Source of the DNA: Takakia lepidozioides | Taxonomy: Eukaryota > Plantae > Bryophyta | NCBI GenBank assembly: GCA_030704615.1 | Contig: CM060732.1 | Coordinates: 76,694,001-76,758,000 of the forward strand | Reading direction: 5' to 3' | Length of the DNA: 64,000 nt | Part shown: in pieces, positions 1 through 64,000 of the stretch | Layout of the letters: every line of letters starts with the position of its first letter | Numbering within the stretch: position 1 is the stretch's first letter | Notes under the pieces: model-generated | Database searches by the model: none | The model's input: the letters and a program-made list of their open reading frames with translations, nothing else | What the model was told of the DNA's origin: nothing | Made by a program: the position numbers and the translations under genes

Positions 1-28
1 GGAAGTTTTCTGCCTAACTTCATTTTCA

Positions 29-500
29 TCAGACAATCTCATGGCAACAGACATGAACAGCCTCTAAGTCAGATTTATCCAGCAGGGTCAAGACTTGCGG
101 ATCCAGGTCCAGGTCCTTGAGGATCTCTTCTACTCTCTTCTGCCAGGACTTAGCCTGTTTGACAGGGCGGTCCTGTTTCCAAGATATAGAGTCGATTAAC
201 TTAGGATATCTGGTGTTGGGCATATGTTGCAGCTGACCCCACCATCTGACCTTGAATTCATCTCGTCGGGAGCTTAAGGATGGAATGCCAAACTCACCCC
301 GAACAGCCACATTGGCTGTTTTGGAGCATGCTGACATACACTCCTTAAGCACCCCCACGTGAATGGATTCTAGAGACTTAGCCTGGTTGGAGTTATCAAC
401 CCATATAGCAGATCCGTACTCCAAGGCAGGTCTAATAACGCGACAAAGCATGGTTTTCTTGACCTCAGAGTTGACCCCTCTGCAGTGGAAAAATTTAGTG
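29..500 (-). mobile_element. 5'-truncated non-LTR retrotransposon (LINE) ORF2 fragment, region just C-terminal to RT
   Basis: ORF 29..511 contains 'VIRPALEYGSAIW...LESIH...KTANVAVRGEFGIPSLSSRRDEFKVRWWGQL', the post-RT motif typical of RTEX/I/CR1-type LINEs rather than plant L1. Confidence 0.75.
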
Positions 501-517
501 CAATAATGCATCAGAGA

Positions 518-643
518 ATGTACTCATAAGACGTTGTTTGTCGTAGCCTTGTGGCCATTGACCCCGCGCCCAGTTTGAGCAGAACACAAAGGGACAGAAC
601 CTACCTCTGTCAGGGGCTGACGTCGGTATTAAGACTTACCTTG
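518..643 (-). mobile_element. Short LINE 3'-end copy (126 bp) with 16-bp target-site duplication
   Basis: Near-identical to the reverse complement of 53795-53920; flanked by direct repeat AATAATGCATCAGAGA at 502-517 and 644-659. Confidence 0.8.
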
Positions 644-679
644 AATAATGCATCAGAGAGAGGAACAAGAAGAGAAGAG

Positions 680-800
680 AGAGAATATACTCATAAGATG
701 TTGATTGCCATAGCCTTTTAGAGAATAGAGAATGTACTCATTGTTTGCCGTAGCCTTGTGGCCATTGACCCGCGCCCAGTTTGAGCGGAACACTTTTAGA
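680..800 (-). mobile_element. Two further tiny LINE 3'-end copies embedded in GA-rich microsatellite
   Basis: GAGAATATACTCATAAGATGTTGATTGCCATAGCC (~680-716) and GAGAATGTACTCATTGTTTGCCGTAGCCTTGTGGCCATTGACCCGCGCCCAGTTTGAGCGGAAC (~727-791) match the family 3' end. Confidence 0.7.
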
Positions 801-3800
801 GAAGAGAGAGAGATAGAGAGAGAAAGAGAGGGAGAGATGACTCAGGTTGGGGTAAATAAGAGCCTCATCGTCAAGTGGGTACTACCAACTTTCAGGGATG
901 GGCTCTTTGAGAAGTAGAGAAGAGAAATGAAACGATACTTCATAATGTCGGCAGAGAGAGAAAGAGAGGCAGAGGGGCAGAGTTACTAACAGTGGAGCTT
1001 CACCAGATTCTCCCTCACTTTCCCCCTCAAGTCCAGCAGCAAGAGCTGCTGTTGTCTTTTCTTCCTTCACAACAAATTTTGCCATCCGTTCCCTTGCTCT
1101 TGATGTCTTGGCTTGTCAAGCAAAACCCACTCAAATGTCAGAGAAAGAAACCAATAGAAGGAACTTTAAAGACGTGCTGAATCTGCAGGAGGTTTCAGAT
1201 TGATCTAGAAACTCTATGAAAGATTCAGTTTCCACAATAGTACCAACAGGTTGGAAAAATGATGCTTTCAAGGTAGCCTGTTAGGAGTAGAGAGGTAAGA
1301 GTGATTTGGAGGAACAGTTATCAGGATACATTCCAAGACAAAGACAAAGATCGGCACTGGCGTGTGTAAGAAAGACTCACATATCAGTAGGTGACAGCGT
1401 GAGCCAGAACCAGCGAATACTCAGTTGACCAATAGATCTTATTGCAACCATTGCACTCTTGCTGTCAACATAGTCTCGTGCAAACCGCTTCCTGTCTTCA
1501 CCTGACTTAACAACCCCATTAGCTTCTAGCATGTCGGACCTTGAGACGTACCTTGTGCATCCACATGCCCAAGAATCTCCTTCCATAGCAGACCGGTTAC
1601 AAAGCTTCAACTGGAAGTCATTCTTGTAGAAGCTTGAGATTCAAATATTGCTTCGTTCAATGGTCCATGTGTATGAAAGGACTATATTACAGTTGATCCT
1701 ACCTCCAGACTAGAAACAGAGCTTCGAAGCGGTATTTGAGGCAATCACAGCTGTCTAATTTCAGGTGGCTAGGGGGGTGGGGGACGGGGGAGGGAGTGGA
1801 AGAGGAAGAAAGGTTGATCAGAAAGCTCAGTCGATAAGGAAGACAAGACCTTCATACTTTGATGAACAAGGAATCCAGGAGGCTGACGAGGAAGCCAAGC
1901 AACAATGTGGAGCATGGCTGGTCAATCCAGTATCCGAACAATGGCAATTATACGAAGGAAACGTGTAGATGAGGAGGTAAACAACAACATATGTACACAT
2001 TGATGGGAAATGTAGAGAGTCATAGTTGTCTGCCCGGTCCTTCTAACTTGTTTCTTTCTCTCTGGTAGATGGAACAACCTGGAGGGTGCTGACGGTTGTG
2101 CCCTGTTTATGCTAGAGATGACAGAGGGAAGATCGAGACTCTTTCACTGTCCTCTCTACCATGGTTGATACCATTGCCTATTCCTTTACCCCCAATCCTG
2201 TGCTGAGGTCTTCCATTTGAAATGCTTGGTAGCATATCTGCATGGCTTTCCACCTTACAAAGAATCACTGGATGTTAAGCTTGTTGTTGGTATTTCTTTC
2301 TTATATTTTGCTTTATTTTCTCCCCTTAAGTTTTGAGCTTCCTGTGGATGTTTCTGGGCAGGTCCCACAGCAAATTGATGCTTCTGTGAAGGGCTTTCTA
2401 GAGGAAAATCTGGAAAGCCCGAACAAATTGATTATACCCAAGATAATAAGTCCCACTACTGGAGAGAATATTCAGACTTTTATTATTACTGTACCAATCC
2501 GTGTAGGTTCTCATAATTTCAGTGAGATTGTGATAGCGCAAAAGCAGATATGGTTTGGCATTCCCTCGTTTCCTGTATTTATTACGTCTTTTATGCTGGA
2601 TGTTAATTTGCTAGACGCTAAACTAACTTCTCAAATCACACGCATGCCCACACAGCCAGCCATGCCAGTATATCTCTTATGTCTCCATAGAATATTGTGA
2701 ACGCATTACACAACACACAAGAGACATGCTCCTTCTTTCTCTATTGTCCAGGTCTCCCTCTTTCGCTAGATGGCAGATGCAAACCTGGAGCTACTGGTAG
2801 CCAGTAACTTATTGTCAGGGCTAATGGTCGTAATGTTATGATCAATATAGTACTGATTGCTCTATATCTCTCTGACTTTGGGTGGGTTCAGAAAGAGAGG
2901 TAAAGAGTCAACCTTTGGGTCCCATGAGCACTGACGTTACTTGGGTCGCGGTTAAAAATCATGGCTATGCACTCTTAACCCTGCTCGGCTCGGTTAAATC
3001 ACCAAACTGTGGTCCCAGATCTGTATTCTGTTGTCTTGGCATGTAGTCAAAACTTTGTTCCCTGTAACTAGGGAATATAGTAAATAGGCAGAGTGGACCA
3101 CCCTGGGGTGAGCGAGCCACAAGATGGCTGCAAGAGTCCAGCATTCTCATCTCCCACATGCTGGCCTGCAACCACATCCACAGACACTTCCTTCCTGAGG
3201 TGAACTTTAAATTGCTCTGGATCATGGAGCTCCTTTGTACATGCAGAAAATGCACAATTACTTGAGCCTACTTCCAGAGTTGTGGGAAGTCACAATGATA
3301 TCAGCAAATATAGCACATTGTGTTTGGAATCCATACTACGTGAACACGGGTAATAAGTATGATACATTAAGGACTCTGAAATTTACTGCCATGGGGCGCT
3401 GGAAAAAAAGTATATATGTGACAGCCAGTACAAAGGCCTTGGCCAGAAAAGAAAAGCTTGGTATGTAGTCTACCTTATGGTCATTTCCACATGTCAGGAA
3501 GAGGTCTGGGTCGATGGGATGGCAGTGCAGTGCCCTTCGTGCACCCCTCCTAACACCTTGTTAGAGCATGTCAACCCTGCAACAATATAACCATAACCAT
3601 TTCACATGTTTTTCATGGTGTTGAATTACGTGGACCCTATGCAAGCCCAAGTAACAGAGATAAACCAAAGACAATGTCTGAGGGAGTAATTCATGTGATT
3701 CAGTAATGCTCAAAAAGGCCAGGGGATGCACACGCTGGTAAAGAAAGCAAAAAGGTCCCATCCGTCAGGGGTTGCTCCTCCATATATATCAGGTGCTTAA

Positions 3801-4679
3801 CAGGTGTTTATCTAATCACTCTCGAGATAGATCACTGATATTGTACACAATGCCAGAACTTTAAAGTTGGGGTTTGTTCGTATGAGGATTACTGTGAGAA
3901 ACAAGGAGCAGACAGAGGGAAATAGTAAGCTTTAATGGACCCTGGCGGCTCAAAAACGCAATCTTCTCTTCCTCGAAAGCGTTGCAAGAGGGAAGAGAGT
4001 GAATTTGTCCAAAACATTTCTCTTTCCAACAAAGGCTACACTTTCTTCAATCTATGTCGCCAGTCCCGACTTCATGTGCAGTGCAAGACACGGAGGTCTT
4101 GCCTCCACACAACAAGAGCGAGGGAGGAAGAGAGAGAAGGTTTAATCTGCTCCCCACACCTGAAAAGGAAAGGATGAAGAAAGAGAGAAAAAAAGTATGA
4201 ATTCTGAAAATTTCACTGTGGGGCACTACACTGATCTTTCTCTTTCTTTGCTTTTGTATAGGGAGGGGAGGGTCCTGGTACGGAAAATGGGTTACCAAGT
4301 GTTGCTTCTTTCCTCTCCTGCTTGGAGGGTTGTTGTCTGCAGCTGTTTTGAGAGGAGGAGGCTAGGCTAGCTTGTTGATTTTGACTCGTTATTCACAAGG
4401 ATGGATAGATGGGTGGATGAGAGAGGGCGTTTTGCTTTCGTCGGACGAGGATCTCTCCAGAGAGAGTAAGTGGTGTCTTCTGCGCTCGCTCTCAAAGGCA
4501 GCGCGTGGCAGAGTTGATGGGCCAGGTGCCCAGAGCCTTGCTAGTTGTTGGAGATGACGCGAAGCAAGTAACTGGTATGTGCATGTGCAAGGTTTTGGGA
4601 ATGTCACTGTGTGTGTGTTGGGGCGAGTAGGCTATGTTGTGCTTTACCGCACCCAGCACCAGAATCACTCATCCGTCCT

Positions 4680-6700
4680 GCTCATTTGTACTGTAAGCCC
4701 TTGTCTCTATGATGTATTTCACTGATCATAGAGGTAAGTTTCAGCCTTGAAAAACGTGTTGGGAATGGCTGTGGCTGCCAGCAAGCATAGTCAATTAAGA
4801 AGGTAAACATATCGAAACCCTCAGCAGGTAAGGCAGGCGATCGCTGCTCAGCTGCTCCAGTGGTGGTTTTATAAAAAAAGTCCAAAATCACAACACGTCA
4901 GACAACCATTTACAGTGCTAGCTGCTATGAGACAAGGTCAGAGCAGAGGTTGATTGTCGAATTGTGATCAAACACGGGCTGTGTACTCATGTAAGTGCAA
5001 TTCTTTCTCTTCAGGGGAAGCAATGAGCATTGGATGCCTCTGGAAGCAGCCCCTTCACAATGGTGGTCCAACAGGTTTGAGAAGTTGACGTAATTCTTGT
5101 TTAGGAAGTCAAAGATGTTTGAAGAGGGCTTGTGACTGAAGCTGGCATGATGATGGTTGTGGAATGGATTGTCCCCCCTTTCCTTTAATTTAGTGACAAT
5201 TTTTGTTGAAGAAGCGAAAGAGAAAGGGGTCTCATTGTCTCAATTTGAAGGTTGTTTAAGGTTTTACCCCAATGTTGTTTGAAAGTTATTTTTTCCCTTG
5301 GTGTTTGTGGCCTGGACTATGCGAGGATTTGATCAAAGCCATGGTTGCTCAGCTACCCAGCTGGTTTTCACAGAATAGTCCAAGATCACCAGACCTCAGA
5401 CACAAGTGCATGAAGGTCCTTTGGATTGAGAGTGGGTGGAGCGAGCTTTTGGGTGAAAAGGCCAGCTGTCATACTAAAGGTTGAGCACAATCTGTGATGG
5501 AATGAGGCGCGACACATTTTGAACACAAGGTATTTCTGTCTCTTGTGGGCCTTGAAATGGTAAAGCAGGTGCATGTCTATATTATGCATTTTGAATTCAA
5601 GCCAAGCATCTTTCAACTCAACATTCTTGTCAGCATATGCCATGTGGGGCGAACCTGGTCTTGAAAAACTACATTAAGAACATGTGTTTTTGTTGACAAT
5701 GATTATGGCAGGGTCACGCAGAGCATGGGTAGGGTCGAGAAATGAATTGGGCAAGTGTAACACCCCAGATGCCAGTCACTTGCATTCTCAAGGCATATGC
5801 CAGCCTAGGAGCCCTGGACAAGAGCAGAGAGACCATCAATGTGGGAATGGACCTAACAGCATTCTGGGGACAGCCCTTGCCATGATGTATGCCAAATGCG
5901 GGAGCTAAGAGATGTATGGCCAGTGTTTGACAATATGGCTCAGTGAGATGTGGAATGTGAAAACCGCCGGACATGAATATGGCATGGGTGTGGTGGGGAG
6001 GCATTGGGGAAATGATGTTTAAGCAAATATACATGAGGTGGCACCTGAATTCATTTGCATTCTGAATTTGTGTGCCAGCCTACAGAGACTTGACAAGGGC
6101 AGAGACTTCCATACTGCCACCATCAAAGCATGGAATGCATCAGCAGGACTTAGCTTTTACTTCTGCGACTGTAGGGATCCAAAGAGCTAGGCTGAGCTTG
6201 GGTTCCATGGGAAGAGCTATACCTCAAACTTTCAGAGTTTGCATTCAGATACAGTTGCTGGAAAGGAATGCTTCGTTTGTTGTTCGCAGGAACGTTCTGG
6301 CATAAGTACCCAGTGTGGCAGTGGCTGAGGGAATTAACTCTCTGGCAAATATGGAAGCCTCTTTGCTCTTGGATATGGAGAACAAAACTCCTTGTTTCAT
6401 AGACTCTATCACGAATTACTAACAAATGACAGTAGGAAAGCTTAGAGGGCTGTTGTCTGCGGTTGTATACAACTGTTCTGAGAGGAGGAGGCTCTACCTT
6501 CTGAAGGATTTTGATTCCTCCTCAAGGTGAAGAGACGTCGTCTGTTGAAAGAATACAAACTCGATGATTGAGCACCTTCCAGACTCCTGGAGGCTGCCCT
6601 AAAACTCCAATTGATGAACTTGAGGATGCACGACAGGCATAGCACAAATACGCACTCTAAGGTGAAGGCACATCCGAGTCTTGAACCATTCAGGCGTACG
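4680..6700 (-). mobile_element. Possible highly degenerate LINE relic (ORF1/endonuclease/RT-like fragments)
   Basis: Weak motif-like fragments in the expected order on the minus strand: 'IFMSGGFH' (GDFN-like) near 5970 and 'AEGFDMFTFLIDYA' (RT domain 2-like) near 4800; many stops and shifts. Confidence 0.25.
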
Positions 6701-7288
6701 CAACAGTTCCTTGTTTCTGTCGATTTGCAGGACTATGTTGCTCCTGGTATAAATATCTAGAGGTAATGATAGAGAAGTACTCTGCTTTCCTCTGCGATCC
6801 TTGCCTTCCATGCTTTGACATGCTTTTGGTCTTGCGGGCAGGAGACCTGTTGACTGTGTCTTCCTCGTACTATTTCTTGTCTTGTTTTTTTGTTAATGGG
6901 CTTCCATCCCCCTTTGAAAGAGACAAATTATTCCGACATGTCGCCGGCCCGGGAAAAGCGCGTCTTGAGAAAATGCCGCCGGCAAACAGGGACGGTGCAC
7001 CACGCGTGAAGGCCGGCGGCTGGCGACGACCGGCGGGCAGCATGGAAAGTTGTGGGACGGGCAGCAGAAAGAGGGGCAGAGAGGGAACGGGAGGGAGAGA
7101 GAGAGAGAGAGAAGAGAGAGGGAGCAAAGAGAGAGAGGGGAGTGCGTTGCTCATGTGGGGAGTCTGCGAGAGAGACGAGCCTGCTTGCGTGCTTGTGAGA
7201 TCCATCCCGCTTTGGTGGTGCCTGCACGGCCAGCGTATGCAACCGCGGGGAGAAAGAAGAGCAGCGAGGAAGGGAAGATATCTGGTAG

Positions 7289-8107
7289 ATGTCAATTATT
7301 CCAAAGGGCGGCACCCTCCACATCCGGGAGGTGTGGGCAGATAATCTGGAAGATGAGTTTGAGTTGATAAGAGAGATTGTTGATGAGTACCCCTACTTGG
7401 CAATGGACACTGAGTTCCCTGGGGTGGTTGTGAGACCGGTTGGAACGTTCAAGAACAGTGCAGAGTACCATTACCAGACTCTTAGGGCAAATGTTGACAT
7501 GCTGAAACTCATCCAGTTGGGGCTCACGTTCTCCGATGAAGACGGCAGCCTGCCGCGGTGTGGGACGCGAGACTACTGCGTGTGGCAGTTCAACTTCAGG
7601 GAGTTCAATCTCCGGGAGGATGTTTACGCGCAAGACTCTATCGAGCTCCTGAACCAGAGTGGTATCGATTTCAAGATGAATGAAGAGAAAGGAATTGATT
7701 CACAGAGGTTTGGAGAACTTTTGATGTCATCGGGCATTGTGTTGAACGAGAATGTGCATTGGATCACGTTCCACAGTGGCTATGATTTTGGCTACTTGTT
7801 GAAACTGCTGACAAACCAAAACTTGCCATCAGGAGAGTCTGATTTCTTTAACTTGTTGCGGACCTACTTTCCGACTCTGTATGATATCAAGTACCTGATG
7901 AAGTTTTGTGATAACTTGCACGGTGGACTAAATCGGCTTGCCGAGACGCTGGAGGTGGAGCGGATCGGACCGTGCCACCAGGCAGGCTCTGACAGTTTGC
8001 TTACATCCTGCGCTTTTCGCAAGCTGAAGGAGGGTTTCTTCAACGGATCTACAGAAAAGTATGCCGGTGTGTTGTATGGGTTAGGTGTGGATAATAGTGA
8101 AAGTTAG
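7289..8107 (+). CDS. CAF1: CCR4-associated factor 1 (CAF1/POP2) DEDD deadenylase, single exon, 272 aa
   Basis: [57 protein letters not shown] motifs; intact ORF. Confidence 0.97.
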
Positions 8108-8590
8108 TGCCGGCCGGTTTTGGCCTATGGTATTTCTGTAACTCCGGCATACGGACAAAGTCCGTGATTGAAATCTCTGTTACCTCGTACTATCCTTAGT
8201 TCTTTTGTGTGGCATTGTGGCTCTCAACACTTGAAATGGTCCAACAACTATCATGATCTCTGAGCCATATTTCGTTTCTTGGGCATGCCTTTTAGGGTTT
8301 GAGGTTGTTGTCACTGCCAAATCCTTGGAAAAAGGGGATATTTCGGAAGAAGTTGATACTGTCTTTTCTTGGTGTTTTCCTTCCTTTTTTCTATGCATAA
8401 ATTGATTTCTTCTAGGCAATCATCATGATGTTTTGGGCACGTCTGTTAGGGTTTGAGGTTGTTGTCTCTGTCAAATTTGCAAGTCCATAGTCATCTCTTT
8501 ACAGATTTGTTGGCATGTGTGTATTTCTTCTAGCCTGATGGGATGAGATGTATAGGGCACCGATATTTTTGGTGTTTTCCGGTAGGGACT

Positions 8591-9500
8591 CCAAGCTTCC
8601 AATCCAAGTTCTGTTCAGGCTCAATAGATGACATTCAGGTCACTTGAGGGGTAATGATAGTGTGTTGGCTTTCTCTTATTAAAGCAAAGAGGGCCACTCC
8701 GCAGTAGTTGGTACGGACGTGGGTTCTACATAGGTTTCTCTCAGGACGGGGGTGTTTGTCAGACAAGATGGCAGGATACATTTGGTTGCCTGCAAGTGCA
8801 ACCACCAAGGCTTAGGAATTGAAGTACTGTCCTATTTGGGCTTCTCAATTGGAGACAAGAATCTCACTGTTGAGCTTACTTCACTGCCTTTTGGTAAGCC
8901 ACTCTAAACTCAAAGCTTCCAATCCAAGTTCTGTTCAGGCTCAATAGATGACATTCAGGTCACTTGAGGGGTAATGATAGTGTGTTGGCTTTCTCTTATT
9001 AAAGCAAAGAGGGCCACTCCGCGGTAGTTGGTATGGACGTGGGTTCTACATAGGTTTCTCAGGACGGGGGTGTTTTGTCAGAAAAGATGGCAGGATACAT
9101 TTGGTTGCCCTGCAAGTGCAACCACCAAGGCTTAGGAATTGAAGTACTGTCCTGTTTGGGCTTCTCAATTGGAGACAAGAATCTCGCTGTTGAGCTTACT
9201 TCACTGCTTTTTGGCAAGCCACTCTAAACTCAAAGCTTCCAATCCAAGTTCTGTTCAGGCTCAATAGATGTCATTCTGGTCACTTGAAGGGTAATGATAG
9301 TGTGTTGGCTTTCTCTTATTGAAGCAAAGAGGGCTACTCCGCAGTAGTTGGTATGGACGTGGGTTCTACATAGGTTTCTCAGGACGGGGGTTTTTTTCAG
9401 ACAAGATGGCAGGATACATTTGGTTGTCCTGCAAGTGCAACCACCAAGTCTTAGGAATTGAAGTAGTGTCCTGTTTGGGCTACTCAATTGGAGGCAGCTA
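8591..9500. repeat. Tandem repeat, 320-bp unit, about 2.8 copies
   Basis: AAGCTTCCAATCCAAGTTCTGTTCAGGCTCAATAGATG recurs near 8593, 8913 and 9233, with high identity along the units. Confidence 0.92.
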
Positions 9501-10499
9501 TTCCACGAGCTTGAGCTGATCACTTCCCATCTTGGCCAATTTGGATATTGGTGCTTCAAACTAAAGGAGTGTGTGGCTGCTGTGCTAGGAACCAGAAGTA
9601 TGCGGAAAGCCTGTTTGACATCTTACACATTTATGCATTCGCTAAAAATGTAAGGAACAGTAGTGTCTAGAACGTGAGCTTCACTTTGCCAATATTGAGT
9701 ACACATGGAGTCTAATGCCACCTTGCACTAAGCCCAAAGTCCAAACCAAATATATATTTGAGGTGATGGAGAGCTATCAAAGTAGTAGATACAAAAACTC
9801 AATATAAGCTATCAAGTGAAGCCAGAGGAACCAACTAGAACCTCCAGGAACCAAAAAAGTCTAATTACATTTGCCCAATATTGAGCTTGCACGGAGAGTA
9901 ATGCCCATCTTACACTCTGGCCATACCCCAATCCAAATATCTTAATACAAGCACATTAAATGCCCGTATCCCTTTAGAACCATTGTCTAAAGGACAAGAT
10001 GACCCCTTCTTTGAGAGAAGGTTGGACGACGGTTCCACTATGACTTCATTGTATTTATTGCCTCCATACTTTGGTAGCCCTCAAATGCGAATTCATAGTA
10101 TAGGCAGGCTCCCACTTAAATAAATCAGATTTACCTCATTCACAAAACACACAACGGTCTAACAGAGCCTCAGCCAGCACTGTTGAATCAATACGGTTTG
10201 CTTGCAGCATACCCAGTCTTGAATTGGAACAGATACAGAACATAATCATGTCCTTGAAGTAACTTGACAAAAAAAAAACCACATAGATCCTAACATTTAA
10301 ATTGAATCCAACCACTTGGAAACATCCAATGACCTCGGACAAACCACATTTCAACAATACTTCAAGTCTCACATGCATGACAAGTAAGTGGTACAAATCT
10401 GATGCAAAAAATCAACACAATTTGATGTACCTTCAACATCATATGAATAGAGATCAAAGTGGGCCTCCATTCTTCAAAGAATTGTGAGCATTGCATGAT

Positions 10500-11400
10500 T
10501 TGCCAGGGCCACATGCGATACCGATGAAAAGTTAATGCTTCGTATGTAGAGGATGTGAAGGAGAATTGGGATGTCCAAAGTTTGCTTGATTTAACTCGAA
10601 GCATACAAATACTAATCCTAAGTCTAAGAGAGCGGGGAAGCACAACTCGTTTCATGATTAACTACTGGCGACTGGCGGAGTTGTCCACTAAATTAGCCTA
10701 CTTCACATACTCAATGGAGCTATTGATCTGTCCTTCTACATTCTTGAGTAGTCAACATACTGAGCGTTGACGTGGTCGATCTTCTTTGACTGAAATACTC
10801 AACATCGTAGACTTCACATGGGAACACATAAAAAATAGTTTTTCCTATGCCCACCAAAGTCTAGAGCACTTGTCAAGAGAATGTTTCTCTCATTCATGTA
10901 TTCAGCTTTCGTTTGGAAGGTGGTAGACCCCTTTCGGGGAGACACACCACAACTTACACTTGCTTAAGCATGAGTCCACTCATTCTTCTCATTCCTATCA
11001 ACAATGTTCCTCTTGACAACTAATGATCATTGTATCAAGTCAAGAGACGAGAAAACACACTACCATTAATAATTGAGGTTTACAACACATTTTCGCCTTG
11101 AACGCAGCAAGGCACAAGAGTGCCTCCGAATTTGCTCTTGCATACATTGTTGGTCACTTTTAATATATAGAAGACAATTGAATACAAAATGCAACGAGGC
11201 GAAAGATGACCTATATTTTGGGGATGTCAGTCCCAACAGGTGCATGTATATGGTTCCTCATATATTAGGTTGGACCATTATGAGGCTATCGACTATTGAA
11301 AGTTATTTGAGTGCAACACTTGGTCTTTACCACACACATTCAGTCTGCCATGGCACATGAAATTGACAAATGCACGAGTCCAAGACTAGTACATGCTATT
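10500..11400 (+). mobile_element. Old degenerate Ty3/Gypsy pol relic
   Basis: ORF 10555..10770 'ILILSLRERGSTTRFMINYWRLAELSTKLAYFTYSMELLI' resembles the gypsy RT motif 'P.LVV.KKDG..RFCIDYR.LN..T.KD.YP.P..E.LL'; the remainder is heavily decayed. Confidence 0.4.
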
Positions 11401-14235
11401 TTCTATATTAAATGTTTGTAAACTGAGTCCTCAGTAACAAGATGTTTGATGTCTATCATTCCCGTCTCTCTTATCAGAAGAACTGTCATCTGAGGTGTGG
11501 ATGGTGAAGTTAAAGCATGTTTGAAAGACCATGTTGTCAATATTAGCCAGTACAATAATGAGTTTACAACGGAAGGAGTGATTTCATCCAATAGACCTAA
11601 AAGAGCAACAACTAAAAACTACAATACTGATTAAAGTACTGAAGTTTGATGTACATGTGAGATTGCAACTATGTGTGCTGCATAACTACATACTTTGTCT
11701 GTGCCTGATCAACCAGGTTGCTCAGTACTCCCCACTCATGTTGTTGATACAATGCATTGTCCTATGTCCGGAGGATAGCCCAAAGGAATTTACTCTGATG
11801 TAGTAATGTGTTAAGTTATTTTACCACTAGTGTGAAACTAGCTAGGAAATAGTTAGTTTTGATATATTGACATTTGGGATTGACCCAAGTGTCAATCCAG
11901 GGCCCTATATGTTTGGGCACCTGGCGTTGTGTATCTTCACGCAGATCGCGGTGGGCTCATCTTTCTCGAGTTGAGCCTCACCGCATCTAGCTATGGCGCC
12001 GTAGTGTGGATTCCCCATGGCGTGGGGTGCACTTGGTTCGACTTAATATATGAGTGATGTTTTCATATGCAAGTATGTGAGTTTGAGAGAGCTTGTGTGC
12101 TTGTATCATTCTTTCTTTATCACTCGAGAAAGATCAGCTCGAGTCTGTGAGTGTCAGGTTCGAGTTAGTGTGTTTTCAGATCATGAAAAGCGGTTCAGCC
12201 TAGAGTGTAGGGATTCGTGCATGAGCCTATCCAAAGCGGATAGAGTACAAAGGCAAACAGGTTGCAGGTTTGCAATGGATAGAGAGGCGGTCAGTGTTGC
12301 ATAGCTCAACACTATGACAACTGAGTATGCGGTTCTAGTGTGAAATGGAGGAGATGCTGGCCATGAGTGGACGAACTGGTGGTCGTCTTCTTCAGTTGCA
12401 GGCCGAATTAAGGAGCTGCAAGAAGGTGGAGCTGCGAGGGGATGCATCGCAACTTGTTGGGAGCTTCAGTTCCAAGCTCATGAAGAGGTATGAGTGAAGA
12501 GAGGGGGCTGGTCCCTCTGTGTGCAAATCAGTGCACTTATGAAGCATGTGCTTGAGTTGGAAGTTTCAATCTGAAACTCTAGCACTGTAAGGGCTCTTGG
12601 AGTGGCAAGAGTGGGGCTGGAAGGGCAGTAACGAGGCACCCTAGAGCCACGGGATATTCATGAGAAGTGCAGGTGCACCAAGTTTGTAAATGTGTGTATT
12701 TTCATATTCGTTTTTGTGAGCTTCATGAAGAAATAGAGCTTGTTGGGCAGCATATTGCTTGCTTGTTGAGTTTAGGGTACCTCTGGTGGGCCGTGAGAGC
12801 CCAAGAGAGCATGGCAGCAGGTCTGGTGGCTTCACAGCAGCCATACCTCGGCGGCAGCAGGTGCAGGAGCAAACCCCAGCTTGGGGAGAGCTCGAGAATG
12901 CGTGGGAACGCCCGGAAACGCCTCGAGAACGCATGGGAACTCGTGGGGAGTTCTAGGGATGCAGGGAACAAGGGCCGTGAGGGGCCGTGGGGGCGGTATC
13001 ATGAGATACCACGAGCCCAGGCCGTGACTGTTGACCGTGACCGTGGGAAGCCGTGGTGCGGACACCACGAGTGGGCACGGTGGCCAGATCGTGGGGATGG
13101 CGGGCCGTGAAGGCTCGTGGGCGTGGTACCACGGGGTATCACAGGGCAGCCCGTGGCCAACGAGCACCCGAGGGCGGGCCGTGAGGAGTCGTGGCGGTTG
13201 GAGCCACGGAAAGCCGCGAACAGCTGGAGTGAAAAAAAAAAAAATCGTCGTTTCGTGGGACCTTGATGGGGAGGTTGGGCTCTGAATAACAACGGTTTTG
13301 AGCTAGCTGATCCAGCAAAAAAGTCAGAATTGCCTCCCTGTTGCGTTTTAACAAAGGGGATTACTCCCCTGCAGGTAATGTTTTGGGTTTTCAGCCCAAT
13401 TCTTAACTATGGAGGAGACCAGCCTGCAGGTAATTCCTTTGGACAGAATGTTATTGGGGCCTATATGTACCTCTATTTGCTCCATTTTTTAACCTTCAGC
13501 GAATGGTGTGGTTTCCTGAGGTGGTTCCATTATGAGGAATGGCTGGTGGACGTAAGGAGGCACTGGGAGACCCTGTGGAGGCTTGCATGGGGCCTTGGAG
13601 GCCAAGTTTCATGAGCTCGTGGAGGGCGGTTTGAAGAATGTCTACATGATGCTCTCATGGTCATGCAAGTGAGAGAAGAGAGGAAAAAAGAGGGTGTTGG
13701 GATGAGAGCGTGTTGGGGATATTGTTTTAGTTTCTCTTCCTCGTAGCTTTCCACCTTCTCTGTAGGCCGAGACCTTTCCGTAGGTGGAGGCAAGAGTCAG
13801 TCCGGGTTTGGGCTGGGTTGCAGGAACGACATTGTGGAGTTGTTTTTTGTGTGGGGGAGTTGTTGTTTTCATTCTTGTGTTTGGATCCCCTCCACACCTG
13901 CATGCTTGATTGTGCGCCATGCTAGTTTTGTGTGGGCGCTTGATTTTATAGGTGGTTGATTTGGGCTTGCCGATCCAGCCCTAGAGCATGCTGTCAATGG
14001 TAAGGCTGGGTTGATGACCAGTCAGACCATCTTTGTTTCTCATGTGGTGAGGTTGGAGGTGATGATCAGTCAACCATGGGAGTGCCTGCGGTGGATGCAA
14101 GTGTAGGTACAGACTATGTTAGGAACCTAGTATTCCAAACCATAAGCCGCATCAGGTTCTCTACCCGGTTACCTTGTAGAGAGGGGGTTAGAGACAGGTT
14201 CATGACCGGTTGAGTGTCAGTTTCTCAACACGGAG

Positions 14236-15700
14236 GTGCCACTAGTTGCTGAGGAAAGTGTCGGTACAAGCACTAGCGATACTAGCGGGTATACGAGACA
14301 AGGTGTGCGGTTTAGGCCACCTTCACCTCCTGTGTCTTCTATGGAAGGTTTTGAGTCGGATTGTGAATCAGGAGGACTCACACTGGCGGTGCAAGTTGTT
14401 TCTTTGTCATTGTTGTGGGATACAATAGATGAGATGTATGGAGCTACCAAGGGGCCACGAAGGTACTCTGGGGCGGTGGGCACCATCGAGTTGGATGATT
14501 TCATTCAAGAGTTTGATAGTTGGTGTGACTTGCAGCAAATGCGCAATCCACAACTGTTTACGCCTTTCATGGCATGGAAGGGGCTGTTTCAGCACCTTGA
14601 GGGGCCGCCCATAGATGATTACCATGAGTTTAGGCGGGGGCACCATGTTGAGATTGAGGAGTGGAGGATGTACTGGTCACCCGACTATGTCTCCATCACT
14701 AGAGGGACAAGGGCAGTAGCCACACCGGCAGCTTCCATGAGCAGCAGTGGGACTAGTGGTACAAAAGTTACGACGTCCACCCAAGCTACTGCTGCACTAG
14801 CACAAGTGGCGGTGCCTGTCTTCAACCCTGTTGAGGAGTTCTTCGAAGAGTTGAGAAGGAACTACTTGCAAGGGGTGAGGACAGAGAAGTTGAGGAGCTT
14901 GCAAAAGTTCCAACGGAAGCCTACTGAGAGCTTGAGGGAGGTTTTCACTCGCATGAGGCGCTTGATAAATGTAACCCAAGGGGTTACGGAGGCTCAGGTA
15001 GTCCAATTCTGGTATGGGATATTGGACAAGGAGCTGAGGAGAAGGGTTCGGGATGCAAGTCTCCTATAAGCGGCCCAACCCACCTTAGCAAATGTGTTTT
15101 TGCTGGCAGAGCGGATAGAGCTCAACATGGTAGAGAAACGAGTGGTCATGGTGGGATTTGCCAAGGAGGCACCATGGGGTAGTGGTGCTCCTAGTCAGCC
15201 ACTACCTCAACGTGCTCAAGGCAACAAGGGGGCTCAGGTGAAGCCCAAGGAAGGGCTGAGAAGACCTCAGATGCAGGGGTCTCTCCATTCATTTGCAAGC
15301 CAACAACGGGCGGATGTGGTGTGCTGGACATGTGGAGGACCCCATATCAAGAAGGATTGCCCAGAGGGAGGCAATGGTTTGGCACCGGCATAACCTGCAC
15401 AGTTGCAGTGTGGGCATTGTAGTAAGTACGGGCATGGAGAGACCCAGTACTATGGTTTGCATCCTGAGTTGCGCCCAGGCCAGTTCCAAGGGAACAATGG
15501 TGGCCGGAGGCGAGGTGGAGCAGCCCAGAGAGGACGAGGTGCAGGCCAAGGACAAGCTCAACATGGCCAAGGACGCGGAGGTCAGGGTGTTGATCAAAGC
15601 ATGGCCAACCGGCTTCAGCAGCTAGAGCAAAGGCTCGCTGTCATGGCCACAGCTCAGGTGGTACCGGCTCCAAGGCCGGATGATCCACCTCCTGGGAGGA
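14236..15700 (+). pseudogene. Gag (capsid-like region plus zinc knuckles) of the LTR element
   Basis: One frame across ORFs 14236, 15094 and 15403, broken by TAA stops at 15067 and 15391; 'LRSLQKFQRKPTESLREVFTRMRRL...QFWYGILDKELRRRV' is retrotrans_gag-like; 'CWTCGGPHIKKDCP' and 'CGHCSKYGH' knuckles; Gly/Arg-rich tail. Confidence 0.8.
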
Positions 15701-15721
15701 GACATGGGAGGCATGGGATTT

Positions 15722-15910
15722 ATGTGCGGGGCAACACTATCACTAGTGAGGGGTGCCATTGCCACTACCACTATGTACGGGCCACCACTACCACTAGTGA
15801 GGGATGCCACTACCACTACCACTACCACTGTGGGTGAGGCACCACTACCACTAGTGTCGGGCAGCACTACCACTACCACTATGTGCGGGGCAGCACTACC
15901 ACTAGTGTAA
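15722..15910 (+). repeat. Tandem repeat of 51-57 bp (about 3.5 units) at the gag-pol junction
   Basis: Units ATGTGCGGGGC..CACTA(C/T)CACTAGTG..(ACTACC)n translate as MCGATLSLVRGAIATTT / MYGPPLPLVRDATTTTTTT / VGEAPLPLVSGSTTTTT / MCGAALPLV. Confidence 0.8.
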
Positions 15911-15973
15911 GTGGAGTCGGCTGCGGCAGTGACTCGAGGAGCAGCATGAGTTCCTGAGCCACGAGGTGCAGAG

Positions 15974-16861
15974 GTGGAGTTGGATCCACAGTGTGGGGAG
16001 GCAAGCCATCAGGCCATGCTTCCTCAGTCATTCACATTGGCGGAGACAGTGTCGATGCCGTCCATGGCACCTAGTTCTCGCCCGACTGTTACCGAGGATG
16101 AGGTTACTATGCCGTTGGGGAGAGCTATACGGGCAACACCACTACCTAGTATTACCAAGGTTACAGCAGCTAGTGTGCTGCCGGGGGCGGCTACATCTGT
16201 GTGCCAGGCTTCATTGTTCTCGGCTACCATGATTGCGACGCCGGGGGTAAGACCAGCTGAGGTATTCAGGCTAGCAGCTACACTCTGTGAGAGTGGGGAG
16301 GTTACTTCATTTTCTGCGGAGATAGTGGGAGGTGTAGTGCCGGAGGGGTCCTCGGATGTGAGGGTCAAGATCGCCACGGCGGCGCCATGGCAAGCTGCAG
16401 CTGCCAGGTTGATGGAGCTGCCAGCTAGGCCAGCCATTGAGCGCGCCATGGTGACACCTGAAGTTGTCATGTTAGACAACCAGGATGACATTTTCTGTTT
16501 GAGTGGACCGGCAGGCAAGAGGTACCGGCCACTGCGGGTCTTGTTGGACTCGGGAGCTCTGCCATTGATGTTGGGCAGAGCTGCTATTGCAGGCTTGGGC
16601 CTCATGGAGGCAGATATGGAGCCGTGCCCTTTCCAGATACAGACATCTCTGGGAGGATCAGAACAGGCTCAGGGCATAACACGGCGTGAACTGGCTATCA
16701 GACTACAGCCGGATCATCCTACAGATGGCTCAGTGATGACAGCCAAGGCCATTGTGACAGACGCGGTCTCGTACGATGTCCTTGTTGGTAGGGCAGTGTT
16801 GCACCCCATGGGCTTCACCCTGGATTTTTGGGATGAGTCAGCTTCCTATAGGCCTGGATAG
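15974..16861 (+). pseudogene. Retroviral-type aspartic protease region of pol
   Basis: 'RVLLDSGALPLMLG' (catalytic DSG at 16547) and downstream 'YDVLVGRAVL..MGFTLDFW' motif. Confidence 0.85.
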
Positions 16862-17232
16862 CAGTTAAGGGAGGGCCGGCGTATGCAGCTTCCTGTGACA
16901 TTCATAGGAGGAGTTGCGGTTGCCCAACAAGGCAAGATGCCGACACTGGCAGCATTCACAGCTACAGTGAGTTGGTCTGGAGAGTTGCTTGAGGGCAACA
17001 CTCATTCAGAGGATGTGTCACCTCAGGGAGATCTGGATGACATGTATGGTATGGCGGAGTTTCCTGCCATGGTTGCTCACACTCCATGGTAGGGCTCGAG
17101 CAAGGATTTGTTGATTGTCGTGTGCAACAAACCTGGGTAGAGGCTTTTGTACCGTCAGGAGAGGAGGAGAGTACGGGTATTGCACCAGGACCACCTCAAT
17201 TGTCACCATTGGATACCACACCTATTGTGTAG

Positions 17233-18200
17233 CAGTATCCGGATAAAGGCATTTGCCTTCTGGACTTGTTTGGCGGGATCAGCACCGGATTGGCTGCTGT
17301 TCTACAGGCATGTGTACGAGTTCGGCGTTACCTGTATGTGGAGAGGGATGAGACTGTACGACGCATCTTCCTACGCCATGTTGCTCAGTTGGTGCAATAG
17401 TACCCTGAGTTGTTGCCGGTGTCTGCAGTTCGTGGATATCAGCAGGCCTTGCCAGCACACATTTTGTTGCTGGGGATGCAAGATTTGGAGCGGGTTGGCT
17501 CCATTGATTTGGTAGTGGCAGGTTGGCACTGCCAAGGGTATTCATCAGCCGGGCATGGCAATGGATTGCGAGATTCGAGGTCGGGTCTGTTTTGGGAGAT
17601 GGTGCGGGTTTTGCGCCACTTACAACTTCATCAAGCTGTATCTCCAGCATACATCTTGGAGAATATGCCACTGATGGGCGATTCTCGGGCCAGGGTGATG
17701 GTCAGTGTGCATCAAGTCCGATTGTGGCTTGGGTCAGCAGTGTTGCTGGATGCAGTTGCAGTGGGGTCACGGGCTCATCGTCCACGGTTATAGTGGACTA
17801 ACTTGATGCCACCCGCACTGCTCAAGCGTACATTTGATGGGGTGCAGCGGCTAGCACACCTCACAGTGGATAGTATTTTGGACACATGGAGGCAGTTTCA
17901 GTGTGTGAGACACGATGACCGTTCGCCTTTGGCAGTGGTCAACAAGGTGGGTCAACCACGAGTAGCACTACCTACACTGCTCAGCTTCCCAGGATCGCAT
18001 GATTTCCGGGATAGTGGACCTCGCCTCCTGTGGGATGCTCAGCTGCAACAATTAGTGGAGCCTAATGTCGACGAGCTAGAGCGGGCTATGGGTTTTTTCA
18101 CTGGGACCACGGCGGTGCCTTTTTTTTCTAAGGCATCACGTCATCAGGTGTTGGGGAAAGCGATGGATCTCAATTGTTTGACCTGGATTATCAGCTTGGC
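17233..18200 (+). pseudogene. DNA (cytosine-5) methyltransferase domain, DNMT3-like, within retrotransposon pol
   Basis: Single reading frame: motif I LDLFGGI (17260-17280), II YLYVERD, IV IDLVVAGWHCQG (PC>HC, 17527-17532), GLRDSRSGLFWE, VI ILENM (17659), VIII AHRPRL*WTN, IX ELERAMGF (18073), X RHQVLGKAMD (18139); in-frame TAG at 17398 and 17791. Confidence 0.9.
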
Positions 18201-18420
18201 TATGGCTGAGCAACGTAGAGTGCGGAGTGCACTTCCCTTGACGGTCTTCTGCCTACCGAGACGGTATAGGCAGTGAGTGGGGGCAAACCGGTGAGGACCA
18301 CAGGGTGCAGACATCCGTGGCACATGCGAGAGGTGCTCGAGGTTCAGAGGGAGTTGGCAGCCAAGGTGGTAACCCAGGGACGCGTCTCCTACCTCTAAGT
18401 CTACTGGACTTGAGGTTGCA

Positions 18421-18620
18421 GTTACGGAGGACAATTGGAAGCCTGACATTGGACCCATTGTCACTGGTGGAGAGAGACGACGTATACGGCGGTTCTTGAG
18501 GGCTTACAGGAATTGTTTTGCCTCTTGTGCTACGGTGGAGGAGCATGAGAGACATGTTCAGGTTGTGCTTCGACCGGGTTTGGTCAATAGGGATGCGGAT
18601 GGATTGAGTCCCAATCCATG
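18421..18620 (+). pseudogene. RT N-terminal stub fused directly to RNase H C-terminal stub (internal deletion)
   Basis: 'WKPDIGP...RRIRRFLRAYRNCFA' (pre-RT) runs straight into 'HVQVVLRPGLVNRDADGLSPNP' (RNase H end, RPG..N..ADGLSR); no YxDD present. Confidence 0.7.
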
Positions 18621-18830
18621 CACGAGCCAGCAGGATGCCACTGGAGTTCGGTGGCATGGTGAGACGGACGAGGAGATGGTGCCGGGATGGCATGCATTTA
18701 CTTTTTTGTGTATATTGGCATCGGGAGGTCAGGTTGGACCTATAACAGGGATGACTGTAGACGGAGTGTCTGAGGACCCTGAGGCTAGTGATGAGCCAAG
18801 TATGTCAGAGATATACATGAGGATTCGGTT

Positions 18831-19374
18831 GTGTTGGATTACCTCCGCACTGGAGACACGACAACTAGTGTGACTGCCAATGAGAGGGATCGGATCCTAA
18901 AACGAGCCAAGAGGCCTAAGTGGGAGGATGGTCGAGTGAGGATTGTGCCTCACCCAACACAGCGTGCACAGTTAGTGCGGCATGCCCATGAGGAGTTGGG
19001 GCATTTTGGAGTGCGACGCACTCATAGTCTACTGCAGGGGCAGTATTGGTGGCGTGGTATGCACACAGAGGTGCAACAGTTTGTGGCTAGCTGCATGGTG
19101 TGTGACAGGGTGCATGCTTCATTCAACGCCCCTACACCACAGTTGCATCCTTTACCTATCATGGGATTGGGCTACATGTGGAGTCTTGACTTCGCAGGGC
19201 CGTTGCCACTGACGATGCGTCACCACATATATGTGTTGGTGATGGTGGAGCACTTCTCCAAGTGGATTGAATTGGTTCCATTGCCTGATAAGGCTAGTCA
19301 GGGGGCTGCGTATGCATTCCTGGATCGTGTGCTTAGACGATTCGGTGCTCTAGCTGAGGTACTCACGGATCAAG
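18831..19374 (+). pseudogene. Integrase (HHCC zinc-binding domain plus start of rve core), truncated
   Basis: 'AHEELGHFGVRRT...YWWRGM...VASCMVCDR', 'WSLDFAGPLP', 'VEHFSKWIE', 'RFGALAEVLTDQ', then an abrupt switch to AT-rich DNA. Confidence 0.92.
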
Positions 19375-19414
19375 TGCGATACTCTCCCCAATAAACCTTG
19401 AAAAAAAACCAGAC

Positions 19415-20180
19415 AGTTGGGTAGCTGCAGGCTACGGTGGACCAAAAACTGCGTAACATGGTAGTTTCTGCAGTGACCTCCATTCATGGTACCTTTGATA
19501 GTAAAATCACAACTCAATATTTCATACAAGTTTATACGATCTAAGATTTGTAACTACAGTAGAGACATACTCAATTTTTTTATTGTAAAAAAAATCATCT
19601 ATGAAAGAGTTATGGACTTTTAAATTGAATTTTATGGACCGCAGTGTTACACATGAAAAACCATATGGAACTAAAAAACATCATATACACCTAAGTAATA
19701 GCAAAAATGAAAACACTCTAGGGGTTCCATTTTTTTAAAGCTACCCAAATGCACTTTTATATGGATTAAAAACATCAAAAATGAGAGGTATGGACTAATT
19801 TATACTACTAGCCCAAACTGGGCCTATTTTCCCTAATGTACATCATCCTCATTTAGAGGCTTTTGGGATATCATCATTACTAGAAAGGTGTAAAAACCTA
19901 TAATCTAGAGGTGTCAAGTGATATATGGAAAAAATTCAAAAATCTCTAATTATTAGAAATAAAAAATGGTTTTTATCTTTCAGAATTAAATACTAAAATT
20001 TATAATAAAAATAATTCTACCCTATTCGGGTTGGGACTTTTCTAAAAGTGTTAAATATATCATATCTATCATTGAAAATTAAATATTTGGATAAATTCCC
20101 TCAATTTGAGGTATCTATATAGACTTTCATGAGAAAAAATCTACCTCTTGTGGTCCACCGTACCCTGCAACTGCCCAGCT
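19415..20180. mobile_element. AT-rich non-autonomous DNA transposon/MITE-like element with ~30-bp inverted repeats
   Basis: AGTTGGGTAGCTGCAGGCTACGGTGGACCA (19415-19444) vs reverse complement of 20151-20180 AGCTGGGCAGTTGCAGGGTACGGTGGACCA; non-coding AT-rich interior. Confidence 0.65.
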
Positions 20181-21068
20181 TGAGTGCGATATCTTGTCCA
20201 GTGGGATTCTTTTGTTCATTACTTGGTGTGAAAACGCTATGAAGCTCGTCCACGGGTTCCCGCAACTTCCCGCAACTGTTGATGACAAGGCATCTGTGAA
20301 ACGGCTGAAACAGTGGACAGACGTTGTTTTTGAGTGTTTTGTCCGGTCGCTTAGTTTGGAAGGGACCTAAGTTTGTGTCACATACCTTCACATAATTCAT
20401 ACTCGAGGCCATTGACACGGTAGTGAAAAATCGTTTGTCCCGCGACAAGTCCAATATGTACAGGGAGAGGTTGCAGTTGTTGCTTCAATCTCTACATACA
20501 AGAAGAGGTTAATTCGACTGTTTTGATGTCCCTCAGAAGCCTCTGTGTTACGCTTTGCACCTCCGCCGTCATAGCTCAGCTCGTCTGCTCTCTGCTCATG
20601 ACGATGATCCGCCTCATAAGTGGCTTTTCCACCCCCACTCCAAGTTCAAAATTCTCTCTGCTTGGATGGAGCAAGGGTCGAGGACGAGAACAACAGCAAG
20701 CCAGAAAGAGATTCCGAGACGGATAGCACAAGGTAGACGACGCGACAACGGTCTCTTTGCTTGCTTCTGTTCAAACGAGGCCGATCCTCCACAAACCGGC
20801 TGCTCAGGTTATTTCCCCTTATTTTAATGCAATTCCCAAGGCCCTTATCCTCGGTTTAAAATCTTTAAAAAAAGAAAAAGAAAAAAATATAGCAATATAA
20901 GGGAGTCCACATTGAACTTACTATCTTGTTATTATTACTTGGTTAGTGTTAAAACAATTTAGGTAATTTTGGCAGATTGATGGTTATTAGTTGTAATGTC
21001 TTTTTCCTTTGCTTTCAAAGAATCAGTTCTAGTTCTTAATTGTCAAAGTGGCTAGTTGTGCAATCAAC

Positions 21069-23506
21069 ATGAGCGATCATTCTCATCAAAGTACAAAAAC
21101 ATATCATGTGCCTCTATTTGCTGCATCATGGATTGTGCGGTCGCCTCAAATGAAATATGAATTTGACAAGACAAATATTGATTGTGGGATAAAAGAGCTC
21201 ATAATTTTGGCTGGAGATGGAGGCCCTAAACGTCAAAATTATGGTGTATCTAGCTGTCTGTTTCTAGCCCAATATGATTTTAATTTGGGTATATTATCGG
21301 ATGCTCTCCATATATTTTCAGTAGACAACACCCTCCTTCTAAACCAGCAATACATCCAGGAGGCGAGGGTTTTATTTGCGCATTTCAGAATGGATGTCAA
21401 TTATTTGAATTGAAGAAAACAGATATAGGAGAAGTAATGAGCCTAAGACCTAAAGACAACAAGTCATTCAAGCCACTGGAGTTTGTAGGAGAGCAAAAAT
21501 GTTTAGTATTTAGTGTCGATGGAACACGACTGGCCGTTGGCGGCAAGGATGGACATTTGCGTGTTGTAAAATGGTCACCTCTCAAAGTAAGTCCAACATT
21601 ACAAACTATCCGAGACTATTAATCAATAATGACATGTTAGAGAAGAATCCTAATTAGAACATATATAATTTGTGGATGAGGTTATAATCTTTCAGATTAT
21701 ATTGTCGATGAGTGTACGTTCCAAATTCCTTCTTTTGGTATCTTTTCATTTTTGTATTTTCTTAACAATGTTGTGCTTGGTCAGAGCCATCATTTCATGC
21801 TCATCCTCAACCGACTCTATCATTGGTTGTCTGGACGTACCCAGGTATGATGCACTTCATATGACAATATACAACGTGATATTTTAGTGGGACAAATCAT
21901 CGTTATATAGAAAATTATTTTAGCAAATTAAATTGTCTAGTGAATCTCACTAGATAGGAAAACTTAATAATGACAACACAAAACCCATGAAGCCAGAAGA
22001 TATGATACAATATAAACAATGTGGAAAGCCAACGAACCCACCTCCAGAATCAATAGTTCGAAGATGGAACAAAAAGCAGAGGAAATATCAATTAAATCAA
22101 AAGACAATCATGCATGAACAACAGTTTATAAAATCGTGTTATTCCACTTCGATAACTTTGGCTTCTTATATTTGATAAACATAAGCCAAAGCTCTTAAAA
22201 TTAAAGAAAAGCTTAAGATGCACCCTTCATGTCATAACATTGCCTTCAAAATGATTGATCATTATAAAGTTTCAAAATGACTATATAAAATTCTGGTCCA
22301 ACATAGCTATATGTACATATTAAAGAAAGTTATGCTACAAGGATGGATTACTTAAACTTTACATGCAAGAAAATTGATTGTAGGTAGTCCTCGACCAACC
22401 AAAAGCTCATAAATCAATTAAAGATTTGGACTTCAATTTGGTAAATTTTTGGCTTCAACTTCCGATGACAGTGGATGTCGCATATGGGATCTCGCAAATA
22501 ATACACTGGTGGTATCATTGCTATCAAATAAAAGAGAAAAATTTGGATTTGTTAGATTCTCTCGTAATGCTAGAAAACCATTATTGTATATAACCACAAA
22601 ACGAAAGGGAAAAGGTTTTATTTCAACATGGGATACCTCCACATGGAAAAGATCAGGATCTCAAAAGCTACAAGAAAAACCCATCTCCGCCTTTGCCATA
22701 TCACTAGATGGCAGGTACATTTCACAAACTAGACTAGATCTCAATTCCTCTAATCTACAAAAACAAAACATCTTAATATAGTCGTCTCAAACAGTATACA
22801 AATTATTTACATATTTTACGCATTCAACCTAATATATATGATTTATAACAGTATTATTCTTTTTTACATTTATTTACAAGATCATTTTGTGAATAAGGAA
22901 GAACAAACATATTAAAATTTCCACTATTTTGTTAGAGTTGTAAGAGATAATATTGGAATACTTAAAAAAAGATTGCAACAAGTACGTAGTTTTAAATTGA
23001 GTTTGTTAGTATCACACACACACACACACCAACTATGTAGTATTTGGACTTCACTACAAGCGTAGTGTTGAGTAACATGGTTTTGTAATTATTCTATTAC
23101 ATACAGGTCACTTGGCATTGGAAGCACAGATGGCGATGTCTCAATCATCAATACTGAAGGACTCTCAATACGTCATTACATAAAAAATGCCCACATGATA
23201 CTTGTTACCTCTATGGAATTTTCACCAAATGGTTGTGCTCTTTTGTCTGTGTCAGCAGACTATAGTGCTCATGTCACAACTATAAAACCATTCCAGAATA
23301 ATACATGGCGGAAATCTCTGTTTTTTTTCTTCATGTTTTTGCTGTCTATATTGATAGTGTTCATAGGTAATGGTTTTTACATGAGTAAGAAATCCCCATC
23401 CACTTTGTTATCCGAGATGATTGCTTGGTTGTACTCTTCGACTTTCATGAATCTGGGTAACTATGATGATATTTGTAATTGTGCAACGGGGTACTGTCGC
23501 ATGTGA
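21069..23506 (+). pseudogene. SEC12-like (SAR1 GEF/PREB) WD40 membrane protein, 3 exons (21069-21586, 22384-22714, 23107-23506), two frameshifts
   Basis: 'YHVPLFAASW', 'LAGDGG', 'AIHPGGEGFICAF..GCQLFE', 'LAVGGKDGHLRV', 'AHKSIKDLDF', 'LASTSDDSGCRIWD', 'AHMILVTSMEFSP' and C-terminal TM; GT-AG introns; frame changes near 21327 and 22440. Confidence 0.82.
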
Positions 23507-25288
23507 ACTTAATAATGTGAAATCGAATATATCATGGGTTGGCTTTGGATACTTATTCATGAAGTTTCATACATTGTGTGATATATGTTCATTTTTTTCA
23601 GCTTCAATGCCCACAATAACAATGTTCGAAGGTAACAGTTGAAACCAACATCCACTATTTGAAACCTATACTATGGTGGGTGTAGAAGTGGGTCCGAAAC
23701 CAACAAGTGTTTGAAAGATTAGAGCAGCCAATGCTCCAACATGTATGACTCATAGTAACACCTATATTTCATTTCTTCTATTCTCTTCAAATGTTTCTCG
23801 AACTTGCCGACAAAGAAAAAAACATATGGTACAATTTGATAGAGAGCTGGAAATCTGCTAGTTTGCATTGGACATCAACTAGCATCGAGTTTCCAGTGAA
23901 CTTGTTGTGGTTTGTAGCTACACATTGTGGGGGGCTTGACCCTACTTTTGTACTTTTGAGCTCCAGGGCTTTTGTCCCCTTTAATTATAAATTTTAAAAA
24001 AAAAAAACATGTCAAGTTTAATCTCAATTTTTTGACGCAAGAACTAGGTGTTTATAAATTGACCCAAGGGCCCAATTGTAATTTTCTCTTGGAATATCTA
24101 CTTAATATGTTGATTGGCTCCCTTAGTCTTAGCCCAGGCACCCCTTAAGTATTTCAAGGGTTGCTATGCATTTATCCTTAAATAAGTGAATTAAAAAAAC
24201 CAAGTTAATCGAGAACAACTTAATTTAAATGATAAATTAAATAAAATAATCATGTTTGGAAAGTTAAACAACAAAAGGGCCCAAGCAAGCAAGTGAATGA
24301 ATAACCATTTGTAGAGCAAACTGTCCTAGCTCTGCAAAAACTGGAAAACTTGTCAAATTTCAACATCACAAGTCGAGATTAAATCTAAGTCCATGACAAA
24401 TGATCCAGGCCTTTTAATTTGAAGTTTATGTCAAATAGATGATCCACATGTACTTTTATTTGGAGTTTTTGGGGGGCTGAAAAGAGGACAGAGGCAAGGG
24501 AAAAATAACCTTGCAAAATAGGCTTACAAAGGGGACACCCACCCGGAGGACATTTTATAGACAAAATATTTCATTTTTTAACAAATTATGCTTTAAACTT
24601 ATGAAACTACGCATTGAAAGACCACCTCAGACTTACTACGTTTTGTTTTGTTTTGTGTTTTCCTGCAAAAAGGGATGGAACCCTTGAACTAAATTAAAAG
24701 GGTGGAAAAAATAACCATCAGGGGGTACTATGTTTAAAAATACGAAATATTGAAATGTGTATATTTAAACAGTTTAAAAACATAAAAATAATTGTCAAAA
24801 TTTACCTATAAAGAATGCTCTTATCCAAAGAGCCTGCTGAGTCTAGCTCATGAATATCCAAAATTTTGTATTGAAAGCTTGGATCAGCTTATTTTCTGTA
24901 TGAACGTCCTAAATCCACATGATTCTGGGTTCAAATCCTGCTACCTTGTTGGGTGTGGTATATATTACCCTTGAGCCTTGAGCGCGACCTTTTTTTTTGG
25001 TCGAAAAATGGGACCAGAAATAGATTGAAAAGGGTGGAAAAAATAACTGGAAAAAATAACCACCAATGTCCATGTGGGATACGAGGGGAAGAGACCTAGG
25101 TGACTTTGAAAGAGGTTAACAAAAGGAAATAAAAAGAGGTTATTTTCTCCTCTCGAGAAATGTTTTTTCTTAAAACACCAGGGAGCGACAGGTAGGCTCC
25201 TTACAATCAAGGGGCCTGATTTGTTTCCTTTAGAGAAAATGAAAAAAGAAAAAAGAAAAAGAAAAAGTCCTGGTAGCCCTAATTACAC

Positions 25289-28200
25289 GGAAGATAATAG
25301 GAATAATGTAAGAACTTAATGCAAGCGCGTCAGGACGGTCCAGCCCTGACACCCGTACCGCCGGTTCTTCGCCTCCGGCAGACATCGAAAGGCAGCCGGC
25401 TGGGCTCGGTCAATCCCTCCCCACCCCCGCCCTCATCCCATCGGCGTCGTCGCCCCTGCGTCGTCGTTCAGCGACACCAGTCCGCCGCTTCCAGCAGTCC
25501 GCCAGTTCCCTGTAACCCCCGCCCGGGTTCAACCATCACCCCCATGTAACCCTCTGTAACTCCGCCGAGTGTAACCCACATTACCATGTAACCCTTTGTA
25601 ACCCATATAATCCCATGACCCTCTGTAACCCATGTAACCCTCTATAACACCGCAGAGTGCCACCCCCACTCCTATGTAACCCTCACTACATGTAACCCTC
25701 TGTAACCCATGTAACCCTTATAACACCGCAGAGTGTCACCCCCACCCCTATGTAACCCTCACTACATGTAACCCTCTGTAACACTTTGCAACCCTCTGTA
25801 ACACTTTGCAACCCTCTGTAACACTTTGCAACCCATGTAACCCTATGTAACCCTCTGTAACAACGCAGAGTGTCGCCCTCACCCCTTATGTAACCCTCAC
25901 TCCATGTAACCCTCTGTAACCCATGTAACCCTCTGTGACCCTTTGTAACCCTCACCACCATGTAACCCTCTGTAACACCGCAGAGTGTCACCCTCACCCG
26001 TATGTAACCCTCATTCCATGTAACCCTCTCTGACCCTCTGTAACCCTCACTCCATGTAACCCTCTGTGACCTCTATATCCCTCACCAGGTGTAACCCTTA
26101 CCTCCATGTAACCCTCTGTAACACCGCAGAGTGTCACCCTCGCCACCATGTAACCCTCACTCCATGTAACCCTCACAAACCCTCTGTGGCTCTGTAACCT
26201 ATGTAACCCTCTGTAACACCGTAAAGTGTCGTCCTCACCCCTTATGTAACCCTCTATAACCCATGTAACCCTCTGTGACCCTTTGTAACCCTCACCACCA
26301 TGTAACCCTCTGTAACACCGCAGAGTGTCACCTTCACCCCTATGTAACACTCACTCCATGTAACCCTCTCTGACCCTCTATAACCCTCACCACCATGTAA
26401 CCCTCTGTAACCCATGTGACCCTCTATATCCCTCACCAGGTGTAACCCTTACCACCATGTAACCCTCTGTAACACCGCAGAGTGTCACCCTCGCCACCAT
26501 GTAACCCTCACTCCATGTAACCCTCACAAACCCTCTGTGGCTCTGTAACCTATGTAACCCTCTGTAACACCGTAGAGTGTCGTCCTCACCCCTTATGTAA
26601 CCCTCTGTAACCCATGTAACCCTCTGTGACCCTTTGTAACCCTCACCACCATGTAACCCTCTATAACACCGCAGAGTGTCACCCTCACCCGTATGTAACC
26701 CTCACTCCATGCAACCCTCTCTGACCCTCTATAACCCTCACCACCATGTAACCCTCTGTAACCCATGTGACCCTCTATATCCCTCACCAGGTGTAACCCT
26801 TACCACCATGTAACCCTCTGTAACACCGCAGAGTGTCACCCTCGCCACCATGTAACCCTCCGTAACCCTCACAAACCCTTTGTGACACCGCAGAGTGTCG
26901 CCCTCACCCCTTATGTAACCCTCACTCCATGTAACCCTCTGTAACCCATGTAACCCTCTGTGACCCTTTGTAACCCTCACCACCATGTAACCCTCTATAA
27001 CACCGCAGAGTGTCACCCTCACCCCTATGTAACCCTCATTCCATGTAACCCTCTCTAACCCTCTGTAACCCATGTAACCCTCTCTGACCCTCTATATCCC
27101 TCACCAGGTGTAACCCTTACCACCATGTAACCCTCTGTAACACCGCAGAGTGTCACCCTCGCCACCATGTAACCCTCCGTAACCCACACAAACCCTCTGT
27201 GACACCGCAGAGTGTCACCATCATCCCCATGTAACCCTCACTCCATGTAACCCTCTGTGACCCTCCGTGGCTCTGTAACCCATGTAATCCTCTGTAACAC
27301 CGTAGAGTGTCACCCTCACCCCTTATGTAACCCTCACTCCATGTAACCCTTTGTAATCCATGTAACCCTCACCACCATGTAACCCTCTATAACACCGCAG
27401 AGTGTCACCCTCACCCCTATGTAACCCTCATTCCATGTAACCCTCTCTAACCCTCTGTAACCCATGTAACCCTCTGTGACCCTCTATATCCCTCACCAGG
27501 TGTAACCCTTACCACCATGTAACCCTCTGTAACACCGCAGAGTGTCACCCTCGCCACCATGTAACCCTCCGTAACCCACACAAACCCTCTGTGACACCGC
27601 AGAGTGTCACCCTCATCCCCATGTAACCCTCACTCCATGTAACCCTGTGTGACCCTCCGTGGCTCTGTAACCCATGTAATCCTCTGTAACACCGTAGAGT
27701 GTCACCCTCACCCCTTATGTAATTCTCACTCCATGTAACCCTTTGTAACCCATGTAACCCTCACCACCATGTAACCCTCTGTAACACCGCAGAGTGTCAC
27801 CCTCACCCGTATGTAACCCTCATTCCATGTAACCCTCTTTGACCCTCTGTAACCCTCACTCCATGTAACCCTCTGTGACCCTCTATATCCCTCACCAGGT
27901 GTAACCCTTACCTCCATGTAACCCTCTGTAACACCGCAGAGTGTCACCCTCGCCACCATGTAACCCTCACAAACCCTCTGTGGCTCTGTAACCTATGTAA
28001 CCCTCTGTAACACCATAGAGTGTCGTCCTCACCCCTTATATAACCCTCTGTAACCCATGTAACCCTCTGTGACCCTTTGTAACCCTCACCACCATGTAAC
28101 CCTCTGTAACACCGCAGAGTGTCACCCTCACCCCTATGTAACCCTCACTCCATGTAACCCTCTCTGACCCTCTGTAACCCTCACCACCATGTAACCCTCA
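25289..28200 (+). repeat. Left arm: ~260-bp unique TIR plus ~2.7-kb array of TGTAACCC-based subrepeats
   Basis: Continuous variants of CATGTAACCCTC/TGTAACACCGCAGAGTGTCACCC with higher-order periodicity. Confidence 0.92.
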
Positions 28201-28519
28201 GTATCACCGCCTCGTGTACATCATACACGTGTAAACTATCCGACGGCCGAATGGAGGTTTAAATAGAGGCCGAAACCCTAATTTGCTCTCTCCATCCGTT
28301 TCCAGATTCTTAGCTCGCTCGTTTTTTTGCTTTGGGGCATCAGCTTTCTGCAATTCCCATGGTGCCCAATCGGCTTCACACATCAATGCGAAAGATTTGT
28401 AGTTCATTCAGTTCAGTATCGTCATCCCAGCAACATACAAGACAACTCTTTCCGTGCAACGATCCGTCAAATTTATTACCACGGTTTTCTCTACGATTGA
28501 TACGGTTGTCTCTATTCTT

Positions 28520-28705
28520 TTTCTTTCTCAATGTCATTCTTGTTGTTTTGTCACCGTCCCCGATGGCTATGGTATTCCTAAGATCCGCATTAGGAAAGGG
28601 TTTTGTTTCTTTCGGTCTAGCCATGCAAGCAGCCGCTCATTTGACGGGGTGCCCATTCACTCTCCTCTCGTGTATCTTTTGTTCACACACCAGCCGGGGC
28701 AGCCT
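28520..28705 (-). pseudogene. Degenerate inverted copy of the accessory-gene zinc-finger segment
   Basis: Minus strand reads GCPGWCVNKKIHERRVNGHPVK*AAACMARPKETKPFPNADLRNTIAIG vs KCPYCGAVKVDKSRLNRHIVDGTAACMARPKGTKPFPDAELKHAMAVE in the + gene. Confidence 0.7.
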
Positions 28706-29521
28706 ACTCATCGCTATTATGGATGCAATACGTATCGAATCATGCGTGTTTTGCAAGCACTGTCAACCGGTTACATGTCTGATGGTTTATATGACTACCT
28801 CACGTGTGGTATGGTTACACACAGGGGGTTACACGGTGTTTTCTTTCTCAATACATGCTAGCTTGGTAGACGGTTTAGTAATGGAGGTTTAGATGGGTTG
28901 ACATGTTTGATGGGTTACGTGGATGTTGCGCTCGCGGAGCCACATAGGCTAGGGTTACATGGGTGGGGCATTACATTGACCATGTTTACCTGGAGGTTGC
29001 ATACTAATGGTTTGATATGACAGGGTTACATCGATGTTGTGTTCGGGAGTCACATAGACTAGGGGTACATGAGGTTGTGACGAAGGGTTACATCATATCT
29101 GGGTACCTGACGGAGGGTTACACTCGACGTGCCTGGCATTCGAGTAATGGCCGGTTTATCGCGCTCACAAGTGTAGGGTTACGGGTTACACTCCGCTATT
29201 CCGGGTGACACCGGGATTGCAACTCATACACGTGTGAGTCAGCGCGGATATAATTGATTGCAAGCCGCCAGATTTTAATGAACCACCGTCTTTCGCTTAA
29301 CCGACGTGCCTTACGGGTGACATCTAGCTAGCTTCGTTCTTCGTTCTTTGATCATTGTTCAGTTTTCCCCTTCTCGCAGCCATTCATATTCTTCCTGCAC
29401 TCCTTGCTGTGCGTGCTCCCTGTTGTGCATTCTTCGGAATTCTCTTGGTCTTGGTCTTTTCTTGTCTTGTCTTTTCTTGCTCTTGCTCTTCTCTTCTCTT
29501 CTGTCAGCTTTTTCTTTTGTC

Positions 29522-32500
29522 ATGGCTGATTGTTATTTGTTCCCTGGAGAGGCTACTATTCCATTTGATCACTTGAAAAGGGATGGCGAACGAGTTCGCT
29601 TTTGGTACACTGAGCATGAGCATGCTACAATGATCGCGTACTGCCACACCAGGTGTAGAGAGGCCAAGGTGGAGGGAGCAAAGGGCCGGCCTAAGTTCAA
29701 ATGTCCTTATTGTGGGGCAGTAAAGGTAGATAAGAGCAGATTGAATCGGCATATTGTCGATGGAACGGCCGCATGTATGGCCAGACCGAAAGGAACAAAA
29801 CCGTTTCCTGATGCGGAGCTCAAGCATGCCATGGCTGTTGAAAATGTGATGAATTCTGTTCCAGCTTCTTCTGTTGATGCATATCATGCATGGATTCTGC
29901 AAAATAGGGTGGCTTTGGGTGAGATTGCAGATCCTATTGAAGTGCCTGCTGTTGTACCTTCTTCGGCTATTTCTGCTACAGAGGTTCCATCTTCTAGTGC
30001 TCCTGCTGTTTCTGTCCCTGGTCCTTCTATTCGGCAGGTTTCTAACGAGAGAGACAAGCGGCGATTGAGCCCGCCTCTACCTGTCCCTATTGCAAAGAAA
30101 ATCAACATTGCAAACCGGGGAAACCGGAGCTCAAGGTTCATCTTGCGAAAGAGAACTCCAGGCTCAATCCTTCTGCTACCGCATGGCCTTATTCCTCAGT
30201 TCCCATTTCCGAATGTCAATGAGAAGGGGTTTTGGCCGGCATTCCAAGAATTTGTTGCGCGAGGCGAGGGCGCAGTCCATGCGACAGCTGCAAAATCAAG
30301 TTGGGTTCTATCGACAGACAATCAAGTTGGATTCCCTGCCATTTCTCTGTTTTTCAAATTTGGGCTGTTGTCTATCCATGTAACCCTTTGTGTTACCCCC
30401 CCTGTCTCTCCTGTGGCGTGTAACCCAGAGTGTAACCCACCTACAGAGGACCCCTTTTAAAAACCCCTATGGTGTGTAACCCACCTCTGTGTAACCCCGT
30501 GTAGCCCATCTTGTTTGTAACCCATTTTCATGTGTAACCCCTCGTGCTGTAACATTTTTCTCTGGTGTAACCCCTCACGCTTTATTGCGCAGGGAGGTCG
30601 ATATCATCTTAGAAGCGATGATATGGACAGTGTTGTTGCTGCCCACAAGGCATTTACTGCCCAGCCGGATCATGGTCCGTTAATGATAGAGGAATTGAAT
30701 CGGGTGAAGGAGTATTTAGAGAGCATTGGGCATCCTGACATGCCAAAGCAGAAAAAGAAAAAAGGTGGGAGACTTACACGAGTCCATCGAGAGAGCCAAG
30801 CCTCACATGATGATGACACGATGGACGAACTAGCTGTTGGCAATACCGACCTTGACGATGCCAGAACTTCAAATCCTCTTGTCATCACTACTGTAGATGG
30901 AATCAAAGGTTTGGTTGTTCCACATCCGTTGGAATTCACTCGTGGTTTTGCCGAAGGATTGATCAGTCAAATGGAGAATCTCACCAAACCGCACATTGGA
31001 CCGCCACCACTCCTTTTGAGAATTCTAGCCCACAACGATGTAAGAAATCATGGCAGGTCAGTTTCCCAAACGCATCCCAGGTTGGGGTTCACGACTGAAC
31101 TTCTGGAAAGTGCTCTTACGGCCTCAAAGGTGAAGGACCTGGTCGATGAGTATTATGGCTTTAGTCTGATGTACTTTGCACAACCTGGTGACGGAATTGC
31201 GACCTTGGATTCTGAGCTCGAAGACTTAAGATCGAGTTTGAGTACAGAAGAGTGGGGTGACCGGTCAATTAAGATCAACGGAGCTATATAGTTTTGCAAG
31301 GCAAGCCGTCGTCGCGCCGCCCATCACTTTGCGATCCAACAGAGAGAATCGTTTATCCAGCTTTGGTGTTGTGGCCTCTTCAGCGAATCACCAACAGAAA
31401 TGGACTTCAATGCGCGTTTGGGCATCCAGTATATGAGAGACCTTGGGTCTGTAGTGCCTTGGTATCTCTGTAAGTGTTACTCCATCCACTGTCACCCCTC
31501 TCGTCGTGTAACCCCTTTGTGTGTAATCTTGTAATCATTGTAACCCTCGCTATGTGGAACCTTGTAACTCAGTGTAACCCTCGTTGTGTGTAACCCTGTA
31601 ATCAGTGTAACCCTCGGCTATGTGGAACCTTGTACTCAGTGTAACCCTCGCTGTGTGTAAATCAGTGTAACCCTCGGAGTATGTAACCCTGTAATCAGTG
31701 TACCCCTAATGGTACCCCTCGCTGTGTTACCCTAGATTTGTTACCCTCTCGTTGTGTAATCTCAGTAGTGTAACCCATGGTAGTGTAACCCATTGCAAAC
31801 TACTGTCTCTAACAGGGTGGTGTAACCCATATCGTGTAATCCGAACCACTGTCTTGTCCTAGTCAGTGTAACCCTTACATAGTGTAACCCTTGCACTTTC
31901 AAAAACCTCGTTCCACGACTAAAAACCTTTGTCTTTTCCCCGATGCAGATGAGTCCGAGCTCATGACCAATCAAGTCGCCAATGCGTTCAAAAACCTTTT
32001 TGAGGCTCAACGTGAGCTTCACGAAGTTGTGTATGGGGCCCCTCCACAATGCGATACAGGGGGCGTAGGGGGCGCGCAGACGAGCGATGGGCCAATTTCC
32101 GCCCCGCAGAGCGATGATGTACATGACGAGGACATCATTCCAAGTCAATCTGCCGTTGTATCTTTGTCGCAGGTTGGTGAATTGTACTCAACCCAGCTGC
32201 ACTTAGGGGTGAACCTAGCAGACTTGACGCGGGATTTGCCCATGATTTCTGATATTGATACTGAAGATGATACATCAAGGTGGAACACCCAAGTGCGAAC
32301 CTCTTTGTCCGCAGCCCCAGTCATTTCTTTTGAAGGTCTTAATCGAAGAATCGGGGACCCGCTTGACCCAGAGTCTGTGTATGACTTTGAATCTGGAGAT
32401 GCTGGGTTGAACCCTCGATGCAGCAATGTAAGTATTTGTCAGGATCATGTGGTCAACCTCTCTCAGAATGACCCAGCCTTCGTGGGTCCCATTGATGCGC

Positions 32501-32919
32501 AGGGTGACTCTGCAAGGGGAGGATGCCCTGAAACCGAGGGTTACACTGCACCTGAGGGTGACACTGTGCAGAGAGGAGCAACAGGGAAGGAGGGTTACAC
32601 TGCACCTCAGGGTGACACTGTGCAGAGAGGAGCAACAGGGAAGGAGGGTTACACTGCACCTCAGGGTGACACTGTGCAGAGAGGAGCAACAGGGAAGGAG
32701 GGTTACACTGCACCTCAAGGTGACACTACGGATACCGGTGTGGCTGACAATGTCGTGAGGGACATTGTCGTGGGAACCACAGAAGATCGAACCCGTCATA
32801 GGCGGGCGTTTACTGCAAGTTGGTTCAACGAGTCAACCATGATAGCTTCCCGTACTCATATGATTAGTTGGCTGTGTGACGAGATGGACAAAGACTTGGT
32901 CAGATGGCCAAAGAAATAA
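29522..32919 (+). CDS. MULE accessory gene of unknown function, N-terminal C2HC-type zinc finger; exons 29522-30325, 30593-31469, 31949-32919 (~883 codons) with one premature TAG at 31289
   Basis: GT-AG introns with matching phases (0, 1) join three long ORFs; CPYC-x10-RH-x7-C motif; basic NLS-like KQKKKKGGR; acidic low-complexity C-terminus. Confidence 0.65.
32535..32730 (+). repeat. 54-bp coding tandem repeat (EGYTAPQGDTVQRGATGK, about 3.5 copies)
   Basis: GAGGGTTACACTGCACCTCAGGGTGACACTGTGCAGAGAGGAGCAACAGGGAAG repeated in frame. Confidence 0.9.
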
Positions 32920-34268
32920 ATAGCGTCTCTTGATGCATTTTTGCTTCTATGTGGTTTGTTCGTAACACTTCATAGTTTGGGTTTCATGCAATGGGCTTAC
33001 ATGGGGTTACACCTTATAAGGTTACATGAAGTGGAATCATAGACAAGTACTTGGGTACACCTTTGGGCCCTGGGGCAATGGGCTTACACTCTGTGGGTTC
33101 ACACATAAGTGATGGGTTACACCATGCCGGGTCTCACAACGTGGGGTTACACTTATGGGTTACATACCTGGCTATGTCAGGGTCACGTTGCTGAAACAGT
33201 ATACTTTCGTGGCATGTAACCCCACCTCGACTATGCGCATTTGTTTTATTTTTTATTTTTTTCGCACTGAAGTGTTTGTGCACTGAAGTTCTCAGATTTA
33301 TACTACATGGGGTTACATACATGAGGGCTATGTACAATGGGTTACATACGATGGGGTCACAATAGTGTGGGGGTAACATCTGGTCGGGCTACATACTTCT
33401 TGGAGTTACAACACTCTGGGTTACACTCACTCAAGAGGGTTACACAGTTCTAAGTTACACTGTGCACAATGAAAGTGGGCAGGGTTGCCTATACAAGGGC
33501 TACGTGTCGTGGGGATACATAAGATGGGGTGATGTAGCATCGGGGTTTATAGCGTGCACCCCAAATTGTACAATGGGTTACATGCGATGGGGTGACATCA
33601 ATGGGGGTTACATATGGTCGGGATACATACTTCTTGGGGTTACACAACAACAAGTTACACTCCGGAGGGCTACACTGGTCCATAACATAGGTTGAACGGA
33701 ATGATTATCTATCTCATGGATTACACGTCCATGGGTTACACACAAATTGGGTTACACATAGAGGGGTTACACATACAGGGGCTAGTGTTGGTGACTAAAG
33801 GTGCTCGACTTCAACATCTTCCCACTCTGTATTGAAGGGTCATGTAACCCCGGTAGACTAACCCAGACCCTGTAGTCACATTGTAGTCACATTGTTCTCA
33901 GAGTTACACCACTGACAACAATATTCTATGGGGTTACATACTAGGTTACACTGTTGATAGTTACATTGCAGTTACACTTGGAGTTACACCACAATGAGTT
34001 ACACTGAAGAGGTTCACACTCATCTGTGTTACACTGTGTGGAGTACCACAGATGCAAGTTACACTAAGTAGAGCTATGTTACGTTATGAAACCCCAGACA
34101 GTGTAACCCTGCGGTGTGTCACCCCGGCCCATGGGTGTCCCATTGAGTGGGTTACATAGGTTGAATGTGGATGGAATGGCAAAGTGAATAACAACCCATG
34201 AACAGACATGTACTTCATATTAAACTTGGTGATCACAAAGTAAGTGTCATTGCCAATGGACTCAATGG

Positions 34269-37200
34269 TCACTTACTACGGAACCGGTCTACAAAATCTA
34301 CTTTCCTGGCAAGGGACATGTTGTTTCCATCATCATTTTTTATGAATGGAACTGCTTGAAGAGGGTGCAACAGACCTTTGTCGATTCTAACTTGTAAAGT
34401 GGACAGCCTCCCACGAACACAACGAAGCTCGGCAAGCAAATGTTTGCGCATTGTTTCACTCTCATTGCCAAGAAGCGACAGGGACTTCATCTCAGATTCA
34501 ATTGATGAAACATCCGATGGCTCCTGCCGACCACGCTGGGATGATGCTGAGCACTCCGTAGGCTCTGCTAGATTCACAACTTCCTCCTCTGCATCAATAT
34601 CTGGAAGTTCCGATTTCATCAACATGTGAAGACCTCCATGAATGGTCCCGAGCTTTGTGCCACAGAGCTTCACAATAAGCCCTTCCTTCAGATTTGGCTT
34701 CATCAATTGAAGAACGCGGATTTGATGTTTGCACAAGTTACCCTTCAAAGCCCATGGACAATCGCAACAAGCCCAGGTGGTCGCAGGTGCATAGATTGTG
34801 TAGCTTCGACCGGCCGTTTGAACACTATCCACAATCGCCGGATGACCAGGAACAGTGGGCAAATGAACATTGACATCAGGGATCTCCCTTGCAGTCCAAA
34901 CAGCATTACTGATAAATTCCTCCTGTCGTACATTCCTTTTGAAGCCTTTCGATTTCAAGTTATCTCTATACCAATAGTGGGTTAGAACAGGACCCACGAG
35001 TTCGCTGATCAGCCAATCGATTCTCCTGCCATCAAGCCTTTGCTTTCCCGAGCGTAAACGAGCCTTCAAATTTCCGTGCCAAGATTCAATTGCGGCATTA
35101 GTATCCTGACTTGCGTGGGGAATATAACGAGCCCCCGTGATCCACATGCTCAGTTTTGGGACCCATTCCATTCTGATGTAACGTAGGAAGTCACGCGCAA
35201 GCGGATAGGAATAATTCAAATCTTCCAGTCGCTCCAGCGCCCACTCTTCTGGGGTGACTCCCACACAGGCGTTAATGCCGTACATTACGTCGCCAAGCTG
35301 TTTCAAAACAGCATTGCGAGTGTATGGATCGGGCATCTTACGCCACGAATGTTTCAGCCAAGCGCGGCGAACTTGCCAAAGGCATAGAAATATTGCTACG
35401 TCCCCAAACGATTCCCTGCACGCACACACATCAAATGCCACCCAATCCATCAGTGTAACTCTTGTCAGTGTAACTCTTATCAGAGGAACTCTTCGCAGTG
35501 TAACTCGTAGAAGTGTAACTCTTCAAAGTGTCACTCTTAGTAGTGTGACTCATGTAACCCCTCGTGCATCTGGTCATGTAACTATCAGTGAAACTCACAG
35601 CAGTGTAACCCAACACATATAACCCCTCGTAGCGCTGTAACGCAATCCATGTTACACCGTGTAACTCTCAGAGCGACCCAACCCATACAACCCTCTGCGA
35701 TGCTCCCAGTGTAACTCACATGCTATAGCAGTGCAACCTAATCCATGTAGGACTGCGGATGACACGCCGTGTAACTCCCTGTGTAACTCGCAGTGTAACC
35801 CTCTGTCTACCTCATAGCAGTGTAACCCTCGGTCTAACTCACAGTAGTATAACCCTCGGTCTAACTCACAGCAGTGTAACCCTCCGTCCAACTCAAGGCA
35901 GTATAACCATCTGTCTAACTGATAGTGTAACCCTCAGTGTAATAGACAGCACTGCAACCCAATCCATGTAACCCCTCGAGCAACTGACAGTGTAACTCCA
36001 AGTGTTACAGGCAGCAATGCACCCCCTCGTGTAACTGGCAGTTTAACTCTTACTGTGATTCTCAGTGTAACTAGCAGCAGTGTAGCCCGATCCATGAAAC
36101 CCCTCGTGCATGCAACTTGTAGTGTGACTCAGAACATTGTAACTTCTAGCCGTGTACCTGATAGCATTGATTTCTGCGTCTGCATCGTCGACAACAAAAG
36201 CATTTGGCCTCCAATCTGGTTTGCTCTGAAGAAGTCGGTCGCGAAGACGTTTCATCCAGGGGCTCAAGTCAGTCGTTTTGTTTCTCGCTGATATAATATA
36301 AGCAACAGGTATGCCGTTGAGCCATTCGTCGAACACCATCATGGTATACATTGGGAACTGCAATGTCGCAATGGTACAAAAATGAATAAGGTGAGCGTTA
36401 AAATATTGGCAACAGTTGCATGGCACTCACATTTCAGAATGCAATGAAAGGTAAAGCGTGACACGAATACCTTATTTTCGTTGGTCCCAAATGTTGCATC
36501 GCAGGATACCACACGGTTGTGTCCCAAGTCGATCATTTTCTGTTTTTGCCACTCCGTTTGTATTCCAATTACGAACTTCAAATCACCCGCCACTGGCGCT
36601 GTCTCTTCATGGTAGAAGAAGACGCTTTCAGGATTGCTATTGACCCACATACGTACACTTTGTGCATCATCTGGATGTTTTTTGTAACTCTCAATCGCAA
36701 GCTTGTCGGCAATGTTTCTCACGTCGTACTCGAACAAGAAACAATCGCGACTCCACTCCATGCCTGGCTGAGACGCACAAGCTTCCTGGAGTTGTTGAGT
36801 GTGTTGTGTCATAATCATAGCTGGAGATAGGCCACTGCGAAGACTATCGACGATCCACTGTTTCATATCTTGGCTGAGACGAGGGGCATGCACGAATCGC
36901 GAGAAATGGGAAGAGGGGTCAGCTGAACCATGACATGGCTTTCCTTTTGCATCCACATGCTGTTTCTGGAAGTATGTGATGATTGCCAACTCTGAATCTA
37001 GAAAACACTGGCCAACTTTGAAGCTACACGTACACCCACGTTTGTATGACTCTCCGAAATCCGCTGCCTTACGTCTGATTCGCTTGACTGCTGTTTGATT
37101 ATCGGAGGCTGCTATCGGTTTTTCTTTTTTCTTCACAATCGGCGGGTCCGTGCGCCTATCTATCGGGCCGTAGCAGCAGTGGTACCTACAAAAAAAGCAT

Positions 37201-37669
37201 ATAAAGCGAGGAGGGTTATCGCCATATACGACTTTGCTAGACTAGCAGAAAGAAGTGGGGCTGGGAATGTTATACAACCCTCATAAGTGACTTACTTATG
37301 CCACTGACGATAACTGTTTGCACGCGGTGTTGTCAAATCTGGCAACTCACGGTACCTTCGATCTTGAACATAAAATTGGGTCTTCCCATCCACTCTACTC
37401 CTTTCTCCCTCCAGAAAGTCAGGAATGCGAGACCATGGAACGACAGCTACTTCGATGGATATCCGTTTCCCTTTTCCCTGGGAAACCTGGCGTATCCAAC
37501 GGAGGTTTGTGTGATTGAAAAGCCCGTCTATGGGCAGCTGTAGGATGCATTTCAAATGAGATACCAAATGCTGCAAATGACAGAGTTCTCCCGCCTCATC
37601 TTTCAAACCATTTGATTCCAATGCTGCTTTGCGTTCCTCGTCTAGCACCTTCGCGGCAGCACATGCCAT
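34269..37669 (-). CDS. MULE transposase with SWIM zinc finger; exons 37669-37296, 37185-36471, 36357-36158, 35415-34269; 811 aa, no internal stop
   Basis: DDE triad DATFGTN / FVVDDADAE / TNAAIESWH; SWIM CDCPW-x5-CKH; KRGCTCSF..HVDAKGKPCHG; GT-AG boundaries give one continuous 2436-nt frame. Confidence 0.9.
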
Positions 37670-38099
37670 TAGCAGCAACAATACCACCAGTATAGTACAA
37701 ATCGCATAATACACGCGGGCAACGCAGCGGAGCCCTCGGGACTGCACGTCGTCTACGCACCTGGTGAAAATGACGAGCGATGATGGAGTTACACGTGGGT
37801 TTTGATGTCACCGAATCGTGTAACCCAGGTTTGAATTCAAAATATCTGACACCTCTTGGAGCCCGCCAATTTTTGCCGGGCACTAAGGGGCTACACGAAC
37901 AGGGGTGACATGCGTTGGGGATAAAGGATCCGGGGTGACACGAGCTATGAGTGACACAATTGGGGGTTACACGGGGGGGATTGATACAGTATCGGGGTTA
38001 CATGGTGGGGTTACAATGTGAGAGTTGCACAATGAGGGTTACACGAGGCGGAGCTAAAGCGCTGACGTGCAGAGGGTTACAGGGATGATGGGGTTACGA

Positions 38100-40086
38100 G
38101 GAACTGGAGTTACACGGAGAGGGGTATATGGGATAACATGATACAAGCTTACATTGGGGTTACACGATGCAGGATAACATGGAGTGAGGGTTACACCTCG
38201 CGGAGTAACAGAGGGTTACATGGGTTACAAAGGGTTACAGAGGGTCATGGGGTTACATGGGTTACAGAGGGTGACATAGGGTTACATGGAAGGGTTACAT
38301 GGAGTGAGGGTTACACTCAGCGGTGTTACAGAGGGATAAACGGGTTACGGAGGGTTACATGGTGGTGAGGGTTACACCTGGTGAGGGTTACAGAGAGTCA
38401 CAGAGGGTCACATAGGGTTACATGGAGTGAGGTTACACAGGGGTGAGGGTGACACTCTACGGTGTTACAGAGAGTTACTGAGGGTTACATGGTGGTGAAG
38501 GTTACACCTGGTGAGGGTTATAGAGGGTCACAGAGGGTTACATGGGTTATAGAGGGTCACAGAGGGTTACATGGAGTGAGGGTTACATGGGGTTACATGG
38601 GTTACACAGGGTCACAGAGGGTTACACGGGTTACGCAGGGTCACAGAGGATTACATGGGTTACAAGGAGTGAGGGATGCATAGGGATGGGGGTGACACTC
38701 TGCGGTGTTACAGAGGGTTACATGGTGGTAAGGGTTACACCTAGTGAGGGATATAGAGGGTCACAGAGGGTTACATGGGTTACAGAGAGTTACAGAGGGT
38801 CAGAGAGGGTTACATGGAGTGAGGATTACATAGGGGTGAGGGTGACACTCTGCGGTGTTACAGAGGGTTACATGGTGGTGAGGGTTACAAAGGGTCACAG
38901 AGGGTTACATGTGTTACAGAGGGTTACATGGAGTGAGGGTTACATAAGGGGTGAGGGTGACGCTCTACGGTGTTACAGAGGATTACATGGGTTACAGAGC
39001 CACGGAGGGTCACAGGGTTACATGGAGTGAGGGTTACATGGGGATGAGGGTGACACTCTGCGGTGTCACAGAGGGTTTGTGAGGGTTACAAAGGGTTACA
39101 TGGTGACGAGGGTGACACTCTGCGGTGTTACAGAGGGTTACATGGTGGTGAGGGTTATAGAGGGTCAGAGAGGGTTACATGGAGTGAGGGTTACATAGGG
39201 GTGAGGGTGACACTCTGCGGTGTTACAGAGGGTTACATGGTGGTGAGGGTTACAAAGGGTCACAGAGGGTTACATGGGTTACAGAGGGTTACATAAGGGG
39301 TGAGGACGACACTCTACGGTGTTACAGAGGGTTACATAGGTTACAGAGCCACAGAGGGTTTGTGAGGGTTACATGGAGTGAGGGTTACAGAGGGTCAGAG
39401 AGGGTTACATGGAATGAGGGTTACATACAGGTGAGGGTGACACTCTGCGGTGTTACAGAGGGTTACAAAGGGTCACAGAGGGTTACATGGGTTACAGAGG
39501 GTTACAGAGGGTTACATGGAGTGAGGGTTACATAAGGGGTGAGGGCGACACTCTGCGGTGTTACAGAGGGTTACATGGGTTGCAAAGTGTTACAGAGGGT
39601 TACATGTAGTGAGGGTTACATAGGGGTGGGGGTGACACTCTGCGGTGTTATAAGGGTTACATGGGTTACAGAGGGTTACATGTAGTGAGGGTTACATAGG
39701 GGTGGGGGTGACACTCTGCGGTGTTATAGAGGGTTACATGGGTTACAGAGGGTCATGGGGTTATATGGGTTACAAAGGGTTACATGGTAATGTGGGTTAC
39801 ACTCGGCGGAGTTACAGAGGGTTACATGGGGGTGATGGTTGAACCCGGGGCGGGGGTTACAGGGAACTGGCGGACTGCTGGAAGCGGCGGACTGGTGTCG
39901 CAGAACGACGACGCGCCTGGGGCGACGACGCCGATGGGATGAGGGCGGGGGTGGGGAGGGATTGACCGAGCCCAGCCGGCTGCCTTTCGATGTCTGCCGG
40001 AGGCGAAGAACCGGCGGTACGGGTGTCAGGGCTGGACCGTCCTGACGCGCTTGCATTAAGTTCTTACATTATTCCTATTATCTTCC
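38100..40086 (-). repeat. Right arm: ~1.7-kb GGGTTACA subrepeat array plus TIR (inverse of left arm)
   Basis: GAGGGTTACATGG/GGTGACACTCTGCGGTGTTACA arrays; 39830-40086 is the near-perfect reverse complement of 25289-25550. Confidence 0.92.
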
Positions 40087-40797
40087 TAATTACACCGTGT
40101 AGTTGGTGCAACGTTACCTGTGAGTTGCCAAAGTTGACCCAATGGCATTCTCCCCCTAACAGAAAAGACTGTGCTTAACAGAAAACGTTAAGTACCAGAA
40201 ACCGCACGGTGACTAACTATGTCCGGTAGTTACAAGTTGGCTTACGGGTTTGTCGGGATGGCGATACTCAGATTACGGCAAATGGCGAAACTGTTGGTGT
40301 AATTAGTTGTCGGGTAAACAGGGTTACGGAGTATATGTAACCTGGGTTAGGTTAAGATGTGACCTAAAGCTGGCTGGGTCCGTGAAGGTGTCTCTTCGGC
40401 TTGTGCTTGTGTGTGTGTGGGAACAGAGGTGCATACAGATCGGTGGAATTGGAGGTGGGGAATCAGGTTCTGAGTATGTCGCATCCAGTCTTCATCTTTG
40501 AAGATCAGGGGAGGTTTTTGGGGTTGTGGGGTGTTGGAACAGCAGCTGGGGGTTTGATTGATGGAAGGTGCGAGGTGCGCGTGCACAGGAGGTGTAGTTT
40601 GGTGGTAAGTCTTCGCTGAGATGTGGAAGCTTGCTTGGTAGCTGGAATCTGTTTGTGGACGGGTAAGGTGGAGTGGGGTTCTGGAGAAGCGCTTGGCAGC
40701 TCGACGTCGAGGAGGTAAAGGTCAGGTTACGTAACCCTGTGCAGTGGATGTAAGGAGGTAGGGAGGGTAGATTGGAGGTATTGAGAACATAAGACTG

Positions 40798-41784
40798 ATG
40801 GCCGGTGCAAACGAGAGGAGGAACAGGCTGCGTGCAATTTCTGTGCCACATCCACTGCCATTGCCACCTCCGTATATTGAGATTCCACGCAGGCAAGCTT
40901 CCGTCCCTTTGCGGACAGAAGGAGGGGACGTGTCTTTGGATGATCTCAACAGGCTCAGCTTGTTGGGAGCTGGCAGTGGTGGTAAGGTGTACAAGGTTCA
41001 ACACCGGCGGACAGGCCGCATTTATGCACTGAAGATCATACAAGAGAAGCATGAGCTGGCCGTTAGGAGACAGATTATGAGGGAGATGGAGATTCTTCGG
41101 AGTGCCAAGTCTCCGCACCTTGTGGAATGCTATGGTGTTTTTGATCGCGGTGGGGAAATTTCCTTTGTTCTTGAGTATATGGATGGTGGAACCCTGGCAG
41201 ATGTTCTCAAAGTCCACCAGAAGATAGCTGAGCACTACCTTGCTGAGGTCACGAAGCAAGTGCTGCAGGGATTGCTGTATCTGCATAAGCATAAGATTGT
41301 GCACCGTGACATAAAACCCTCTAATCTCCTTATCAATTGCAAACAGGAGGTGAAAATTGCCGACTTTGGAGTGAGCACTGTGCTGGCACACACATTAGCA
41401 CAATGCAATTCTTTTGTCGGCACCTGTGCTTACATGAGTCCCGAGCGTTTTGACCCCGACGGCAATGGTGGTGAGTACGGCTATTCCGCCGACATCTGGA
41501 GTCTTGGCCTCACTCTTCTCGAGTGTGCCATTGGTCGTTTTCCCTGCCTGGAGCCTGGAGAGAAGCCTGATTGGCCCACCTTGATGTGCGCGATATGTTT
41601 AGGGGAGCCCCCCTCCCCACCCCCTGATGCGTCACCGGAGTTTAGGAGCTTCATCATATGTTGCCTGCAGAAGGATGCCGTGCTACGGCCGTCTGCCCAG
41701 AAGTTGTTGGCCCATTCCTTTCTGAAGAAATTTGAGGGGCATCGAGTCTCTCTCTCTCCATTGTTGCAGGGGTTGCAGTCGTGA
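40798..41784 (+). CDS. Mitogen-activated protein kinase kinase (plant group C/D, MKK4/5/7/9-like), intronless, 328 aa
   Basis: LGAGSGGKVYKV, YALK, IVHRDIKPSNLL, IADFGVS, CNSFVGTCAYMSPERFDP, DIWSLGL; N-terminal docking-like RRNRLRAISVP. Confidence 0.96.
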   Translation: MAGANERRNRLRAISVPHPLPLPPPYIEIPRRQASVPLRTEGGDVSLDDLNRLSLLGAGSGGKVYKVQHRRTGRIYALKIIQEKHELAVRRQIMREMEILRSAKSPHLVECYGVFDRGGEISFVLEYMDGGTLADVLKVHQKIAEHYLAEVTKQVLQGLLYLHKHKIVHRDIKPSNLLINCKQEVKIADFGVSTVLAHTLAQCNSFVGTCAYMSPERFDPDGNGGEYGYSADIWSLGLTLLECAIGRFPCLEPGEKPDWPTLMCAICLGEPPSPPPDASPEFRSFIICCLQKDAVLRPSAQKLLAHSFLKKFEGHRVSLSPLLQGLQS

Positions 41785-43931
41785 GCAAGGCCTGCCATCG
41801 CAGTAGGTACCTACTCCCCTCCGGATGGAGATATCCTTAGATCCTCCTGCTGTGGCCTGCCTGGAAAAGAAAGGGTACAGTGGGAATGTGGCAAAGTTGA
41901 GGTAGAAGTTTGTCATCATATGGAGTCCTTGCGGACAGAGGATTCTACTTTGTGTGAATACATAGCAGTGATCGTACACAACATGTGCAGTCCATGTGCC
42001 TTCGAGCAAAAGTCTGCATCATCCTTCTGAGTCCGGGGTATGGGGCCAAGGCCTTTTGTTGTCTCCAATTCTAGCTGGGCAATTCTCTAGTCTTAAATTG
42101 CTGCTCCAAAGAACTGGAGAATCCAAGTGGGGGTAACGGTCAGGCAGCCCTTTTGGATCAGCTGAGGAAGGAGAAGGGGCTAGCGAAGGCGTGGTAGGAG
42201 CAACAATGTAAGAAGGCAGTTCATTCCTCAGTAGTGAAGGACACCGATCAACTGCCATACAAAGTCAACAAAAATATGCTAGAGGAGACTGTACAGTGAT
42301 GAATTTGAAGTGCAACTGCACGCAGGAAATAATGTCCCACATGCGCCTGGAGATTATCGTTCTGTTTACTTGGACAGGTCCAAGTGCATCACAATTAACA
42401 GGCAAGATGGGTTTGTCCCTGTTTTTAGGTTTAAGATGTTTTATTTAGCCCAGGATGCGTTGGGGCCCTAGTTGAGGTGCAACAGTTTTTCAGATCAGGC
42501 CTTTCTGTCTACAGGGCTATGACCTATGTTTTACTACCCTTTGTTCGTGGAGATGGCAGATACCTGGCAGCTGTGTTTGGGAACATTTGGAAGCTAACTT
42601 TCATAAGTTTCAATCCATGCATGAAAGAAAGTGTGCCACGCGGATGGCATGATTTTTCAGTATTTGTTTCTAGCAAAGGGAAAGTTGGATTTATATCATT
42701 GCTGTCCCAGTTGGTATGCACTTTCTGTGGAGTTGCTGCTGATGATGACAACAATTTAAGTATGATAATGGGCCAGCAGCGAAGACAAGATGAAATCACA
42801 GTAGTGTTGTTGAAATATTTCAGGGAAAAGGTAGGTTTGGAGGAATGTTCAAGGTATGGGAAATGAAAGTTTTGCACCCAGAAAGGTTGAGCATGGGGAT
42901 CTCAGGCTGAAGGGAGGAACTTCAGGAAGTAGCATATCTGTCACAGGCCCTCATGAACCCTGTATGGCACGCGCAGAAACAGCCCACAATATGTCAGTGA
43001 ATATTAAGGTGAAAATGAAGGCTTGAAGGTTTTTGAGCTGGAGAACATTGAATAACCATCTCCAACTAATCACTTAAGCCCACAATTTGTCAGTGAATAT
43101 GAAAAGGTGAAAATGAAGGCTTGAAGGTTTTTCCATGGAGTAGCTGGAGAACATTAAATAGCTATCTCCATACTAATCAGGCAAGCAGTTTGAGATGAAA
43201 TTTGAAGGCAGACTATTGGTTTGATGTACCACTACTTAATAAGAGGTAGCTACAATCATCCTTCTTTGGAGGTCCCTGATATGATTGGGGCTGAGACTTT
43301 GGCCGGTTTTCTTGCAATTCCTCAGTCGATTGGTAATGCTACTTTTAATATTACTGAGTATTACTGTACTCCTTTCTCTCCTAGTGTCTCGTTCCCCAAT
43401 ATATAGTGAGTAATCCCTTTCTATTCAAACCGGGGGCGCTCAGCATGCCACTTATTTTTACAAGCATCCCTTACTCCAATTTGTGTTGGAAATGGTCCGG
43501 CACATTTGAATTTTGTCCAGCTAATTCCACCGGTTTGCTAGGGTCAGTTCTAAGTTTCATACAGTTGTTGTCATGTTCTCATCTTTCCAAGGGTTAAATC
43601 TGAGCTCGCAGACAGTGGACTGTGATGCCAATGTAAGTTTGGATGCCTGTGCGTCACTGTAAACGTTTTATATTATTGCAAGGCTTGTGTTGCACAGCCT
43701 TGCAGGCCTTGAAGCTGCCTTCTTTAACTGTGTTGTAAACTGTACAAAGAAAACCGACAAAGCTCAATGATTTTTCAGGCTAGTGAGGTATTCCGACTAC
43801 AGAATTCAAAATGCCAGAGAGATTTCAGACAGTAGAGTTGGCGAACAGAAAGAATTCAATCAAAAAATTAAGTTACAAATGTTGATATCACTACAACAGC
43901 AGTTAACAATGGCATAATCTCTTAAATATTT

Positions 43932-46662
43932 TTAGATATTCAGGTTTTGAAGTAGTTGAGCAGCCCGCCATTCTTCACCAGGCTGGAGCACCACTGGTGT
44001 TGTTACCTGTGCCGGTCCCATGCAAATAAAGGACTCCCAGTTCTCTAGCCCACATTTGGGGCCTGGATTAGAGAGCCACACATCTTCGAAGCCGACTCTC
44101 CAAATGGTCAGTGAGCGCCTCCTTCCCTGTTAATAGCCCCCTTAGAGTACAGCCCTTGCGATGTGATCTTTACTTGCAACTAAATGATGCACTGACTCCC
44201 TCTGTCTGTCACTGGCAGCTTTGAGGACCAGAAGTTCACAAGGCAGTTTCCTCTTTTTTCCTCTTTTCTCTCTCTCTGTCCTTCTCATGAAGAGTGACTG
44301 GCAGTAAAAAACAGCTATAGGTGTCAATAGAGCTAAAGTAGAACTGGTATTGGCACAACGCTTTGTAGCATGATCTCTATGCCTATTACATTTACACTCA
44401 ATCACCTGTAACCCAATGATGTTCACTGTGGGTGAGCATATGTTGGGCTGTGTTTCCCCACACAGCTGGGTACAAATCACACATTGTCCAGGAGGGTTTA
44501 AATCCCACAGAGAGTACTCAAGGGTACCTCATAGCTAACGGTCGCAGGAAAATGCAATATATGGATCTACCTCTCCTTCTGGCACATGGAGACTGTACTA
44601 GGACTACACAGAAGTAAATGGCCACATCTTTGGAGAGGGGTCGATAAATTACACCCTGCTCTCTTACTCGATTCTGAGAGCCAACCAGAGCTCCAAGAAA
44701 GGGAGGAGGATAGTGGAATCCTGGAGCTGGAATAGGAGACTGCCACAAATTATGTAGTCGTTTCTTTTAACAATGCCAAAAATTGACTGCATCTCTAGTT
44801 TGAGCAAGTCTGCATCACACCATCTTGTATCCCAAACCCTGCACAATGGGAGATATGGAACTGGTGATCTGACTTCAGCTCAATCATGCTTTTCAAACAA
44901 GCTCAATGCTAGGCATCGTACTAAGCCAAATAAGCAAGGTCAGGCACCTACCCTGTCAAGCAGATCAAAAGAATCAGGGACCATGGTGTAGAGTCGGTTC
45001 ATTTCCCCATACAGTGCAGCGTACTCCTGCCTCTCTACTTTGATGTCCCCTTCACCCTTTGTCTGCCTTACATGGGCGGCCTTTCCTTCTGCCTCTTTGG
45101 TGCCCCAGAGCTGCTGCCAGTTGGAGAAGAAACTTTGTTTGCCCCTCATCTCTCTCAGCTCTGGAATCTCTGGGTCAAAACCTGGAAGACTCAATGCAGG
45201 GCTGAAGGGACTTGATCCATACTTACAACCTTGCAAGCCTACAGCAAATGCTCCCTCAACCGTGCTTACTGCCATATGTGTTTGAATCGCCCCTACTACA
45301 GCTATTGGGAGGACACCAGTGTTGGTGATCACGAGCGCACAGGATAGAGTTGCTCGAGACAACGTGACTACGTATTGCAAATTCAAAGAATGCTCCCTCC
45401 CCTGACCATCTATCGACCCAAGAAGCTGACTGCGTGATAATGTGACCTGCCAAAACACGTGGTTAGTTCTTCCCCTCTGCCATGTAATCCAATCTAATCT
45501 ATCAAGATGCATTGCTTGCTGGGTGCTAAAAGCCTGACAGAACCGGGCATAGTGTCTCCTGCATCAAGCGCTAAACCCTCAACCATGAGCACTGAAGCTT
45601 AGTCCTCTCTTTGCCTACTTGCAAATCTCTCTAGCTTGATGCCTGCAAAGGCCCCTGATTAATGCATTCCTTTTTACGTGCAATTTCGGAAACGGGAAGC
45701 CTTTGGTTCTCTGAAAGTACAAAGAGTTTAATACGGAGATTCCTCAAGGTCTATGTTTGCACTCCAAAGGCATACGTGCAACGCAAAGTACATTTCTATT
45801 GCAAGCTCTTTCTTTCGTCCAATCTTTCCTCAATATGTCCACGAAGTAAGTACAAATCTTCTCATTAGCACACCTGCAAATACTGAGAAGGCCGGCCTGA
45901 AATATCCTCCACATTCCAACACTCTGCAGTTGATGAGAAAATAGAATCCGTAAGCTTTTCGCATTGACAGAAGAAGAGACCAATCCCCCCGCGAATGAGC
46001 GGCGTTCCATCAACATCTGAAGCAGAGACCTGCGTATGCAACATTTCTTCAGGAGCACCATGCCACATGATTGGTTTGTATGAGGAAATAATCGCGCTTT
46101 GGAGCACCATTCGTGTGCTTGACCTGTTCTCCACCTTCAATTCGACGATTGTCATGCCCGCCACATCCGAAAATCTCACCCCATCGCATCCAAATCTCTC
46201 CTCCAAACTTTTTGCGGAGAGTTGTGAGGACTCCCCGGTAGACGGAACTGCGCAACCTGCAACTCTATTGCGAGGATGTGAATTTTCTGTCCAGATTGGA
46301 TCACCCACAATCCACATGCGACGTCTATCACACCCGATGATACCTTTACTATTACGCTTTCGGGCACTGGTTGTTGATAGTGAGAGCGAGGACCCAACTG
46401 CTGAAGTGCGAGATTCTAAAGTCTCCCTGAAGAAGACTCTCAAAACCTGTCTTCTGTCCCTCGGAGGCCCAACAAAATCTCTAGATTTTTGAGGGACAAA
46501 TCCCCATCGTTCGACCTTACTCAAAACCCCCCCGTGTGTCTGTGAGAACTTAGAGATAACTGGACATGGAGACGAAGACAATGGCAGGTACAGGCAACCT
46601 CCAGCACTGCTCGGTTTCAGCGCAGGGCCAGCACAGTGCATCTGTGAAAAATGATGCACCAT
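43932..46662 (-). CDS. NDF5: NDH-dependent cyclic electron flow 5-like (NDF5/PnsB2 family), plastid; exons 46662-45874, 45446-44952, 44126-43932
   Basis: 'SSYKPIMWHGAPEEMLHT', 'HMAVSTVEGAFAVGLQG', 'EMNRLYTMVPDSFDLLDR|GRRRSL..GFEDVWLSNPG..FICMGPA..VLQPGEEWRA'; transit-peptide-like N-terminus; GT-AG introns. Confidence 0.85.
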
Positions 46663-47466
46663 GCCCGACACTGAAAGCTTGATGACAATGCTGGCTGTAA
46701 AGACACAGAAAGTGGGGATTGGAGGCGCCAGATGAAGTCACCTACAGGAACTGTGACCACCTCACGTGTGTGAAGTTAAGTTTCTTCTTCATAAGAAGGA
46801 TCTGCATATGTATGGAGACGGTTCCTGTCCAGTGAACGGTCAAGAGGAATTACGAAGGTCCCTTTCAGGAGAGCATGTGGGGGGAGAGATTGTTCTGGAT
46901 CAGGGGAATGGATTCAAATGCCCTTGACCTGTTGAAGTGACTGCAATAAGTGCTAGAGTCTGAAATTATAGCAGGCCATGCACTGTGCAGGGCAATTTCA
47001 ATCTTCAATACAGCAGTTGGCATTTGTATATGCTACCCCTGATCACCTACGGATATGTACTTAAGGAGCAATCCTCCTGATTTTCCGGCCAAGACACAAT
47101 GCAAGCCATGGCCATTTTTGTCACCAACTGCCCTAGCATGTGTTTAGCTAATGTTCATCAATGCTAGACTGGAGAAGTCCCACCTGCTCAGCAGGAGCAA
47201 AAACTGTTTTTGTTCTTATGTCTCCTTCCAGCAGTACTTCTCTCATATATGGGAAAAATCGGACATCCAAGACGCATTTTCCTTAGACCGTGAAGGGATG
47301 GACACATCTGCCAGGAAAGCTCCAATTTATTCCTTCCAACAGCTTTAAACATAAATTCAATGACCATCACTGGATGTTTCTGATGATAAAACATATCCAG
47401 GTCCACGAATTAAACGTATAATTTTAACAAGTTGCAGAGAAAGAGAACCCAGGGTAGTCTATCCAG

Positions 47467-49499
47467 TTAAGCTGCCTTAGCTTTCGGTTTCTGGTTGGTG
47501 TGAGAATACAAAAAGGTTCCAAAAATGGCTATGGCAGATCCGACTGCATTGAGGGGCTGGATGGGATTCCGAAAGGCTATCACAGATGCTATGATAACTA
47601 CAACTCTCTTCATGGTGTTCCCTACAGAGAAAGTCAGAGGGCTGATTCCATCCAGAGCCTGATAAGAGGACTGGTTGTAGAGATGGTAGAATATGCCAGA
47701 CACGATCACCCATAAATGGAAAGTAGATGCTTGCCCCACTGTCACGATCGCCTGCTTATAGCCTGTGACCCACTGTGAGCCTTCAAGAACTATGGCAACA
47801 GGGAAGAGGTAGATGAAAGACAACCATGTAATCCACCCATACAGATTGATGCCGTCAAACTCCTTGAAATTTGTCAGGCTCTTTTTAGAGTAAATGTTGC
47901 GAAGCACAAAGCCGACATTGCTAATCATGGCAGTTGAGAGGCCCCCAACATTGAAAGAAACTTCAGTAAGTGCGGCCAGAGAGACACCCCCAACAATGGG
48001 TAATAGAGAGAGCCAGACGCCAATTGGATATGTCTGTCCCAGAAAGGATGAAAATATCACTGAGAAAACAGGCTCTGCTGATTTGACAATGTGAGTGAAG
48101 GAGACTGCCACTTTGGAGAACGACACACATGCGGCAATGTGACCCACCTGGGATATGTCACCACAAGCACAGGTGTCAAGAATACTCTGGACACAGCACT
48201 ACAAAATTAATCTCATTCGTAATTGTGCAAGAAAAGAGAGTACCCCAAACTACCAAAAACTTCAAAAGAAAAACTAAAATCAGTGCTGAAGCACCACCCA
48301 CCGTGTGGAAAAATGCAGGCAGGAGCAGTGCTCTCAGAAACTCCTTGTTGACAGGTGGGCATGGCTGTAGCTTCAATCCCCACAGGCCCAGCATCCATAT
48401 CCCACCTGCCAACAGCTGGAACGAGGCCAACAGCCAAGGAAAGTTGAACACATTCAGTGTTTTCTTGTTGTAAATGTTGAATATGATGTTGTAGAGATAC
48501 CACAGCCCGAAGTATGTTCCCAGTTGCAGTGTTGACAATTGTCTGCTGCCCTCGTCTTTGTCTCCCTCTAAGGCACCCGCGCTGGTTGCCTCTAGACTGG
48601 CTCCTTGGCCTTCCACCTCACTGGCATCACTGGCACCAGCTGAACAAACCCATTTCTGGCCACCAGATGTCTTTCCTGCTTTCCTCGTAGGTTAAGTGGT
48701 TGTTACTACTATGCTACCAAAAATATGCTCTGTGCCATGGGCCTTCGGGACTCCTGTACACACACTACATTTCTTCTTCTCCTCTTCTCTTCAGTATTCT
48801 GGGAGTAGCTCTAGATAAACGATTCCAACAGACAAAAGTTGAATAAAAATACTTTGTACAAAAGATGGGCGAGAAACAAATTGTGGAAGGTAGTTCACAA
48901 AGTCAAACCATTCATGGTTATAACGCTGGGAATGCTCAAGCCTTTACTAAAATAGGGCACCACCAGCTGAGAATTCTGGAAACTGGGTGAGGGATAACTG
49001 CCTCTCTCTCAGAATGTCACCCCCTTTTTCTTTCCCACTTTATCCCCTATCTACTGATTATTTGGGGGGTCCATATGTGCAGCAGAGAGACCACAACAGA
49101 TTGCATGCAGGACTCCAACGCCCCTTCATTCCTCTCTCGCATACCCAGGCATATCCAATAGAATGAGGTTTCTGGAAGGAGGTAGAACTCCTTACCTGAA
49201 GACCTTGTGATCAGAGAAGGCCAGTGGGCATTCGTGACCAGGCTTTCAAACCTATATTTCGTCATCGATAGCTGGACCGCATCCCTCTTACATGAACCAA
49301 TTTTGGACAATCTCGTTCCCAAAAACCCACTTGGAAGGTGATTTCTGGGTGCAATTTCCAAGCGTGAAAAAGCCAGAGAGTGGGCCATACCGGCCCCATT
49401 ACACGAAGACAACATTGAAGAGGTGATGGACACATGAGGATGCTGCAAGGCAGTCCCACAGAGTTGCTGAGTTGACAGCATATGAACACATGACGCCAT
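47467..49499 (-). CDS. XPT: Plastid xylulose 5-phosphate/phosphate translocator; exons 49499-49196, 48639-48302, 48147-47467
   Basis: 'GHIAACVSFSKVAVSFTHIVKSAEPVFSVIFSSFLG', 'AMISNVGFVLRNIYSKKSL', 'YHLYNQSSYQALD.ISPLTFSVGNTMKRV' are XPT-diagnostic; transit peptide in exon 1. Confidence 0.92.
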
Positions 49500-49802
49500 C
49501 CCTCTCACCACTCCCCCCCCTTATTCCTTGTCCGGCATTCCCTCAGCCCAATCTCTCTCTCTCTCTCTCTCACACTTTCTGTGCACCCACTGTGATTTTT
49601 AAAACACCCCAAAAGCTCGAGAGAGAAGGAAAGGATGAGACAGACAGAGGTCTGCAAGGGGAGCCAATGCAGATCACTGGGAAGGCCAAGTGTCCCCTGT
49701 CCCAACTCTTCCTGTCCCTCTCTCTATGTGTATTTGGGATTAATAGTAAAAACGATTTAAAATAATTACTGAAATATTTATTCCTGCTAAGCGAGGCTTC
49801 AT

Positions 49803-49811
49803 GCCACGTGG
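49803..49811. promoter_or_regulatory. G-box (GCCACGTGG) in the divergent XPT/NOT3 intergenic region
   Basis: Perfect CACGTG core about 300 bp upstream of the XPT ATG. Confidence 0.4.
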
Positions 49812-50663
49812 AAATCAGTGGGTGGCCCAAAGCTACAGCGTAGGGGCTACCCTATCTATATGGGCACCACACAAAATCTTTGAAAACGAATATACTGGGC
49901 TTGAAGAGAATGTACTAAGATGGTCCCATGAATGATTCAGGTGTACATGAAATTAACCTTCATGCAGGTAGTCCCATGAATTATTGAGATATCTACAATC
50001 ATAATAATAAGGTATTTTCTTATTGCTTGTTTTTGGCAGAGGAAACCACAGGGGACGTGAATATATTTAAAATAGTAGCATTAATGGATGAACGTGCCTA
50101 GGTGCTATGTGGTGGAGTTGTCATCCAGGTAGAGCTCATCCAAATCCCGACGCTTCCATTACGTGTCCTGCCCGGGCGAGCAGAGCACATGTTTTACGAT
50201 GCTGCCCGTAAACCCGTCTCTGGTCTCTGCCACTCTTGGCCTGGAGCTCCTGCGAGAAATCGGTTCGGAGGAAATCAGGGTTGGTCTGGGGGATTGTTCA
50301 ACATGTGAGGTCGAAGGGATTTTTTGTGGATTGGGGGAGTGAGATGGAGGTGGAGATAAACTGGAATTTTTAAGAGCTGTTGGAGTTTCTTGAGACTGGA
50401 TTGGACGCTAGTTTTAGTGAGGTAGGTGGAATTTTTTTCTAAAGGGAGTACACCATAGTGCTGGAATTTCGAGGATCGGTTATGAATTGAGCATTCCGCC
50501 GGATGTGGAAGAAGTGTTGGAGTTCTTTGACATCTGGGAGCTGGACGTGCAGAATGTGAAAGATTGAGACACAGTGTGTGCGCTAGGATTGTGGAAGCGT
50601 TTTAAGTATGAGGGAATGAGGTTTTGACGGTCTGTGGAGGCCTTCCAGGAGGAAGCAGACACC

Positions 50664-53600
50664 ATGGGGGCAACACGCAAGCTCCAAGGAGAAATTGACA
50701 GAGTCTTGAAGAAAGTGCAAGAAGGTGTTGATGTTTTTGACAGCATCTGGAATAAGGTCTCATTCCCCCGCTCTCCGCCCCCCTCCTTTACCTCCATCTC
50801 AAGGCATTAGAGACAGTCGTACTCTCTGTTGCGTATGGCGCGCAACTTTGCAATTTTGCAACGTTGCCAAGGGTGTACTCCTGAGGCAGCTAGAGACATG
50901 TTTCTTGGTATACTAGGCCTGTGACTAGTTTCGGCAGCTAATCTTACTTTTATAATACTAAGAGACTGATTATGAGTGACCCCTGTTCCACTGTATCTGT
51001 AAGCTCCTCCTGTGGCTATTTCTTTGAGTACATTCTGTCTCTATCTCAGCCTTGCCCTGTGACGGTCCTTCTGCAATTCTTTGTTTCGCCAGCCTCTTGA
51101 TTTTGAGTGTAGATTCGCATTGGCCTGTCTTTGGGAGGTTTGAAAACACTAAGAGGTTTGTTGCTTCTCACATCATGTGGAGAGCGTCTGCATGCGGCCA
51201 ACGTTTTGGTCTTTGGCAAACATTTGCAGAAAAGCTTGGTAAGTCGGTCAATTTTGTTTGATATCATCCATACAGACTTAACATCTGGAACCTCCCCAGC
51301 AGTGCATAGTTCTATGGGCACTGCAGCATTCTCAGAAAGAGAATGTACTCATAAGACTTTGTTTGCCGTAGCCTTGTGGCCGTAGACCTCATGCCCCTTT
51401 GGACAGAAACATAGGGAATAGGCAATACCCTTGTGAGGGGCTCACACCAGTTGTGTGACTTCCCTTCATAAATTCTCTGAAAGAGAGACAGACATAGAGA
51501 CAGTAGGCAGGCAGATGGATTGACAGAAGCTCACCAACCAAAATTTAACTCTCTCGACAACCGTTTAGCTGACTGTCATGGCCTTCACTTCAAGGAGGCC
51601 TTCAAAATCAGCGGCCAATGTAATGTGGAAAGACAGTTAGGTGGAATTAAGTTTTCTTTGATGTTGTGCTTTAGGATCAAATTTGCATGGAAATTTGAAC
51701 ATGAAAGGAAGGGCTGACCCTGAAAGAGGCACGCAATGTGCTTGGGGAGCATAGGTCTATGACACAGAGAATGCAAATCAAAAGGAAAAGTTTGAGGCAG
51801 ATCTCAAGAAAGAGATCAAGAAGCTGCAACGTTATCGGGACCAAATCAAGACTTGGATTCAGTCAAGTGAAATAAAGGACAAGAAGGTGTCTCTCCCTCC
51901 CTCTCTCTCTCACACACACACCTTGGTCACATGATCCTCACACCATCAGCTGCTGTTTTATCTCCTCTCTTGTGAGTTTTGTCCTGGTTGATTGAAACTG
52001 TGCACTGTAGCCTATAGCCGTAAGGCTCTGGTAAGGTACAGCTGGACGATCACTTCTCTCTCTGTGTTTTTCATGATCTGGCAAGAAAACTGTATGCGGA
52101 GGGAGCTAGAAGACAATTGAAAATAGGGGAATGCATCAGATGTTGACAGATGAAGTGCCTTTGCCACGCTACATAGGTTGCTGTGTCTTCTGAGCAGGCT
52201 CTACTTGATGCACGGAAGCTTATAGAACGGGAAATGGAACGTTTTAAAGTGTGTGAGAAAGAGACTAAAACGAAGGCCTTTTCAAAAGAAGGCCTGGGCC
52301 AGCAACCAAAAACTGTATGTCCTTCTTCCTTGCAATTTCTGATAACTTCAAATGTTTGTTCACTGAAAGGTTGGCGGTTTGTGAGATTTGGTAGCAATTC
52401 ACCCTTCCACCAGCAAGACACTAATGCTCAGTACTTCAGCGTTAACTCTGTTCTTTTTGTCCCATCAGTTTGAAAGTGTCCAGCTGTCACAACAGATGTG
52501 TTTAACCCAGTGAAGGAAGTGGTTAACGCCCAGCAATGCAATGACAGGCTACTTCATCCTTTCTGCATATGGTATGTATCATGGTTCTTGCAGGATCCAA
52601 GGGAAAAAGCTAAAGGCGAGTCACGTGATTGGCTGAATAACATGGTAAATACCTTTTTACCAACCTGTCAGATTGATCAATAGCTGATGGTAGTCTATTC
52701 TGAAAATTTTCTACCAGGATTTTTGCAGATTGCGGGGTCGACATCGCATTCTTTTTCTTTTGGTGGAGGGGATTGAGGTTCCTGTTGATAACATGTTCTT
52801 GGTGTTTGTTTGAACAGTCCAACTGTTGGTAGCTGTCAAGCAACTGATGTGGCAGTACTTGATATTGCAGGTCAGTGAGTTGGAATCACAAATTGACTCG
52901 TTTGAGGCAGAGATGGAAGGTCTTCAAGTTAAAAAGGGCAAGGCTCGGCCTCCACGTTTGGTTGGTTTCTCTGCTTGTCCTTGCTTGTTCTTCAGTCACT
53001 AAGTCGTTCCCATGTCCCTTACTGCAGCAAACAATTGCGTCTTTTTTGAGCGAAATTAGTTGCCTTGCTCCATGCACAAAACAAAATCTCATGAGTATTT
53101 CTCTTGTTAGTTCTATTGCGGACTGTAGGGCCACTGGCCTCCTCTGACAGTAAATTTCTGTCTTCTCTTATATACGTTCAGCTTTTGGTCTATTCAAAAT
53201 TATCAAGCACAGACTTCTGTACTCTGAAGTGAGCAGCATTATTTGTCTGGTTGTTTCTATGATTTGAATACTAAATTACGTCTTGGCTGAGTCTTCCCAG
53301 TGTGAAACAGAAACTCTGTACACCTTGACCCTCTGTTCGAAAGTGATGAAGTCAGTGAGGAGTTATAACGGCTATTCACTGTTATACAGGATGTAGTTGA
53401 TTTGTCTCGTTCTTTTCAATTGACTCTCTTACGTGATGAAGTTAGGCAGAAAACTTCCCTGAACTTGTTTCCAGTCTGTGACATGGGGGAGGACATCTTG
53501 GATGACCTCAAGGGTCTACCCACTCTCGGCACTAGACTGAAATTTAAACTCAGGGCAGGAAGCCTACCTTTGAACAGCAAACAGAAGCAGAGAGGAAAGG

Positions 53601-56600
53601 GAGAGTGCAATTGCCCGTTGTGTGGGCAATCTGCCTGTACCCCTGTTTACCAACTTTGAAAGTCTCGAGGCTGAGCCAAAAGCCCAGGCCCTCCTGAGGC
53701 CTAGTTTTTGGGCAAATCACACACAGCAGATTGATGCTTGTGTGAAGGGATTGCTAGAGGATATCTGGATAACCCAGATTAATTCTTGATATGGAGGTAA
53801 GTCTTACTACCAACGTCAGCCCCTGACAGAGGTAGGTTCTGTCCCTTTTGTTCCCGCTCAAACTGGGCGCGGGGTCAATGGCCACAAGGCTACGGCAAAC
53901 AACGTCTTATGAGTACAATCTCTTAAGTGATTCTTTCTGGTTTCCTTCCTCTTTTATTGTTTCCCAAGTGTTTTTCCTTGAGGTTCTGTCCCGGTGCCTA
54001 AAGTTTTCCTTACCTTTGATATGGCTACCTCTTTTTGTCTTTGGTTGGCTCTCAAATATATTAGTTAAGAGATTACTAGGCTCTCACATTGATATATGTT
54101 TTGCTTTTTTCTTCTCTCCACCTGTCTCCTTTTACCGCTTTTTTTTCAGCGTGACTGCACTGCAAGCCTAGCCACGTTTCCCGATTTTGTTCTAGGGTAG
54201 GCGACCACATATTAGGGTTGAACACATTATATTCTTCTAGGAAGTTTGATGTCAATGTGAGGCACTCTTTGCAAACTGATCAGCACTGATGGTTGACTGT
54301 GTGCAAGCACTATAGGAATCTTGAACAAGTTCCATCTCCTGGTAGGGTAAAACGCCAAAATTGACCTCTGTATCCAGTGGGGAGTGTGCCTTTGAGGGTG
54401 TGTCATATCCAACTTTTGAAGCAACTTGTCCTTAGGGATCTCTCTCTACATGGCATCATTTTGTGGGTCTTATTTCCATGTGGTCTGAATGGAGGAAACA
54501 GACACATTTGGAGGAGTCAATTGCAAGGCACAAGCTGCACATAATAAAGCTGGAGCTTATTCTACGCCTCTTGGATAATGACGAATTAAGCCCTGATCAG
54601 GTCAATGATGTGAAAGACTTTGTTGAGGACTATGTGGAGCGCAATCAGGTATCATACCTTTTTGGCGGACTGTACGTGTACCAAAGCTATAGTTTTGTTT
54701 TTTTTTTCATCCTTCACCCTGTTTGTTTCTTAGGATCTCCACACTTTGAGCATCACCCCAATATACCTAGTTGTGAATCTCAATCAAGAGGACTGCCGTT
54801 GATGCCACAAGCAAACAGAGGCTAGCTTGGCAGTGTTTTTTAGCAAACTGACTTAACTGTTAGTTGTGTGGCTGTTGGCTGCCCGTCAGGATGACTTTGA
54901 GGACTTTGCAGATGTCGATGAGCTCTACCAATCACTGCCCCTTGATAAGATGGAAGCTCTGGAAAATTTGGATGCCATCCCAAATGTGTCTCCAGGTATT
55001 GTTCTTAAGGTAATATCCAGGACTTTTCTGCTTTCTCTCTGTGGATTATGTACGTTTATGGCAATGAAAGATGAAGCAACAATACTTTAATAGACTGTTG
55101 AATGTCTAATTTTTGCTTGACTGATTGGTTTTTGGATATCATGCGAAGGCAATTTCGGGTATAGATGTATTTGTTTCAGTAATATGCAAGAGAGAGGGAG
55201 AAGAACTTGAAAGGAGCCTGGGATAGGAGTGCAGGTTTCTGTTGCAGTAGCTACTAACATGAGTGCTCCTCCAACTGGTTCAAGTTTGAACCCTTCCATG
55301 TTGTGTCACTTATGCAACATGCTGCAAGCCTAGCTCCTCCTGGGTTGGAACTTCTTAAATTGTGTCTCCACGATATTTGTATAGAGCATGCCCATACAGA
55401 GTCTGATATCTAAGCATCTCAAAACAGGTAGCAGGAGGCACAGGGATGTCACCATTAGTGTCTCCGTCATCATCACAAGCACAAGCTCTTGAGGAGGGTG
55501 CGATCTCAGAGGCTTCCACGGAGTCCCCTGGGGCTCATGCACCTACGGTCCCTATATTGGGAAGTCCTCCCACAAGTGGAGAATTTTCTGAACTGCAAGT
55601 GGCCGGGTCAGCAGCTGGCCCTTTAGCAGATGCAGTGGCTTCAGTGGCTGGAAATACAACTCTGTCGTCCGGTTTGGGTGCTGCTTCCACAGGAGGAAGC
55701 CTTCCAGGTTCTTTGTCACCAAGGCTATTCTCTTCAAAACCATCCATTACACCAACAGGTCCACAAGCCGACACAGTCAGTTTCTCAGGCAGGACAAAGG
55801 AGGAGGAGGTCGGAGGGCTTGTTGGTCAGAGAGTAGGTTCTGGAATTGGAGAAGGGGTTCCCGGTAGAGGAGCTGTTGGATCGGCCCAGTCACCACCCCT
55901 CGTTACGGGAGCCCTGGCCAATGTACTTGGTGGCAGTACTTCTGGGGCAATGTCTTCGGTGCTGGATTTGAATAAGAGGGGTGGGAATCTCACACAGCTG
56001 ACAAGTTCTCTGGTCAACCCTAGCCGGGGTTTCATGCAGACAGGTGGGAAGATGGGAGAAAGCAGTGGCACCATTGTGGATGCTGTGGGGACCACAGAAG
56101 GGGGTCATATGTTTACGCCGTCCGGTGGGCAATGGAGATCACACTCTTCAAGCGCTTTCCAAGTACAGGCTGAGACCGTAAGAAGCATGGCCTCTGTCAG
56201 ATGTGTGTCCTTCTGTCTGACTTCTTTGTCACAGACAAAATGGCCATGAGAAGTTGCTTATACATACATAGTTGTGTCAAGCAGATCAATGTGACAGCTC
56301 TGTCAGTCCGTTAGTGACAAAACCTCATGAAGGGAGGAACTCCAGTGGACTGGTATGTTCCCTTAAATCTTCATGTATACTAACATTTGGCATGAGGGAA
56401 TGGGAATGGGCCAGGGCCAATACAATGCTCGCAGTGAGATCTCACCTGATCAGAGACAGAAGTATCTGCAACGATTTCAGCAAGTACACCAGCAAGGTCA
56501 CAATGAAGGTGCCTTGCTTGGCGGAGCAGGGTCACCCCAGATCCCTCTCGCTGGCCCCTCTACAAAGCAGCCACCAGTTCTCCCATCTCAACCCCAATCA

Positions 56601-59600
56601 GCACTTCTGCAGCAGGTAACAGATGACTTTCATTTCCATGTTGGTAGGAATTTGGTGAAAACTGGAGGACATTGTGTGATGTAGGTTGTTTGGTTTGATC
56701 CAGCTTTGTATTCTGGTGCATGATCCTTGGACTTGCTATTCTGCATAGTGTGGAGCAGCTCTGGAACCTTCACTCATCCATTCATTTGGGGTCTCTGTTG
56801 TTGAGCAGCCTCAGATTCAAATTCTGCAGCAGCAAACTTCCAGCATTCCAGCCTCTCAAAGTGCAGCATTGCAACACCAGTCATCAATGGGCTTGGCAAC
56901 AAGCGTGCAGGCTCCTTCCCCGGCTTCCACACCTCCTATACCATCTGTGCAGGCCCAGGGCTTGCAGTTGGCCATGCCCCAGCCTTCTAATCAGCAGTTC
57001 CAAGAACAACTCTCCCTTTCTTCGGCAATATCTTTGATTGACAATGGTCTGAGATACCTTGCAATACCACCCCCAATAATAAATCAATGCTTTTCTCTTT
57101 CTGCTTTTGTAGATTGTAATATGAAAGGGGCAAGAGCCCAGACCAAACTGTATTAGAACCTCTCTTCCTGTGATTCCTCAGCAAAGCCAGGAAGTGCCTC
57201 AAACAGAGAATGTCATCAACAAAGGAGGCCTTGTGTTCCACTCAAACTCTGCATCGTCGATGGCCACAATGCTACAGCAAACGTGTTATGAGTATATTTT
57301 TCTGTCGTGGGTTAAGTACATCACCAACACACAAAGATTACATAGCTTTTCTACCCACAGTTTTGCTCATGTGGATGTCAAAGTATTTGGATCAGTAGCA
57401 TGCCTTTGAGTCAAAACTGCTTGGACGAGTCAGTCAATGCCAACATTGAATGTGTGCCTGCAGATGCAGGCAGCAGAGTTCTTGAGCAAGAAACACAGCA
57501 GTTGCCACCTCAGCAAGGACCTTTGGAGGACAGTAACAGTGACACAGCTGCATTGAGTGCGGGCTTTGCCCATACTGTACCTCTCAGTGACAAGGATCAC
57601 AAGAATGCGGACACATTTGATGTTTCAGTGAGAGGCTGTTCATTTTCCTTCATTTTCATTAGCTGGTTTTCACCTGTTTGCTTGTACTTCACATGCCTGA
57701 GACTGTTGGATTGAAATATATTCTAACTGTACGTACATATGCAGGCAGGCAGATTTCTGGTGTATTTCTTGCTTTCTAGATTACTATATAGGTGGATAAT
57801 TGGTTGGTAAGTGACAACAGGAAATTTAAAGTCATACTTCTACGGCTCATGGATAGACTCTCTGCTGTTGTGTAATCTACCCTTACTCAGAAAACAAAGG
57901 ATTACATACATGGACGACAAAGTTCGTAATCCAAGTTCTATTTGCAGGTTGATGGGCCTGGGACTCTGGCAGAGCTGAGCCAGCTATCAAGAGATGCAGA
58001 CTTTTCACCAGAGCAAGTGTTACTGCCAATGCAACCATCCCCAAGTCCAGGAGTGATAGGGAGGAGAAGCGGGACAGATCTAGGGGCGATTGGCGACAAC
58101 CTTAGTCCAACATTGGGGGGAGGGAACACCACAGCACAGCATGACCAGCTTTTCAATCTACAGGCCTTGGAGGCTGCATACCGCAACCTTCCCTTGCCCA
58201 AGGACTCTGAGCGCCCCAAGACCTACATTCCGGTACACACTCGCACAATCATTTCTCTTGACAGTTTCACTGGCAATGCAATCACAGCCATGTAGCGTCT
58301 GTTGCAAGCTAGAGGGCCAGCGGGCTGAAATCAACCTCATTCTTTGAGTGATGCCATTGCCAACCCATAAATCAACACCCAGTGCCCTGTAGCCGATTCT
58401 CATTGCTGTACACTGTGAGATTTTGGGATGAAGTTTGTAGGCCTGGGTGGACTTTAACCCCATGACTGGTTCGATGGTATGTATGCCCCAAGGACAATGG
58501 CCTTGAATGTACGTCAGAAGTAATATTTCTATGGAACAGTCACGAGTACTCTCTCTCTCTCTCTCTCTCTCAACGAAGGACCTACCTACCCTTGGCACTA
58601 GAGTGAAATTTAACTCAGGGCAGGGAGTCTTTCTTTCAACAATAAACAGATGCAGAGAGGAAATGTCAGTGCTCGATGTGCAGGCGGCCTGAAGACAATA
58701 TCCGTTTTCTGTTACATTGTCTGGGTATTCAGGACCATCAAGAACATAGTCCCTCCCCTCTGTTCACCAATTTTCCGTATCTCGAGGCTGAGCCTAAAGC
58801 CCTGTTCCCTTTTGTTCCGTCCAAACTGGCGACTGGTCTATGGCCACAAGGCTAGGGCAAACGTCTTATGAGTACATTCTCTCCCAGTCTGAGACAATAT
58901 ACAATTTCTGAGAGAATGTTCAGGGTAGAGGTATCCTCTTCAGGTACATCAAGAACATAGTCCCTCCACATCTCTTCACCAACTTTCAAAATCTCGAGGC
59001 TGAGTCTAAACCCTGGCCCTGTTGGTGTCTAACTGCTGGCCTGATGACACACAGCAGATTGATGCTTGTGTGAAGGGCTGTCTAGAGGAAATCTGGAAAG
59101 CCCGAACAAATGGTTTATATCACTACTGGAGTGAGCCCCTCACAATGTTAGTGTCTATCCCCTTTTGCTCCTCCCAAACTGGGCGTGGTGTCTATGTGGC
59201 TACTGCAAACATCATCTTTTGAGTACATTCTGTCCCTCTCCCATCCTCTCCATTTAGCCCTCCCACAAAGGTAACATGTGGCTTTCTTTTTTCCTCTTGT
59301 TATTCTTGCATCCCTCTCCGGACCTGCATCGGACACAATAAATTCTTGCTTAGGGAACCAAGAAAACAAACGTTGTATAGAGATTCACATTCATCTCAAA
59401 AGAACTCTTGTAAGGCAGGCGCCGTGGTAGCAGAGAGCAGGGAGGGAGGAGATAATATGCTTTTCACCATTTCAAATCTTTGATCATTTACAATGCCCTT
59501 TGATGAGGACTAATTTTTAAGCTCCATTTCTTTTGGGTGCTGCCTATTGCAAAAGGGGGGCCAAATTGATGTACTAGCCTTTTTGTTTTGTCTCTCTCTG

Positions 59601-61052
59601 GGCATCTACCTAGATTGAACTTTTAGGAATGATGAGCTTGAGGGGGGCACATTGATTTCACATCTTCTGATTTTCAGCTCGTCTTTTGAGGTTGTGCATG
59701 TTTGACAGACATTAGTCCATTGACAACCTGGCTCTTCTTCTTTAGCTCTCTCCTTTTCTCCTTCTCGCGTACTCAGTTATTGGACTACTGAAGGTCAAAC
59801 AGAGATGTTGGTACTGAGATTCTAGAGCATATGGCCGGATGGCAGTTAGCATAGGGTTCAATGTCACTCCCTATACTACAGACACAACTGGGTATCCATG
59901 ATGACCTGTGCCTTCCATTTGTTTCTCAGAGAAATCCAGCAATAACCCCAGCTAGCTATCCCCAAATGCAAGCGCCCAGTGTAGATAATCCGGCCTTGTG
60001 GGAGCGCTTGGACACAGATGTTCTCTTCTTTGCCTTCTACTACCAGCAGGTATACTTGTCTCTCTATCCCTCCCTTCTCTCCTGTCTTTAATGGTATCCG
60101 CAGGCTACGGCAAACAACGTCTTATGAGTACAATTTAATGGTATCCGCTCAATGGCCACAAGGCTATGGCAAACAACATCTTATGAGTACATTCTTATGT
60201 TATCCTCTCCTAGCCAGCAGTGTCACATCTGTGCCAAATTGGTAGTTGGAGCAGAGTGCTGAAATTGACATTGTGTTTTCTGGCTCGATGTCCAGCCTGC
60301 TAAGATGAGCAGACACACTGGGTACCAGCTAGTATATGGAACACTGAATTCCCTGTGACTGAGTTGTCCTTGGTTATAGGGCACCTACCAGCAGTATTTG
60401 GCAGCACGGGAGCTTAAAAAGCAGTCGTGGAGATATCACAAAAAATACAACACCTGGTTCCAGCGCCATGAGGAGCCCAAGATCACAACAGACGAATATG
60501 AACAGGGCACCTACGTATACTTTGACTTCCACATTGTTCACGATGATTTCCAACAGGGCTGGTATGACATCATTTTGTCTCTTTGTGCTCTCCCTGTATG
60601 GTATTTTGCTCTATGCAAGTGTATAATTGGAGTCTTACTGTAACCCCATAAGTTTGAAACCGGTGAGTATTTTCCATACCACCCTAGGGGAACTTGATGG
60701 TTAATTGCTTCATCATCCATCTCCAGTGAAGTTGGGGCAGTTAATACTCCTCCATGTGGTAATATCTCGGGAGTCATGCCGAAAATGGTATCAGCAAAGA
60801 TGAAGATGTCACGAGGGTCAAGCAACAAAGCCTGTTTGTTCAATAGAACCTTTACTGTAGTACGTCACCATTACATGTGTGTTCCAGACAGTGCAAGCAT
60901 GGATCGTAGACACGATTGCCAGAGTGGAGGGGAGTAGTTGATCACTGTAATTGCTGATTAGTGTGCATTGTGGTGGATGAAACAGGTGCCAACGGATTAA
61001 AACTGAGTTCACTTTTGAGTACAGCTACCTTGAGGATGAGCTTGTCGTGTGA
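50664..61052 (+). CDS. NOT3: CCR4-NOT complex subunit NOT3/NOT5, multi-exon
   Basis: [31 protein letters not shown] (50664-50756), [27 protein letters not shown] (51755-51886), [40 protein letters not shown] box [26 protein letters not shown], last exon [21 protein letters not shown]. Confidence 0.95.
51343..51471 (-). mobile_element. LINE 3'-end copy in NOT3 intron 1 with 15-bp TSD
   Basis: ATGTACTCATAAGACTTTGTTTGCCGTAGCCTTGTGGCC...; flanked by ATTCTCAGAAAGAGA (51328-51342) and ATTCTCTGAAAGAGA (51472-51486). Confidence 0.75.
53430..53922 (+). mobile_element. 5'-truncated LINE (C-terminal zinc-finger region plus 3' UTR) in a NOT3 intron
   Basis: '[24 protein letters not shown]...CPLCG' followed by the family 3' end ...GGCCACAAGGCTACGGCAAACAACGTCTTATGAGTACAATCTCT. 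Confidence 0.75.
58575..59235 (+). mobile_element. Two stacked degenerate copies of the same LINE 3' region, after a (CT)n tract
   Basis: CTACCTACCCTTGGCACTAGAGTGAAATTTAA and TCTCGAGGCTGAG segments match 53515-53700; family ends at about 58880 and 59230. Confidence 0.7.
60102..60195 (+). mobile_element. Two minimal LINE 3'-end copies in tandem
   Basis: 32-bp insert 60102-60133 flanked by TTTAATGGTATCCGC (60087-60101, 60134-60148), followed immediately by a second copy. Confidence 0.7.
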
Positions 61053-61390
61053 CCCTCCCCCCCTCTGTGGAATAGGGTCTGTAGAATATTTTTGTATAAA
61101 AATGTGCAGCTTTTTGAGGATTGTGAATAGAGATATGACAGAGCTGCCTAATCTCTTCTTTCACTGTTGGTACTGGACCAAAATTTACGAAGCGAGAACC
61201 TCGATCACAACCTTGGCAAGCCAACACAGGCTGCCCCTGGCAGGAGCAGTTAGCTCACGATGGGTCACAGACAACCTGCAACAAAGGTAGCATCTGGCTT
61301 TCAAGATGTGCAAAAGAATGAACTCTTATTTAGTCCTAAATCAAATTCTCCGTCACCTTGCTCTCTCTCTCTCCCTCTCTCCCCCATTGT

Positions 61391-61445
61391 GGGTCGATGG
61401 TCACAAGGCTACGGCAAACAACGTCTTATGAGTACATTCTCTCTC
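61391..61445 (+). mobile_element. Minimal LINE 3'-end copy downstream of NOT3
   Basis: GGTCGATGGTCACAAGGCTACGGCAAACAACGTCTTATGAGTACATTCTCTCTC next to a CT-rich tract. Confidence 0.7.
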
Positions 61446-62442
61446 ATTGTGCTGCTATATTACCTGATGCATACATAGTCGGATGTCTGCTCAACTTTCA
61501 TAGGGATGGTAGTATGCAAATGACATAAGGCAGCAAAGCAGTGCAAGGGATATTGAAACAGGTATTTCAATCTTCTTCAAATTTCCTTGGGTGTCGTTCT
61601 TGTTAAGCTGCAGGCGCTGATTTTAATCACAACCATTTAGACTTTCATTTCTGCCCAAAATGTGATTAGGACAGTAGCAATGGGACCAACTGATTGAGCA
61701 CACATGGAGTTATCTAGATTGCTCTCCAGGTTACATACTATTGAACCAATCAAGTATTTTACAGCTCTGCATTCTTCAGACTACTAGTGCAGAGATCTGC
61801 ACCGAAACAGAATGTCACATTTAGAGAAAATCACAGTTGTCAAGTAGGAGTGTTTCACAGGGCTCCTCTATCCAGTTTGCTTGCCTCGCTATTAATACAC
61901 TCTGGATTCACTTGGCTGACCTTCAAGAAAAGTGGGTAAAGGGTCTCTATGCGCCCACTTCTGTTGGTTACCAATACTGATGGGCGCCTGCTATACAAGT
62001 GTTCAACTAAAACATTGAGCACTTACTCTCCTGGTGGGTGTCGGAGTTGGGTACCCCCGGTGAACCTGGTGTCTACTAGATAGTACACTCACATCTTAAC
62101 TTATCAATGCTGCCTCTGTGTGTGAGGCCTGCCCTGACAGGAGATATTGACAAGCTAAAGCACAGCTTCAGGGAGGGCTGCCAAATCGGCTATTCAAGAC
62201 ATTGACCAAGTGGATGAACCAAGTCTCAAGTCGCAAGTGTAGGGTCATGGCGGGCTGTCACCTCACCTTAATGTGAAATTGCCATATGAATGAGCCAGAG
62301 TGCTCCTGGAGAGACACAAGAACATAGATTTTCTTTGACATAAAAAGGAAGGGGACCTGAAGGTGGGATAATGCACCAAGTCCAGGTTTTGTAGATAAAA
62401 AGACAATCACAATCATTGTTCTTAAGTCCAATCTGGATGTAT

Positions 62443-62476
<34 letters not shown>

Positions 62477-63084
62477 GGTGAAACAAAAAGCCTCTCATTT
62501 TAAGATAGCAGCGGACCGAGTCGCAGCTACCCTTGGCCTTATGGACCCCCCCCTCTGCTACACGTGGGCCTCGCCCTCGCCACAGGCACACTCGCACACA
62601 TTGAAAACGTTATTACCTTTCAATGAGAAGCAAACAAAAATGTGCTCATGCAAGAAATATTGTGAAAAGTTGCACTGAGACATTAAAAATAGCCTTCAAT
62701 TTTTCCTGAGAAACACAAAGATCAGGAATGAGCTCTCAGTACATAACACTGGTCTTAGGGAGGGCTGTATTGTAGGGCTACTGTGTCCTTCACCACTAAA
62801 GATTCACAAATTGCAAAACCTTGTTTCGAAGTGATAAGGACACATTCCAAACATGATATCTGTTGCGCACCTCTTGCCTAAACACCCACAACAGTAAAAA
62901 CAATACCTAGAGGTTGCGTCAGGAACCCACATAAGCAGGCTGCCGGTACACATTGGTCTTCCCACTTCTACTGCACTGTGCCCCACAAAAGCCAGCACTT
63001 GATTCAAGAGATTTGTCAACTGAATATCTGCCAGATCCAGAATATCCATCGGCCTGTTGAAGCCCCAAACCACCTAAAGAATAT

Positions 63085-63523
63085 TCATGTAGTGAAGGAC
63101 TCTCCACAGCCACATTGCCCTTTAGAGTTGGGATTGACGAAGACAAACTCAGATCTGCAACACCATCACACATTGACATACACCAGCACATGAATGATAA
63201 GGAGAGCCAAAGCAATGTTCATGAGACTCAGGCCCAAACCTAGTGCACACACAGAGCTGACAACCATCTGAGCAACATGATTTGCATGAGCTAATTCCAG
63301 CACTCTCTCCAGTGGGTGTTGCCCTACGGCACTTCAATGCACCACCTACGCCCGAAAGAGATCAGTCAACAGCAAAATAGACAGTTGGAGAGAAGAGAAA
63401 CTTACTTAAGGCGGTCTTCTACAAAATCCATCTTTGTACCAATCACGTGCATTAGTGCCCGCGGGTGAATCAAAACCTTGACTCCTTTCTCTTCTACTAG
63501 TTCATCAAATTTGCCCTGCGCGT
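63085..63523 (-). CDS. ISCA1: Mitochondrial iron-sulfur assembly protein IscA-like, last two exons (63523-63406, 63154-63085); 5' part not seen in window
   Basis: KFDELVEEKGVKVLIHPRALMHVIGTKMDFVEDRLK|SEFVFVNPNSKGQCGCGESFTT*; GT-AG boundaries. Confidence 0.93.
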
Positions 63524-64000
63524 CTGCGAATCCCTCCCACAAATCAGGTTGCCCAGTGTAAATACCACCTATACAGTCCCGAACTCATCTGCAGCCGCAA
63601 CACTAGCAACAGAGCAACAGAGCAAAACAGAGGGCGAATGAGTACCCATTCACCGTCCCCAGGTAACGGGTTAGCACTTCCTGCTGGGCCCTCTTCCTCC
63701 AGAAGGAGAGCTGGGCCCTGCTGGCACCCTCCCATTTCGAGTTCCTGCTTCCCTATTTTGACTTCTCTATTACCCTAAATTATTGGGACGGGGGAGGGGG
63801 GACTGGTTCATTGGGTGTTGCCTTCGAAGTACCCTTGAAGGCATAGTTCATGCTAGATGCCAATCTTCCCTGAGACGGTTGTGGGTTTCATCCACCAGCT
63901 TACATGAGATTCAGCCCCAGATTGGCATATTTTGCACTCACAGAAGGATATAATACAGTTACAGGGAATCAAGAGCTGATTTATGCACTGGCCTTGACAT

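Follow-up and report, generated by a model that had tools for sequence, protein, structure and literature searches.

DNA methyltransferases of the C5 type have been described in a few retrotransposon lineages, and the closest described system to the locus reported here is KnitGypsy-Dnmt3 of the alga Klebsormidium nitens, a Ty3/gypsy element whose intronless, unpermuted DNMT3 is under purifying selection (PMC5890265). This enzyme, the single gypsy representative of that 2018 paper, was inactive in yeast, a result that its authors call inconclusive; SymbioDIRS-Dnmt3 methylates CG de novo in the same host, and the role of retrotransposon DNMTs was left open (PMC5890265). The supplement text of 2018 lists Physcomitrella, with Marchantia and Sphagnum absent from that text (PMC5890265), and later papers, in the text available, give the host range merely as 'streptophytes' (including bioRxiv 10.64898/2026.05.21.726589). 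In the openly readable text of the literature searched, we found no description of a land-plant gypsy DNMT3 or of its stop. The gypsy DNMT3 kind is already known from Klebsormidium; apparently new here are its range in land plants and the anatomy of a putatively leaky stop.

The window, a 64-kb stretch of the Takakia lepidozioides genome, contains a decayed, dead copy of a multicopy bryophyte Ty3/gypsy lineage that carries its own DNMT3-like domain. All its features lie on the forward strand. The element starts with a likely 5′ terminal repeat (part A, 11831..12065), with TG at 11831 and a jump near 11830 from single-copy to multicopy cover by contigs of the organism's own runs; we infer the end of this repeat from TTTTCA, which resembles the A end of locus L059. 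The gag region (14236..15650), with a CCHC knuckle region and two premature stops, falls under the cut-off for PF03732 (E 0.008) and is 53-66% identical to the Gag of intact relatives. The spacer between it and the protease holds a block of three short tandem repeat copies of 77 nt (15723..15907), within which the reading frame shifts from 1 to 2. Next is the aspartic protease (16490..16900), whose LLDSGA motif has its Asp at 16547, where the earlier note had read DSG, and which is 41-66% identical to that of relatives. A Pfam profile search gave no protease match in the window; some relatives match Asp_protease_2. The window has its protease in another frame than its DNMT, whereas in relatives both belong to one ORF. 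The broken methyltransferase domain (17230..18225) is followed by the tail of the Gag-protease-DNMT ORF and the ORF1/Pol junction site (18226..18375), which is frameshifted, has lost about 128 nt and retains its stop signal only in decayed form. Next come the pre-RT linker, a 36-nt RT stub and the end of RNase H (18376..18620). Most of RT and RNase H is deleted: other copies continue at 18527 with a YIDD-coding stretch, the window has lost about 570 and 680 nt, and the deletions total about 1.4 kb when junction, RT and RNase H are taken together. Of the integrase, the zinc finger and the beginning of the core are present (18807..19374; PF17921, 1.7e-17; PF00665, 1.7e-8) before it is cut at 19374, with the PHD finger and 3′ repeats absent. 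Within the 64-kb window we found neither the 3′ part of the element elsewhere nor a recurrence of its A or B repeat. The CG observed/expected ratio is no different in the element (0.51) than in the window on average (0.47), and was set aside as uninformative.

The surrounding DNA is probably that of a bryophyte, in line with the proposed land-plant origin: one flanking host gene, CAF1, groups with embryophytes. It is 91% identical to its Marchantia counterpart and 89-90% to those of mosses, compared with 85-88% for streptophyte algae and at most 85% for vascular plants. An earlier CAF1 tree did not place the window; in the present one it joins the mosses with weak support (84/78), and the algae branch separately (95/95). 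For a flanking kinase gene, an Atlas search gave a placement no finer than 'Streptophyta'.

The C5 methyltransferase motifs reported in the earlier note are all present in one frame at their positions: LDLFGGI at 17260, YVERD, GWHCQG with its Cys codon at 17530, ENM at 17659, AHRPRL*WTN at 17773, ELERAMGF at 18073 and RHQVLGKAMD. The PF00145 profile matches with 36.8 bits (E 4e-9; cut-off 22). Motifs I-X stand in canonical, unpermuted order, and the best structure match is DNMT3A, in keeping with the proposed DNMT3-like character. The domain also proves intronless: with 8 of 11 relatives in the comparison, 331 of its 332 residues can be aligned and are 63-69% identical, so that the stretch is neither a chance resemblance nor an intron-split gene. 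In a PDB sequence search the window DNMT reached 2.4e-7 with DNMT3A, compared with 1.5e-3 to 2e-3 for DRM-type enzymes and 3e-3 for M.HhaI. The predicted structure of the relative P0024 matches DNMT3A at 1.6e-16, and every listed top rank of the fold search with this model is DNMT3A, B or C; its target-recognition region is poorly modelled (pLDDT < 50 at 263-304). By sequence and fold search, the domain is closer to DNMT3 than to DRM, DNMT1 or bacterial enzymes.

The window copy itself no longer has its catalytic sites intact, with three in-frame TAG stops (17230, 17398 and 17791) and HC at motif IV, where relatives have PC. Across the family, Pro-Cys, Glu-Asn and Arg-x-Arg are retained: the catalytic Cys is kept in 115 and the motif IV Pro in 116 of the 121 proteins covering the site, 123 of 133 have the Glu of motif VI, and 23 of 47 full-cover proteins preserve all 11 scored sites. 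Between the window and the main Sphagnum-type family, pS is 0.72 and pN 0.23. Within-family dN/dS values of 0.40-0.76 reflect mostly post-insertion decay and were set aside.

The DNMT domain is a fixed trait of this family. As anticipated, it belongs to the element's own polyprotein and is not a one-off capture: there are 133 homologs, and 80 loci show the same neighbours. An embryophyte lineage had also been proposed, and all 31 homologs that carry an organism name are from bryophytes; relatives of the element occur in Marchantia, Calypogeia and Sphagnum, with intact-looking ORFs in Marchantia polymorpha, and the Closterium relative P0384 was recovered among deeper relatives. In the organism's own runs, contig cover takes in gag, protease, DNMT and integrase alike. 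A comparison of the protease tree with the DNMT tree (13 rows) revealed no supported conflict. The order gag-PR-RT-RH-INT with a DDE-type integrase is that of Ty3/gypsy elements, and the integrase of relatives ends in a PHD finger.

The domain had been described as lying inside Pol. This is true of a separate sister clade, in which it sits between RNase H and integrase; here, it is the last domain of the Gag-protease ORF, and RT is reached beyond an in-frame stop that is conserved. In intact relatives one ORF encodes Gag-protease-DNMT and then stops, with RT-RNaseH-integrase-PHD beyond in the same frame. Full-length ORFs of different families, from Marchantia (P0004, P0005 and P0145; 1248-1281 aa) and from metagenomes (P0139, P0188 and P0174; 1319-1332 aa) end shortly past DNMT, as do all proteins of the 12-row clade (SH-aLRT 99) that includes the window DNMT, and some rows counted as ending there may be truncations. 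Of the 52 loci showing both DNMT and RT, 32 have the two in one frame. Among 45 distinct sequences from the main Sphagnum-type family, 44 carry a stop at the junction codon (34 TAG, 10 TAA), compared with 12 of 41 at the most stop-prone other codon of 677, and CAA follows the junction codon in 45/45, compared with 12/281 after other stops; these 45 sequences represent one family and one evolutionary observation, some being the same insertion in different samples.

The type I readthrough signal is UAG-CAR-YYA (PMC3542737), and that of TMV is about 10% efficient (PMC2754532). The main family reads CAA CCC and so is without the last A of this consensus. In a second family, 3 of 7 loci read TAA CAA TYA and the remaining 4 differ from it by one letter; TAG CAA CCA stands in frame in L040 and, for the window's own family, in the RT-side frame of one contig (run X5), with another contig (run X8) keeping frame across the junction. 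Stop-CAA-pyrimidine-pyrimidine is found in four divergent families, a count that excludes the Marchantia and Calypogeia junctions, and the full stop-CAR-YYA match in three (3/7 loci, 1 locus and 1 contig). No clean stop-CAA motif was found in six loci of two further decayed groups (L057, L060, L062, L074, L066 and L068). A stem after the stop (consensus of 10 copies, one family) had two-sided changes at 3 of 43 pairs and was discarded as evidence. In another retroelement, Tca2, the gag-pol stop context failed to direct readthrough when tested (PMC2194720).

The best overall explanation, to which we give a probability of roughly 55%, is that ORF1 encodes Gag-protease-DNMT3 and ends at a leaky stop, and that the enzyme, packaged at Gag level, would most likely act on the element's own cDNA, methylating it ahead of integration. 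RT-RNaseH-integrase-PHD would be reached by readthrough of this stop; by analogy with TMV, readthrough at a few to 10% is probable. The methyltransferase would then be made at Gag levels, far above the copying enzymes per particle, and released by the viral protease; such an anatomy predicts a DNMT about as abundant as Gag and roughly tenfold more so than RT. The module can do without Gag-level dosage, since among 146 distant relatives 5 run from DNMT into RT without a stop and 81 have DNMT inside Pol.

Pol might instead come from a spliced RNA, or from translation that starts again at an ATG past a true stop, with DNMT still made together with Gag, and we consider this unlikely. Three codons past the stop, 44 of 45 main-family sequences have an in-frame ATG, followed by a pyrimidine tract with AG, and five codons past it in the second family; however, the window has no in-frame Met for about 50 codons past its junction, and L040 has none near it. 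Ogre elements are spliced between protease and RT, and the junction is left out of the gene models P0007, P0008 and P0021, yet these three join at three different places. Linker lengths vary among families, but the frame is preserved in the three families readable on both sides and CAA-Y-Y is kept across families, which argues for readthrough. The unspliced junction of the X8 contig points weakly in the same direction, if, as we guess, X8 is an RNA run.

The substrate is a separate matter. The element's own cDNA is the leading candidate for the main substrate, which we rate as an even call. An active DNMT could instead act mainly on chromosomal DNA, at integrated copies or insertion sites, and so limit or mask the family, a self-limiting role raised for such enzymes in PMC5890265. 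Gag-level synthesis exceeds the enzyme need of one cDNA, and the integrase PHD finger is a chromatin reader, but ORF1 joins no host reader domain to DNMT, the fusion to Gag points at the particle, and the CG decay of copies (Arg to His, Cys, Gln or stop) is explicable by host methylation alone. We find a chromosomal target improbable, somewhat more so than splicing or reinitiation. Fainter still is the prospect that the domain is kept for nucleic-acid binding or RNA modification, without DNA methylation. The negative yeast result for KnitGypsy-Dnmt3 (PMC5890265) and the poorly modelled P0024 target-recognition region would fit this, but different families preserve the SAM-binding, Cys, Glu and Arg sites, and the nearest structures are the DNA enzymes DNMT3A and DNMT3B. 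Judging from these sites, intact DNMTs of the family are probably active on DNA, and this is supported by the CG methylation that a related retrotransposon enzyme, SymbioDIRS-Dnmt3, carries out in yeast. Finally, a one-off host gene capture, a nested insertion or non-plant DNA is scarcely credible, even with so badly broken a copy and a weakly supported host placement from one gene, against plant genes on the flanks, 133 homologs, 80 loci with shared neighbours, even contig cover and agreeing trees, which together rule out capture and nested insertion.

The relatives combine TG..CA ends with a non-canonical repeat layout. Among the 80 loci, the full A-coding-B-A-B arrangement is seen in three (L049, L056 and L059, two of which share one site), 3′ B-A-B in three further loci and A-coding-B in L002 and L070; 4-bp target duplications are present in L059/L056, L049, L002 and L070. 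Speculatively, this layout could arise if a two-LTR circle were cut at its palindromic B|A junction and integrated. A more ambitious picture, of a bryophyte-wide, streptophyte-old lineage with a TMV-type leaky stop, DNMT3 on every Gag, in-particle cDNA methylation and circle integration at a PHD-chosen site, we advance tentatively, as possible rather than likely.

If the leaky-stop reading is true, this would be a rare plant retroelement case of gag-pol readthrough; verified plant cases as of 2009 were viral (PMC2754532). Under the more ambitious picture, intact copies would give Marchantia, a model land plant, a second source of de novo methylation, and a mobile one. Marchantia polymorpha is transformable and methylation mutants exist, and its intact-looking ORFs make cDNA self-methylation testable in a native host. 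Such elements can inflate bryophyte DNMT counts, and gene models may create false introns across the junction stop.

Compared by description, KnitGypsy-Dnmt3 shares with the bryophyte lineage an intronless, unpermuted DNMT3 in a Ty3/gypsy element and DIRS-like A-coding-B-A-B repeats around gypsy domains, seen here in L049, L056 and L059. It differs in its single algal host and in having DNMT within the Pol ORF, whereas in these land plants the domain ends the Gag-protease ORF and a stop lies between DNMT and RT, so that DNMT would be joined to Pol solely in a readthrough product. SymbioDIRS-Dnmt3 and SymbioLINE-Dnmt are also retrotransposons with a C5 methyltransferase, but are tyrosine-recombinase or LINE elements with other hosts and slots (PMC5890265); EpiLTRs, likewise C5-bearing retrotransposons, combine Dam and a chromodomain with an enzyme that is sister to DNMT4, again in other hosts and slots (bioRxiv 10.64898/2026.05.21.726589). 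Tobamovirus and benyvirus type I readthrough has the same in-frame UAG with CAA-Y-Y, an abundant upstream product and a polymerase-bearing extension, and in gammaretrovirus gag-pol a UAG stop similarly parts an abundant product from the polymerase extension (PMC3542737, PMC2754532, PMC5009743). Unlike in these viral systems, the stop here lies past protease and DNMT rather than past Gag, and the main family reads CAA CCC. The Chlamydomonas elements Gypsy-7a_cRei and REM1 have a gypsy polyprotein with a PHD finger, with no DNMT mentioned in the available text of their description (PMC9940879). Plant host DNMT3 and DRM share the DNMT3-type fold and motifs, but Klebsormidium DNMT3 is multi-exon, land-plant DNMT3 has an extra domain and DRM is permuted (PMC6453930, PMC12344493), in contrast to the bryophyte element DNMT, which is intronless, unpermuted and fused to Gag-protease.

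The earlier note had read a six-motif C5 methyltransferase of DNMT3-like type in a gypsy element at 14236-19374, and both readings hold. The motifs were re-read at the position claimed, and 17146-18270, translated with the three TAG stops read as X, matches PF00145 (36.8 bits, E 4e-9). Among solved structures DNMT3A is the best sequence match (2.4e-7), followed by DNMT3B (3e-5), a DRM-type enzyme (1.5e-3) and M.HhaI (3e-3); the predicted structure of an intact homologous protein, P0024 (pLDDT 68, pTM 0.76), likewise puts DNMT3A first (1.6e-16), with DNMT3 at all top ranks listed. Gag, protease (PR) and integrase (INT) follow the gypsy order and share the strand of the DNMT. The window copy is a dead element, with premature stops, frameshifts at ~15.7-15.9, 17.1, 18.25 and 18.8 kb, HC instead of PC in motif IV, ~1.4 kb absent across the junction, reverse transcriptase (RT) and RNase H (RH), and truncation at 19374.

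The domain is the element's own, as had been proposed. Two homolog searches, each scoring only ~8000 candidates, returned 22 and 111 proteins (133 together), and the embryophyte lineage is borne out, all 31 of the 133 with an organism name coming from Marchantia, Calypogeia or Sphagnum. Runs of the organism itself gave 52,317 and 12,949 contigs that map to window 11-21 kb; multicopy cover extends from ~11.8 to 19.35 kb, DNMT included, between single-copy flanks. In metagenomes, 80 loci were retained from 144 matches, with the domain order gag-knuckle-PR-DNMT-RT-RH-INT-PHD, and the integrase of one locus (L005) is identical to that of Sphagnum fallax P0021. Identity among close relatives is 63-69% in DNMT, 53-66% in Gag and 52-66% in protease, which places DNMT conservation on par with Gag and above protease. 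The catalytic Cys is retained in 115 of 121 proteins spanning the site, all 11 scored sites in 23 of 47 full-cover proteins, and the window differs from the main, Sphagnum-type family by a pS of 0.72 and a pN of 0.23. Protease-region and DNMT trees (13 rows) have a nine-row clade in common and no supported conflict. Because the domain is family-wide and conserved and the trees are congruent, one-off capture and nested insertion are ruled out.

For the intronless CAF1 gene (window 7289-8107), identity is 91% with Marchantia and 89-90% with Calypogeia and mosses; it falls to 85-88% in four streptophyte algae and does not exceed 85% in vascular plants. In the CAF1 tree the gene joins mosses with weak support (84/78), and the algae stand apart as a clade (95/95). 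On this one gene, the host is likely a bryophyte, perhaps a moss. Ordinary host genes encode a WD40 protein (21200-23500), presumably SEC12-like, a MAP kinase kinase (40798-41784) and a triose-phosphate translocator (47470-49500, minus strand), and we take the host gene at 53000-59000 to be NOT3-like. An AT-rich, MITE-like stretch with similar inverted ends (~19410-20185) lies right after the integrase cut point. A 14.8-kb Mutator-like element (25288-40086) has long terminal inverted repeats of GGGTTACA-type tandem units, a 9-bp target duplication on both sides and a weak SWIM match (minus strand, 34272-35522); its three plus-strand ORFs (29321-32919) gave no Pfam match over the cut-off.

The placement of the domain inside Pol did not stand. 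Full-length relatives (1248-1332 aa) consist of Gag and protease followed by DNMT, with nothing beyond it. Where loci carry both, RT is in the DNMT's frame in 32 of 52, with a frameshift in most of the remainder. In the main family (53 loci spanning the junction codon at ≥60% identity, minus 8 near-duplicates), the junction lies 75 codons downstream of DNMT, ahead of RT, and holds a stop in 44 of 45 loci (34 TAG, 10 TAA; the one exception is GAG), the most stop-prone other codon among 677 being a stop in 12 of 41. CAA directly follows in 45/45 and CCC comes next in 42, against CAA after 12 of 281 other stops; these 45 sequences represent a single family. A second family (DNMT 38-53% identical to the Marchantia probe) reads TAA CAA TCA or TTA at L064, L071 and L076, and one-letter variants of these at L052, L054, L055 and L069. 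A further divergent locus, L040, has an in-frame TAG CAA CCA 124 codons beyond DNMT. The window's own family has TAG CAA CCA in one contig, in the frame of the RT side, and maintains frame across the gap in another. Six loci in two further, decayed groups held no clean stop-CAA motif. Gene models P0007, P0008 and P0021 (Marchantia, Sphagnum) jump the junction, each at a different place, in what look like predicted introns skipping the stop.

A profile search yielded 447 representatives at E <= 1e-30. Among 146 new top hits, DNMT lies within Pol, downstream of RNase H, in 81; PR-DNMT is the last part of the protein in 11, DNMT is joined to RT with no intervening stop in 5, and 49 are unclassed. 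In a 45-row tree, whose in-Pol rows are 22 of 72 full ones, the in-Pol slot forms one clade (98), the Closterium element clusters with open-frame rows, and the window lies within a 12-row clade (99) in which every protein ends after DNMT. By these counts and this tree, the DNMT module appears in two slots in PHD-integrase gypsy elements, the bryophyte lineage having the Gag-side slot. The 81 in-Pol proteins (within P0360-P0505) form a large PHD-integrase gypsy clade in which RNase H and integrase flank this same DNMT3. A DIRS-like ORF, P0023 (ENA, 1235 aa), has an RT-like region by eye and a DNMT3-like domain that shares 32% identity with that of the window, beside a weak Dam match (E 0.0023), hence two methyltransferases in one element.

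Anatomy, conservation, stop and stop context are directly established. To the overall explanation we give a probability of about 55%: most ribosomes would end at the stop after Gag-PR-DNMT, a minority would continue into RT-RH-INT-PHD, and DNMT, released inside the particle by the protease, would methylate cDNA, new copies thus arriving pre-marked. Readthrough itself is probable, judging from the junction sequences. The main family lacks the final A of UAG-CAR-YYA and has an ATG three codons past the stop, which point against it, as would splicing. That Pol is made from spliced RNA or by reinitiation, the latter at such an ATG, we consider unlikely. Somewhat less likely still is that the DNMT targets chromosomal DNA. 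A non-catalytic role is improbable; in its favour, KnitGypsy-Dnmt3, the Klebsormidium nitens gypsy element, gave no methylation in the yeast assay described (PMC5890265). A related DIRS-borne DNMT3, which speaks for activity, did give CG methylation in yeast (PMC5890265). An artefact is scarcely credible.

Gypsy-DNMT3 elements are already known from Klebsormidium; later papers, in their relevant parts, speak of 'streptophytes' only, naming no land plants, and our literature search found no earlier description of the bryophyte family or its junction stop. The relatives end in TG..CA with 4-bp target duplications. Three loci (L049, L056, L059) are laid out as A-coding-B-A-B, A and B being terminal repeat parts (repeat-end regions of L059, 5909-6249 and 14548-15116), and the 3' B-A-B is visible in three additional ones. 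The layout of L002 and L070 is A-coding-B, and they resemble B-B recombinants. A purine tract lies just before the first B, the B|A junction is near-palindromic, and no tRNA primer site after A was obvious by eye in L059, L049, L002 or L070. A two-LTR circle cut at the B|A junction may be what integrates. KnitGypsy-Dnmt3 is described with the same DIRS-like A-coding-B-A-B ends (de Mendoza et al., PMC5890265), and this shared layout, as described, suggests one lineage with the bryophyte elements. Tca2, whose gag-pol stop context did not direct readthrough in the test reported, counts against readthrough here (PMC2194720). In tobamoviruses, UAG-CAR-YYA serves as the type I readthrough signal (PMC3542737), with an efficiency of ~10% in TMV (PMC2754532); it is matched by L040 and the window-family contig and, after a TAA stop, by L064, L071 and L076 of the second family. 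The main family has CAA CCC, which lacks the last A.
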